This document shows, in pieces, positions 1 to 64,000 of a stretch of DNA of 64,000 nucleotides. The notes under the pieces were generated by a model that did no database searches, was not told where the DNA came from, and was given only the letters and a program-made list of their open reading frames with translations. The DNA comes from Cetorhinus maximus (taxonomy: Eukaryota), in NCBI RefSeq assembly GCF_964194155.1, contig NC_135916.1, positions 1,612,001 to 1,676,000 of the forward strand, in the 5' to 3' direction. Within the stretch, counting starts at the first letter, position 1; the number at the start of each line of letters is the position of its first letter. The position numbers and the translations under genes were made by a program.

Positions 1-639
1 TTTGACTATTGGATTGAGCATATGTATCTGGTATGACTTCAACTTGACTCTGACTATTTCTGTTCGTGGTGATGGTGGAAATGATGTTCTGTCTGTATCT
101 GTGCACTCTGTGAATAATATCATACCTGCTGTCAGTAAGAATGAGATGGCTGCACTTTTATTTTGGTTGGGAAATCAACAGCTTGAAAACGATCCCTTCA
201 TATATTTGCCTAGAGGAAGAAACATATCTCTTGTAAGTCAAGATCAGCTGAGGTTTTGAAAGAAAATAGATCAACGTAACCTGTCAACTGATAATCAATT
301 TTTATAATGCTCGACAAATCATCAAGAACAATTATAAAGTACAGTCCCTGATTCCACTTCAGCAATCTGCTTCGTTACTTTTCAAACAATTGAGAAACAT
401 TCAGAAACAATCCTGGCCTGTCCTCCTCCAAGGATGTCACTACCCGCGGGGACAGAGACATTGATGCAGGTCAGGTTTCAATCTCCAGCTCCCACTGTAA
501 GAGCCGTCAACTGAAACTAACAGCCGCTGCGACAATGTTTCTTTAACATTTATCACTTGAAAAGCTGGTGCCTGCGATGGGTGATATTTAATTGATTGTT
601 CCCCATCCTCACGGTGCGCCTGTTTCCACTGTTCACTGT

Positions 640-1322
640 CCAAATCCCGACAAGTTGCATGAATCAGCAGCTATACTTGGAATATGCATTACAGGATTGA
701 GGGGAGGATATCCCAATAGTTTTCAATTGCAGCTTGCTCAGGTTCTGTCTCCCTCAGCAGGGCCACACACAGCCCCAGAAAGGCCTCTCCCCGACCACCC
801 GCTCACTCCAAGTTCCGGAACACGTTCCCGCTCCGCTCCGCCTCTTACAAACAGCCCCCGGTTCCCCCTGAACTTACCCCGAGTCAATGATGATTTCTGT
901 GTCCACACTGACAAACCGGGGCCCTGCTGGAATCAGAACGCTGTTTACTCGCTTATCCGGGCCCTAATATTTCCTTTTCTATCTGTTTGAAACAAAGGTC
1001 TCCCGCTCACTGAGTGAAAAGCTTCAAGGGCGGAGTCTGGGATCAGGGTCGCGCATGCGCTCTTCTAGCCATGTCTGAGGAGCTGAATGAAAACAGGAAT
1101 GCGCATGCGTTTTTCTGAATTAAACGTCACCGAACAAACGTCATTTGCTCCTCCCCTCAGAAAATGCTCTCCAGCTTGAGCATCACAATGGGTCTGTGTG
1201 GAACGGGCAGAGTTTCAGGCAGGTGGACGATTCCTGTATGAAGCTCAAACTGATATCGCTCCCTGCAGCATCTTTGCTGTTCATTCACCGGTTTAGGAAA
1301 TCAATCCGCCCAGTGAATCTAT
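640..1322. promoter_or_regulatory. CpG-rich promoter-like island, copy 1 (NRF1 sites, GC box, minus-strand splice donor)
   Basis: GCGCATGCGC at 1051-1060, TGCGCATGCG at 1100-1109 and GGGCGG at 1028-1033. ACTTAC at 872-877 reads GTAAGT (donor) on the minus strand. Repeated at ~20383-21065 and ~33497-34145. Confidence 0.5.
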
Positions 1323-1325
1323 GTC

Positions 1326-1444
1326 ACAAAAAAAACATAAAATGCTGGAAAAACTCAGCAGATCTGACTACATCTGTGCAGAGGAAGAATGTCTCTCCCC
1401 GCTCCACCCCCTTGAGGTTTTCCTGCATTTTTTGGTTTTGTTTC
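1326..1444. mobile_element. Short Penelope-derived hairpin element remnant (truncated by a deletion)
   Basis: aaatgctggaaaaactcagcagatctgactacatctgtg matches the pLTR-like sequence at 29100 and 39432. The full TSD-flanked paralog is at 21066-21227. Confidence 0.55.
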
Positions 1445-1781
1445 CTCCTCCTCTTTTACCCCGTCCGCTGTTTAGCCTGAAGATTCTATAGACCGGAATG
1501 TTGTGCTGCCAATCCTGCCTTTCCCTCAACCAATGATGGCTTCTATATCACAATTCCTCGTGGCAATCCTCACCCTTAACTTATCCGTTTTACCTTCAAT
1601 ACGCCTGGCACTAAAGTTGAGGCCATCCAACCTTGCCTTACTTCATTGAAGATTATTGCAGCTGTACTTCCTCTGTCTTGATTGTTTTACTGGATTATGA
1701 TGTGTCCCTATTCTTCTAACATTCTGTGTCCCCACCACCTCCCGAATTATATAAACCCCTCCCAGTAGCACTAGCCTATCT
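1445..1781 (-). mobile_element. CR1 LINE fragment (ORF1/ORF2 junction and start of the endonuclease)
   Basis: Paralog of 24397-24742, whose minus strand encodes a ..DIVAITETWL..WQLNIPGY.. AP-endonuclease motif. Confidence 0.7.
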
Positions 1782-2519
1782 GTGTGTGTGCCTCTCTCTC
1801 TCTCTGCCTCTCTATCCCAATCTCTATCTCTCTTTCACTCACTATTGCTCCCTCTCGTCCTTTCTCTCTTGCTCCCTTTCGCCCCCCATCTCTCTACTTC
1901 TGGTGCTGTGAATGTTACTGATGCTGTGATCCATCCTCCATTGATATGCGTGACACCGTTAGTGTTCATCCTCTCTCAGAAATTCAGTTCTGACATTTCA
2001 TTTGATTATCTCTAATAAAAAATCGAAGTATGTTTTGAAAATCTCTGTTACTGCCGGGAACGTGACTACCCGCGAATGCGCGTTAACATATAACTGGCCC
2101 GCTTTGGTTGTTGAGGTAGGGGTACATTGCAAACTGTGAAATTGTGACCTGTCAGTTCAGGTGGAGCAACATAAACAGGGAGTTCTGGAGGGACCGGGAA
2201 CAGATAATTTATATTGTCCCCTGGAATAAACATCTTGATGTGGGCTATTCAGATAATAGCCTGAAATCACATATGATTGGTTCCTCCACGGAATCTGCGA
2301 ATCAGACAGTCTGCGGCTCCCATGTCTCAGAGTGTTAGATGTTTTTTCTGAATTTACAATATGCAGCAAATTAATAGAAAGACAAGCAAAGTTCGAAAAG
2401 AGGGGCAATTCTCTCCTGAGACCCTTACATTTGATACTAGTTTCAGCCTGTGAAGGTGCAGATGTGAACATTGTGTAAGGGAGCGTTGGAAGTGGGCGGG
2501 CGAGTCAGAGGAACGAAAC

Positions 2520-2935
2520 TGTGTTTGTGTGTCCGTTCTGATCATGAGGTTTCCGAGTGCCGCTTGCGTAAAATAAAAATATTTCCCATTCAAAAATTCC
2601 CCCTGTTCCCCAGCTTAACCCCGAAGTGAGATTTCAAGATCATTTCTGTGTTGTTTTCTAGATTTCAGTCCAAAACAAGAGGACATGTCAGCGATAGAGC
2701 GAAGGAGCCGCAGTAAATCAGGTTTAAATCGAAACTGGAGTCTTAAATTCGCGTGACATCTTTTCGACAGCAAACATTACAATGTTAGAGATAAGAAGGA
2801 TTTAGTCTGGGACACTGGAGAGCCGGAATTTCCATGGAATTGGGGAGTTTGTGAGGAGAGAAAAACACAGAGAGGCAGCAGCAGCCTGGAGCTGACAGCA
2901 GCCTGTCTCCGCCCCGTCCGCTCGCTGCCTTTAAG
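2520..2935 (+). promoter_or_regulatory. Histone H1 promoter: TG box, AC/H1 box, GC box, HINFP-like site, TATA-like element
   Basis: TGTGTTT 2520-2526, AAACACA 2863-2869, CCGCCC 2909-2914, CGTCCGC 2915-2921, TTTAAG 2930-2935. Confidence 0.7.
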
Positions 2936-3015
2936 TTGCTCAGTGCCGCCACCAGCGGCTTCATTTCAGAGGCCGTTCAGATTGACAGAGACACTTTTGT
3001 GCAGAGTCCCGGAAC

Positions 3016-3687
3016 ATGACCGATACTGCAGCCGCCGAAACGGCTCCTCCAGCCGCTCCCGCCGCCCAGGTCAAGACTCCCAAGAAGAAGAAGAAGGCGG
3101 CTCCCCGGAGCAGTGCAGCCGGTCCCAAGCTGGGCGAGCAGATCCTCAAGGTTGTGGCGGATTGCAGCGATCGCAAGGGGATGTCGCTGCCCGCGATCAA
3201 GAAGGCGCTGCGCGGCAATGGGGTGGATGTGGAGAAACTGGGCTCCCAGATCAAGCAAAGCATCAAGAGGAATGTGAAGAATGGCTTGCTGGTTCAGGTC
3301 AAGGGCACGGGCGCCTCGGGCTCCTTCAAAGTCCCTAAGAACACAACCCCGGGGAAAGTGGGAAAGAAGGCGAAGGCAGCAGCTGGCAAGAAATCTCCAG
3401 TGAAGAAAGCGGCAGCCAAGAAGGTGACAGCAAAGAAAGCAGCGGCCAAGAAAACTCCAGTCAAGAAAGCAGCGGCCAAGAAATCCCCGGCCAAGAAATC
3501 CCCGGCCAAGAAAGCAACGGCCAAGAAATCCCCAGCGAAGAAAGCAGCGGCCAAGAAAACAGCCAAGAAGGCGGCAACTCCCAAAAAGCCGGTGAAGAAA
3601 GCAGCCCCCAAGAAAAAGTCTCCGGCCAAGAAGGTGACGGGCGTCAAAAAATTGGCGATAGGGAGGGCCAAGCCCAAAGGGAGATAA
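3016..3687 (+). CDS. H1: Linker histone H1 (223 aa), replication-dependent type
   Basis: Globular domain ending [13 protein letters not shown]-rich tail with S/TPxK motifs, intronless, followed by a histone stem-loop. Confidence 0.97.
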
Positions 3688-3744
3688 GCAAAGACAGCAA
3701 AGAAGGGAAAGATCCCGAGCAAATTGTAAACCTCTGAACCCAAA

Positions 3745-3785
3745 GGCTCTTTTCAGAGCCACCCACATTTCACATGAAAGAGCTG
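3745..3785 (+). terminator. Histone 3' stem-loop and HDE of H1
   Basis: GGCTCTTTTCAGAGCC at 3745-3760, then ACCCA, then purine-rich GAAAGAGCTG at 3776-3785. Confidence 0.97.
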
Positions 3786-4434
3786 ATCCCCTGATCATTT
3801 GATCCCTGTCTCCGCGCTGGGAGCTGATTTCAGGTGGAAATGTTTTATTTTCCAGTAAATCCAGTATTCCCGCTGACTGACTGAAATGCGCTTCACCCGC
3901 ACTTCCACTCCCTCCCCCAACTCCGACACTCATTCCTGCAATAACACACATCGATAACCTTTCCGATTAGTATCCGGGGTGTGTCCGAGAGCAGTTAATG
4001 TTTATCTTCCTTTCTATATTCAAATATTCAGGGTGGGAGTCTGCAATAGAGAAACCAGGTGTAAAGGAAACTCCTCACAGCTGACACCCAAACTCATTAT
4101 TTCCTCTCATTCGGTTGGGAGATGTTGGCTAAATTTCCAATCACCCTGGGAGGGGAGATGTAGGTGGGGATAAAATTGGAGCTGGGGTTGAAATCGAAGC
4201 AGAAATTGACTCGTATGGAAAGTTTATTATTGAGGCGGAAATGAGACGGACAAGACGATGTTTAATAGATTCGAGTTGCTAATTAGCTGCTTCATGATAT
4301 TCAAGTGTGTAAGTTCTGTTCAAAGCGTCTGTTCACTTCCCTTTAGAATTGGACAAAATACAATTCTGTTTCAGGCAGGCAGGAGGAGGAGCTGGTTTAC
4401 CAAAGACGTTGTTCTGTCTGTCACTCAGTCTCTC

Positions 4435-4497
4435 CCGCCCCGCCTCTCTCTCTCTCTCTCTCCCTTCCTCAGTCAGGTCGGGGCGGGTTGTATAAAA
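4435..4497 (+). promoter_or_regulatory. Histone H4 promoter
   Basis: CCGCCC boxes, a (CT)n tract, TCAGGTC H4-site-II-like element, GGGCGG, and TATAAAA at 4491-4497. Confidence 0.7.
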
Positions 4498-4544
4498 GCG
4501 GAACGTGAAGCAGCTCCCCACTCATTCAGCAGTGATTTGACTGA

Positions 4545-4865
<321 letters not shown>

Positions 4866-4898
4866 ACAAATCGACCTGACTCTGTAACAAAACCCAAA

Positions 4899-4914
4899 GG
4901 CTCTTCTAAGAGCC
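4899..4914 (+). terminator. Histone 3' stem-loop of H4
   Basis: GGCTCTTCTAAGAGCC preceded by CCAAA, with a GAGAGC HDE-like element downstream. Confidence 0.95.
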
Positions 4915-5106
4915 GCCCACAACCTCACATTGAGAGCATTGACCTCAGATCGGTAGAGGGAATCTAGTTCTATGAATACACAGCTTTGCCATCAGTGAAT
5001 TTTCCATTCACAATATAATCGTCAGTCAAACAAGTTTCATGGAATAATTTAGTTCGGTTTTCAGGATTTCGCTTCCCAGCTGAGGAACACGACAGATTCC
5101 AAAATT

Positions 5107-5166
5107 ACCCCGAGAACCACAAAGGCTCTTTTAAGAGCCACCAAGTCGGTCAGAGAAAGAGCTGCG
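5107..5166 (+). pseudogene. Orphan H3-type 3' end (stem-loop and HDE) with no CDS
   Basis: GGCTCTTTTAAGAGCC at 5124-5139 in the same context as the H3 3' end at 41296-41335. HDE GAAAGAGCTG follows. No upstream H3 ORF. Confidence 0.85.
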
Positions 5167-5546
5167 ATCTCTTGTTAAAAACTCCAGCACCTAAAACCCT
5201 CAAAGCTACAATTTATTTTCTTTCCTTTTGATTACCCGGTTCCCTCCCTCTGCTGCATTTGGGGTTATGAGGTGATTCCGTTTATATTTGTTTGTAATTT
5301 TACATCATTTAGTTGGAAATGGGATGAGTTAATTATTCAAAGAACATTTCCCTGAACATTGGCAATTGGTCATATATAGATGCAGCACAGACTCCTCATG
5401 TCTGGAAAAGGCAACAGCACCAGCGTCTCGTTGTAACCAGCGCTTTCACAGATCGCATTAGAAATATAAAGTCATTCCGAATCGATAGGGATGTTATCGC
5501 ACATACGGATAGACAACAGGTCGCCCCTTTCACTGATCAAGTGAGT

Positions 5547-5562
5547 GGCTCTGAAAAGAGCC
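5547..5562 (-). terminator. Histone 3' stem-loop of H2A
   Basis: Reverse complement reads GGCTCTTTTCAGAGCC, 30 nt after the H2A stop. Confidence 0.95.
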
Positions 5563-5592
5563 TTTGGGTTCTCAGTTTAAAGAATAGTCGCT

Positions 5593-6036
<444 letters not shown>

Positions 6037-6039
6037 TCA

Positions 6040-6250
6040 GTTCTCTTATACCCTCAGGAGGAATGGTGGTGCGCTCAGAGCTGATTGGTCAATTATATTA
6101 TAGCTCATAATATTCTTCATGTTACCAATCAGATTTCTGCCTGACTCACCAATGCGGGCAAGCAACGTATGAAGTCGGAAGTTAAGGGCGCCAAATCATC
6201 AGTTAAACAAACGATTATATATTTCAAACTGGAAAAGTCCGCCAAAAAAT
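6040..6250. promoter_or_regulatory. H2A promoter with a divergent (bidirectional-type) CCAAT arrangement
   Basis: Minus strand: TATAAG ~6046-6051 and ATTGG ~6084. Plus strand: CCAAT ~6125 and ~6149, CGGAAGT, E2F-like GGCGCCAAA, TATATA 6216-6221. Confidence 0.65.
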
Positions 6251-6311
6251 TAATCCAAGGAAATATCGCACAGAAATCGTCTTAGCTAAACAAAGGACAA
6301 TTCCTTTACAA

Positions 6312-6371
6312 ATGGATGTGGTGTACGCTCTGAAACGCCAGGGCCGCACTCTCTATGGATTCGGCGGCTGA
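6312..6371 (+). other. 5'-truncated H4 copy forming an intact 19-codon [22 protein letters not shown] (H4 85-103); pseudogene fragment or micro-gene
   Basis: Identical to 38795-38854. Homology to H4 begins exactly at the ATG. The H4 3' flank continues to ~6755. Confidence 0.9.
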
Positions 6372-6404
6372 ACAAATCGACCCGACTCTATAACAAAACC
6401 CAAA

Positions 6405-6443
6405 GGCTCTTCTAAGAGCCGCCCACAACCTCACATCGAGAGC
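6405..6443 (+). terminator. Histone stem-loop and HDE-like element of the truncated H4
   Basis: GGCTCTTCTAAGAGCC at 6405-6420 and GAGAGC at 6438-6443. Confidence 0.93.
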
Positions 6444-8160
6444 AAGTGACCTCAGAGCCGGAGAGGGAAAGCGAGATGTAGTTTTATATAAACACAGCGT
6501 TTCCATCTGCGCATTCTCCATTCACAAAACTATCGTGAGTCACACAAGGTTTCATGGTTTAATTTAGTTCGGTTTTCAGGAATTCACTTCCTTTCTTCCT
6601 CTCGAAGCTCAACTCCAAGCTTAGCTGACAGCTCCCAAACTAACACCGAGTCCACAAGATAAAGGCCATCATTTATTATAATATGATCAGGAGGAGCTAT
6701 TTTGAGACACAACATTCTCGCTTCTTCGCACTATTTTCACCCTGTCTTTTTTTCATTACAAACTGAATCAAACAGATATGACATACATAACATGAGTTCC
6801 TGAGTCTCATTCACAAAGACTTTGGCGGAGTTGCAGACTGAAGGCTACACCTTAGTTCACACAAAACCAATGAATGAAACCTGTCTTTGATAAATGCAAA
6901 GTTTCATGTTTAAATGTGCATCAGAGCCGGGAAACAGTAATAGATTAATTTCTTGCAGAAAATCGCCGTTAAATTTAACCCAGTCAGTACCAAACTATTA
7001 AAAGATAGGCCTCCCTTATTGTACTATATCATATTTAATTGCAAGTACCACACTCGCTTTTAAAATCAGGAATCCATTCGTGTTTAAACTCGGACCTTTT
7101 TACAGTCCTAACAGCCGGCGGAATTTCACGTTTACCGAATGCTGCGGTTAAGCAATATCGGCCTGAATGTACAAGTGTGATATTATTTTAAAAATAATAA
7201 AATTATATTATAATATTGTATCCAGATTGCAGGTTATTAATTCACTCCAATTTGAAGTGGTTCCGAATGAGTATTTATCTTGTTGCACGACTCGTGTTCG
7301 GTCTGCAGATGGAGCCAGGTCACAATAACTTGCACCTTATCGTTTCTGAACACACGTCGAGAAGCAACGGGCCTGATGCTGCTCTTGGAACTTGCCGAGC
7401 TCGCCTCCCGCCCCCCGTTAAAGAGGCAATGGTAGTGGCAAACTCACCGCCCTCCATACTGATCGGAACAAGCTGTTATATTCTGCACTTGCTGTTTTCT
7501 GCAATGGGATACTGACTTTAGCTCTGAACCTCTCCGTCACTGCAATTCATTTATGCATTTTATTCTATAGCTGTCAGGGCCTGGAAGTGACTGTGAGGTG
7601 GACTTTGCTTCTGCTGCCATCAGCTTTTGACAAGCTGTAAAAATGTTAGATTCATTCCGTGTGTATCAGTCTCTGGTGCTACACACGAAAGGTGTTATCC
7701 TTCAGCATGTGTCAGTTTGTGGTACTGTGTATGACTGCAGGATTAATACTCTAAATGTCATTTTTGTCAACCTTGCGGTGTAGAATTCATTTCGTTTCAC
7801 AATTTTTGTTTAGGAATGAGAAATTGTGTATTTCATTATGTCCTGTCGCTATCCGTGTACTGTGATCGAGCTAATTTTGCACTAAGCAGTAATCTTGTAT
7901 TATAGGTGGATTTAATTGTACCTCCGTGTATCGCTAAGTATCTCTTATGTAGTCACGAGTGGGATTAATTCTATGCCCTGGTGCAATCAGTGAGAGTGAA
8001 TTGCATCTGAATCTGTCAATATCTGGAAATAAATGTGAGGTTCAAAGAGATACTGATTGATTCAACAACTTTGAGTGAGAGTTGTTTTGTGTTCGACAAT
8101 CTGTGGCATGTTATGTGACTGTGGGTTTCCTGTGTCTTTTTGACTGTTTTTCCTTTTTTT

Positions 8161-8332
8161 NNNNNNNNNNNNNNNNNNNNNNNNNNNNNNNNNNNNNNNN
8201 NNNNNNNNNNNNNNNNNNNNNNNNNNNNNNNNNNNNNNNNNNNNNNNNNNNNNNNNNNNNNNNNNNNNNNNNNNNNNNNNNNNNNNNNNNNNNNNNNNNN
8301 NNNNNNNNNNNNNNNNNNNNNNNNNNNNNNNN
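8161..8332. other. Assembly gap (172 N)
   Basis: Run of N. Confidence 1.
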
Positions 8333-11129
8333 TGTGTGGCTCTATCACTGCATTTAATTTTCTGCTACTCTGTTTGTGATTGGATTAATGCTTTGTTTGT
8401 CCTGGGTGTGCCTGTGTTTAAGTTTTTGTGTGCGTGTGTTTGTATATGTATGCAAGAAATCTTGTGCGCATGTGTGTTTATGTATGTGTGTGTGAGTTTG
8501 CTTTGCATGTGTATCTGTGTGTGTTAGAGCATGAGTCTGCGAGTGTGTGAGTGTTTGTGTGGGAGTGTGCAGGGCTCATTTCCCATTTGTCTTCGTCCGG
8601 TACAGGATGTAGTTTTGGAATTAATTTACATGAAATTTAAGTGTCAATCCTGTGAACGTCACCTATGGTGGAATTAATTCCCTATATCTCAGTGATTGTA
8701 CCGATCGTGTATCTCAAATTTGTGCTCTGTGTATATTTTTCCTTTATTGTACATGTGTAGCTTTCTCCTGTACCTAATATGTATCCCATGCGTGTGTGTG
8801 AAATCTATTTCTTCAATGGGTTAATCTATTACTGTTTCCCGGCTCTGTTGCAGATTTAGACATGAAACTTTGCATTTATCAAAGACAGGTTTTACTCATT
8901 TGTTTTGTTTGAACTAAGGTATAGCATTCAGGCTGCAACTCGGCAAAAGCCTTTGTGAATGATAATGAGACCCTTGAAATAACATGCAGTGTATGTCATA
9001 TCTGATTGGTTCAGTTTGTAACGATTTTACGTTATGAATCATAGTGAGCATATTGACCTGGAACGTGTTGTGTATTCATGCTGTACTAATTAAAATTACA
9101 CTTTCTCCTTATTTCAGATATGGCATGAGATCTTTTGAGGGGAATTTAACGTGCCCCCAGACTCTTGGTCTTTGGAAGGGGCTGTTATGTTTTAATTATC
9201 AACTTACATATTTTGATGCATTTTCACATGTAATTTTACTGTAGCTGTCAACATCTGATCTCTCTGTACCCAATCTCTTCCTATTTTCAAAAGTCGGTTA
9301 TGGAAAAATTGATTTTATTCTGCACCACTCCATCTCTGGTATGTGTCTGTGGTTTTATAATGTGGGTGTCTGCCCCTGTTACGAGAATCCAGCTTTCTTC
9401 CGTATCTGTCAGTACCCCCTATGAGAGTGGTGATATGTTATTGACTGTACTTGTCAATATCGGCTTTATGATTCCAGCAGCGCCCCGAAGCCGAATTTCA
9501 CATTGGGAACACATGAACGATCGTCCTGATTTATCTCTATTTAATCGTTAGCAGCGGCCTCCTTCTGTGCAGGGACTAGTTCTCTGATTTGCATGGACAG
9601 GATGGTCAATAAGCATCCAGTGCAACAGGCAGTTATCAAACTATGGTCAACTGCTAGTAAGGCAGGTATGTTAATCCCTGTCTGACCATCAGACTCTATC
9701 CTAAGCTACACCATCTGCATGTAGGAACACATCACACTATAGAGATTTGAATTTGATTTTGTCACTTCCCTGTTACATCATCTAATTTAAAGTGCTTCTG
9801 CTGCGTACGTATGTTGTTGCACGGCTCACCTTCTGTCAGGAGATGGCAGCAGTTCACTTTCACTTGGATCTGGCCCTTTCTGATCAAACATCTAGAAAAC
9901 AATAGGCCTGACGCTGCTCTTGAACCTGGCCAAGCTCACCTGGTTAAAAAGACTACGACAGGGGTCAAATACTTCCGCTCCATACAGATCGACACAATGT
10001 GTTTTGTTCTGCACTTGATGGTTTTCGCAATGCAATATTCACCCTAACTGGGTACATCTCGGTCACTGGGATTCATGTATGTGTTTTATTTCATACCTGT
10101 TGTTTTCAAGCAAGGAAGTGAGATATTGTTCTGTAATTGACGGTCTTTGAGTCTCATTTCACAGCATGTGTTGACTGTTGCTGTGTGAGTGCGCTTTTTA
10201 TTCAACACTTGTCAGATATTTTGACATAAGAGACTGTGTCTTATTCGTTCCCTACCAGTTTTTTGATATTGAGTGTAACTTCTATACAGCTGTGTGCTTA
10301 TTCAGGTACGTGAATTAGATTGCCCACCAACAGCTCCCCACCCACCCCCAAACCCCGACCCACCTGTATCTATAGGTCTCCGGCGTGTGTAAAAATGACT
10401 TTGCCACGATCTCTGTCAGTTCCTGGTAAATGGGTGCCGGTGTGAGACTGCCCCTGTGAATTTCTGGTGTGTGAGCATTGATTTTATTACATAGAATTTC
10501 GTTGCTTGGAAGTGATTGGCGCTTTTCTTTTCTCTCCCCCTCTATTCGTCAGTGTGTAGCATGAGAATGTGAGTTTTTATTCTGCATCTGTCAATAACTG
10601 ACATGTGAGTGTGGGTTTCTCTTGGCATTTGTCAATGTTTGGAATGTGTGTGGTGTGTGAAGGTGAATATTACATTGGGTTATTCAGTGTCAAATCGGTC
10701 ATCGTGTGTTTGAGTCTACCTCTCAGTTTCTGACATTTAAATGTGAAAATACCTTAAAATTATCAGTTCTTTTGTATGTCAACTATATTCTGTACCTATT
10801 CATCTATTTTAGGCCAATCTAAGATTTACTCATTCTCTCAGTAATGTTATGTGGTTATGTAATCTCTGTTATGACTGAATGGACTTTTCTCTCTATCTGT
10901 CAATTATTAATGTATGAAAGTGCCAGTTGATCAGTCCACATCAGTTTCGGTCATCGATGTATTGCTTCATTCTGTACCTATCCAATTTTGCATGAACGTT
11001 TTTTTTATTAACTACTTCTCACATGATAGTCTTCGATTTAACCTGTATCTGTGAGTCTCTGGTGTGTAATTCTGGGTTTAATTTGTACCTGATGCTTTCA
11101 AGTTTGTGTGTACGGTATTCATTCCAACA

Positions 11130-12672
11130 GAAGAATAGATATGAAAGTGACTCCATGGGGTACCGCAGGGATCAGTGTTTCGGCCTCAGCTGTTCACAAT
11201 ATATTACCATAATTTGCATGAGGAAACCAGAAGTATTATTTCCAAGTTTGCTGACGACATGAAACTTGGTGGGGATGTGAGTGGTGGGGAGGGTGTCACG
11301 TGGATTCAAGGCCATTTAGACAAGTTGATTGAGTGGGCAAATACATGGCAGATGCTTTAAAACATCGATTATGAACATAAGAACAGAAGAAATAGGAACA
11401 GGAGAAGGCCATTTGGCCCCTCGAGCCTGCCTCATCATTCAATAAGATCATGGCTGATTTCTTTGTGTTTCAATCCCCATATTATCATCTACCCCCATAA
11501 CCTTTGATTCCCTTGCCTATTAAGAATCTATCTACCTCTGCCTTAAAAGATCTCAATGACCCTGCCTCCACTACGTTCTGAGGCAGAGATTTCCAAAGTC
11601 ACACAGCCCTCTGAGAGAGAAAAAAATATCCTCACCCATGTCCAAAAAGGGCGATATCTAATTTAGAAACAGTGCCCCCTATTTCAGGAAACATCCTTTC
11701 AGGTATCCGCAACTTCAAGGCCACTCAGGATCTTGTATACATCAATCAATCACCCCTCACTCTTCTGAGACCCAGTGGAAACAAGCACAGTCTGTCCAAC
11801 CTTTTCTTATAAGACATCCCACTCATTCTAGGTAACTATCTAGTAAAGCTTCTCTGAACCACCTCCAATCAGTTTGAAGTTATCCACATCAGTTGAAAAG
11901 ACAGCATGGGAGAGTGTTATTTACATGGTGATAGACTGGGAAAGGTTGAAGTAAAAAGGGAGCTGGGTACCCGTGCACAACAATCACTGAGAGCAAGCAT
12001 GCAGGTGCACGTAGCACTTAAGAAGGCAAATGATATGTTGGCCTTCATCATGACATGGTTGATTGCAGGAGCAAGGATGTCTAACTGCAGCTATACAGGG
12101 CCTTGGCAAGACCACTCCTGGAGTATTGTGTGCAGTTTTGGTCTCCTTACCTAAGGGAGGATATATTTATCATAAGAGGAGTGCAGCGAAGATTCACCAG
12201 AGTGATTCCGGAGATGGCAGGATTGTCCTCTGAGGAGAGTTTGGGTCAAGTAGGCCTGTTTTCACTGGAGTTTAAAAGGATGAGAGGGGGTCTCAATGAA
12301 AGGTGTAACATTCTGACAGGGCTGGACAGATTGGGTGCAGGGATGATGTTTCCTCTGGCTGGGGGTCTAGAACAAGGGGTCACAATCTCAGGATGCAGGG
12401 TAGATGGTATAGAACTGAGATGAGGAGAAACTTCTTCAATCAGAGGGTGGTAAACCTGTGCAATTCTCTATGATAGAACACTGTGAAAGGCAAGTCACGG
12501 AATATATTTAAGAGCGAAATGGATTGATTTCAAGACTCCAAAGGGACAAGGCTATGATAACAGTGTGGTTGGATGGTGTTGAGATATAGGGCAGCCATGA
12601 TTAAATTGAATGGCAGAGCAGGCTCAACAGGGCAAATGACCTACTCCTGCTCCTAATTTCTCTCTTTCCATG
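11130..12672 (+). mobile_element. Decayed CR1 LINE 3' portion (RT and 3'UTR), interrupted by an inverted CR1 fragment
   Basis: ISKFADD and RPLLEYCVQFWSPYLR motifs; 3'UTR ..ggcaaatgacctactcctgctccta. Confidence 0.9.
11372..11870 (-). mobile_element. CR1 3' fragment nested in the opposite orientation
   Basis: Begins aacataagaacagaagaaataggaacaggagaaggcc, the reverse complement of a CR1 3' tail (compare 16240-16284). Confidence 0.8.
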
Positions 12673-12924
12673 CCTGATATGTGATAATGGATTTCAGCTG
12701 TACCAGTTAGTTAATGTTTGGGATCTGTGTATTTTGTTCTGTATTCATATCTCTGATTTGCAAGTGATATATTTTGCTCTGTTCCAGTTAATTTCTGATG
12801 AACTGAACAGTGCTTCTGGTCAGAACCTGTTGATTTCTCCGATTTGAATATGGGATTTCCTTTGTCCTTGTCAGTTTATGGCATGAAGGTTTAAATCTGC
12901 AGCTAATGCAAATTCCAAATACGG

Positions 12925-13130
12925 TGGATATTGGAAATCTCAAGAAGAAAAATCAAACATGCTGGAAATACTGAGCAGATCTGGCAACATTTGTGGAGAC
13001 AGAAACAAAATTGCAATTTTTTTGAAAACTCCGACCTGATGAAGCGTCATTGACCTGAAATGTTCAGTCTTGTTTTTTTCTCCACAGATGCTCCCAAACT
13101 CGCTGATTATTCCCCACATTTTCTTTGTTT
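12925..13130. mobile_element. Penelope-derived hairpin element with a hammerhead-like core
   Basis: Imperfect inverted arms (ctggcaacatttgtggaga / tctccacagatgct) around CTGATGA...GAAA at 13036-13060. Confidence 0.65.
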
Positions 13131-14669
13131 GTCCCCCATATATGTTATTTCCAGCAAGTGCATCTGGCAGTTTCTAATGGTTAATTTTGGCTTTCATTTT
13201 GACAGTTTGCAATAATTGAATGGAGATTTTGCTCTGTAACTCTCAGTTGTTACTTTGTGTGTATCTGTGTTTTCCGTACCTGCCAGTTTCGAGTATGTGA
13301 GGATTTATTTGTACTGCAAATTTTATATTGTGCCAAGTGGATGTGTATCCCTTAGCTTTTCTTCAATTACTGTGATTTTAATTCTTTACAGTCTGTGAAT
13401 TAGGATTCAACACTGTTCCCTGTTATTTGCTCGTGTGACTGTATTGTTCCCAACATACGTGTAATTGCTGCTGGCCTTTACTATGCATATGTCAGTCTCT
13501 GTAATGTGAGTGTAGCTATTACTCTCTACTTGCTTGTGCCTGATTTGTGAGTATATGTTTGAGTTTTTTTGCCTGCTTCTGACATGGAATGTGTGTTTTA
13601 CTATTAACTCTCATTTGCTAAGATGTGTGTATGTGGGTGGATCTAATCCTGTACCTGTACCTCTGTGATATATCAGCGTGACTGTATATCCCCCCCTAAC
13701 ATTTCAGGGTCACATATGTGAGCATGAAAATGATCCTGTGTCCTTAGTTTATTGTAAATGAGTGAGGATTTAATCATTTAATGTCTGTCCTCTGTATGAG
13801 AATGTAGGGTTCATTCTGTCCTTAACAGATTCTAGTATTGGATAATTGTCTTTTTTCTCTGTCTGTCTGCCTGTCATATGTCTTGTCAGTTTTCTTGTGA
13901 ACCCGTCAGGCACCGTTATTTGAGCCTGAGTCTGAGGTTGCATTTTCAATTTTATTTGAGCTCCTGACCTTTACTTCCCTGTATCCCTCCGTTTTTGGTA
14001 TGTGATGAGTAGTTTTATTCAGGACCTTACACATTTGAAGTCATGTTTATGTGTGTTTTTCCTGTATCTATCAATGTCTGTTATTTGAGTAAGAGTGTTC
14101 CTCCCTTTTTAACAGTTCAGTTCTGGAAGAGTTGGTTTAATTCTGTATCACTCTGCCTTGAATGTGTTGTTGATGATACATTATCACTCTCGGTCTCTGT
14201 TATGGAAATCCATATTTTTTGTGTTTCTAGCAGTCTCTGCTAAGTGAGAGGTGTTAATATGTTCTCTGTACTTGTCATTATGTATTTGGTGACATAAGGT
14301 TTAATATCTTTTCGTTTTTTGAATTGCATTTTCACTAATATCTCTCATTATCCAGTATAATTTATGCATTTTAATTTCATACCAGTCAGTTTCTAGTATT
14401 TGAGTGTGATTTCACTCGGTATCTTTCTGTCTCTTGCATGCGTGCCTTGGTGAAACTTATTTTCAACCTGCCAGTGTCTGGTATGTTTTATATTTATATG
14501 TCAGCCATTTTTCAGTGAATGTGACTTTTATTTTGTGTGTTTTTAGTGCTTTCACTTTTATATATTTTTGTAAATTAGGTAACTGGAACAGAATCTTAAC
14601 CTGCAGTCAATCAGTTGTGTGTCACTATCCTGTTACATTTGACTAAGTGTCTAATGTTTACTGCACCTT

Positions 14670-16284
14670 CAATAGAGAAAATAACTGAGCAAACTATTGG
14701 GATTAAAGGGTGACAAGTCCCCAGCACCTGATGGCCTACATCCCAGGGTCTTAAAGGAAGTGGCAGCATAGATAGTGAATGCATTGGCTATAATATTCCA
14801 AAATTCCCTGGATTCTGGAAAGGTTCCAGTGGTTTGGAAAGATGCTCACATAATGCCCTTATTCAAAAAGGGGGGGAGGGAGAAAGTAGTAAACTATAGA
14901 CCAGTTAGTATAACGTCTGTCATTGGGAAATTGTTGGAATCCATTATTAAGGAAGAAGTAATGGTGCATTTGGAAAGTCAAAATGCAATCCATCAGAGTC
15001 AGCATGGTTTTATGAAGAGTAAATCGTGCTTGACTAATTTGCTAGAGTTCTTTGAAGATGTGTCAAGCAAAGTGGGTAACGGGGATCCTGTAGATGTTGT
15101 ATATCTGTACTTCAAGAAGGCCTTTGATAAGGTGCTGCACAAAAGACTAATACGCAAGTTAAGATCACAGAAGATTAGGGGTAATGTATTAGTTTGGATA
15201 GAGGATTGGCTAACCAACAGAAAGCAGAGATTCGGGAAAAATGTGTATTTTTCTGGATGGCAAGTTGTGGGGTGCCACAGGGTTTGGTCAATGGGCCCCA
15301 TTTATTTTCAATCTATATTAATGATTTGGATTTAGGCATAGAAGTTCCGATAGCTAAATTTTTCAGACGACACCAAAATAGGTGGGAAAGTAAGTTGCAA
15401 TGAAGAAATAACAAATTTTCAAATGGATATGGACAGGTTAGCTGAAAGGGCAATTTGAATTTAACGTGGATAAGTGTGAGTTTATCCATTTTTGTTGGAA
15501 GAATAAAAAGGCGACTTATTATTTAAATGGAGAGAAACTGCAGAATGCTTCAGTGCAGAGGGATCTGGGTGACCTCGTGCATGAATCGCTAAAAGCTAAT
15601 ATGCAGGTACAGCAGGTAATAAGGAAGGCAGATGGAATATTGGCATTTATTACTAAAGGAAAAGAGTATAAAAATAGGCAAGTATTGCTGCAACTGTACA
15701 AGGCATTGGTGAGACCGCACCTGGAGTACTGTGCTCAGTTTTGGTCCCCTTACTTGAGGACCGATGTAGTTGCACTGGAGGCAGTTCAGAGGAGGTTCAC
15801 TAGATTGATTCCAGAGATGTGGGGCTGGTCTTATGAGGAGTGATTAAGCAGTTTAGGCCTATACTCGCTGGAGTATAAAAGGATGAGAGGAAATCTAATT
15901 GAGGTATATAAGATTCCAAAGGGAATCGACAAAATAGACGAGGAGTGGTAGATTCACCTTGTGGGGCACTCTAGAACGAGAGTCCATAGTTTTAGGCTAA
16001 GGGGTGGTAGATTTAAATCAGTGATGTGGAGGAATTACTTTTCTCAAAAGGTCATGAATCTGTGGAATTCACTGCCACAGAGTGCAATGGAAGCCGGGGC
16101 ACTGAATAAATTAAAGGAGGAGATAGACAGATTTTTAATTAGTAACGGGTTGAAAGGTCATGAGGAGAGGGCGGGAAATTGGAGTTGAAGTCGAAATAAG
16201 ATCAGCCATGATTGTATTGAATGGTGGGGCAGGCTTGAGGGGCTGAATTGCCTACTCCTGCTCCTAGTTCTTATGTTCTTATGA
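14670..16284 (+). mobile_element. CR1 LINE, 5'-truncated, frameshifted RT
   Basis: NYRPVSITS, QHGF..KSCLTNL, KKAFDKV and RPHLEYCAQFWSP motifs; tail ttcttatgttcttatg. Confidence 0.93.
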
Positions 16285-16419
16285 ACTACCAATGTATATA
16301 GTCCTGCTAATATTCAGCTGCGTATGTTTAAATTACTACCGTAATACCTGCTTCTTAACTACCAGACCAGCACTTAATTACTTAGATGCTGTCAATGATC
16401 CATGTATATACTCACAGAT

Positions 16420-16740
16420 GATTCTTGTGTGTTTGTCTGTGTGTGTGTGTGTAAGTATTTGTGTCTGCAGGTGTGAATGTTTGTGAAAATCTGCATGACT
16501 GTGTGTGTCGGAGAGAAAGTGCAAGTTTGTTACTGTGTGCATTTATTTATGCAAGTGTGTGTTTGTGCGTCTGTGTGTGTGAGGGCCTGTGTGTATGTTT
16601 GTGTGCATGTGTGTGATTTTTTATGTGTGTATGTTTGTGTATGTGTGCAACAGATGGTGTGTACATTTGTGTATATGTATGTTTGTCTGTGTGTATTAGT
16701 GCAAGAACCCGCGAGTGTGTGAGTGTTTGTGTGGCAGTGT
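16420..16740. repeat. Degenerate (TG)n low-complexity tract
   Basis: Interrupted TG dinucleotide runs; paralog at ~8400-8570. Confidence 0.85.
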
Positions 16741-18973
16741 GCAGGGCTCATTTCCCATTTGTCTTTCTCTGGTACAGGATGCAGCTTTGGAATTAATTTT
16801 AATGAAATTTAAGTGTCTACCCTGTGACCATTACCTATGTTGCAATTAATTCCCTAAATCTCAGTTATTATACTGTTTGTGTATCTCAAATTTATCCTCT
16901 GTGTATATAACTCCATTATTGTACATGTGAAGGTTTCTTCTGTACATAACATGTATCACATTAATAATTCTGAAAACTATTTCTCCAATGCATTAATCTA
17001 TTACTGTTTCCTAGCTCTGTTGCAAATTTTAAAATGAAACTTTGCATTTATCAAAGACCGGTTTTATTCTTTTATTTAATGTGAACTAAGGTATAGCATT
17101 CAGGCTGCAACTCAGCAAAAGTATTTGTGAATGATAATGAGACGCTTGAATTCACATGCTGTGTATGTCAAATCTGATTGATTCAGTGTGTAATGATCTT
17201 ACGTTATGAATCATAGTGAGAATATTAAACCGGCATGTGTTGTGTATCCATGACGTATTAATTAAAATTACACTTTCTCTTTATTTTAGATATAGTATGA
17301 GATCTTTGGAGAGGGATTCAATGTGTTCCTCTGTGAGAACCTATGTACATTCTACAGATTAATTTTGTACATTTCAGTCAGTTGCACTATCTGTAGCTAA
17401 GACTGCACTCTTCTGAAATGAATGAGGTGCCTTTCAATCTGATAGTGTTTGTGGTTTTGGACTGAGATTGATGGACCTACCATTCTGCGGTGCTCAGTGA
17501 GTGTGAATTGGGGAGAAATATTCTGTCTCCCCTGTTGTATTTGACTGTTGCGTTGAACACGTCTATCTGAAACTTGAGATCAATGTGAATCTGATTCCTG
17601 CTCTCAGTGATGGTGGAACTGCTGTTCTGTCTGTGCTCTTTGAACAATAATGTACCTATGTCAATTCGAAGCAAAGAGCTGCACGATTATTTTAGATGGG
17701 AAATCTGTAGCTTGGCGTTGGGGCTCAAGGAGAAATGGTAGCCCAATGTCATATAATTTTGAGATTGCAGGTAAGTGTGTGTCTGTGCATGTGTGTGTGT
17801 GTGTGCGTGTACATTTACCTGCCGGTCTTTAGTATAGAAGAAATTTATTTCTTCTCCACTATTTATATTCCGCTATGTGAATGTGGGATCACACTGTATC
17901 TTTCACTTTTTAATATCTTACTATGGGGTTTATTTGTTTCCTGCCTGTGAATGGGGATTCCAAAATGCACCTAGTTATTTGCTGCTGTGTGACTGTGTGA
18001 TTTCTTCTATGAATGTTTGTAATTGATTCTGGGCTTTACTCTGGATCATTGACTCTCTGTAATGCATTTGTGGCTATTACTCAGCACCTGCCTGTGCCTG
18101 ATTTGCGAGTAAGCATCTTACTTTCACTGTTTCTGACGTGTAATGCATATTTTTACTCATTGCCTCTTAGTTACAGGTATGTGGATTTGCATATTATGTT
18201 CTGTATCTGCAATGCTGTGAAATGTCAGTGTGATTCATTTTCCTGTTCTTTGTGTCAGGATCAGAAATGTGAGCATGGAAAAATTATTTCAAATGAGTGA
18301 GACTTTACTCATTTGCTGTCAATCCCTGGTATGAGAAGGTTTAGTCTATGCCTATGATATTCTTGTGTGCGAGTATTGTCTTTTCCCATGGTCTGCATGC
18401 ACCTTGTAGGCCATTGTCGATTTTGCTGTGAACATGTCAGCCTGTATTACTTAAGTGTGATATTCACATTGCAGCTTTCAATTTAGTGTGTGAGCAAGGA
18501 CCTCCCCCCACACTAACATCCCCTGCACTACCCCTGACTGTATCTCTTGGTCTTTCATACAGGCTGTTATGTTTTAGTCAGCAACTTATGAGTTTTGATG
18601 CATTTTCAGGTCTGATATTACTGTAGCTATCAACATCTGATTTCTCGGTACCCAACCTCTTCCTATTTTGAAAAGTCTGGCATGGCAAAATTGATTATAT
18701 TCAACACCCCTCTATCTCTGGAATGTGTCTGTGGTTTTATAATTTAAGTGTCTGCCCCTCTTACGGGAATGTAGCTTTCTTCTGTATCTGTCAGTCCCTC
18801 CTATGAGAGTGGTGTTATGTTATTCACTGTACTTGTCAATGTCTGCTTTGTGAGTTAAGTTTTAAACTTTCTTGTTTGTAGAGATCTGTCGATATAACTA
18901 TTCTGAAAATATTGCTCTGGCATGTGATGTGTATTCATGACTGTATTAATGAATAAGTACTTTATCATTACCA

Positions 18974-19462
18974 GGAGCAGGTGATGGCGTAGTTGTATTG
19001 TCATTGGACTAGTAATCTGGAGAGGCAGGGTAATGCTCTGGGTTCGAACCCTGACACTGCAGTTGGTGTAATTTAAAATCAATAAAAATATGAATTGAAT
19101 TAATGATCACTATGAAACCATTGTCGATTTTGGTAAAAACCCTTCTGGTTCACTAATATCCTTTAGAGAATGAAATCTGTCGTCCATGTACATGTGACTC
19201 TACACCCACAATTAAATGCTCTCAGAAATGGCCTAGCTAGCCACTCAATTGTAACAAATGGCTACAAAAAGATCATCGACAATGGCAATCTCAGCCCTGT
19301 CCTCCCTGAGGGACAAGGGCAGCAGATCGATGATAACACCGCCACCTGGAAATTCCCCTACAGGTGCCTCACCATTCTGAGATGGAAATATGCTGCCTTC
19401 CCAAGGGCAACTAAATGCTGTCCCAGCCAGCAAAGCAAACAACTCAAGAATGAATAAAATAA
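18974..19462 (+). mobile_element. tRNA-derived SINE with a LINE-like tail
   Basis: A-box-like TGGCGTAGTTG, B-box GGTTCGAACCC at 19041-19051, A-rich end. Paralog at 32011-32640. Confidence 0.8.
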
Positions 19463-20382
19463 ATGTATGATACTGTGTGAGATCTTTGGTGTTGAGTCTA
19501 TTGCATTGCTTTATGAATGCTGGGTACATTCAAGGATTAATTCAGTGAATTTCAATCAGCTTTATTACCTGACATTTAAATTGCAGCCAATGTTCCACTC
19601 TTGTGACATGAATGGAGCGTGCTTCAATCTGATATTGGTTGTGAGTTTGGACTGAAATTGGTGGACCTGCCATTCAGAGGTACTGAGTAGGAGTGTATTG
19701 TGATTATTCCAACCATCTCCCCAACCCCGCCTGCCTTCTGAGCGTTTGACTATTGGATTAAGCACATGTATCTGGTATGAATTCCATTTGATTCTGACTA
19801 TTTCTGTCCGTGGTGATGGTGGAAATGATGTTCTGTCTGTATCTCTGCACTCTGTGAGTAATATCATACCTGCTGTCAGTAAGAATGAGATGGCTGCACT
19901 TTTATTTTGGTTGGGAAATCAACAGCTTGAAAACCATCCCTTCATGTATTTGCCTAGAGGTAGAAACATATCTCTTGTAAGTAAAGATCTGCTGAGGTTT
20001 TGAAAGAAAATAGATCAACGTAACCTGTCAACTGATAATCAATTTTATTAATGCGCTACAAATTATAAAGAATAATAAAAAAGTACAGTCTCTGATTCCA
20101 CTTCAGCAATCTGCTTTGGTACTTTTCAAACATTTGAGTAAAATTCAGAAACAGTCCTGACCTGTCCTGCTCCAAGGATGTCACTACCCGAGGGGACAGG
20201 TACATTGATGCAGGTCAGGTTTCAATCTCCAGCTCCCACTGTAAGAGCCGTCAACTGAAACCAACAGCCGCTGCGACAATGTTTCTTTAACACTTATCAC
20301 TTGAAAAGCTGGTGCCTGCGATGGGTGATATTTACATGATTGTTCCCCATCCTCTCTGTCCGCCTGTTTCCACTGTTCACTG

Positions 20383-21065
20383 TCCAAATGCCGACAAGTT
20401 GCATGAATCAGCAGCTATACTTGGAATATGCATTACAGGATTGAGGGGAGGATATCCCAATAGTTTTCAATTGCAGCTTGCTCAGGTTGTGTCTCCCTCA
20501 GCAGGGCCACACACAGCCCCAGAAAGGACTCTCCCCGTCCACCCGCTCACTCCAAGTTCCGGAACACGTTCCCGCTCCGCTCCGCCTCTTACAAACAGCC
20601 CCCGGTTCCCCCTGAACTTACCACGAGTCAATGATGATTTCTGTGTCCACACTGACAAACCGGTGCCCTGCTGGAATCAGAACGCTGTTTACTCGCTTAC
20701 CCGGGCCCTAAGATTTCCATTTCTATCTGTTTGAAACAAAGGTCTCCCGCTCACTGAGTGAAAAGCTTCAATGGCGGAGTCTGGGAGAAGCGAAGCGCAT
20801 GCGCTCTTCTAGCCATGTCTGAGGAGTTGAACGAGGGCGGGAATGCGCACGCGCTTCTCTGAATTAAACGTCACAAAACAAACGTCATTTGCTCCACCCC
20901 TCAGTCAATGTTCTCCAGCTTGAGCATCACAATGGGTCTGTGTGGAACGGGCAGAGTTTCAGGCAGGTGGACGATTCCTGTATGAAGCTCAAACTGATAT
21001 CGCTCCCTGCAGCATCTTTGCTGTTCATTCACCGGTTTAGCAAATCAATCCGCCCAGTGAATCTA
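20383..21065. promoter_or_regulatory. NRF1-containing promoter-like island, copy 2
   Basis: GCGCATGCGC at 20795-20804; the ACTTAC minus-strand donor is conserved. Confidence 0.5.
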
Positions 21066-21227
21066 TGTCACAAAAAAAAACATAAAATGCTGGAAAAACT
21101 CAGCAGATCTGACGACATCTGTGCAGAGGAAGACTGTCTCCATCCCCGCCTCCCACATATGCTGAGGATATCCAGTATTTTTTGTTTTTGTTTCAGATTT
21201 CCAGCACCCGCAGATTGTTGCCTTTAT
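21066..21227. mobile_element. Short Penelope-derived hairpin insertion with a 13-bp TSD
   Basis: CCCAGTGAATCTA at 21053-21065 and 21228-21240; empty site at ~34131-34143. Confidence 0.8.
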
Positions 21228-21870
21228 CCCAGTGAATCTACTTGTTTGCTGTGACCGCGCAGAAATTCATATCTGATCCTAAAGAACCCAGTTTAACAGA
21301 ATCAGATTGAAACTGTCAGTCACTTAGTGTCATATCGAACAATTTTAGGCGAATTATTCCAGAGAGCTCCAGAGGTTATCGAAATTACATTTCGGATTCT
21401 ATTTTCTCACCCTCTGGCATTTCCCTGTTTGTGTGAAAGGAATGTGTCTACCTCTGGCCCATTATCAGCTGCAGCTGAATCGCCTCAACTCTCCCTATTG
21501 GGGATCTGTCAGTTTTAAATTAGTTTTACCGATCAGCTTCAGAATCTTCGGTTTTTCAAAAAGAAAACCTGTCAATCTTCTAAGATCCAATGATTATAAT
21601 TCAACTTGCTCATGATTCCCTCATCAGTCAACAATATCATTCCAGGAATCAACTCATTAACATTCACTGAACTATTTCAAGGGAAGTATATCGCTCTATG
21701 GTTCCAGCCGTTATTTACAACACAATTATTAATTGTGATGTGCGCATATTCTATTGAAACTCTGATAATATGTCTGCCTCTATCCGATGATAGATATGAG
21801 GGCCAATCGATGTTATGTTGACACATGGTAGTTACAGAGAGACTGCTCTCTCTCTCTTTCTCTCTCTCTC

Positions 21871-24745
21871 ACAGAAACACAGAATCAAAGTGCAAAATAG
21901 GCCCTTCGTACCCTCGATTCTGCACAGACACGTGAGAAACACCTGACCAACCAACCCTATCCCATTTACCATAAATTAGCACCTTGAATGTTATGACGTG
22001 CCAACTTATGCCCCTTTGTGACTGACCCTTCAAGTAAGGGGAACAGCTGCTCCCTATCCACCCTGTCCATGACCCTCAAAATCTTGTACAACTAGATCAG
22101 GTCGATCCTCTGGCTTCTCTGCTCCAACGGAAACAACACAAGTCTATCCAACCTCTCTTCATAACTTAAATGTTTCATCCCAGGCAACATCCTGGTGAAT
22201 CTCCTCTCCAACCCCTCCAGTGCAATCACATCCTTCCTATAATGTGGTGACCAGAACTGCACACAGTACTCCAGCTGTGGCCACACCAAGGTTCCATACA
22301 ACTCCAACATGACATCCCTACTTTTGTAATCTATGCCTCGATTAATCAAGGCAAGTTTCAGATATGCCTTTTTCAACACCCCACTAATGTGCCCCTCCTC
22401 ATTCAGAGATCTATGGACACGCATGCCAAGGTCCCTTTCTTCCTCAGAACTTCCTAGTGCCATGCCGTTCATTGAATACTTCATTGTCAAATTACTCCTT
22501 CCAAAGTGTATATCCTCACAATTTTCAGGGTTAAATTCCATCTGCCAATTATCTGCCCTTTTTACCATCCCATCTATATCTTCCTGTAGCCCAAGACACT
22601 CAACCCCACTGTTAACCACCCGGCCAATCGTTGTCTCATCTGCAAACTTACTAATCCTACCCCCCACATAGTCATCTATGTCGTTTATATAAATGACAAA
22701 TAATAGGGGACTGAGCATAGATCCCTGTGCTACGAAACTGGAAGCTGGTTTCCAGTCACTAAAGCATCCTTCTGTCATCATCCTCTGCCTCCCACAACTA
22801 AGCCAATTTTGAATCCGTCTTATCAAATTATCTTTTATCCCATGTACATTTGTCTTCTTTATTAGTCTCCCATGTGGGAATTTGTCAATGGCTTTGCTGA
22901 AATCCATGTAAAGTGCATCAACTGCACTACCCTCATCTACACACCTGGTCACCTCCTCAAAAAAGTCAAACAAATTTGTTAGGCATGACCTCCCTCTGAC
23001 AAAGCCATGCTTACTATCCCTGATCAAACCTTGCCTCTCAAAGTGCAGATAGATATTCTCCTTCAGAAATTTCTCCAATAGTTTCCCTAGCATTGACGTG
23101 AGTTTCACTGGCCTTTTGTTCACTAGCTTATCTCCACAACCCTTAAAAGCAGAACCACATTTGCTGTTCTCCAGTCCTCTGGCACCACCCCGTGGCCAGA
23201 GAGGAATTAAAAATTCGGGCCAGAGCCCCTCTCCTCCCTTGCCTCCCTCAGCAGTCTGGGACACAAATCAGCCGGACCTGGATATTTGTCCACTTTTAAG
23301 CCTGCCAACACCTCCAATGCCTTGTCACTCCCTATATCAATTTGCTCAAGAACCTCGCAGTCTCTCTCCCTGAGTTCGATACCTTCATCCTCATTCTCTT
23401 GTTTGAAGATGAATGTGAAGTATTCATTCAACACTCTAGTGATGTCCTCTGGCTCCACCCATAGATTGCCCCCTTTGTCAGATATGGGCCCTACTCATCC
23501 CCTGTTTATCCTCTTCCCATTGATATACTTATAGAATATCATGGGATTTTCCCTACTTTTGCCAGCCAGAGCTTTCTCATATCCCCTCTTTGTTCTCCTA
23601 ATTGCTTTCATAATCTCCACCCTGCACTGTCTGTACTCCACTATTGCCTCTGTTGATTTGCTCCCCTTGTACCTGCTAAAAGCCTCTCTTTTCCTTCTCA
23701 TCATAACCTGAATAACTCTGGTCACCCATAGTTCTCTGGGCTTGGTAATCCTTCCTATCACCATAGAGGGAACGTGTCGAGCCAGTACCCTCCCCATTTC
23801 ATTTTTGAATACCCCCCTCCGTTCCTCTGTACATGTCCCCACAACTAACTCTTCCCAGTTTGCCTTGGCCAGATCATGCCTTATTTTACTAAAATCCACT
23901 CTCCTCCAATTCAAAACATTTTTTTTTTGCAACTTGACGATTTCTATTTCCATAACAAACTTAATGTGTACAATGTTGTAGTCGCAATCGCTAAAATGCT
24001 CGCCCACCACCACTTCAGCCTCCTGTCCGACTTCATTCCCCTGAATTAGCTCCAGCTATGCACCATCACTTGTTGGACCATCTTCATATTGACCTAAAAA
24101 GTTCTCCTGTACACATTTCAAGAAATCCACTCCGTCCAAGCCCTTAAGACTATGTCTATCCCAATTAATTTTGGGAATGTTGAAATCACCTAATATAATT
24201 ACCCTATTGTTATTCTTTTTACACACCTTCCCAGATTGTGCACATAGTTGCTCCTCAATTTAACGCCAACTATCTGGGGGTCTATAATTAACACTTAATA
24301 ACGTGGTTGACCCTGTTTAATCCTAAACTCTACCAACAAAACCTCATTTGATGCATGCATTCTGCAGTAACTGACGCCTTATTTAATAATGCAACACCTC
24401 CTCCTCATTGACCACCTCCCCTCTCTCGTCTGAAGATGCTATATCCCGGAATATTGAGCTGCCAATCCTGCCCTTCCCTCAACCACGTCTCAGTGATGGC
24501 TACTATATCACAATTCCACGTGTCAAACCTCACACTTAACTCATCCGTTTTACCTGCAATATTCCTGGCACTAAAGTAGAGGCCATCCAGCCTTGCCTTA
24601 CTCCCTTGAAGCTTATTGCAGCTGTACTCCCTCTGACTTGATTGTTTTACTGGATTGTGCTGTGTTCTTATTCTGCTAAAATTCTGTGTTCCATCCCCCT
24701 GCCGAATTAGTCTGAACTTCTCCCAGTAGCACTAGCCTAACTGTG
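21871..24745 (-). mobile_element. CR1 LINE covering most of ORF2 (EN and RT), with stops and frameshifts
   Basis: ORF 22092-23264 has KHGFVRGRSCLTNL, DFSKA, ISKFADE and LEYCVQFWSPHYRKD. Endonuclease ETWL motif near 24480. Confidence 0.95.
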
Positions 24746-27408
24746 TGTGTGCCACTCTCACTCACTCTGCCTCTCTCTCTCCCACTCTCTATCTCTCTCT
24801 CACTCACTATTCCTCCTTCTCTTTCCTTTCACCCTTGCTCCCTTTCGCCCCCCCATCTCTCTACTTCTGGTGCTGCGAATGTTACTGATGCTGTCCTCCG
24901 TCCTACATTGATATGCGTGACACTGTCACTGTTCTCACCCCTCTCAGAAATTCAGGTCTGGCATTTCTTCTGATTATCTCTAATAAAAAATCGAAGCGTG
25001 TTCACAACATCTCTGTTACTGCCAGGAACATGACTACACGCGAGTGCATGTTCACTTATAACTGGCCCACTCTGGTTGTTGAGATAGGGGTACATTGCAA
25101 ATTGTGAAATTGTGACCTGTCAGTTCAGGAGGAGCAACATAATCAGGGAGATCTGGAGGGACCGGGAACAGATAATTTATATTGTCACCTGGAATAAACA
25201 TCTTGATGTGAGCGATTCAGATAATAGCCTGAAATCACATACGATGGGTTCCCCCACGGAATCTGTGAATCAGACACTCTGCGGCTCCCATGTCTCAGAG
25301 TGTTAGATGTTTTTTTTCTGAATATACAATATGCAGCAAATTAATAGAAAGACGTGCAAATTTCGAAAAGAGGGGCAATTCTCTCCTGAGACCCTTACAT
25401 TTGATACTAGTTTCAACCTGTGAAGGTGCAGATGTGAACATTGTGTAAGAGAGCGTTGGAAATGGGCGGGCGAGTCAGAGGAATGAAACTGTGTTTCATT
25501 CTAATCCTAACATAAAGCACAGTCAATTCCATAGTTTAAAAGATTGGTCTCCCTTATTGCACTATATCATATTTGGTCACAAGCCCCAAATTCGCTTTTA
25601 AAATCCGGAATCCATTCGGGTTTAATCTCGGACCTTTTTTCCACTCCTCTTACTCTATGTTCAACATATTCTGGCATGTGAACATGGGCTTTTGTTAGGA
25701 CTCTCTGCACCTTGTATATCATTGTCCGTTCTTTGAATACGATGCTCCCTTTTCACTTTTTTAATTTAGCATGTGAACATGGATTTTAATCAGCACTTAT
25801 CAGTTGTTGACGGTGTATAAGTTTCATAATCATTCTGTATGTATCAGCCTCTGGTGCTGTGTATGAATCTTGCTAACCTTTGGTATGTGCCTGTTGTGGG
25901 ACTGTATATGGCTGCAGAATTAATACTCTAAATGTCATTTTTGGACACTGTGGGCATTGAATTCGTTTTTTTTCTTTCACCATATCTGTTAAGAATTGAT
26001 GAATTATGTGTTTTATTATGTGTTTTGACTTACTTGCACACTGTGATAGAGTTGCATTCATTCTGTACCCACCAGTGTCTTGTATTGTATGTGGATGTGT
26101 ATATTTTGCCCTCTGTACAGGACTCTGTATCTGCTATGTATGGAAGAGTGCATTCATTCTATCTGCAATATTTTCTGGTACTATCTGTGAGAGCGGGATT
26201 CCATCTGAATCTGTCAACATCTGGAACTACATGTGAGAATGAAGTTGATACGGATCCAGCCAACCTCTTTGAGAGCAATATCTTTTTGTGTGTCAGTCAG
26301 TCTGTGGAATGTTATGTCATTGTGGGTTTTTTGGCTCTGCGTCCTTTAGACTTTTCTAAAAAGGTTTGTGTATGTCTGTGGCTCTTGCTCTTCATTTAAT
26401 TCCCTGCTACTCTGTATGTGGTAGGATTAATGCATTGCTTCCCAATTTATTGTTAATTTCTGGCTCCATATTTATTAGTCCCTTAAATTGATGGAGTGTG
26501 TATTCACTCATTTACCTGACAGTGAGTGTGCGATTCATTCAAATTATCGCTGCATCTGCTATTGCATGGGGATGTGCCACTCTCTGCATGCCTTTCAGTG
26601 CCTGGTACAATGCATGATTTGGGGATTAAATTGTACATGACAGTGTCTGGTAAGCTATATGTTTGTGGGGTTATTTCTATACTGTTATGGCCTCTATAAT
26701 TCTATATGAATGAGATTATTTTGGTATCCTTCAGTTTCAGGTAGGCTAAGTGAATGTGGGGTTAATTATATAGCTTTCAGCCTTGGTGCTTTCCATGACT
26801 AAGTGCTAAGGTTAAACAAGAAGTGTTCAGAGACCTTACATTATGTTTCTTAGTGAGAGAATTGATATGGCACGTGTTGTGTATTAAGGTCTATATTCAT
26901 TAAAATTATATTTTACCTTTATTTCAGATATTTTTTGTAGTGGGATTTAATGTGTTGCTCTGTGGGGCGTCTGGGTACATTCTTAGCTTCAGATATACAG
27001 CTGATTGAAATGTACAGATTTAATGCTAACACTCCACTCTTGTGAAAGGAATGGATTGTCTTTAAATCTGAAAAAGTTTTGGGCTAGGTTTGATGGGCCT
27101 ACCATTCTGTGACACTCAATGAGTGTGAGTTGGGGATCATATTCAGTCTCCCCTGTCGTGTTTGAATGTTGTATTGAACATATCTGCCCACTTTTGGGTT
27201 AACCTATAACATGGTTTCTACCAATGTTGTAGCCATAAGTTATATTATGTAGTTGCATAGGAGTTCAAGAATGGTACTCAATTTGCAACTATGTGAAAAC
27301 AATTGTGAAGAGCTTCATCCCCTTCAGTCAACTATATAGCCACACATGTAATTGATGCAGTTTGTAGTCGAGGAATTACCATTGTACCTTTATTCATGCA
27401 GAGCTTTT

Positions 27409-27890
27409 CATAGAATCACAGAATCACACAGTGCAGAAGAGGTCCTTCAGCCCATCGAGTCTGCACCAACACGTGAGAAACATCTGAGCCACCTACCTAA
27501 TCCCATTTACCAGCACTTGGTCCATAGCCTTGAATGTTATGATGTGCCAAGTGCTCATCCAAGTACTTTTTAAAGGATGAGAGGCAACCCGCCTCCACCA
27601 CCCTCCCAGGCAGTGCATTCCAAACCGTCACCACCCTCTGCGTAATATTTTTTTCTTCACAACTCTCATAAACCTTTTGCCCCCCACCTTGTACTTATGC
27701 CCCCTCTTGACTGCCGCTTCAACCAAAGGGAACAGCTGCTCCCTATCCACCCTGCTCATGCCCCTCATAATCTTGCACACCTCGCTCAGGTCGCTCCTCA
27801 GTCTTCTCTGCTCCAACCAAAACAACCCAAGTCTATCCAACCTCTCTTCATAACTTCAATGTTTCATCCCAGGCAACATCCTGGTGAATA
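27409..27890 (-). mobile_element. CR1 3' fragment
   Basis: (ATTCTRTG)-type tail read as atagaatcacagaatcacacag; EQRRLRSDL motif. Confidence 0.9.
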
Positions 27891-29029
27891 TTTTGTTAGA
27901 CTGGTATGATATATATAGCCCTGTCTAAATTCGGAGGCACTGCTTTGCAATTTATTAAGTATCTTCCAGTGAGCTATCTTGTTTTCTGTTCTGGCTAAGA
28001 CCAGTTAAATAATATCTGATTAGAATGAAAGAGAGAGTATGATATTTGTTGTGTATTCTGTTAATCCTTTGATTACTCTGCTGGATTAGATGGTAGATGG
28101 AAATATAAACCAAGTTAATTAAGACTCTCCGGAGCAGTTTGTCTCTTGGATTGAAAAGTAGTCTCTTCCCTTTTAAACAGTGTGGGAATTAATATTTGTG
28201 ACAGTGGACATATTGACCTGGCAGCATCTCTGTTCTCTGTGAACGTTGCTGCACCTACCTTGTGTTGGAACAAGCTCATTTTCGTCTTGCTTATGTTATA
28301 ACTTTTATAGTTGTCACTATTATGTATCCACCTTAGTTACTAGCCTCATCTGTCAATGCATAGCATTGTTTGTGAGCTGAGATTTTTTCACTTCTTTTTA
28401 AATTGATGCTTTCAACCATTTTATGTTACTAGTGTATCCACTGCATATTAATTTATTAATTTGCAGGCCTGTACTATTATTTGAGTAATGTTTCAATTTT
28501 AAAAAATGATGCTGAATTTCACTTTCATAACACATGGGTGAAAAGATTATTTTATCATCTTATCTGAATTGGGATCCCCTTCTTTGCTGCAATTAATTCT
28601 ATGAGTTGCATGTAAAGTCACTGGGATCCATTTAGGTATTTTAACCTGTATCAATTATTTTTTTTCTGGAATGGAAGTGTGATGTTGGTCTGTAACTCTC
28701 AGGCTGTGTGTATAATTACAATACACATTAATTTTTGCTGTGAGTGACTGATTTTTTAAAAAATCCATCCATGCCATTTTTTTTTCAGCATAAGATGTGT
28801 TTCATTCTCTAATTTCCAGTTTTGTTTTATAAATGAGTGTAAGTTCTGTAAAATTGTGTGCATTTTCAGGTATGTGAGTATGATTAGTTTTTCTTCTCCT
28901 GTAGTATTTATTAGTTTCTCAGATGCTAAAATGTGACTTTGACATGGTACCTGTCAGTTACTGGTAAGTGAGTGCTGGTGTTACACTGCCCCTGTGAATA
29001 TCTGGTGTATGAGCATTACTTTGTAGCAC

Positions 29030-29287
29030 AGAGATAAAAACAAAAAGCTAAAAGCTACTGCGGATGCTGGAAATCCAAAACAAAACAAAAACAGAATTAC
29101 CTGGAAAAACTCAGCAAGTCTGGCAGCATCGGCGGAGAAGAAATCAGTCAACGTTTACTTTTCGAGCCTCCATGGCCCTTCGGCAGTTCTGCCGAAGGGC
29201 CATGGAGGCTCGAAACGTTGACTGATTTCTTCTCCGCCGATGCTGCCAGACTTGCTGAGTTTTTCCAGGTAATTCTGTTTTTGTTTT
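29030..29287. mobile_element. Young palindromic Penelope-derived element with a 15-bp TSD
   Basis: Arms 29082-29186 and 29189-29287 are reverse complements apart from a 6-nt indel. ATTACTTTGTAGCAC flanks it at 29015-29029 and 29288-29302. Confidence 0.9.
29184..29224 (+). ncRNA. Minimal type I hammerhead ribozyme-like motif (variant core)
   Basis: CAGTT-CTGCCGA-A-GGGCC(atgga)GGCTC-GAAAC-GTT-GACTG. Stems I and II pair; the core has C in place of A6. Confidence 0.6.
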
Positions 29288-30279
29288 ATTACTTTGTAGC
29301 ACTTCATTACTTGCAAGTGACTTTTTTTCTCCCTATTTGTGGCATTTGAATGTGAATATGTGTGTTGCTCTTACTTGGCATTTGACAGTTTTGTTACGTG
29401 TCTGGTAAGTTAATGTGAATTTACACTGTTTCTTTTTCAGTTTTTAACATGTAAACATGTATTTGAGGCTTATTCCCAGTCTCTGGCATGAAAATGAGGA
29501 AATACCATAAATGTTTCAGTTTTTTATTCTGGATGTGTCACAAATATTCTTTAATCATTCTTCTCTTGTAAAGAAATTCTAAGATTTACTCAGATTCTCT
29601 TAGTAATGTTATGTCATTGTGTGTTTATTGAACTGTGTGTGAGCCTGTCTATGTGTGTGCACCTGTCTATGTGTGTGTGCGCCCCTGTCTGTGTGTGGGT
29701 GTGTGTGCCTGTTTATGCTCCTTTTGTCTATCTTATGTGTGAATGGACGTTTCTCTCTGTCTGTCATTTTTTAATATGTACATGTGCACATTGACTGGCA
29801 CTCACAAGTATCTGGCATGCTGGTAAAGGTACATTTTGAACATATCTGGTTTTAGCTTTTCCCTTAAGATAGCCTTGGCTTTAAGTTGTAATGTTCAGCT
29901 TCTGGTATGGAAGTGTGCATTTTACCTTTACCTGACCCTTTCAGATATGAGAGTGTGGTATTCAAATTGTCTGCTCGTTTCTAGCCTCTGATGTGAGCAT
30001 TTTTACTTTGTTAAAGTTAGCATTTTTAATGAGACTCTGCATTTACTGTGAATTTCAGTATCTGATCATCGATTGTAGATTTTAATCAGTACTGTTTTGT
30101 TTCTGTTTGGGATTGATATCTCTTATAGGAGTGATATATTCCATTCTGTTATTGTCTCTTCCTAATGAGCTGAATGATCCTTTTTGAACAGAATCTGTTT
30201 AATTTTGGTGCCTGAATATGGGATTTCCTTTGCAATTGTCAGTTTTGACATGAAGAAATGTTTATAAACTGTAGCAAAA

Positions 30280-30510
30280 GCAAAAACAAAATATCTACAG
30301 GTGGATGCTTGAAATCTCAAGAAAAAGGAAACACAATTGCTGGGAATACTGAGCAGGCCAGACAACATCTGTGGAGACAGGAGCTGAATTACCCTCCACC
30401 TGAAAATTCTGATATCAGAAAAGGTCATTGAACTGTGATGTTCACTCTCCGCCTTTCTCCACAGGTGCTGGCTTCCTTGCTGAGTATTTCCTGCATTGTT
30501 GGTGTTTCTT
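30280..30510. mobile_element. Penelope-derived hairpin element (paralog of 12925-13130)
   Basis: ctgagcaggccagacaacatctgtggaga ... ctccacaggtgctgg..tgctgagtattt. Confidence 0.6.
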
Positions 30511-30851
30511 CCTCACCCTGTACGTGTTATTTTCCAGCAAGTGAATATGGCATCACTGTGCACCTGCCAATATCTGACACTTTTGTTTCACTTCTATTCT
30601 GACAGCGTTTCAACGTACAATTTGGTGTGTGTGTGCACGTGTGCATATTTCTAGAATGGAAGAAATTTATTTTTTCTGCACTTTTCATAGAATGCTATGC
30701 GAATGTGAGTTCACCCTGGATCTGTCACTTTTTAACATGTTACTATGAGTCTTATTCTTTACCTGTCTGTGAATGGGGATTTTAGAGTGCACCTAGTTAT
30801 TTGCTGCTGTGTGACTGTTTTCTTTTATACATGTTTGGAAATAATCATGGG

Positions 30852-31100
30852 TTTTTAAAAAAAATATATGCTTTATTCATAAAATATCTGAAAGAACATT
30901 TCTAAATCGCCATCACCAAAAGTGCAATCAACTTTTACACATGGATCACAAGATGCTTCAATACAATCAATGAATATTACAATCATTTCAATATGGTCAT
31001 TACAGACAGTCAGTGCAATGATATTGGAGTTATCAACATACATCATGTTGCACTCTTGAGGTGTTTCAATACTATTACTATTTTTTGTGAGCAGTACAGC
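30852..31100 (-). mobile_element. Inserted retroelement 3' end (L1/Tx1-like 3'UTR)
   Basis: Absent from the paralogous site at ~18030. Minus strand ends ttttatgAATAAAgcatatattttt plus an A-run. Confidence 0.5.
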
Positions 31101-32010
31101 TTTACTCTGGGTATTTAACTCTCTGTAATGCACTTGTGGCTATTACTCTGCACCTGCCAGTGACTGGCATGTGAGGATGCATTTTGCATTCACTGTTGCT
31201 GACATGTAATGCATATTTTACTACTTAACTCTCAGTTACTGGTATATAGATGTGCTGATTTTATTCTGTATCAGTAATACTGTGATATGTCAGTGTGCTT
31301 CATTTTCCTGTTGTTTGGCTCAGGGTCAGAAATATGAGCATGGAAAAAAAAAATGTTGAAACTCTTAGGCTATTTTAAATGAATGAGAATTTAATTATTT
31401 GCTTTCAATCCCCGGCATGAGAATGTGCCCTATGCTTATCATATTCTTGTGTGTGAGTATTGTCTTTCCTTCAGGTTTCTATGCAGCTTGTAGGTCATTG
31501 TCGGTTTTGCCGTGAACATGTCAGCCTGTATTACTTGAGTGTGATGTTCACATTGCAGCTTTCAATTTAGTGTGTGAGCATGGACCATTCGCTCCCTCCC
31601 CCCAACCCCTCAACCCAAACCTACAGATTTTGATGCATGTTCATGTGTGATTTTACCATAGCTATCAACGTCTGCTTTCTGGGTGCCCATTTTCTTCTTA
31701 TTTTGACAATTCTGTTATGGAAAAAATGATTTTATTCTGCACCTCTCTATCACTGGTATGTGTCTGTGGTTTTACAATGTAAGGATCTGCCCCTGTCATG
31801 GGAATTCTGGCTTCTTCTGTGTCTGTCAGTCTCTCCTATGAGAGCGGTGAAACGTTATTTGCTGTACTTGTCAATATCTGCTCTGTCAGTTAAAGTTTAA
31901 CCTTTCTTGTTTGTAGAGATCTGTTGATATAACTATTAGTGAGAATATTGCTCTGGCACGTGATGTGTATGTGTGTCTGTCTTAATGAATATGTACTTTA
32001 TCATTATCAG

Positions 32011-32640
32011 GGGGAGGCAATGGTGTTGTGATGTTGTCATTGGGCTATTAATCCAAAGACCTAGGGTAAAACTCTCTGGACCCAGGTTCGAATCCTGCCG
32101 AGGTTTGGCGGATTGTGAATTCAATAAAAATCTGGAATTAAAAGAATAATGGTGACCATTGTCGATTTTTGTAAGAACCCATCTGGTTCACTAATGCAGG
32201 AAACCTGTTGTCCTTACCTGGTCTGGCCTACATGTGGTGTTGTGTTAGACCCACTTGGCCACTCAGTTGTAATAAACTGCTAAAAAGTCACAAAAATGCA
32301 ATGGAACCAGATGGACCACCCAACACTTACTGAGGAACCGCAAACAAAAACACAAAAACGACTAAACTCAGCCCTGTCGACCCTGAAGGTAGATGGGAAC
32401 ACCTCCAACTAGAATTTCCCCTCCAAGTCACTGCACCATCCTGAATTGGAAATATATCCTGTTCCTTCACTGTCGCTGGGGAAAAATTTAGGAATTGACT
32501 CCCTAACAGCACTGTGGGTGTACCTACACCACGTGGACAGCAGGGGTTCAAGAAAGCAGCTCACCACCACCTTCTCAAGGGCAACTAAATGGTGGCACAG
32601 CCAGCAAAGCCACATCCCATGAATGAATTTAAAAAAAAGA
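32011..32640 (+). mobile_element. tRNA-derived SINE with a LINE-like tail
   Basis: B-box GGTTCGAATCC at 32085-32095; body aacccatctggttcactaatg; tail cacatcccatgaatgaatttaaaaaaaa. Confidence 0.82.
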
Positions 32641-33496
32641 TATTATATGGGATCTTTGGTGTTGAATTTATGGTGTTGCTTTATGAATGCTGGGTGCACT
32701 CAAGGATTAATTCTGTAAATTTCAATCAGTTTTATTACCTGGTATTTAAATTGAAGGCGATGTTCACTCTTGTGACATGAAAGGGATGCCCTTCAATCTG
32801 ATAATGGCTATGATTGTTGACTGCAATTGGTGGACCTGCAATTCAGCAGTACTGAGTAGGAGTGTACTGTGGTAAAATTATTTCACCTCCCCTGAGTGTC
32901 TGACCATTGGATGGAGCATTAGTACCTGGGTTTGAGATCAATTTGAGTCTGACTACTTCTGTTCTCGGTGATGGTGGAGCTGATGATCTGTCTGTATCTC
33001 TGCACTCTCGGAGTAACATCGTACCTGCTGTCAGTTAGAAAGAGGTGGCTACATTTTTATTTTTTCCTGGGGGAACATCAGCTTGAAACTGATCCCTTCA
33101 TTGATTTGCCTGGGGGAAGAAACATAAGTCTTGTAACTCAAAATCAGCAGAGGACATTGAAAGACAATAGGTCAACGTAATCTTTCAACTGACAATAACT
33201 TTTTAAAAATATATATCCAGATGCAAAATATGAAGAAAAATAAAAACTACAGTGTCTGATTCCACGTCAGCAACCTGCTTTGGTAGCTTTCAAGCAATTG
33301 ATTGACACTCAGAAACAATCCACATCTGTATGGCTCCAAGGGTCACACTCCCCGAGGATACAAAGACAGTTCAGATTTCAATATCCAGCTCTCAGCCGGT
33401 GCTAAAATGTTTATATCTTAATAGCTGGTGCCTCCAATACGTGACCCCTACATGGTTTCTCTCCTCCTTACTCTCTGCCTGTTTCGACCGTTCCCT

Positions 33497-34145
33497 GTCC
33501 AAATGCCGACAAGTTGCATGAATCAGCAGCTATACTTGGAATATGAATTACAGGTTTGAGGGGAGAAAATCCCAATAGTTTTCAACTGCAGCTTGCTCAG
33601 GTTCTGTCTCCCTCAGCAGGGCCACACACAGCCCCAGAAAGGACTCTCCCCGTCCACCCGCTCACTCCAAGTTCCGGAAAACGTTCCCGCACCGCTCCGC
33701 CTCTTACAAACAGTCCCCGGTTCTCCCTGAACTTACCCCGAGTCAATGATGATTTCTGTGTCCACACTGACAAACCGGGGCCCTGCTGGAATCAGAACGC
33801 TGTTTACTCGCTTACCCGGGCCCTAAGATTTCCATTTCTATCTGTTTGAAACAAAGGTCTCCCGCTCACTGGGCGCATGCGCTCTTCTAGTCATGTCTGG
33901 GGAAACTGAAGGAGGGAAGCAATGCGCACGCGCTTCCGTGAAACTGACGTCACTGAAAAACGTCATTTACTCCTCCCCTCAGTCAATGTTCTCCAGCTTG
34001 AGCATCACAATGGGTCTGTGTGGAACGGGCAGAGTTTCAGGCAGGTGGACGATTCCTGTATGAAGCTCAAACTGATATCGCTCCCTGCAGCATCTTTGCT
34101 GTTCATTCACCGGTTTAGGAAATCAATCCGCCCAGTGAATCTATG
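33497..34145. promoter_or_regulatory. NRF1/CRE-containing promoter-like island, copy 3
   Basis: GCGCATGCGC at 33873-33882 and TGACGTCA at 33945-33952; the ACTTAC donor is conserved. Confidence 0.5.
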
Positions 34146-34969
34146 TGTTTGCTGTGACCAGGCAGAAGTTAATGTCTGGTCTTAAAAGTCACGCTTTAAT
34201 ATAATCAGTTTGAACCTCTCAGTCAATGAGTGTCAATTCGAACATTTTGTGTCCAAAGTTTACAGAGAGATCCAGAGGTTATGGATCTTTACATTTCGGA
34301 TACTATTCACCTCAACCACTGGCATTACTTCTGTTTGTGTGATAGAAATGTGTTTGCCTCTGGCCCAGTATTAGCTGGAGCTGAATCACGTCATCTCTCA
34401 CCTCTGTGGGTCTGTCAGTTTTAAATTAGTTTTCCCGATCAGGTTCAGATTCTTCGTTGTTTCAAAAAGGAAACCTCTCAATCTTCTAAGTTCCAATGAT
34501 TAAAAGTTCAACTTGTTTATGATTCCCTCATCAGTCCACAGCATCATTTCAGGAATCTAGTCAGGGAAATTCACTGAACTATTTCAAGATAATTATATCG
34601 CTCTCTGGTTCTAAATGATGTTTGGGACAAAATTATTAATGATCATATTTGTATATTCTATTAAAATACTGATGATATGTATGCCTCTATCCGATGATAG
34701 ATATGAGGGCCACTCATTGCTATATTGACACACGGTAGCAATAGAGAGACCGATTTCTCTGCCTCTCCCTCCCTTGCTCCTTCTATTTCCTTCACTCTTG
34801 GTCCCTCTACCCCCTATCTCGCGAATTCTGGTGCTGTGCACGTTACTAATGTTAATGATAGGTCAATACACACTGGCAATGTGAACACACCTCCAGTGTT
34901 ATGAGTCAGAATCTCAATGTTCATTCTCCTCTCGGAAATTCAGGCCTGACATTTGATCTGATTACTAAA

Positions 34970-35111
34970 TTGATTTCAGGTGAAGAAGAGTCACACTGAC
35001 TCGAAAAGTTGACTCTGTCTTTCTCTCCACAGAGGCTCTCAGACCTGCTGAGTTTTTCCAGCTATTTTTGTTTTTGGTTCAGATTTCCAACACCCACACT
35101 ATTTTGCTTTA
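34970..35111 (+). mobile_element. Short Penelope-derived insertion with a degenerate hammerhead core
   Basis: GTGAAGA-A-GAGTCA(cac)TGACTC-GAAAA followed by ctccacagaggctctcagacctgctgagtttttccag. Absent from units I and II. Confidence 0.65.
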
Positions 35112-35377
35112 ATTTCATCAGATCATCTCCAATCAAAAATCGAAGCGAGCTCTGAAAAGCCCTTTCATTTTCAGGAACTTGACTTTGTGTTCATATATAA
35201 CTGGCCCGCTCTGGTTGTTGAGGTAGGGGTACATTGTAAACTGTGAAATTGTGACCTGTCAGTTCAGGAGGAGCAACATAAACAGGGAAGTCTGGAGGGA
35301 CCGGGAGCAGTTAATTTGTATTGTCACCAGAAATAAACATCTTGATGTGAGCTTTTCAGATAATAGCGTGAAATCAC

Positions 35378-36270
35378 ATATCACAGAGTCACACACAGTG
35401 CAGAAGAGGCCCTTCGGCCCATCGAGTCTGCACTGACACGTGAGAAACACCTGACCTACCTACTTAATCACATTTACCAGCACTTGGCCCATAGGCTGGA
35501 ATGTTATGATGTACCACGTGCTCATCCAGGTACTTTTAAAAGGATGTGAGGCAACCCGCCACGACCACCCTCCCAGGCAGTGCATTCCAGACCGTCACCA
35601 CCCTCTGGGTTAAAAAAGTTATTCCTCACAGTCGCCATGAACCACCTGCCCCTCACCTTGAACTTATACCCCCTTGTGACTGACCCTTCAACTAAGGGGA
35701 ACACCTGCTCCCTATCCATACTGTCTATGTCCCTCATAATCTTGTACACCTCGATCAGGTCGCCCATCAGCCCTCTCTGCTCCAACGTAAACAACACAAG
35801 ACTATCGAACCTCTTTTCATAACCTAAATGTTTCATACCAGGCAACATCCTGGTGAATCTCCTCTGCATCCTCTCCAGTGCAATCACATCCCTCCTATAA
35901 TGTGGCCACCAGATTGTACTCCAGCTGTAGCCTCACCAAGGCTCTATACAACTCCTACATGACCTCCCTACTTTTGTAATCTATGCCTCGATTGATTAAG
36001 GCAAGTGTCTCATATGCCTTTCCCCCACCCCACTAACATGCCCCATCCGCCTTCAGAGATCTAGGGACACACACGACAAGGTCCCTTTGTTCCTCAGAGC
36101 TTCCCAGTGTCATGTCGTTCATTGAATACTTCCTTGTCAAATGACTCCTTCCAAAGTGTATCACCTCACACTTTTCACGGTAAAACTCCATCTGCCTCTT
36201 ATCTGCCCATTTGACCATCCCGTCTATAACTTCCTGTAGCCCAACACACTCAACCTCGCTGTTAAACACC
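35378..36270 (-). mobile_element. CR1 3' fragment
   Basis: QRRFTRMLPGMKHL and KCEVIHFGR motifs; absent from units I and II. Confidence 0.92.
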
Positions 36271-36497
36271 AATCTGCGAATGAGACCATCTACGGCTCCC
36301 ATGCCACAGAGACCTAAACGTTCGCTGAGTTTACAATCGACAATATTCTTCAAAGGAAAGGGAGCAAAGTACGAAAAAGAGGAGGAATTCACGCCTGAGA
36401 GCTTCACATTATTGACCGCTGTTCCCTGTAAACATGTAGATGTGAACATTGTGTAAGAGAGTGTTGGAACTGGGCGGGAGAGTCAGAGGAATGAAAC

Positions 36498-36914
36498 TGT
36501 GTTTGTGCGTCCGTTCTGATCATGAGATTTCCGAGTTCTGCTTGCCTAAACTAAAAATATTTTCAATTCATAAGTTCCCTCTTTTCCCCAGCTTGACGCC
36601 AAAGTGAAATTTAAAGACAATTTCTTGGTTGTTATCTAGATTTCAGTCGATAAGTAGAGGACATGTCAGAGATCGGGTGAAGGAGCCGCAGTAAATCCGG
36701 TTTAAATCGAAACTCGAGTCTTCAATTCGCGTCAAATCTTTTCGACAGCAAACATTACAGTGTCAGAGATAAGAAGGATTCAGTCTGGGACACTGCAGAG
36801 CCTGAATTTCCATGGAATTGGGGAGTTTGTGAGGAGAGAAAAACACAGAGAGGCAGCAGCAGACTGGAGCTGACAGCAGCCTGTCTCCGCCCCGTCCGCT
36901 CGCTGCCTTTAAGT
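36498..36914 (+). promoter_or_regulatory. Histone H1 promoter, copy 2
   Basis: TGTGTTT at 36498-36504, AAACACA at 36841-36847, CCGCCCCGTCCGC, TTTAAG. Confidence 0.7.
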
Positions 36915-36994
36915 TGCTCAGTGCCGCCACCAGCGGCTTCATTTCTCAGCCCGTTCACATTGACAGAGACATCTTTTGTGCAGAGTCCCGGAAC

Positions 36995-37651
36995 ATGACC
37001 GATACTGCAGCCGCCGAAACGGCTCCTCCAGCCGCTCCCGCCGCCCAGGTCAAGACTCCCAAGAAGAAGAAGAAGGCGGCTCCCCGGAGCAGTGCAGCCG
37101 GTCCCAAGCTGGGCGAGCAGATCCTCAAGGTGGTGGCGGATTGCAGCGATCGCAAGGGGATGTCGCTGCCCGCGATCAAGAAGGCGCTGCGCGGCAAAGG
37201 GCTGGATGTGGAGAAACTGGGCTCCCAGATCAAGCAAAGCATCAAGAGGAATGTGAAGAATGGCTTCCTGGTTCAGGTCAAGGGCACGGGCGCCTCGGGC
37301 TCCTTCAAAGTCCCTAAGAACACAACCCCGGGGAAAGTGGGAAAGAAGGCGAAGGTAGCAGCTGGCAAGAAATCTCCAGTGAAGAAAGCGGCAGCCAAGA
37401 AGGTGACAGCAAAGAAAGCAGCGGCCAAGAAGACTCCAGTCAAGAAAGCAACGGCCAAGAAATCCCCAGCGAAGAAAGCAGCGGCCAAGAAATCCCCAGC
37501 GAAGAAAGCAGCGGCCAAGAAAACAGCCAAGAAGGCGGCAACTCCCAAAAAGCCGGTGAAAAAAGCAGCCCCCAAGAAAAAGTCTCCGGCCAAGAAGGTG
37601 ACGGGCGTCAAAAAAGTGGCGATAGGGAGGGCCAAGCCCAAAGGGAGATAA
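36995..37651 (+). CDS. H1: Linker histone H1 (218 aa)
   Basis: Paralog of 3016-3687. The true ATG is at 36995; the ORF-track extension to 36914 runs through the promoter. Confidence 0.97.
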   Translation: MTDTAAAETAPPAAPAAQVKTPKKKKKAAPRSSAAGPKLGEQILKVVADCSDRKGMSLPAIKKALRGKGLDVEKLGSQIKQSIKRNVKNGFLVQVKGTGASGSFKVPKNTTPGKVGKKAKVAAGKKSPVKKAAAKKVTAKKAAAKKTPVKKATAKKSPAKKAAAKKSPAKKAAAKKTAKKAATPKKPVKKAAPKKKSPAKKVTGVKKVAIGRAKPKGR

Positions 37652-37708
37652 GCAAAGACAGGAAAGAAGGGAAACATCCCGAGCAAATTGTAAACCTCTG
37701 AACCCAAA

Positions 37709-37749
37709 GGCTCTTTTCAGAGCCACCCACATTTCACATGAAAGAGCTG
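37709..37749 (+). terminator. Histone stem-loop and HDE of H1 copy 2
   Basis: GGCTCTTTTCAGAGCC at 37709-37724, followed by GAAAGAGCTG. Confidence 0.97.
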
Positions 37750-38533
37750 ATCCCCTGATCATTTGATCCCTGTCTCCGCGCTGGGAGCGGTTTTTAGATG
37801 GAAATGTTTCTTTATCCTTCCACTTAAATCCTATTTTCCCGCCCTCTCACTGACACACTCTCCACCCGTCCCCTCCCGCACTGTGCAATAAGACACAGGG
37901 ATATCCTTACAGCTCCCTAACCGGGATGTGTCCCAGTGCATTCAATGTTTATCTTTTCTTTATTCACATTTGCAGGGTGAGAGTCTGCAATGGAGTGAGC
38001 ATCGCTCAAAATTCCGCCTCACAACTAAGGCCCATACCTGTTGTTTCTCTAATTCTGTTGGAAGAGATGTTAGGGAATTTCTCAATCCCTTTTGGCAGCC
38101 TGGAGGGGAGGGTTCGGGGGATAGTCTAGAGTTGTGTTGGTATAGAATAGGAGAGGGATTGAAATAGATGCAAACATTTGACTCTTAAGTGCAGTATCGA
38201 GGGGGGAATATTACTGAGAAGATTGGATTTAATACCTACGATTTTCAAAATAGCTGGTTTATGATGTTGAAATATTTCAGTTACGTTTAAAGATTTCTGT
38301 TCAGCTTTCTTCATAATTTGATAAATAAATGTATTTCGGGCAGGCAGGAGGAGGGGCTGTCTGACAAGAGACATTGCCCTGACTGTCATTCACGCTGTCT
38401 CGCCCCGCCTCTCACACACACACACACACACACTCTCTCTCTGTAATTCTCCCTTTCTCAGTCAGGTCGGGGCGGGCTGTATAAAAGCGGAACGTGAAGC
38501 CGCTGCCCACTCATTCAGCACCGATTTGACTGA

Positions 38534-38854
<321 letters not shown>

Positions 38855-38887
38855 ACAAATCGACCCGACTCTCTAACAAAACCCAAA

Positions 38888-38903
38888 GGCTCTTCTAAGA
38901 GCC
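38888..38903 (+). terminator. Histone stem-loop of H4 copy 2
   Basis: GGCTCTTCTAAGAGCC. Confidence 0.95.
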
Positions 38904-39429
38904 GCCCACAACCTCACATTGAGAGCAGTGACCTTCGAGACGGAAAGCGAGATGTAGTTTTATAAAAACAGCTTTTTCACCTGCGCATTCTCCATTCGCT
39001 ATACTATAGTGAGTTACACAAGGTTTCATGGTTTATTTTCGTTCGGTTTTCAGGAATTCGCTTCCTTTCAATCTCCAGAAACCCGATTCCCAGCCTGGCT
39101 GAGGAACACGACAGATTCCAAACTAACACCGAGTTCACAAGATAAAGGCCATCATTTATTACACTTTGATCAGGAGTAACTATTTTGAGACACATTATTT
39201 TCGCTTCTTCGCACTATTTTCAACCCTGCCTTTTTATTCTTCGCTTTCTCTTCCTGAGTCGTTGAAACACGACAGGACCTGGGAGGTATCTGTAGATGAG
39301 CTTTATGTGGATCAGCCTGTATCCATGCAGCATGTTGACTGGATCCAGGAAGCACGATATTTAAGAGCTTTATTCTGGCCTGTTTCAGAGCGATCAATAT
39401 AATAATGCGAATTTAAACGGGAATGTAAG

Positions 39430-40460
39430 GCAAATCTCAGCAGGTCTGGCAGCCCTGGCGGAGAAGAGCACAGCTGACGTTTCGGGTCCTCATGACCCTT
39501 CAACAGAACTGAGTAATATTAGGAGAGGGGTGAAATATAAGCTGGTTTAAGGTGGGGGTGGGGGGAGAGAATTTGAAGGTGGGGTGGTTGTAGGGACAAG
39601 GAAGCAGTGATAGGAGCAGATAATCAAAAGATGTCACAGACAAAAGAAAAAAGAGGTGTTGAAGGTGATGATATTATCTAAACGAATGTGCTAATTAAGA
39701 ATGGATGGCAGGACACTCAAGGCACAGCTCTAGTGGGGGTGGGGTGGAAAGACTAACAGGGCATAAAAGGTATAAATTTAAAAATAATGGAAATAGGTGG
39801 GAAAAGAAAAATCTATATAAATTAATGGAAAAAACAAAAGGGAGGGGGATGAAACGGGAAAGGGGGTGGGGATGGAGGAGGGAGTTCAAGATCTAAAGTT
39901 GTTGAATTCAATATTCAGTCCGGAAGGCTGTAAAGTGCCTAGTCGGAAGATGAGGTGCTGTTCCTCCAGTTTGCGTTGGGCTTCACCTGAACAATGCAGC
40001 AAGCCAAGGACGGACATGTGGGCAAGAGAGCAGGGTGGAGTGTTAAAATGACAAGCGACAGGGAGGTTTGGGTCTTTCTTGCGGACAGACCGCAGGTGTT
40101 CTGCAAAGCGGTCGCCCAGTTTACGTTTGGTCTCTCCAATGTAGAGGAGACCGCATTTGGAGCAACGAATGCAGTAGACTAAGTTAGGGGAAATGCAAGT
40201 GAAACGCTGCTTCACTTGAAAGGAGTGTTTGGGCTCTTGGACGGTGAGGAGAGAGGAAGGGAAGGGGCAGGTGTTGCATCTTTTGCGTGGACATGGGGCG
40301 GTGCCATAGGTGGGGGTTGAGGAGGAGGGGAAGGTGGAGGGGTGGACCAGGGTGTCCCGGAGGGAACGATCCCTACGGAATGCCACAAAGGGGGTTGAAG
40401 GGAAGATGTGTTTGGTGGTGGCATCATGCTGGAGTTGGCGGAAATGGCGGGGGAATGATG
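39430..40460 (-). mobile_element. 5'-truncated Penelope-like retroelement: GIY-YIG endonuclease (ORF 39886-40386) and 3' pLTR
   Basis: C..RC.TC linker, NLVYCIRCSKCGLLYIGETKRKLGDRFAEH, ..E..LIFRLGTLQPSGLN. Hammerhead-like motif at the 3' end. Confidence 0.92.
39470..39510 (-). ncRNA. Minimal hammerhead ribozyme-like motif in the Penelope pLTR
   Basis: Minus strand reads AGTT-CTGTTGA-A-GGGTC(atgag)GACCC-GAAAC-GTC-AGCT, with a GUC cleavage triplet. The core has U in place of A6. Confidence 0.65.
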
Positions 40461-40646
40461 CCTCCGGCCAGCAATCGATCAGGGGATGAAAGAATTTAAT
40501 CTGCGTTCAAAAGCAGGAAGTCGGAGCTGTTACCGAAATGGGGCTCGCAAACATTGAGACCTTGTGATATTTGTCGCATTGATATTTATTTGAACTGCCT
40601 TCAAACTAGGTTTCTTTTAATTTCAGTTACTCGTCCCTCTGAAATT

Positions 40647-40798
40647 GGCGGGCATTTTGAAATTGATGAACTGTCAGTTTCTGCTCCACCAATCAGGGCC
40701 CAGAAATCCATGCAGCCCGCTGCTCTTTTCAAATTTCTGGGCGGGATTGCGCTGCATCCAATCAGGACAGGAGGGAGGTGACGGACATGTCTTAAATA
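40647..40798 (+). promoter_or_regulatory. H3 promoter: CDE/CHR-like tandem, two CCAAT boxes, TATA-like element
   Basis: GGCGG-gcat-TTTGAA at 40647-40661; CCAAT at 40689 and 40758; TTAAATA at 40792-40798. Confidence 0.7.
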
Positions 40799-40799
40799 G

Positions 40800-41267
<468 letters not shown>

Positions 41268-41309
41268 ACTCACCCTGCCCGACACTAGACTTACACCGAG
41301 AACCACAAA

Positions 41310-41350
41310 GGCTCTTTTAAGAGCCACCAAGTCGGTCAAAGAAGGAGCTG
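41310..41350 (+). terminator. Histone stem-loop and HDE of H3
   Basis: GGCTCTTTTAAGAGCC at 41310-41325, followed by GAAGGAGCTG. Confidence 0.95.
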
Positions 41351-42103
41351 CGATCTCTTAACTACACCAGCACTTTAGCATCTCAGGCCTACAATTTATT
41401 TTCCTCACTTTGTCACCGGGTAACTGTCCTTTGCTTCAATCACTCGGTGTTTCAGATCATTTGAGATCATTTTCATAAGGCAAATATTTTAATAATAAAG
41501 GCACTTTTTCGCGAATTCTGGAGACTGGATATAAATAGTTGCAGCACATACTACTAATGTCCGTAAGATGTAACAGTGCTAGCAGGATGCGTCTCACTCT
41601 AACCCACCCTTTCAGATATCATCAGAAATTACGAAGCGATAGGGATGTTCACACATGCACTAAAACCCGGATTCAGCTTCAAATGCCCCAAAGAGCCACC
41701 GAGTCGGTCAGAGAAAGAGCTGCGATCTCTTGTTAAACAATCTAGCTCCTAAAACCCTCGGGCCTACAATTTATTTAAGTCCTTTTGTTCATCCGGTCTC
41801 TCCCTCTGCTGCATTTGGGGATATGGGGTGATTCCATTTATAGTTCTTTAGCTATTTCACGTCATTGAATTAGAAATGGAATGAATTAATTATTCAATGA
41901 ATGTTTCCCTGAACATTGTCAGTTGGTCATATGTAGATGCAGCACAGACTCCTGGTGTCTGGAAAAGGCAACAGCGCCAGCGTCTCGTTGTAACCAGCGC
42001 TTTCACAGATCGCATTAGAAATATAATGTCATTCCGAATCGATAGGGATGTTATCGCGCATCCGGATAGACAACAGGTCGCCCCTTTCACTGATTAAGTG
42101 AGT

Positions 42104-42119
42104 GGCTCTGAAAAGAGCC
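42104..42119 (-). terminator. Histone stem-loop of H2A copy 2
   Basis: Reverse complement reads GGCTCTTTTCAGAGCC. Confidence 0.95.
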
Positions 42120-42149
42120 TTTGGGTTCTCAGTTTAAAGAATGGTCGCT

Positions 42150-42593
<444 letters not shown>

Positions 42594-43760
42594 TCAGTTC
42601 TCTTATACTCTCAGGAGGAATGGTGGTGCGCTCAGAGCTGATTGGTCAATTATATTTTAGCTCATAATATTCTTCATGTTACCAATCAGATTTCTGCCTG
42701 ACTCACCAATGCGGGCAAGCAACGTATGAAGTCGGAAGTTAAGGGCGCCAAATCATCAGTTAAACAAACGATTATATATTTCAAACTGGAAAAGTCCGCC
42801 AAAAAATTAATCGAAGGAATTATCGGACAGAAATCGTCTTAGCTAAACAAAGGACAATTCCTTTACAAATTGTTCTAATGTTTAACATTAAAGCAGTTCT
42901 GTTACAGAATGTTAGAAGGTTTCTCGCTCTCTTTTCCTTGTCTACAGTTTACCCGAAACTGTCAGTTTCTGGTTTTGCCTGTGGACAAGAGGACAATAAA
43001 GGCGCCAACTTTTGTTTTATACATGTTCGTGAGTGTGAAGAGCGGAGTGCACATTTTTTGGCTTAAATCTGCCAGTATTGAAACTGAGGCTTCCTACACC
43101 GCCAGGACTTATACGGAATGAATTGATCAAATCAACTTTTATAATGCTGGGGAGGGATAGCATCTTTGAAGGATCAAAGATAGACTCTGCTTGATTACAT
43201 TTATGCAACAAGGCAGGGTCTATTCTGAAGCAGCAAGCATACATTGTATTCCAAACCAACAATAAAAATGAAAATCCTCTGCAGGCTATGTGATTCTGGG
43301 ATTAAGCCTAATCATCATTATCTGTTACTTAAATGTTGTTTTCACTCACTGAAGCTTTTCTTCCGAAATTGACATCAACGATATATGTTTCTGTTTTTGT
43401 TTTTGTCTCTGTAGCATTCAGATTTAAGTCAGTTTGGATTTTATCTGGTGCATGTCAATCCCTGAGAAAATTTTATATTTCATTCGACATCTAATGCTGC
43501 CAACATAAGATTATGCTTCTATTCTCCTTTTAATCCCCACATAATCTGTTAAACCCTGCTATGGGTGCATGGAATATCTGTCTGTTCATGATAAATAAAT
43601 GTGAACTTTATTCTGAAATGTATATTTTTCCATAAAATAAAGCAGGGTAAAAAAAACAGGGAATTACAGACTGATTAGCCTATCATCAGTGGTAGACTTA
43701 ATACTAAAGTCTATAATGTGATAACAGGAGACTTAGACGATGTCAAAGAGATTGGACAAA

Positions 43761-43940
43761 GAGGACACCAACCTGTGTGCCATCCACGCCAAGCGAGTGA
43801 CCATCATGCCCAAGGACAGCTGGCCGGCCACATCCGCGGGGAGTGCGCCTAGACTGACCCTACCCGACTCTAGACTTACACCGACAACCACAAAGGCTCT
43901 TTTACGAGCCACCAAGTCGGTCAGAGAAAGGGCTGCGATC
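43761..43940 (+). pseudogene. H3 3' fragment pseudogene
   Basis: [19 protein letters not shown] followed by a 4-nt deletion frameshift. Stem-loop is mutated to GGCTCTTTTACGAGCC at 43895-43910. Confidence 0.92.
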
Positions 43941-44067
43941 TCTTAACTACAACAACACTTTATCCTCTCAGGCCTACAAGTTAATTTCCTTACTTTGTCA
44001 CCCGGTAACTCTCCTTTGCTTCCTTTACTGGGTGTTTCAGACGATTTGTGGTTATTTCAAAGGTGAA

Positions 44068-45295
44068 ACACTCTCACCCCGCCCCCCTCTCTATCCACCA
44101 CTTCATACTCTCTCCCCCTCACACTTTCTTAGCATGTCACACTTTCTACCCCCACTCTCTTACTCCTCTCACACTCCCTATCTCCTCTCACTCTCTTGCA
44201 CTCCCACGCTCTCACATTCACACTCTCCCCTTCTCACTCATTACCCACTCTTCCTGGCTACAACATCACATTCTCTCCACCCTCACATTCTCCCCATCAC
44301 GACCTCTCCACCTCACTCTCTCTACCCCTTCACACGTTCTTCCCTTCACATGCTCTCCCCATCATATTCCCTACCACCTCACACTCCAAATCCCTTCGCA
44401 ATCTGAACCCCCTCACACTCTCTTTGCTGCCAACACTCTCTAACCCCTCTCATTCTCTCCTGCTCACATTCTTTCCGCCTCACACTCTCTCCTGCTCACT
44501 CTTTATGTCCTCACAATGTCTACCCCACTCTCACTCTCTGCCCTTCAATCCCTCTAACACCCACCTTCTCTCCCCCAATACTCTGTCCTCCTCACTCATT
44601 CTATGCCCTCACACTCTTTCCACCTCTATCACTTTATACCCCACATGGTATACCCCCTGACAATCTCTATTCAGTCACACCCTCACTTTCAACCCCCTCA
44701 CACTCTCACTCCCCTCAGAATCTCTCCCCCTCACACAGCCACCCCTTCTTTCTCAACAATCTTACACACTTTCTCCCCTCACACTTTGTCCCTTGCTCAC
44801 CCTCTCTCCACCTCAGGATCTCTCACCCCCTCACACTCTTCTCCCCGCACTCTTTCCATCACACACTCCCTCACCCTCACACTCTCTTCCCCCTCACTGT
44901 CTCTACAACCTCACCTCACACCTCATTCCCCCCTCACTCTCTCTTATGCCTGAAACTGCTCCAGCTCTGTGCTCTCTACCCTTTCAAACATTCTCCCCCT
45001 CAGACCCTGTAACCCTTTCACTTTGTACCCTTCACTCTCTTCCCCCCTCAAACTCTCTAACCCATCACACTCTCCCCCTCATGCTCTCTCCCCTCACATT
45101 CTCTTGAACTGCACACTATCTACACCCTCACTCGCTGCCCCCTCACACTCTCTCCATGTCACAATCTCCTGCCCCTCACACACTTACCCCTCACTCTCTC
45201 CCCCTCAAACTCTACACCACTAATACTTTCTACCCCTCACACTCTCAACTCCCTCAGACTGTGTCTCCCTTTCACACATTCTCCTCCTCACATCA
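44068..45295 (+). repeat. Degenerate C/T/A-rich minisatellite (unit ~CCCCTCACACTCTCT)
   Basis: Plus strand is almost devoid of G. Further tracts at ~46050-46470, 48470-49490, 50460-51470, 52572-53610 and 56145-56650. Confidence 0.88.
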
Positions 45296-45302
45296 ATTAA
45301 CC

Positions 45303-46048
45303 CAATGAACGGCATGACACTAGGAAGTTCTGAGGAACAAAGGGACCTTGGCGTGTGTGTCCATGGAACTCTGAAGGAGGAGGGGCATATTAGTGGGGTG
45401 GTGAAAAAGGCATATGGGACAATTGCCTTTATCAATCGAGGCATAGATTACAAAAGTGGGAGGTCATGTTGGAGTTGTATAGAACCTTGGTGAGGCCACA
45501 GCTGGAGTGCTGGGTGCAGTTCTGGTCGCCACATTAAAGGAAGGATGTGAATGCACTGGAGCGGATGCAGAGAAGGTTCACCAGGATGTTGCCTGGAATG
45601 AAACATTTAAGTTATGAAGACAGGTTGGATAGACTTGGGTATTTAATTGGAGCAGAGAAGACTGAGGGGCGACCTGATCGAGGTGTACAAGATTATGAGG
45701 AGCATGGACAGGGAGGATAGGGAGCAGCTGTTCCCCTTAGTTGAGGGGTCAGTCACAAGGGGGCATAAGTTCAAGGTGAGGGGGAGGAGGTTTAGAGGGG
45801 ATGTGAGAAAAAACTTTTTTTACCCAGAGGGTGGTGACGGTCTGGAATGCGCTGCCTGGGAGGGTGGTGGAGGCGGGTTGCCTCACATCCTTTAAAAAGT
45901 ACCTGGATGAGCACTTGGCACGTCATAACATTCAAGGCTTTGGGCCATGTGCTGGTAAAAGGAATTAGGTAGCTAGGTCAGGTGTTTCTCATGTGTCGGC
46001 GCTGACACGATGTGCCGAAGGCCCTCTTCTGCAGTGTGTGATTCTGTG
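45303..46048 (+). mobile_element. CR1 3' fragment
   Basis: EQRRLRGDLIEVYKIM motif; tail gtgtgattctgtg. Confidence 0.92.
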
Positions 46049-46472
46049 AACCCCTCACGCTGTATTGCTCACAATCTATTCCCCTTAAATCTCTCTCCCT
46101 CACATTTCCTTCCCCTTCACTCTCTATGCCCTCACACTGTCTATCGTACTCCCACTCTCTGCTCCTCATAGACACTAAATCTCTCACTCTCTCTCCCTAT
46201 CACACTCTCTACACCATCATACTAGTTGCCCCCTCAACACTCTCCACATCACAATCTGTCACTCGTGACACTCCCCCGTGCCTGATACTCTCTCCCCTTC
46301 ACACACTCTCCCCCTCACTCACTCTACACCCTCACACCTTCAACACTCTCAAACTTGCTGCGCCTTCAAAGTCTCTCTACATCACAATCTCTCCCATCCC
46401 TCTCCACTCCCTCACGTTTTCTCCGCCTCACACTCTCTCCCCTGCTCTCTGCCTACCATGTGCTCTCACTCA

Positions 46473-48468
46473 ATTCAAAGAATGCATGGGTGAACAGCAA
46501 CAATTGTTTATTCCTGTCTGGCACAAAAGTGAAACAAGAAAGGTGGCTAAACCATGGCTTACAAGGGAAATTAGAGATAGTATTAGATGCAAGGAAGAGG
46601 CATACAAATTGGCCAGAAAAAAACAACAGACCTGAGGATTGGGAGCAGTTTAGAATTCAGCAAAGGAGGACCAAGGGATTGATTAAGAAGGGGAAAATAG
46701 AGTATGAGAGTAAGCTTGCAGGGAACATAAAAACTGACTGTAAAAGGTTCTATAGGTATGTGAAGAGAAAAAGATTGGTGAAGACAAATATACAGACAGA
46801 AAGAGGGGAATTTATAAAGGGGAACAAAGAAATGGCTGACCAACTAAATACATACTTTGGTCCTGTCTTCACAAAGAAGGATACTAATAATATACCAGAA
46901 ATGTTGGAGAACACAGGGTTTAATGAGGGGGAGGAACTGAAATAAATCAGTATTAGTAGGGAAATGGTGTTGGGAAATTGAAAGGATTGAAGGCCGATTA
47001 ATCCCCGGGGCCTGATAATCTACATCCCAGAGTATTTATGGAAGTGGCCCTAGACATAGTGGATGCAATAGTGGTCATCTTTTGAGGCTCAATAGAATCT
47101 GGAACAGTTCCTACAGATTGGAGAGTAGCAAATGTAACCCCACTATTTAAAAAGGGAGGTAGAGAGAAAACAGGGAATTATAGACCAGTCAGCCTGACGT
47201 CAGTAGTGGGGAAAATTCTAGAGTCATATAAAAGATTTAATAGCTGCGCACGTGCAAAACAGTGGCAGAATCGGACAGAGTCAGCATGGATTTACGAAAG
47301 GGAAATCATGCTTGACAAATCTACTGGAATTTTTTGAGGATGTAACTAGTAGAGTTGATGAGGAGGAGCCAGTGGATGTGGTTTATTTGGACTTTCAGAA
47401 GGCTTTTGACAAAGTTCCACATAAGAGATTGGTGTGTAAAATTAAAGCATTTGGGATTGGGGGTAGTGTATTGAAATGGATAGAAAACTGGTTGGCAGAC
47501 AGGAAACAAAGAATAGGTAAAAACGTGTCTTTTTCCAAATGGCAGGCAGTGACTAGTGGGGTACTGCAGGGATCGGTGCTAGGACCCCAGTTATTCACAA
47601 TATATATTAATGATTTAGATGAGGAAGCTAAATGTAATATCTGGAAATTGCAGATAACACAAAGTTGGGTGGGAGGGTGAGCTGTGAGGAGGATGCAGAG
47701 ATGCTTCAGTGTGATTTGGACAAGCTGAGTGAGTGGGCAAATGCATGGCAGATGCAGTATATTGTGGATCAATGTGAGGTTATCCATTTTGGTAGTGAAA
47801 ACAGGAAGGTAGATTATTATCTGGATGGCTATAAATTGAGAGTGGGGAAAGTACAACGAGACCTGGGTGTCCTTGTACACCAGTCGCTGAACATAAGCAT
47901 GCAGGTGCAGCAGGCGGTAAAGAAGGCAAATGGTATGTTGGCCTTCATAGCCAGAGGATTCAAGTACAGGAACAGGGATGTCTTGCTGCAATTGTATAGG
48001 GCCTTGGTGAGACCTGGGATATAATGTACAGTTTTGGTCTCCTTATCTGAGGAAGGGTGTAGTTGCTATAGAAGGAGGGCAGCGGGTCTCATAGAAACAT
48101 ATATTAAATTCAAACAGGACTAGACAGGGTGGATACAGGAAGGACGTTCCCGATGTTCGGGGAGTCCAGAACCATGGGTCACAATCTGAGGATATGGGGT
48201 AGCCCATTTAGGACTGAGATGAGGAGAAATTTCTTCACCCAGTGAGTGGTGAGCCTGTGGGATTCGTTACCACAGAAAGTAGTTGAGACCAAAACATTGT
48301 ATGTTTTCAAGAAGGAGTTAGATATAGCTGTTGTGGCGAAAGGGATCAAAGGATATGGGGAGAAAGCGGGAGCAGGCTATTGAGTTGGATGATCATCCAT
48401 GAACATAATGATTGGCGGAGCAGGCTCGAAGGGCCGAATGGCCTACTCCTGCTCCTAGTTTCTATGTT
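46473..48468 (+). mobile_element. CR1 LINE ORF2 fragment (tether, RT, 3'UTR)
   Basis: QHGFTKGKSCLTNLLEFFE, DFQKAFDKV and GVLQGSVLGP motifs; 3' end ctcctagtttctatg. Confidence 0.93.
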
Positions 48469-51400
48469 GCTAACTCTATCCCTTCCTACCCTCTTGCCCA
48501 CACACTGTCTCACACCTCTCTCTCACGCTCTCTCACTCTGTACACCTCTAACACTTTCTACCTCCAGGACTCTTTGCTCTTTAACACTCTCTGTCCCCTT
48601 TCACTCTCTTCTGCTCACTCTCTCACACTCACACTCTCTCCCCCTCTCATTTGCTACCCCCTTTCAGGCTTGTCATCTAGACACTCTCTCCCCAGTCACA
48701 CTCTCTCCCCCTCATCCTTTCTCCCCCTCACACTCTCTTCCCCTCTCACTCCCTTCACCCTCACACTCTCTTCCCCTTTCACTCCCTTCACAGTCACACA
48801 CTCTGCCTCTTCACACCCTCCCCCTCAGACTCTTGGCACCTTCAATACTTCCTGCTCGCACACTTTTTCCTGCCTCACATTCTCTACCCCCTTACACTCT
48901 CCTACTTTCACTCTCTCTCCCTCACACTCTCTCCACCTCTCACTCACTAAACCCTTTCACTCTCATCACCTTGACACTATCCACCCCCTCACACTGCCTC
49001 CCCCTCACACACTCTCCCTTTCACACTCTCTCCTCCACACACTCTGTCCCCCTCACACTCTGCCTCATGCACCCTCTACCCCTCTCACCACACATATCCT
49101 CAGACATTTTCACACTTGCACACTCACCCACACAATCTCTGCCCCTCACACTCAATGCCCCCTCACACTCACTTCCTCTTCACACTCAGGCTCCTCACAT
49201 TCACTCTGATTCACATTCTATGCCCCTCTTTTTCCCTTCTCGTTCACATTTTCTCCCCCTCACAATCCCCTCCCAGTCACACTCACTCTCTGATAATAAG
49301 CACAGTCCCTCACAATCTCTAACCCCTCAGTGTCTTTCCCTGCTTACAGTCTCTCCTGCTCACACTCTTTCCACCCTCACATCTTCCCCCTCACACTTTC
49401 TCCCTCTCTCTCTTAACTCCTTTACTCTTTCTCTCCCTCACACTCTCTTCCGCTTACACTCTCTCCCATGCTCACACTCTCCACCCCTAACATTCTGCCG
49501 GACAGTTTTATTCCCCCAGCAGTTTCTGTTTTCATTTCAGATTTCCCACATCCACAGTGTTTTATTTTATTTTTCATTGTACCCATAGAGCCTTAGTTCA
49601 GCAGGGAGATTATCCTTTGCCTGTTAGTTCATGGTAAATGATTGCTCAATTTAAATTAATTTATTGACACAGGATTACTGTGGCTTCACAGCAGGATGCA
49701 GAGATGCCTCAAGCTGAGTGAGTGGGCAAATGCAAGGCAGATGCAGTATAATGTGGATCAATGTGAGGTTATCCATTTTGGTAGTGAAAACAGGAAGGCA
49801 GATTATTATCTGAATGGCTATAAATTGAGAGAGGGGAATGTGCAACGAGACCTGGGTGTCCTTGTACACCAGTCGCTGAACATAAGCATGCAGGTGCAGC
49901 AGGCGGTAAAGAAGGCAAATGGTATGTTGGCCTTCATAGCCAGAGGATTCAAGTACAGGAACAGGGATGTCTTGCTGCAATTGTATAGGGCCTTGGTGAG
50001 ACCTGGGATATAATGTACAGTTTTGGTCTCCTTATCTGAGGAAGGGTGTAGTTGCTATAGAAGGAGGGCAGCGGGTCTCATAGAAACATATATTAAATTC
50101 TAACAGGACTAGACAGGGTAGATGCAGGAAGGACGTTCCCGATGTTCGGGGAGTCCAGAACCATGGGTCACAATCTGAGGATATGGGGTAGCCCATTTAG
50201 GACTGAGATGAGGAGAACTTTCTTCACCCAGAGAGTGGTGAGCCTGTGGGATTCGTTACCATAGAAAGTAGTTGAGACCAAAACATTGTATGTTTTCAAG
50301 AAGGAGTTAGATATAGCTCTTGGGGCGAAAGGGATCAAAGGATATGGGGAGAAAGCGGGAGCAGGCTATTGAGTTGGATGATCATCCATGAACATAATGA
50401 TTGGCGGAGCAGGCTCGAAGGGCCGAATGGCCTACTCCTGCTCCTAGTTTCTATGTTGCTAACTCTATCCCTTCCTACCCTCTTGCCCACACACTGTCTC
50501 ACACCTCTCTCTCCACCCACTCACGCTCTCTCACTCTGTACACCTCTAACACTTTCTACCTCCAGGACTCTTTGCTCTTTAACACTCTCTGTCCCCTTTC
50601 ACTCTCTTCTGCTCACTCTCTCACACTCACACTCTCTCCCCCTCTCATTTGCTACCCCCTTTCAGGCTTGTCATCTAGACACTCTCTCCCCAGTCACACT
50701 CTCTCCCCCTCATCCTTTCTCCCCCTCACACTCTCTTCCCCTCTCACTCCCTTCACCCTCACACTCTCTTCCCCTTTCACTCCCTTCACCGTCACACACT
50801 CTGCCTCTTCACACCCTCCCCCTCAGACTCTTGGCACCTTCAATACTTCCTGCTCACACACTTTTTCCTGCCTCACATTCTCTACCCCCTTACACTCTCC
50901 TACTTTCACTCTCTCTCCCTCACACTCTCGCCACCTCTCACTCACTAAACCCTTTCACTCTCATCACCTTGACACTCTCCACCCCCTCACACTGCCTCCC
51001 CCTCACACACTCTCCCTTTCACACTCTCTCCTCCACACACTCTGTCCCCCTCACACTCTGCCTCATGCACCCTCTACCCCTCTCACCACACACATCCTCA
51101 GACATTCTCACACTTGCACACTCACCCACACAATCTCTGCCCCTCACACTCAATGCCCCCTCACAGTCGCTTCCTCTTCACACTCAGGCTCCTCACATTC
51201 ACTCTGATTCACATTCTTTGCCCCTCTTTTTCCCTTCTCGTTCACATTTTCTCCCCCTCACAATCCCCTCCCAGTCACACTCACTCTCTGATAATAAGCA
51301 CAGTCCCTCACAATCTCTAACCCCTCAGTGTCTTTCCCTGCTTACAGTCTCTCCTGCTCACAGTCTTTCCACCCTCACATCATTTTCCCCCTCACACTTT

Positions 51401-54400
51401 CTCCCTCTCTCTCTTAACTCCTTCACTCTTTCTCTCCCTCACACCCTCTTCCGTTTACACTCTCCCATGCTCGCGCTATTCACCCCTTGTATTCTGCCGG
51501 ACAGTTTTATTCCCCCAGAAGTTTCTGTTTTCATTTCAGATTTCCTGCATCCACAGTGTTTACTTTTATTATTTCATTGTCCCCATAGAGTCTCGTTCGA
51601 GCAGGGAGATTATTCTTTGCCTGTTTCCTCATGGTAAATGACTGCTCAATTTAAACTATTTTATTGACACAGAATTACTGTGGCTTCAAAGCAGGATGCA
51701 GAGATGCTTCAATGTGATTTAGACAAGCTGAGTGAGTGGGCAAATGCATGGCAGATGCAGTATAATGTGGATCAATGTGAGGTTATCCATTTTGGTAGCA
51801 AAAAGAGAAAGGCAGATTATTATCTGATGACTATAAACTGAGAGAGGGGAATGTGCAACGAGACCTGGGTGTCCTTGTACACCAGTCGCTGAAGGTAAGC
51901 ATGCAGGTGCAGCAGGCGGTAAAGAAGGCAAATGGTATGTTGGCCTTCAAAGCGAGAGGATTCGAGTACAGGAGCAGGGATGTCTTGCTGAAATTGTACA
52001 GGGCCTTGGTGAGACCACACCTGGAATATTGTGAGCAGTTTTGGTCTTCTTATCTGAGGAAGGATGTTCTTGCTATAGAGGGTGTGCAGCAAAGGTTTAC
52101 CAGACTGATTCCTGGGATGGCGGGACTGACATGAGGAGAGATTGAGTCACTTAGGATTATATTCACTGGAGTTCAGAAGAATGAGGAGGGATCTCATAGA
52201 AACCTATAAAATTCTAACAGGACTAGACAGTGTAGATGCAGGAAGTATGTTCCCGATGGTGGGGGAGTCCAGAACCAGAGGTCACAGTCTGAGAATATGG
52301 GGTAGAACATTTAGGACAGAGATGAGGAGAAATTTCTTCACCCAGAAAGTGGTGAGCCTGTGGGATTCATTACCACAGAAAGTAGTTGAGACCAACACAC
52401 TGTATGTTTTCAAGAAGTAGTTAGATATAGCTCTTGGGGCAAATGGGATCAAAGGGTACGGGGAGAAATCGGGAGCAGGCAATTGAGTTGGATGATCAGC
52501 CATGATCATAATGAATGGTGGAGCAGGCTCGATGGGCCGAATGGCCTACTCCTGCTCCTAGTTTCTATGTTGCTAACTCTATCACTTCCTACCATCTCGC
52601 CCACATGCTCTGTCTCACACCTCTCCACCCAATCACACTCTCTCACTCTGTTCACCTCTAAACACTTTCTACCATCCAAACTCATTGCTCTTTAACATTC
52701 TCTGCCCCTTTTCACTCTCTTCTGCTCACTCTCTCCCACTCACACTCTCTCCCCCTCACACCCCTTTCAGCCTTATCACCCAGACACTCTCTCCCCAAAC
52801 ACACTCTCTCCCCCTCATACATTCTACCAATCACACTCTCTTCCCCTCTCACTCCCTTCACCCTCACACACTCTTCCCCTCTCACTCCCTTCACCCTCAC
52901 ACTCTCTTCCCCTCTCACTCCCTTCACCCTCATACACTCTGCCTCTTCACACCCTCCCCCTCAGACTCTTTGCACCTCTAATACTTCCTGCTTGCACACT
53001 TTTTCCTGACTCTCTACTGCCTCTTACACTCTCTTACTTTCACTCTGTCCACCTCACACTCTCTCCACCTCTCACTCACTAACCCCTTTCACTCTCATCA
53101 CCTTGACACTCTCCACCCCCTCAAACTGCCTCCTTTTCATATTCTCTCCTCCTCACACTCTCTACCCCCCTCACCACACACACACTCACACATTCTCTCC
53201 CTTGCACTCTCACCCCCTCAATCTCTCCCCCTCGCACTCTCCCCCTCACACTCAAAGCCCCCTCACAATTGCTTCCTCTTCACACTAACTCTACCCAGTC
53301 ACACTTAGGCTCCTCACATTCTCTCTGCCTCACATTCTATCCTCCTCTCTTTCCCTTCTCTTTCACATTTTCTCCCTCTCACAAAATCTTCCCAATCACA
53401 CTCTCTCCCTGATAATAATTTCAGCCCCTCATACTCTCTAACCCCTCAGTGTCTTTCCCTGCTTACAGTCTCTCCTCCTCACACTCTTTCCACCCTCACA
53501 TCATCTTCCCCCTCACACTTTCTCCCTCTCTCTCTTAACTCCTTCACTCTTTCTCTCCCTCACACTCTCTTCCGCTTACACTCTCTCCCATGCTCACACT
53601 CTCCGCCCCTAACATTCTGCCGGACAGTTTTGTTCCCCCAGCAGTTTCTGTTTTCATTTCAGATTTCCCACATCCACAGTGTTTACTTTTATTATTTCAT
53701 TGTACCCATAGAGCCTTAGTTCAGCAGGGAGATTATACTTTGCCTGTTAGTTCATGGTAAATGACTGCTCAATTTAAACTATTTTATTGACACAGGATTA
53801 CTGTGGCTTCACAGCAGGATGCAGAGATGCCTCAAGCTGAGTGAGTGGGCAAATGCATGGCAGATGCAGTATAATGTGGATCAATGTGAGGTTATCCATT
53901 TTGGTAGCAAAAACAGGAAGGCAAATTATTATCTGTATGGCTATAAATTGAGAGAGGGGAATGTGCAATGAGACCTGGGTGTTCTCGTACACCAGTCGCT
54001 GAAGGTAAGCATGCAGGTGCAGCAGGCGGTAAAGAAAGCAAATGGTATGTTGGCCTTCAAGGCCAGAGGATTCGAGTACAGGAACAGGGATGTCTTGCTG
54101 CAATTATACAGGGCCTTGGTGAGACCACACCTGGAATATTGTGTGCAGCTTTGGTCTCCTTATCTGAGGAAGGATGTTCTTGCTATAGAGGGAGTGCAGT
54201 GAAGGTTTACCAGACTGATTTCTGAGATGGCGGGACTGGCATATGAGGAGAGATTGAGTCGATTAGGATAATATTCACTGGAGTTCAGAAGAATCAGGGG
54301 GGATCTCATAGAAACCTTTAAAATTCTAACAGGACTATACAGGGTAGATGCAGGAAGGATGTTCACGATGTTGGGGCAGTCCAGAACCAGGGGTCACAGT

Positions 54401-54638
54401 CTGAGGATATGGGGCAGATCATTTAGTACAGAGGTGAGGAGAAATTTCTTCACCCAGAATGTGGTGAGCCTGTGGAATTTGTTACCACAGAAAGTAGTTG
54501 AGGCCAAAACATTATATGTTTTCAAGAAGGAGTTAGATATAGCTCTTGGAGCGAAAGGGATCAAAAGATATGGGGAGAAAGCGGGAGCAGGCTATTGAGT
54601 TGGATGATCAGCCATGATCATGATGAATGGCGGAGCAG
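47691..54638 (+). repeat. ~2.0-2.1 kb tandem array (CR1 3' end + minisatellite + spacer), about 3.4 units
   Basis: The unit start ggatgcagagatgc recurs at ~47691, 49694, 51694 and 53817. Confidence 0.9.
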
Positions 54639-56140
54639 TTTAGAATTCAGCAAAGGAGGAACAAGGGATTGATTAAGAAGGGGAAAATAATGAATGAGAG
54701 TAAGCTTGCAGGGAACATAAAAACTGATTGTAAAAGTTTCTATCGGTATGTGAAGAGAAAAAGATTGGTGAAGACAAATGTAGGTCCCTTACAGTCAGAA
54801 ACGGGGGAATTTATAATGGGGAACAAAGAAATGGCTGACCAACTAAATACATACTTTGGTTCTGTCTTCACAGAGGAGGACACAAATAACATACCAGAAA
54901 TATCTGGGAACACATGGTTTAGTGAGAGGGAGGAACTGAATTAAATCAGTATTAGTAGAGAAATGGTGCAGGGGAAATTGATGGGATTGAAGGCCGATAA
55001 ATCCCCGGGGCTTGATAATCTACATCCCAGAGTACTTAAGGAAGTGGCCCTAGAAATAGTGGATGCATTGGTGGTCATCTTCCGAGATTCTATAGACTCT
55101 GGAACAGTTCCTACAGATTGGAGGGTAGCTAATGTAACCCCACTATTTAAAAAGGGAGACAGAGAGAAAACAGGGAATTATAGACCAGTCAGCCTGACGT
55201 CGGTAGTGGGGAAAATTCTAGAGTCCATTATAAAAGAATTAATAGCTGAGCATGTGGAAAACAGTGGCAGAATCGGACAGAGTCAGCATGGATTTACGAA
55301 AGGGAAATCATGCTTGACAAATCTACTGGAATTTTTCGAAGATGTAACTAGTAGAGTTGATGAGGGGAGCCAGTGGATGTGGTTTATTTGGACTTTCAGA
55401 AGGCTTTCGATAAAGTCCCACATGAGAGATTGGTGTGTAAAATTAAAGCGTTTGGGACTGGGGGTAGTGCATTGAGATGGATAGAAAACTGGTTGGCAGA
55501 CAGGAAACAAAGAGTAGGAATAAACACGTCTTTTTCTGAATTGCAGGCAGTGACTAGTGGGGTCGGTGCTGGGATCCCAGTTATTCACAATATATATTAA
55601 TGATTTAGGTGAGGAAACTAAATGTAATATCTCCAAATTTGCAGATGACACAAAGCTGGGTGGGAGGGTGAGCTGTTAGGAGGATGCAGTGATGCTTCAG
55701 TGTGATTTGGAGAAGCTGAGTGAGTGGGCAAATGCATGGCAGATGCAGTATATTGTGGATCAATGTGACGTTATACATTTTCGTGGCAAAAACAGGAAGG
55801 CAGATTATTATCTGAATGGCTATAAATTGAGAGTCCAGAACCTGGGGTCACAATCTGAGGATATGGGGTAGATCGTTTAGGACTGAGATGAGGAGAAATT
55901 TTTTCACCCAGAGAGTGGTGAGCCTGTGGAATTCACTACCACAGAAAGTAGTTGAGACCAAAACATTGTATGTTTTCAAGAAAGAGTTAGATATAGCTCT
56001 TGGGGTGAAAGGGATCAAAGGTTATGGGGAGAAAGCGGGAGCAGGCTATTGAGTTGGATGATCAGCCATGATCATAATGAATGGTGGAGCAGGCTTGAAG
56101 GGCCGAATGGCCTACTCCTGCTCCTAGTTTCTATGTTTCT
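54632..56140 (+). mobile_element. CR1 ORF2 fragment (paralog of 46642-48468) with an internal deletion
   Basis: KSPGLDNLHPRVLKE, NYRPVSLTS and SKFADD motifs; deletion junction at ~55832. Confidence 0.92.
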
Positions 56141-57654
56141 ACGTTTCAAACTCTATCCCTTCGTACCCTCTCGCCCACACGCTCTGTCTCACACCTCTCT
56201 CCCCCACCACTCACCCTCACACTCTGTACACCTCTAACACTTTCTACCTTCCAGACTGTTTGCTCTTTAACACACTCTGCCTCCTTTCACTCTCTTCTGC
56301 TCACTCTCTCCCACTCACTCTCTCTCCCCCTCTCATTTGCTGCCCCCTTTCAGCCTTGTCACCAGACACTCTCTCCCCAATCACACTCTCTCCCCCTCAT
56401 ACTTTCTCCCACTCACACTCTCTTCCCCTCTCACTCCCTTCACCCTCAAACACCCTTCCACTTCACACCCTCCCCCTCAGACTCTTTGCACCTCTAATAC
56501 TTTCTGCTCGCACACTTTTTCCTGCCTCACAATCTCGACCGCCTGTTACTCTCTCCTACTCTCACTCTCTCCACCTCTCACTCATTAACCCCTTTCACTC
56601 TCATCACCTTGACACTCTCCACCCCCTCACACTCTCCCCTTTTCACAGTCTGTATCCCACCGACTCTTGCACAGTGCGAAATTAATTCCGTGTCATTCAT
56701 TGTGGCCCTGTGATTAAGAGGTTAATTCTGCACCTTTAAATCCCAGACAGTGTATGTCAGGTCTGGACACTTTTTGCATCTGCCATTCTCTGAACCAATG
56801 TGTAACATTCAATTTAATTCTGCATCAGTCAGTCTTTGTCCCTCAGAATGTGAATGCCCGAATCATTCTGTATGTATCGGTCACTGGTGCTGTATACAAT
56901 TACGTTTTTAATTTTGTTTCTATCACACTATGGTATTATGTACGAATTCAGCATTTTGTTCTGTATTTGTCAAGTCTCTGTTACTGTGTGGTTGTGGGAT
57001 GCATTATTGTTCATGCATTTGCTGACAAATTGTGAGTGTGGGATTCAATTTGTGTGTTTGTATCAGGCTCTGGTAATGTTTGAGTTTCACATTCATTATG
57101 CAGCTGTCAGCCTCCTGAAATTCACGTGAAATCTTTCTTTATTGGGTAGTCTCTGGTACAGTGCAGGAAATTCTGATTCAATACTCCATAAGCATTTCCT
57201 GGTGTTGTGTGTGATTGTGGGATTTATTCTGTATTAGGGAGATATGTTTCTTTGATACTATATGTGAGTATGAGTTTATTCTGTGTTTCTATTGAATAAG
57301 AACTTCATGCACCATGCTTAACACCTTAAAGTGTCAATATGTGTTTGAAATGTGTATAATTTAAAATATGGATGAGCTGGAGTTTGGAAAGTGATTGTGT
57401 CTATGAATCTCAGGATCAATGTGAGACTGATTACTTCTTCGTTTTGTTCATAACGATTGTGAAGTTATTCTGTATCTTTTACTTTCTGAAATAGAAGATG
57501 TATTTGTGATTCATGAAATATTTATAATTCTTTGTTTCAATATGTGAATGGCAGATTGATTCAGTTTCAGCTGCTTTTTGATACTTTATGTAAAGTTCGT
57601 ATTTAGCCCATAATGGCACATACTTGGTTCTGAATGTATATGTCAGGTTAATTA

Positions 57655-60000
57655 GTCATAGAAATCTACAGCACAGAAAAAGGCCCTTTGGCCCATCAAG
57701 TCTGTGCCGGTCAAACAAGTACCTAACTATTCTAATCCCATTTCCCAGCACCAGGCCCATAGCCTTGTATGTCATGGCATGGCAAGTGTACATCCTAATA
57801 CTTCTTAAACGTTATGAGGGTTTCTGCCTCTACCAGCCTTTCAGGCAGTGAGTTCCAGATTCCAGCCACTCTAGTGATTTTTTCCCCCTCACATTCCCTC
57901 CAAACCTCCTGCCCTTTGCTTTAAATCTATGTCCCCTGGTTAACGATCCCTCCACGAAGGGGAAAAGTTCCTTCCTGTTCATCCTATCTATGCCCCTCAT
58001 AATGTTATACACCTCAATCATGTCCCCCCTCAATCTCCTCTGCTCCAGGGAAAATAACCCCAGCCTATCCAATCTCTCCTCATAACTAAAACTCTCCAGC
58101 CCAGGCAACATCCTGGTAAATCTCCTCTGCACTCTCTCTAGTGCAATCACATCCTTCCTATAATGCGGATTCCAGAACTGCACGCAATACTCTAGCTATG
58201 GCCTAACCAGCATTTTATACAGTTCCAGCATAACCTCCCTGCTCTTATGTTCTATGCCTCAGCTAATAAAGGCAAGTATCCAATATGCCTTATTCACCAC
58301 TTTATCTACCTGTCCCACTACCTTAAGGGACAGGTAGACATGCACCAAGGTCCCTCTGATCCTTGGAACTTCCAGGGTCCTACCATTCATTGTGTATTCC
58401 CGTGCCTTGTTTGTCCTGCCCAAGTGCATACCTCATGCTCATCCAGGTTAAATTCCATTTGCCACTGATCAGCCCACCTGACCAACAAATCTATATCCTC
58501 CTATAAACTAAGGCTATCCTCCTCACTACTTACCACTCCATCAATTTTTTTGTCATCTGCGAACTTACTGATCAACCCTCCAACATTCATGTCTAAATCA
58601 TTTATATATACCACAAACAGCAAGGGACCCAATATGATCCCTGTGGAACCTGATTGGATACAGGCAACCAGTCACAAAAACACCTCTTGACCATCACCCT
58701 CTGCTTCCTGCCACTCAGCCAATTCTGGATCCAATTTACCAAATTGCCTTGGAGCCCATGGGCTCTTACCTTTGTTATCAGTCTCCCATGCGGGACCTTA
58801 TAAAAAGTCTTGCTTATGTCAAAGTAGACTATGTCAAATGCATTTCCCTCATCTACACGCCTGGTCACCTCTTTGACAAATTCAATCAAATTGGTCAGAC
58901 ATGATCACCCCTTAACAAAACCATGCTGACTGTCCTTGATTAATCCCTGCCTCTCCAAGTGTAAGATTAATTCTGTCCCTCAGAATTGCTTCCAATAATT
59001 TCCCCACCACTGAGGTTAGGCTGATTGGCCTGTAGTTCCCTGGTTTATCCCTTTCTCCCTTCTTGAATAACGGTACCACATTGGCTGTCCTCCAGTCCTC
59101 TGGCAGCTCTCCTGTGGCCAGAGATGTATTGAAGATTATTGCCAGCGTACTTGCTATCTCCTCCCATGCCTCACTCAACAGGTTGGGATACATTTCATCC
59201 AGGCCTGGAGATTTATCTACCTTTAAGCCTGCCCGACCACTGAGAACCTCCTCTCTTTCTATGCTAATTTCTTTAATTATATCACAGTCCTTCTGCCTGA
59301 TTTCCATATCCACGTTGTCCCTCTTACTTGTGAACTCTGACACAAAGTATCCATTTAGAACTCTACCTATGTCTTCCGGCTCCACACACAAATTGCCACC
59401 ATGGTCCTTAATGAGCCCTACTCCTTCCCTAATTATCTTCTAACTCTTTCTGTACTTGTAAAATAACTTTGGAATTTCCTTTATTTTACCTGATGATTTT
59501 TTTTCATACCCCCTTTTTGCTCTCCTAATTTCCTTTTCAAGTTCCCACCCTACACATTCTATACTCCTCCAGGGCTTCTGCTGTTTTGAGCCCTCAGTAT
59601 CTGCCATAAGCCTCCCTTTTTCTTTTTATCCAATCCTGTATATCCCTCGACATCCAGGGTTCCCTGGATTTGTTGGGTCCCAGCCTTTGTCTTGACTGGA
59701 ATATGTTGGCCCTGTGCTCTCTCTATTTCCTTCTTGAATGTCCCTCTGCTCTGATGCAGATTTACCTAAAAGTATCTGCACCCAGTCCACTCTGGCCAAA
59801 TCATATCTGATCTTATTAAAATCGGCTTCCCCCAATTTAGAACTCTGATTTCTGGTCCATCCTTGACCTTTTCCAGAACAACTTTGAATCTAACGGAGTT
59901 ATCATCACTTTCTGCAAAATGCTCCCCCACTGATACCTCTACCACTTGCCTGGCTGCATCCCCTAAAATTAAGTCCAGGACTGCCTCCTCTCTCGTAGGA
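57655..60000 (-). mobile_element. CR1 LINE ORF2 fragment
   Basis: PTREEAVLDLIL, NYRPISLTSVVGK and QFWNPHYRKD motifs. Confidence 0.93.
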
Positions 60001-60313
60001 CATCTGACTTTCTCTGGTACTAAATGCAAGTGCAGAATGAATGTTCTGTGTGTTTTTTTTTAAAACTGTATGCAAGTGCGATTGGTTCTGTATTTCTCTG
60101 TCTCCTGAAGAGTGTATGATTGTAGAATTCATTCTGCTGTAACTCTCAGTCTGGTGATGTGCTTGAGTGTGAATCTCACTCTGTATCTGTTGGCCCCTGA
60201 ACTGAGTGTATTTGAGAGTTTCATTAAGTGTTCACCAGTATTTGATTCAATATGTGAAAGCAGTTTTCCATCTGTGTCTGTAAGTCTTTGCTCTGGTCTG
60301 AGTGTGGATATAT

Positions 60314-61462
60314 TCACAGAATCACAGTGCAGAAGAAGCCCTTCAGCCCATCGAGTTTGCATCAATATGTGAGAAACACCTGAACTACCTACCTAATCCC
60401 ATTTACCAGCACTTGGCCCATAGCCTTGAATGTTATGATGTGCCAAGTGCTCATCCAGGTACTTTTTAAAGGGTGTGAGGCAACCCGCCTCCACCACCCT
60501 CCCAGGCAGTGCATTCCAGACCGTCACCACCCTCTGGGTAAAAAGGTTTTCCCTCACATCCCCCCTAAACCTCCTGCCCCTCACCTTGAACTTATGTCCC
60601 CTTGTGACTGACCCCAAAACTAAGGGGAACAGCTGCTCCCTATCCACCCTGTCCATGCCCCTCATAATCTTGTAGACCTCGATCAGGTCGCCCCTCAGTC
60701 TTCTCTGCTCCAACGGAAACAACCCAAGTCTATCCAACCTCTCTTCATAACTTAAATGTTTCATCCCAGGCAACATGCTATAAATCTCCTCTGCACCCCC
60801 TCCAGTACAATCACATCCTTCCTATAATGTGGCGACCAGGACTGCACACAGTACTCCAGCTGTGGCCTCACCAAGATTCTATACAACTCCAACATGACCT
60901 CCATACTGTTGTAATCTATGTCTCTATTGATAAAGGCAAGTGTCCCGTATGCCTTTTTCACCACCCCTCTAACATGCCCCTCCACCTTCAGAGACCTATG
61001 GACACACACACCAAGGTCCCTTTGTTCCTCAGAACTTCCTAGTTCATTGAATACTTGCTTGTCAAATTACTCCTTCCAAAGTGTATCACCTCACACTTTT
61101 CAGAGTTAAATTCTATCTGCCACTTATCTGCCCATTTGACCATTCCGTCTATATCTTCCTGTAGCCCAAGACACTCAACCTCACTGTTAACCACCCAGCC
61201 AATCCTTGTGTCATCCGCAAACTTACTAATCCTATCCCCACATAGTCATCTATGTCATTTATATAAATGACAAATAATAGGGGACCGAGCACAGATCCCT
61301 GTGGTATGCCACTGGACACTGGCTTCCAGTCACTAAAGAATCCTTCTGTCATCACCCTCTGTCTCCTACAACTAAGCCAATTTTGAATCCACCTTATCAA
61401 ATTACCCTGTCACCCATGTGCCTTTGCCTTCTTTATAAGTCTCCGATGTGGGACCTTGTCAA
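60314..61462 (-). mobile_element. CR1 3' fragment
   Basis: GIPQGSVLGPLLF and RPQLEYCVQSWSPHYRKD motifs; gattctgtg tail. Confidence 0.93.
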
Positions 61463-64000
61463 TCAGACACTGGTACTGTGTATGACTAATGGATTAATTC
61501 TGTGATCATGAGTGTTTGGGGACTCTGACAGTGACACAATTAGTATCTCTCCAACTTTTGTGCTGTATGATCTTAATTCTGTGACTGTCAGTCATTGGAG
61601 CTGTGATTATGGGATTCATTCTGCAAATTTTACGTGACAGAATATGATTTCTGGAATCAATCTGTATGTTTCAGTGCCTGTATATGAATAAGTTTTTCCT
61701 TTTGTTTCTATCGTCTATTCAACTGTCTAGTAGGGCAGCATTTTGTTCAGTATCAGCTAAGTCTGTTACTATGTGATTGTGGGATTCATTCTTTTTTCAG
61801 GTATTCCCTGGGAAATTGTGAGAGTGTGGGATTTTGTTTTTCAGACTCTAGTAATGTTTCGAGTGCCACATTCCTTCTGCAACTGCCAGTCCCTTGAACT
61901 GTATGTTAAAGTGGTTTTCTTTCTTTATTGGTCAATCGCTGATACTGCAGGGGAGAGCGTGATTAATTACATCTCAAATATTCTCTGGTACAGTGAGAGT
62001 GTTGCATTCATTATGTCAACATCTGGAACTAAAGGTAAGATTGAAATGATTTTGTATCTGTCAATTTCCACTGCATTGTGTGAGTGGGATTGGGATTTTG
62101 TGCCTTTCAGTCTGTGGCACTGTAACTAATGACATTCTATACTTCATTTTTGGTGCTGTGTGATTGCCTGGTTTTATTTCCACATGTTAGGCCTGCGACG
62201 GTGAATGAATAGGAATTAATGCATCGCATTCCAGATTCTTGTACCCTTTCTGACTGTAAATGTGTTTTTGTATCCAACCATCTCTCAAAGTTAATGTGGT
62301 TGTGGATTAATTTAGTTATCTTCTGTCCTTGGCAGGAAGAGTAAGTCTTAGATTTGTTCAATATCACTCAGCCTAATTGTGAATGAGCTGGTCAGTCTGT
62401 GTTATTCAGTGCGAGACACAATGTCTGAGTGTGGGATTAATTGTGTATCTGTCAGCATTTGGAATTAAGTGGTACCATGTCGATCTGTCTACATTATTCT
62501 GTCCTACTACTTTATGTGAATGAGATTTATTCTATATCTCTTTACTTTAGGTACTGAAAGTTCATGTGGAATTAGAGTATTACTGTCAGTCCCTGCTGCT
62601 GTATATGACTGTGGACACAAGCAGTGTCTTTCAATCCATGGTATAATATTCTGTATATGTCAGTCTCTGGTTATGGACGTGTATTTGGATTTATTTATAT
62701 TTTGCATGTCTGTCTCTAGGGTAATAGTCAATTGCCTTACTAGTTCTGTATCTATCATTGCCAGTGACTGTGTTGCATTCTATATATGTAAGTTAATTAG
62801 ACTTTTTTCTGTACGTAGGATTCATTCTATGCCCATTAACCATGTGCAGTTCAAGAAAATGTAGGATTTATTCTGTCTTTGGGCCTCTGGTGCTGGATGA
62901 GAGTGTGAGATTACCCTAGTCTGTAATCAATGGCTTTCTAAGATATTGCTTAGAAAATTAGTTGTTTAACAATGCAACCATATTTGCTTGACAAGTGTAT
63001 AATTTAACTTAAGGATAAACTGTATTTTATAATTGTAGGTGTTATTCAGCTTTAGTCTGGCACTTGTGGATTTATATTCAGTACGTAGTTCTGTCAAAGC
63101 CGTTGCTAATGATGATATATTTCACTTTCATGCATTCCCTGCTCAGTAAAGAAAAAATCCTTCAGATAGTAGTAACTGAATTGATACTGTATCATTGAGC
63201 TTTACTCTTAGTCAGTTAAAACCCTTGATGTCTAATGTGAAGTTGAGTGTATATTCTGGGGACAATACTGGGCTACATCCCATAACTTTCAATCAGGTAA
63301 ATTTTGTCTGTTTAATATTTGATATTTTTGTATTTAAATCTGATAATACATGTGTTTCTGGCCTGGAACTGATTTATCTACTATACCTGCCAGATGTACT
63401 GAGTTGGAGTCGAATAGAAACAAATGATATCTCTCCTGCTGTGTTTCACTGTTGGGTAGTGATTGTGCCTCTGAAGGCTTGGATCAGTATTGGTCTAATC
63501 CAATAGCGGATTTACCGTTAATGGACCCTTCTTCAGGAACAAAGGCCAAAGGCCAGCAAACTACAGAAATTGATCACTGCTGCCTCAACTGTAAAAACAT
63601 GTCTGTGTGAATAATTGCCTTGTTGAAATCTAAGCTTGTCCGAATGCAAGATTGTAAATATTGCTATGTGAGGCAAGCAAACATGGAACTTGCTCACAAG
63701 AAACGAGATGGAATAATCAGTCACTGCGGCACAGACAGCCCCAAGGCAAGGCCAAAATGTTACAGGAAACCGGTACTGCAGGAATCTGGAAATCCACTTA
63801 TGTTTTTACAGCTTATTTTATATGTGCTTTTTTGATCTATAAGGAACTGAAAACTGTGTGGCTATGCGTGTAGAGTCATTTTGAATTATCAAGTCCTTTG
63901 TTAGATAATTGTAATTAAATGTTGTAAGTGATCTGTATAGCTAGTAAAAAGATTGCCTGGCAATCCTTTTTTTAAGTTACATCTGTCATAATTAAGATAT

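What the first reader, a model, noticed from the sequence alone, without database searches (positions are those of the whole stretch)
6216..6443. Truncated H4 starting exactly at Met85: candidate stand-alone pre-osteogenic growth peptide (OGP) micro-gene behind the H2A promoter
Seen: the H2A upstream region matches its paralog up to ...cctttacaaat (42870), then joins an H4 copy whose homology starts precisely at ATG 6312. This gives an intact [22 protein letters not shown], with an intact stem-loop and HDE. Upstream on the same strand are CCAAT boxes (~6125, ~6149) and TATATA (6216), with no other ATG between TATATA and 6312; position +4 is G. Established: in mammals pre-OGP is H4(85-103), made by alternative initiation at AUG85, and is processed to [18 protein letters not shown]2A promoters are also often bidirectional with H2B. 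Inference: a rearrangement (2-nt 'AT' microhomology) placed a pre-OGP-only ORF in the vacant H2B position. The ORF is unmutated, unlike the decayed H3 fragment at 43761, but it may simply be a recent neutral fragment.
Basis: partly seen in the sequence, partly recalled or inferred. Interest (0 to 1): 0.8.

Follow-up and report, generated by a model that had tools for sequence, protein, structure and literature searches.

The report
Deletion-truncated histone H4 tail, likely pseudogene
In a large histone gene cluster, 3.5 kb is missing between an H2A gene and the H4 gene behind it, which leaves the last 19 codons of H4 (the same sequence as a mammalian bone-growth peptide precursor) next to the H2A promoter; it is likely an ordinary broken copy rather than a dedicated peptide gene, though its expression is untested.

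Summary
The junction is in the assembly: H2A upstream DNA joins H4 at ATG 6312 over a 2-nt AT overlap, giving a 19-codon ORF with stem-loop. It occurs three times, inside 54-57-kb duplicated blocks 98-99% alike. Five intact units hold a full H4 about 3.5 kb behind H2A; the junction unit equals them minus 3,366-3,480 bp. No H2B sat there, and 0 of 30 H2B loci pair head-to-head with H2A. TATATA is in 29 of 33 local H2A upstream regions but 0 of 12 in a second cluster. The join weakens the start context (-3 G to C). An unmutated ORF is expected without selection (P 0.27-0.42). At least four other deletion junctions left intact histone 3' ends here. Against this reading: landing exactly on AUG85 is about a 1% chance over two H4 truncations. 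Read support and expression remain untested. Verdict: likely neutral H4 pseudogene fragment; functional pre-OGP gene about 4%.

The parts
6312..6371 (+). H4 codons 85-103 plus stop ([19 protein letters not shown]), identical to the tail found in 46 of 59 H4 copies of the cluster; start context -3 C, +4 G
6312..6313 (+). deletion junction: 2-nt AT shared by the H2A upstream region and H4 codon 85; 3,480 bp missing against four intact units, 3,366 bp against the fifth
6405..6420 (+). histone 3' stem-loop, same as in the intact H4 genes
6436..6449 (+). purine-rich downstream element (HDE by position); T>C at 6437 and a 1-nt A insertion not seen in any of 53 full-length H4
6372..8100 (+). 3' flank collinear (94.5-97.3%) only with the five H4 copies that lie about 3.5 kb behind H2A; shows a DNA-level event, not a retrocopy
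5986..6311 (-). H2A 5' UTR and promoter: CCAAT boxes (6084-6088 on -, 6125 and 6149 on +) and two E2F-like motifs (6188-6195, 6239-6246; label recalled), also present in H2A promoters of a second cluster
6216..6221 (+). TATATA, 96 nt before the ATG (H4 63 nt, H3 65 nt); a local AT tract shared by H2A upstream copies with no gene behind them, absent from 12 of 12 H2A promoters of the second cluster
5593..5985 (-). intact H2A gene, 130 aa
5119..5164 (+). orphan H3 stem-loop: the same unit has also lost its whole H3 gene
4554..4865 (+). intact H4 gene of the same unit
3016..3687 (+). intact H1 gene of the same unit
43761..43852 (+). independent junction from the same H2A-upstream spacer into an H3 tail (nt 316 on), over a 2-nt GA microhomology; internal control

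Best explanation
The junction unit matches the cluster's intact H2A(-)/H4(+) units minus 3,480 bp, so it likely arose by one deletion that was end-joined at a 2-nt AT overlap, was then likely copied passively with 55-kb blocks, and is likely a silent H4 pseudogene fragment. Shown: the missing stretch is spacer, the H4 promoter and H4 codons 1-84; three copies lie in collinear blocks; no H2B lies in the gap; other truncated histone ends occur nearby. Inferred: microhomology-mediated end joining or unequal exchange as the repair route; gene conversion among near-identical H4 copies as a reason the tail stays clean; little or no plus-strand transcription, because the upstream motifs belong to H2A.
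For: 5 of 33 H2A upstream regions lead to a full H4 at 3,440-3,554 bp. The junction unit aligns to one of them as two abutting blocks, 97.8% and 96.7%, and its 1.8-kb 3' flank matches only those five. The three copies share 54-57-kb blocks at 98.4-99.1% and differ by 0.4-1.5% in the flank, so P(no change in 57 coding nt) is 0.27-0.42. Other junctions with intact 3' ends in the same 1.05 Mb: H4 from nt 138 (3 copies), H3 from nt 316 (1), H3 stem-loop only (3, this same unit), H1 3' end only (9). No second AUG85 junction: of 245 exact-pattern H4 tails, 4 lack C before the ATG (these 3 plus one full-length variant) and none has C without CC. The start context falls from -3 G to -3 C. 0 of 30 H2B loci are divergent with H2A. 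TATATA is not kept in the second cluster (0 of 12) and reads TTTTATAT in a contig of organism C. One contig of organism B appears to read ATGG at the left break in an undeleted allele, a possible 4-nt overlap (deduced from tables 3, 7 and 8). Pol theta end joining uses 2-6 bp microhomologies (10.1101/2019.12.20.882852, passages), although the enriched deletions there were under 30 bp.
Against: A start exactly at AUG85 has only about 1% chance over the two H4 truncation events in the cluster. The three junction copies lack an ATG at offset 249 of the leader that all five intact parent units carry, although 11 of 26 non-junction copies also have an ATG-free leader. CCAAT boxes work in either orientation (established knowledge), so some plus-strand transcription is plausible. 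The stem-loop is intact. The left side cannot be tied to a specific parent, since the alignable common-type H2A upstream copies differ from it by only 4-14 of 328 nt.
Confidence: 0.8

Rival explanations
1. Accidental transcript: the H2A promoter fires weakly in the other direction, the RNA is cut at the stem-loop and yields some H4(85-103) peptide, but selection does not maintain it.
For: CCAAT boxes, an AT tract, an ATG-free 96-nt leader, +4 G and an intact stem-loop are present. AUG85 is the first AUG after TATATA.
Against: The H2B-type core promoter motif is absent. The proposed start near 6245 falls on a motif kept in H2A promoters of both clusters. -3 is C. The downstream element has an insertion seen only in truncated copies.
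Confidence: 0.13
2. Selected stand-alone pre-OGP micro-gene: the deletion put a pre-OGP-only ORF under a divergent histone promoter and is kept because it uncouples OGP supply from H4.
For: The ORF equals preOGP, H4(85-103), as defined in PMC5133884 (passages). The exact start is about a 1% event. Three copies have no change in the ORF. The leader lacks the ATG found in the parent units.
Against: Any break between nt 207 and 253 gives the same ORF, and most would keep the better native start context, so exactness brings no advantage. The copies travelled in 55-kb blocks. Conservation is no better than neutral. It arose once in the genome. At least 219 H4 tails with native context already carry AUG85. 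The OGP work seen in the passages is from rat, mouse and human.
Confidence: 0.04
3. Assembly artefact: the junction is a mis-join in a repetitive cluster.
For: No bridging piece was listed in the 7 runs laid. In X2 and X13 the depth at 6298-6309 is fully explained by undeleted contigs.
Against: Three copies carry private substitutions and indels, one is inverted, and each lies in its own 55-kb block. 13 flank sites are shared by the three and absent from all five parents. The runs may be other individuals or species, X2 was read to 62%, and a filter removes human-like records.
Confidence: 0.03

Closest known systems
Truncated histone pseudogenes and orphan 3' ends in replication-dependent histone clusters (birth-and-death turnover; recalled, no paper read on it)
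   Same: Promoter and 5' coding part lost, stem-loop kept, several near-identical copies, many such remnants in one cluster.
   Different: The break falls exactly on the internal Met85 codon, so the remnant is a complete short ORF next to another gene's promoter.
preOGP / OGP, H4(85-103) and H4(90-103), made by alternative initiation at AUG85 of mammalian H4 mRNA (PMC5133884, PMC9154745, PMC4705651; passages seen)
   Same: The encoded 19-mer ends in the 14-residue OGP sequence given in PMC5133884 and starts at AUG85.
   Different: Known preOGP comes from full-length H4 mRNA by leaky scanning, not from its own gene. No RNA, peptide or activity is shown here, and the work seen is mammalian.
Divergent H2A-H2B gene pairs with a shared promoter, as in amniotes (recalled)
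   Same: The ORF starts 326 nt from the H2A ATG on the opposite strand, with CCAAT boxes between.
   Different: In this genome H2B and H2A are tandem on one strand or unlinked (0 of 30 divergent), and the H2B promoter motif is missing here.
Microhomology-mediated (Pol theta) end-joining deletions (10.1101/2019.12.20.882852; abstract and passages)
   Same: 2-nt overlap at the join, with no inserted bases.
   Different: The enriched deletions in that paper were under 30 bp. A 2-nt overlap is also common by chance, so the pathway is not identified.

Membership tests
Truncated histone pseudogene | derived from a full-length gene by loss of promoter and coding sequence | tested here: met
   3,480-bp gap against intact units; lost part includes the H4 TATA and codons 1-84
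Truncated histone pseudogene | no sequence constraint beyond neutral expectation | tested here: inconclusive
   0 changes seen, 0.9-1.3 expected, P 0.27-0.42; too young to tell
Truncated histone pseudogene | no functional product | not testable with these tools
   needs RNA and ribosome data
preOGP source | encodes H4(85-103) from AUG85 | tested here: met
   ORF 6312-6371 against the definition in PMC5133884
preOGP source | transcribed and translated; processed to OGP; activity on skeletal cells | not testable with these tools
   no suitable RNA, Ribo-seq or peptide data available
Replication-dependent histone-type transcription unit | 3' stem-loop | tested here: met
   same 16-mer as intact H4 genes; folds; Rfam 24.4 bits against 26.6 for intact H4, both under the cut-off
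Replication-dependent histone-type transcription unit | downstream element pairing with U7 snRNA | tested here: inconclusive
   AGAGC core kept; T>C and 1-nt insertion in 2 of 3 copies; U7 not found in the genome or controls, so pairing was not computed
Replication-dependent histone-type transcription unit | own core promoter at histone-like spacing | tested here: not met
   TATATA at -96 against -63 (H4) and -65 (H3); not kept in 12 of 12 second-cluster H2A promoters
Divergent H2A-H2B pair position | H2B normally head-to-head with H2A in this genome | tested here: not met
   0 of 30 best H2B loci; 21 tandem, 9 without H2A within 1.5 kb
Divergent H2A-H2B pair position | H2B promoter motif (TCATTAGCA then TATA) facing the ORF | tested here: not met
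   in 29 of 30 H2B loci, absent from 5986-6311
Processed (retro) copy | homology ends at the mRNA 3' end | tested here: not met
   1.8 kb of genomic 3' flank is shared with the parent units

The most novel reading that the evidence does not exclude
A young de novo micro-gene: a deletion fused the last 19 codons of H4 and its 3' processing signals to the back of an H2A promoter, giving a natural stand-alone pre-OGP transcription unit (none found in my searches), now in three copies. It would make the H4 tail peptide without making H4.
Probability: 0.04. Interest if true: 0.7.

Novelty: new member of a known kind. Interest (0 to 1): 0.14.

Why it matters
As read here it matters little: it is one of at least five independent deletion remnants with intact 3' ends in one histone cluster, and a reminder that an intact stem-loop, a clean short ORF and three copies come free in such clusters. 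If it were expressed and selected it would matter. PMC9154745 (passage) says OGP cannot be knocked out apart from H4, so a natural gene for the peptide alone would separate the two and extend OGP biology outside mammals.

Tried and rejected
Expression: no RNA holder listed. The one possible RNA run of organism A (X24, 10.6 million letters) held a single H4-tail contig; this is not evidence either way.

Read support: 7 runs laid (X1, X23, X5, X6; X2, X23, X13, X24; X23 twice). No bridging piece was listed; 212 and 24 pieces were not shown. In X23, 17 of 18 laid reads ran on into unlike sequence, so at most one could bridge; with 7 reads on the left side, under one bridging read was expected. 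Inconclusive. Undeleted continuations of the H2A upstream region were seen in organisms A, B and C.

U7 snRNA: the Rfam search rang neither in the genome nor in the 14 controls, so HDE pairing was not computed.

Other H4 tails without the native six upstream bases: 13 of the 23 outside this junction were fetched from the listed first 100 matches and all 13 were full-length point variants; one more was checked. Truncations a little upstream of codon 85 outside the 1.05-Mb region were not surveyed.

Retrocopy origin rejected (1.8 kb of genomic flank). Vacated H2B slot rejected.

Literature: 'preOGP' gave 1 paper. 'osteogenic growth peptide' with 'shark' gave 9 papers, none on OGP in sharks by title or abstract start. 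Searches listed no stand-alone preOGP gene. The H2A promoter/E2F search gave 0, so the E2F label is recalled. Smith et al. 2005 was not held. Earlier-findings look-ups near this place and by words were empty.

Full report
OBSERVATION. The window lies at C39:1612001-1676000 of a 3.99-Gb genome. It holds an H1-H4-H2A unit at 3016-5985 and an H1-H4-H3-H2A unit at 36995-42542. Upstream of the first H2A, homology to the paralog runs to 6313 and H4 homology begins at 6312, so the two share AT. The ORF 6312-6371, the CCAAT boxes, TATATA at 6216, the ATG-free leader and the stem-loop at 6405-6420 are as described.

COPIES. The 21-nt junction occurs 3 times in the genome, all on C39. The copies are about 99% alike over 3.3 kb and lie in collinear blocks of 54-57 kb at 98.4-99.1% identity, one of them inverted. 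They were likely copied with their blocks. Private changes in each copy, and 13 of 1,670 flank sites shared by the three and absent from all five parent units, argue against a mis-join. Direct read support was not obtained.

ORIGIN. I read 1.054 Mb around the window. It holds 53 full-length H4, 42 H1, 40 H3, 32 H2A, 3 H2B and 8 partial genes. In 5 of 33 H2A upstream regions a full H4 follows on the opposite strand at 3,440-3,554 bp. The fragment's 1.8-kb 3' flank is collinear only with these five. The junction unit aligns to one of them as two abutting blocks, with 3,480 bp missing (3,366 against one parent). The missing DNA is spacer (partly repeat-like by eye), the H4 promoter and codons 1-84. 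The genomic flank rules out a retrocopy. The left side cannot be tied to one parent, because the alignable common-type H2A upstream copies differ from it by only 4-14 of 328 nt, so unequal exchange between units fits as well as an internal deletion. A 2-nt overlap fits end joining (10.1101/2019.12.20.882852; abstract and passages) but is also common by chance. One contig of organism B matches through 6315 with all six of its differences lying elsewhere, which implies ATGG at the left break in an undeleted allele, a possible 4-nt overlap with H4 (deduced; one contig).

THE H2B-SLOT IDEA FAILS. No H2B lies in the deleted DNA. Among the 30 best H2B loci (of 150 scored), H2A lies downstream on the same strand in 21, is absent within 1.5 kb in 9 and is divergent in 0. 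29 of 30 carry TCATTAGCA followed by a TATA; 5986-6311 does not. At least one plus-strand CCAAT is in 12 of 12 H2A promoters from the second cluster (12 picked by hand from the 21) and the motif at 6239 is exact in 10 of 12, so these likely serve H2A; TATATA is in 0 of 12. Within this cluster a TATA-like tract is at the same place in 29 of 33 H2A upstream regions, 26 of which have no gene directly behind. It lies 96 nt before the ATG, against 63 for H4 and 65 for H3.

CONSERVATION SAYS NOTHING YET. Flank divergence among the three copies gives 0.87-1.31 expected substitutions in 57 coding nt, P(0) = 0.27-0.42. One copy has the common downstream element plus two bases matching other H4 types, which suggests gene conversion acts on the tail (inferred). 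The three H4 fragments starting at nt 138, which have lost their TATA and start, have only 1-2 changes in 175 nt, and 2 of 3 have a perfect tail. The decayed H3 fragment looks older: its 3' flank is about 90% like its best match over about 195 nt, against 98% for this fragment.

REMNANTS ARE COMMON HERE. Independent junctions that keep a histone 3' end: H4 from nt 253 (3 copies), H4 from nt 138 (3), H3 from nt 316 (1; it starts in the same spacer, over a 2-nt GA overlap), H3 stem-loop alone (3, in this very unit) and H1 3' end alone (9). The extra A in the downstream element is in 5 of 6 truncated H4 copies and 0 of 53 full-length ones. These come from only two events and may share the change by conversion, so it is a hint of relaxed constraint, no more. 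Genome-wide, 245 H4 tails match an exact pattern and 219 have the native upstream bases; only 4 lack C before the ATG, these three and one full-length variant. The AUG85 junction therefore arose once among the matches.

Counting all deletions from the spacer into H4, homology begins exactly at nt 253 in 0.4-0.6%, about 1% over the two H4 truncations in the cluster. That coincidence is real, and I do not explain it away beyond noting that the scan selects such cases from very many windows. But any break in nt 207-253 (11-16% per event, 21-29% over two) makes AUG85 the first H4-derived AUG, and most would keep the purine at -3, so selection has no reason to favour the exact spot. The junction copies also lack a leader ATG carried by all five parents, but so do 11 of 26 non-junction copies.

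COMPARISON. preOGP is H4(85-103), made from AUG85 of H4 mRNA and trimmed to OGP (PMC5133884, passages), by leaky scanning (PMC4705651, passages). OGP acts through CB2 in mouse and human cells, and cannot be knocked out apart from H4 (PMC9154745, abstract start and passages). The ORF here would encode that peptide, but nothing shows RNA, peptide or activity. Searches listed no stand-alone preOGP gene and no OGP study in sharks (listings only). Earlier AI notes call this genome a shark; I did not test this. No supplements were read.

VERDICT. Likely a young, neutral H4 pseudogene fragment made by one deletion and duplicated with its block (0.80); accidental weak expression 0.13; selected pre-OGP micro-gene 0.04; artefact 0.03. 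Interest 0.14.

Noticed in passing
G000:C39:900001-1954000: The cluster is almost without H2B (3 H2B against 53 H4, 40 H3, 42 H1, 32 H2A); most H2B genes found lie on contig C32.
   Followed up: partly
L134-L160 (C32, C450): H2B and H2A are tandem on one strand, not head-to-head; the H2B promoter has TCATTAGCA where the recalled vertebrate octamer would be.
   Followed up: partly
G000:C39:1011712, 1109303, 1206417: A second H4 5' truncation, from nt 138, in three copies, joined to sequence resembling the H4 upstream region; shares the extra A in the downstream element with two of the AUG85 copies.
   Followed up: yes
G000:C39:991572 and eight further places: Nine orphan H1 3' ends (3' UTR, stem-loop, downstream element) with no H1 coding sequence, about 800 nt before an H4.
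   Followed up: partly
window 5105-5164: The junction unit lost its H3 gene through a second join with about 8 nt of near-identity between the H4 and H3 3' flanks, leaving an orphan stem-loop that converges on H2A.
   Followed up: partly
G000:C39:1688630-1689004 (L060, L131): A lone 124-aa H2B, at most 91% like the other H2B hits, with a longer 3' UTR and an A run before its stem-loop; it lies near the point where the cluster's orientation flips.
   Followed up: no
L162-L173 (C32): Several full-length H4 copies share the same amino-acid-changing variants around codon 84 and in the tail (T to I in the OGP stretch), suggesting an amplified variant or decaying H4 subfamily.
   Followed up: no
G000:C39:1516362-1517212: An H2A with the first 36 nt and promoter repeated about 460 nt upstream, and another H2A (1471888) whose upstream region is displaced by about 1.6 kb; possible insertions at the start codon.
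   Followed up: no
window 44100-57000: Low-complexity CT-rich tracts alternating with LINE-like pieces at about 2-kb spacing.
   Followed up: no
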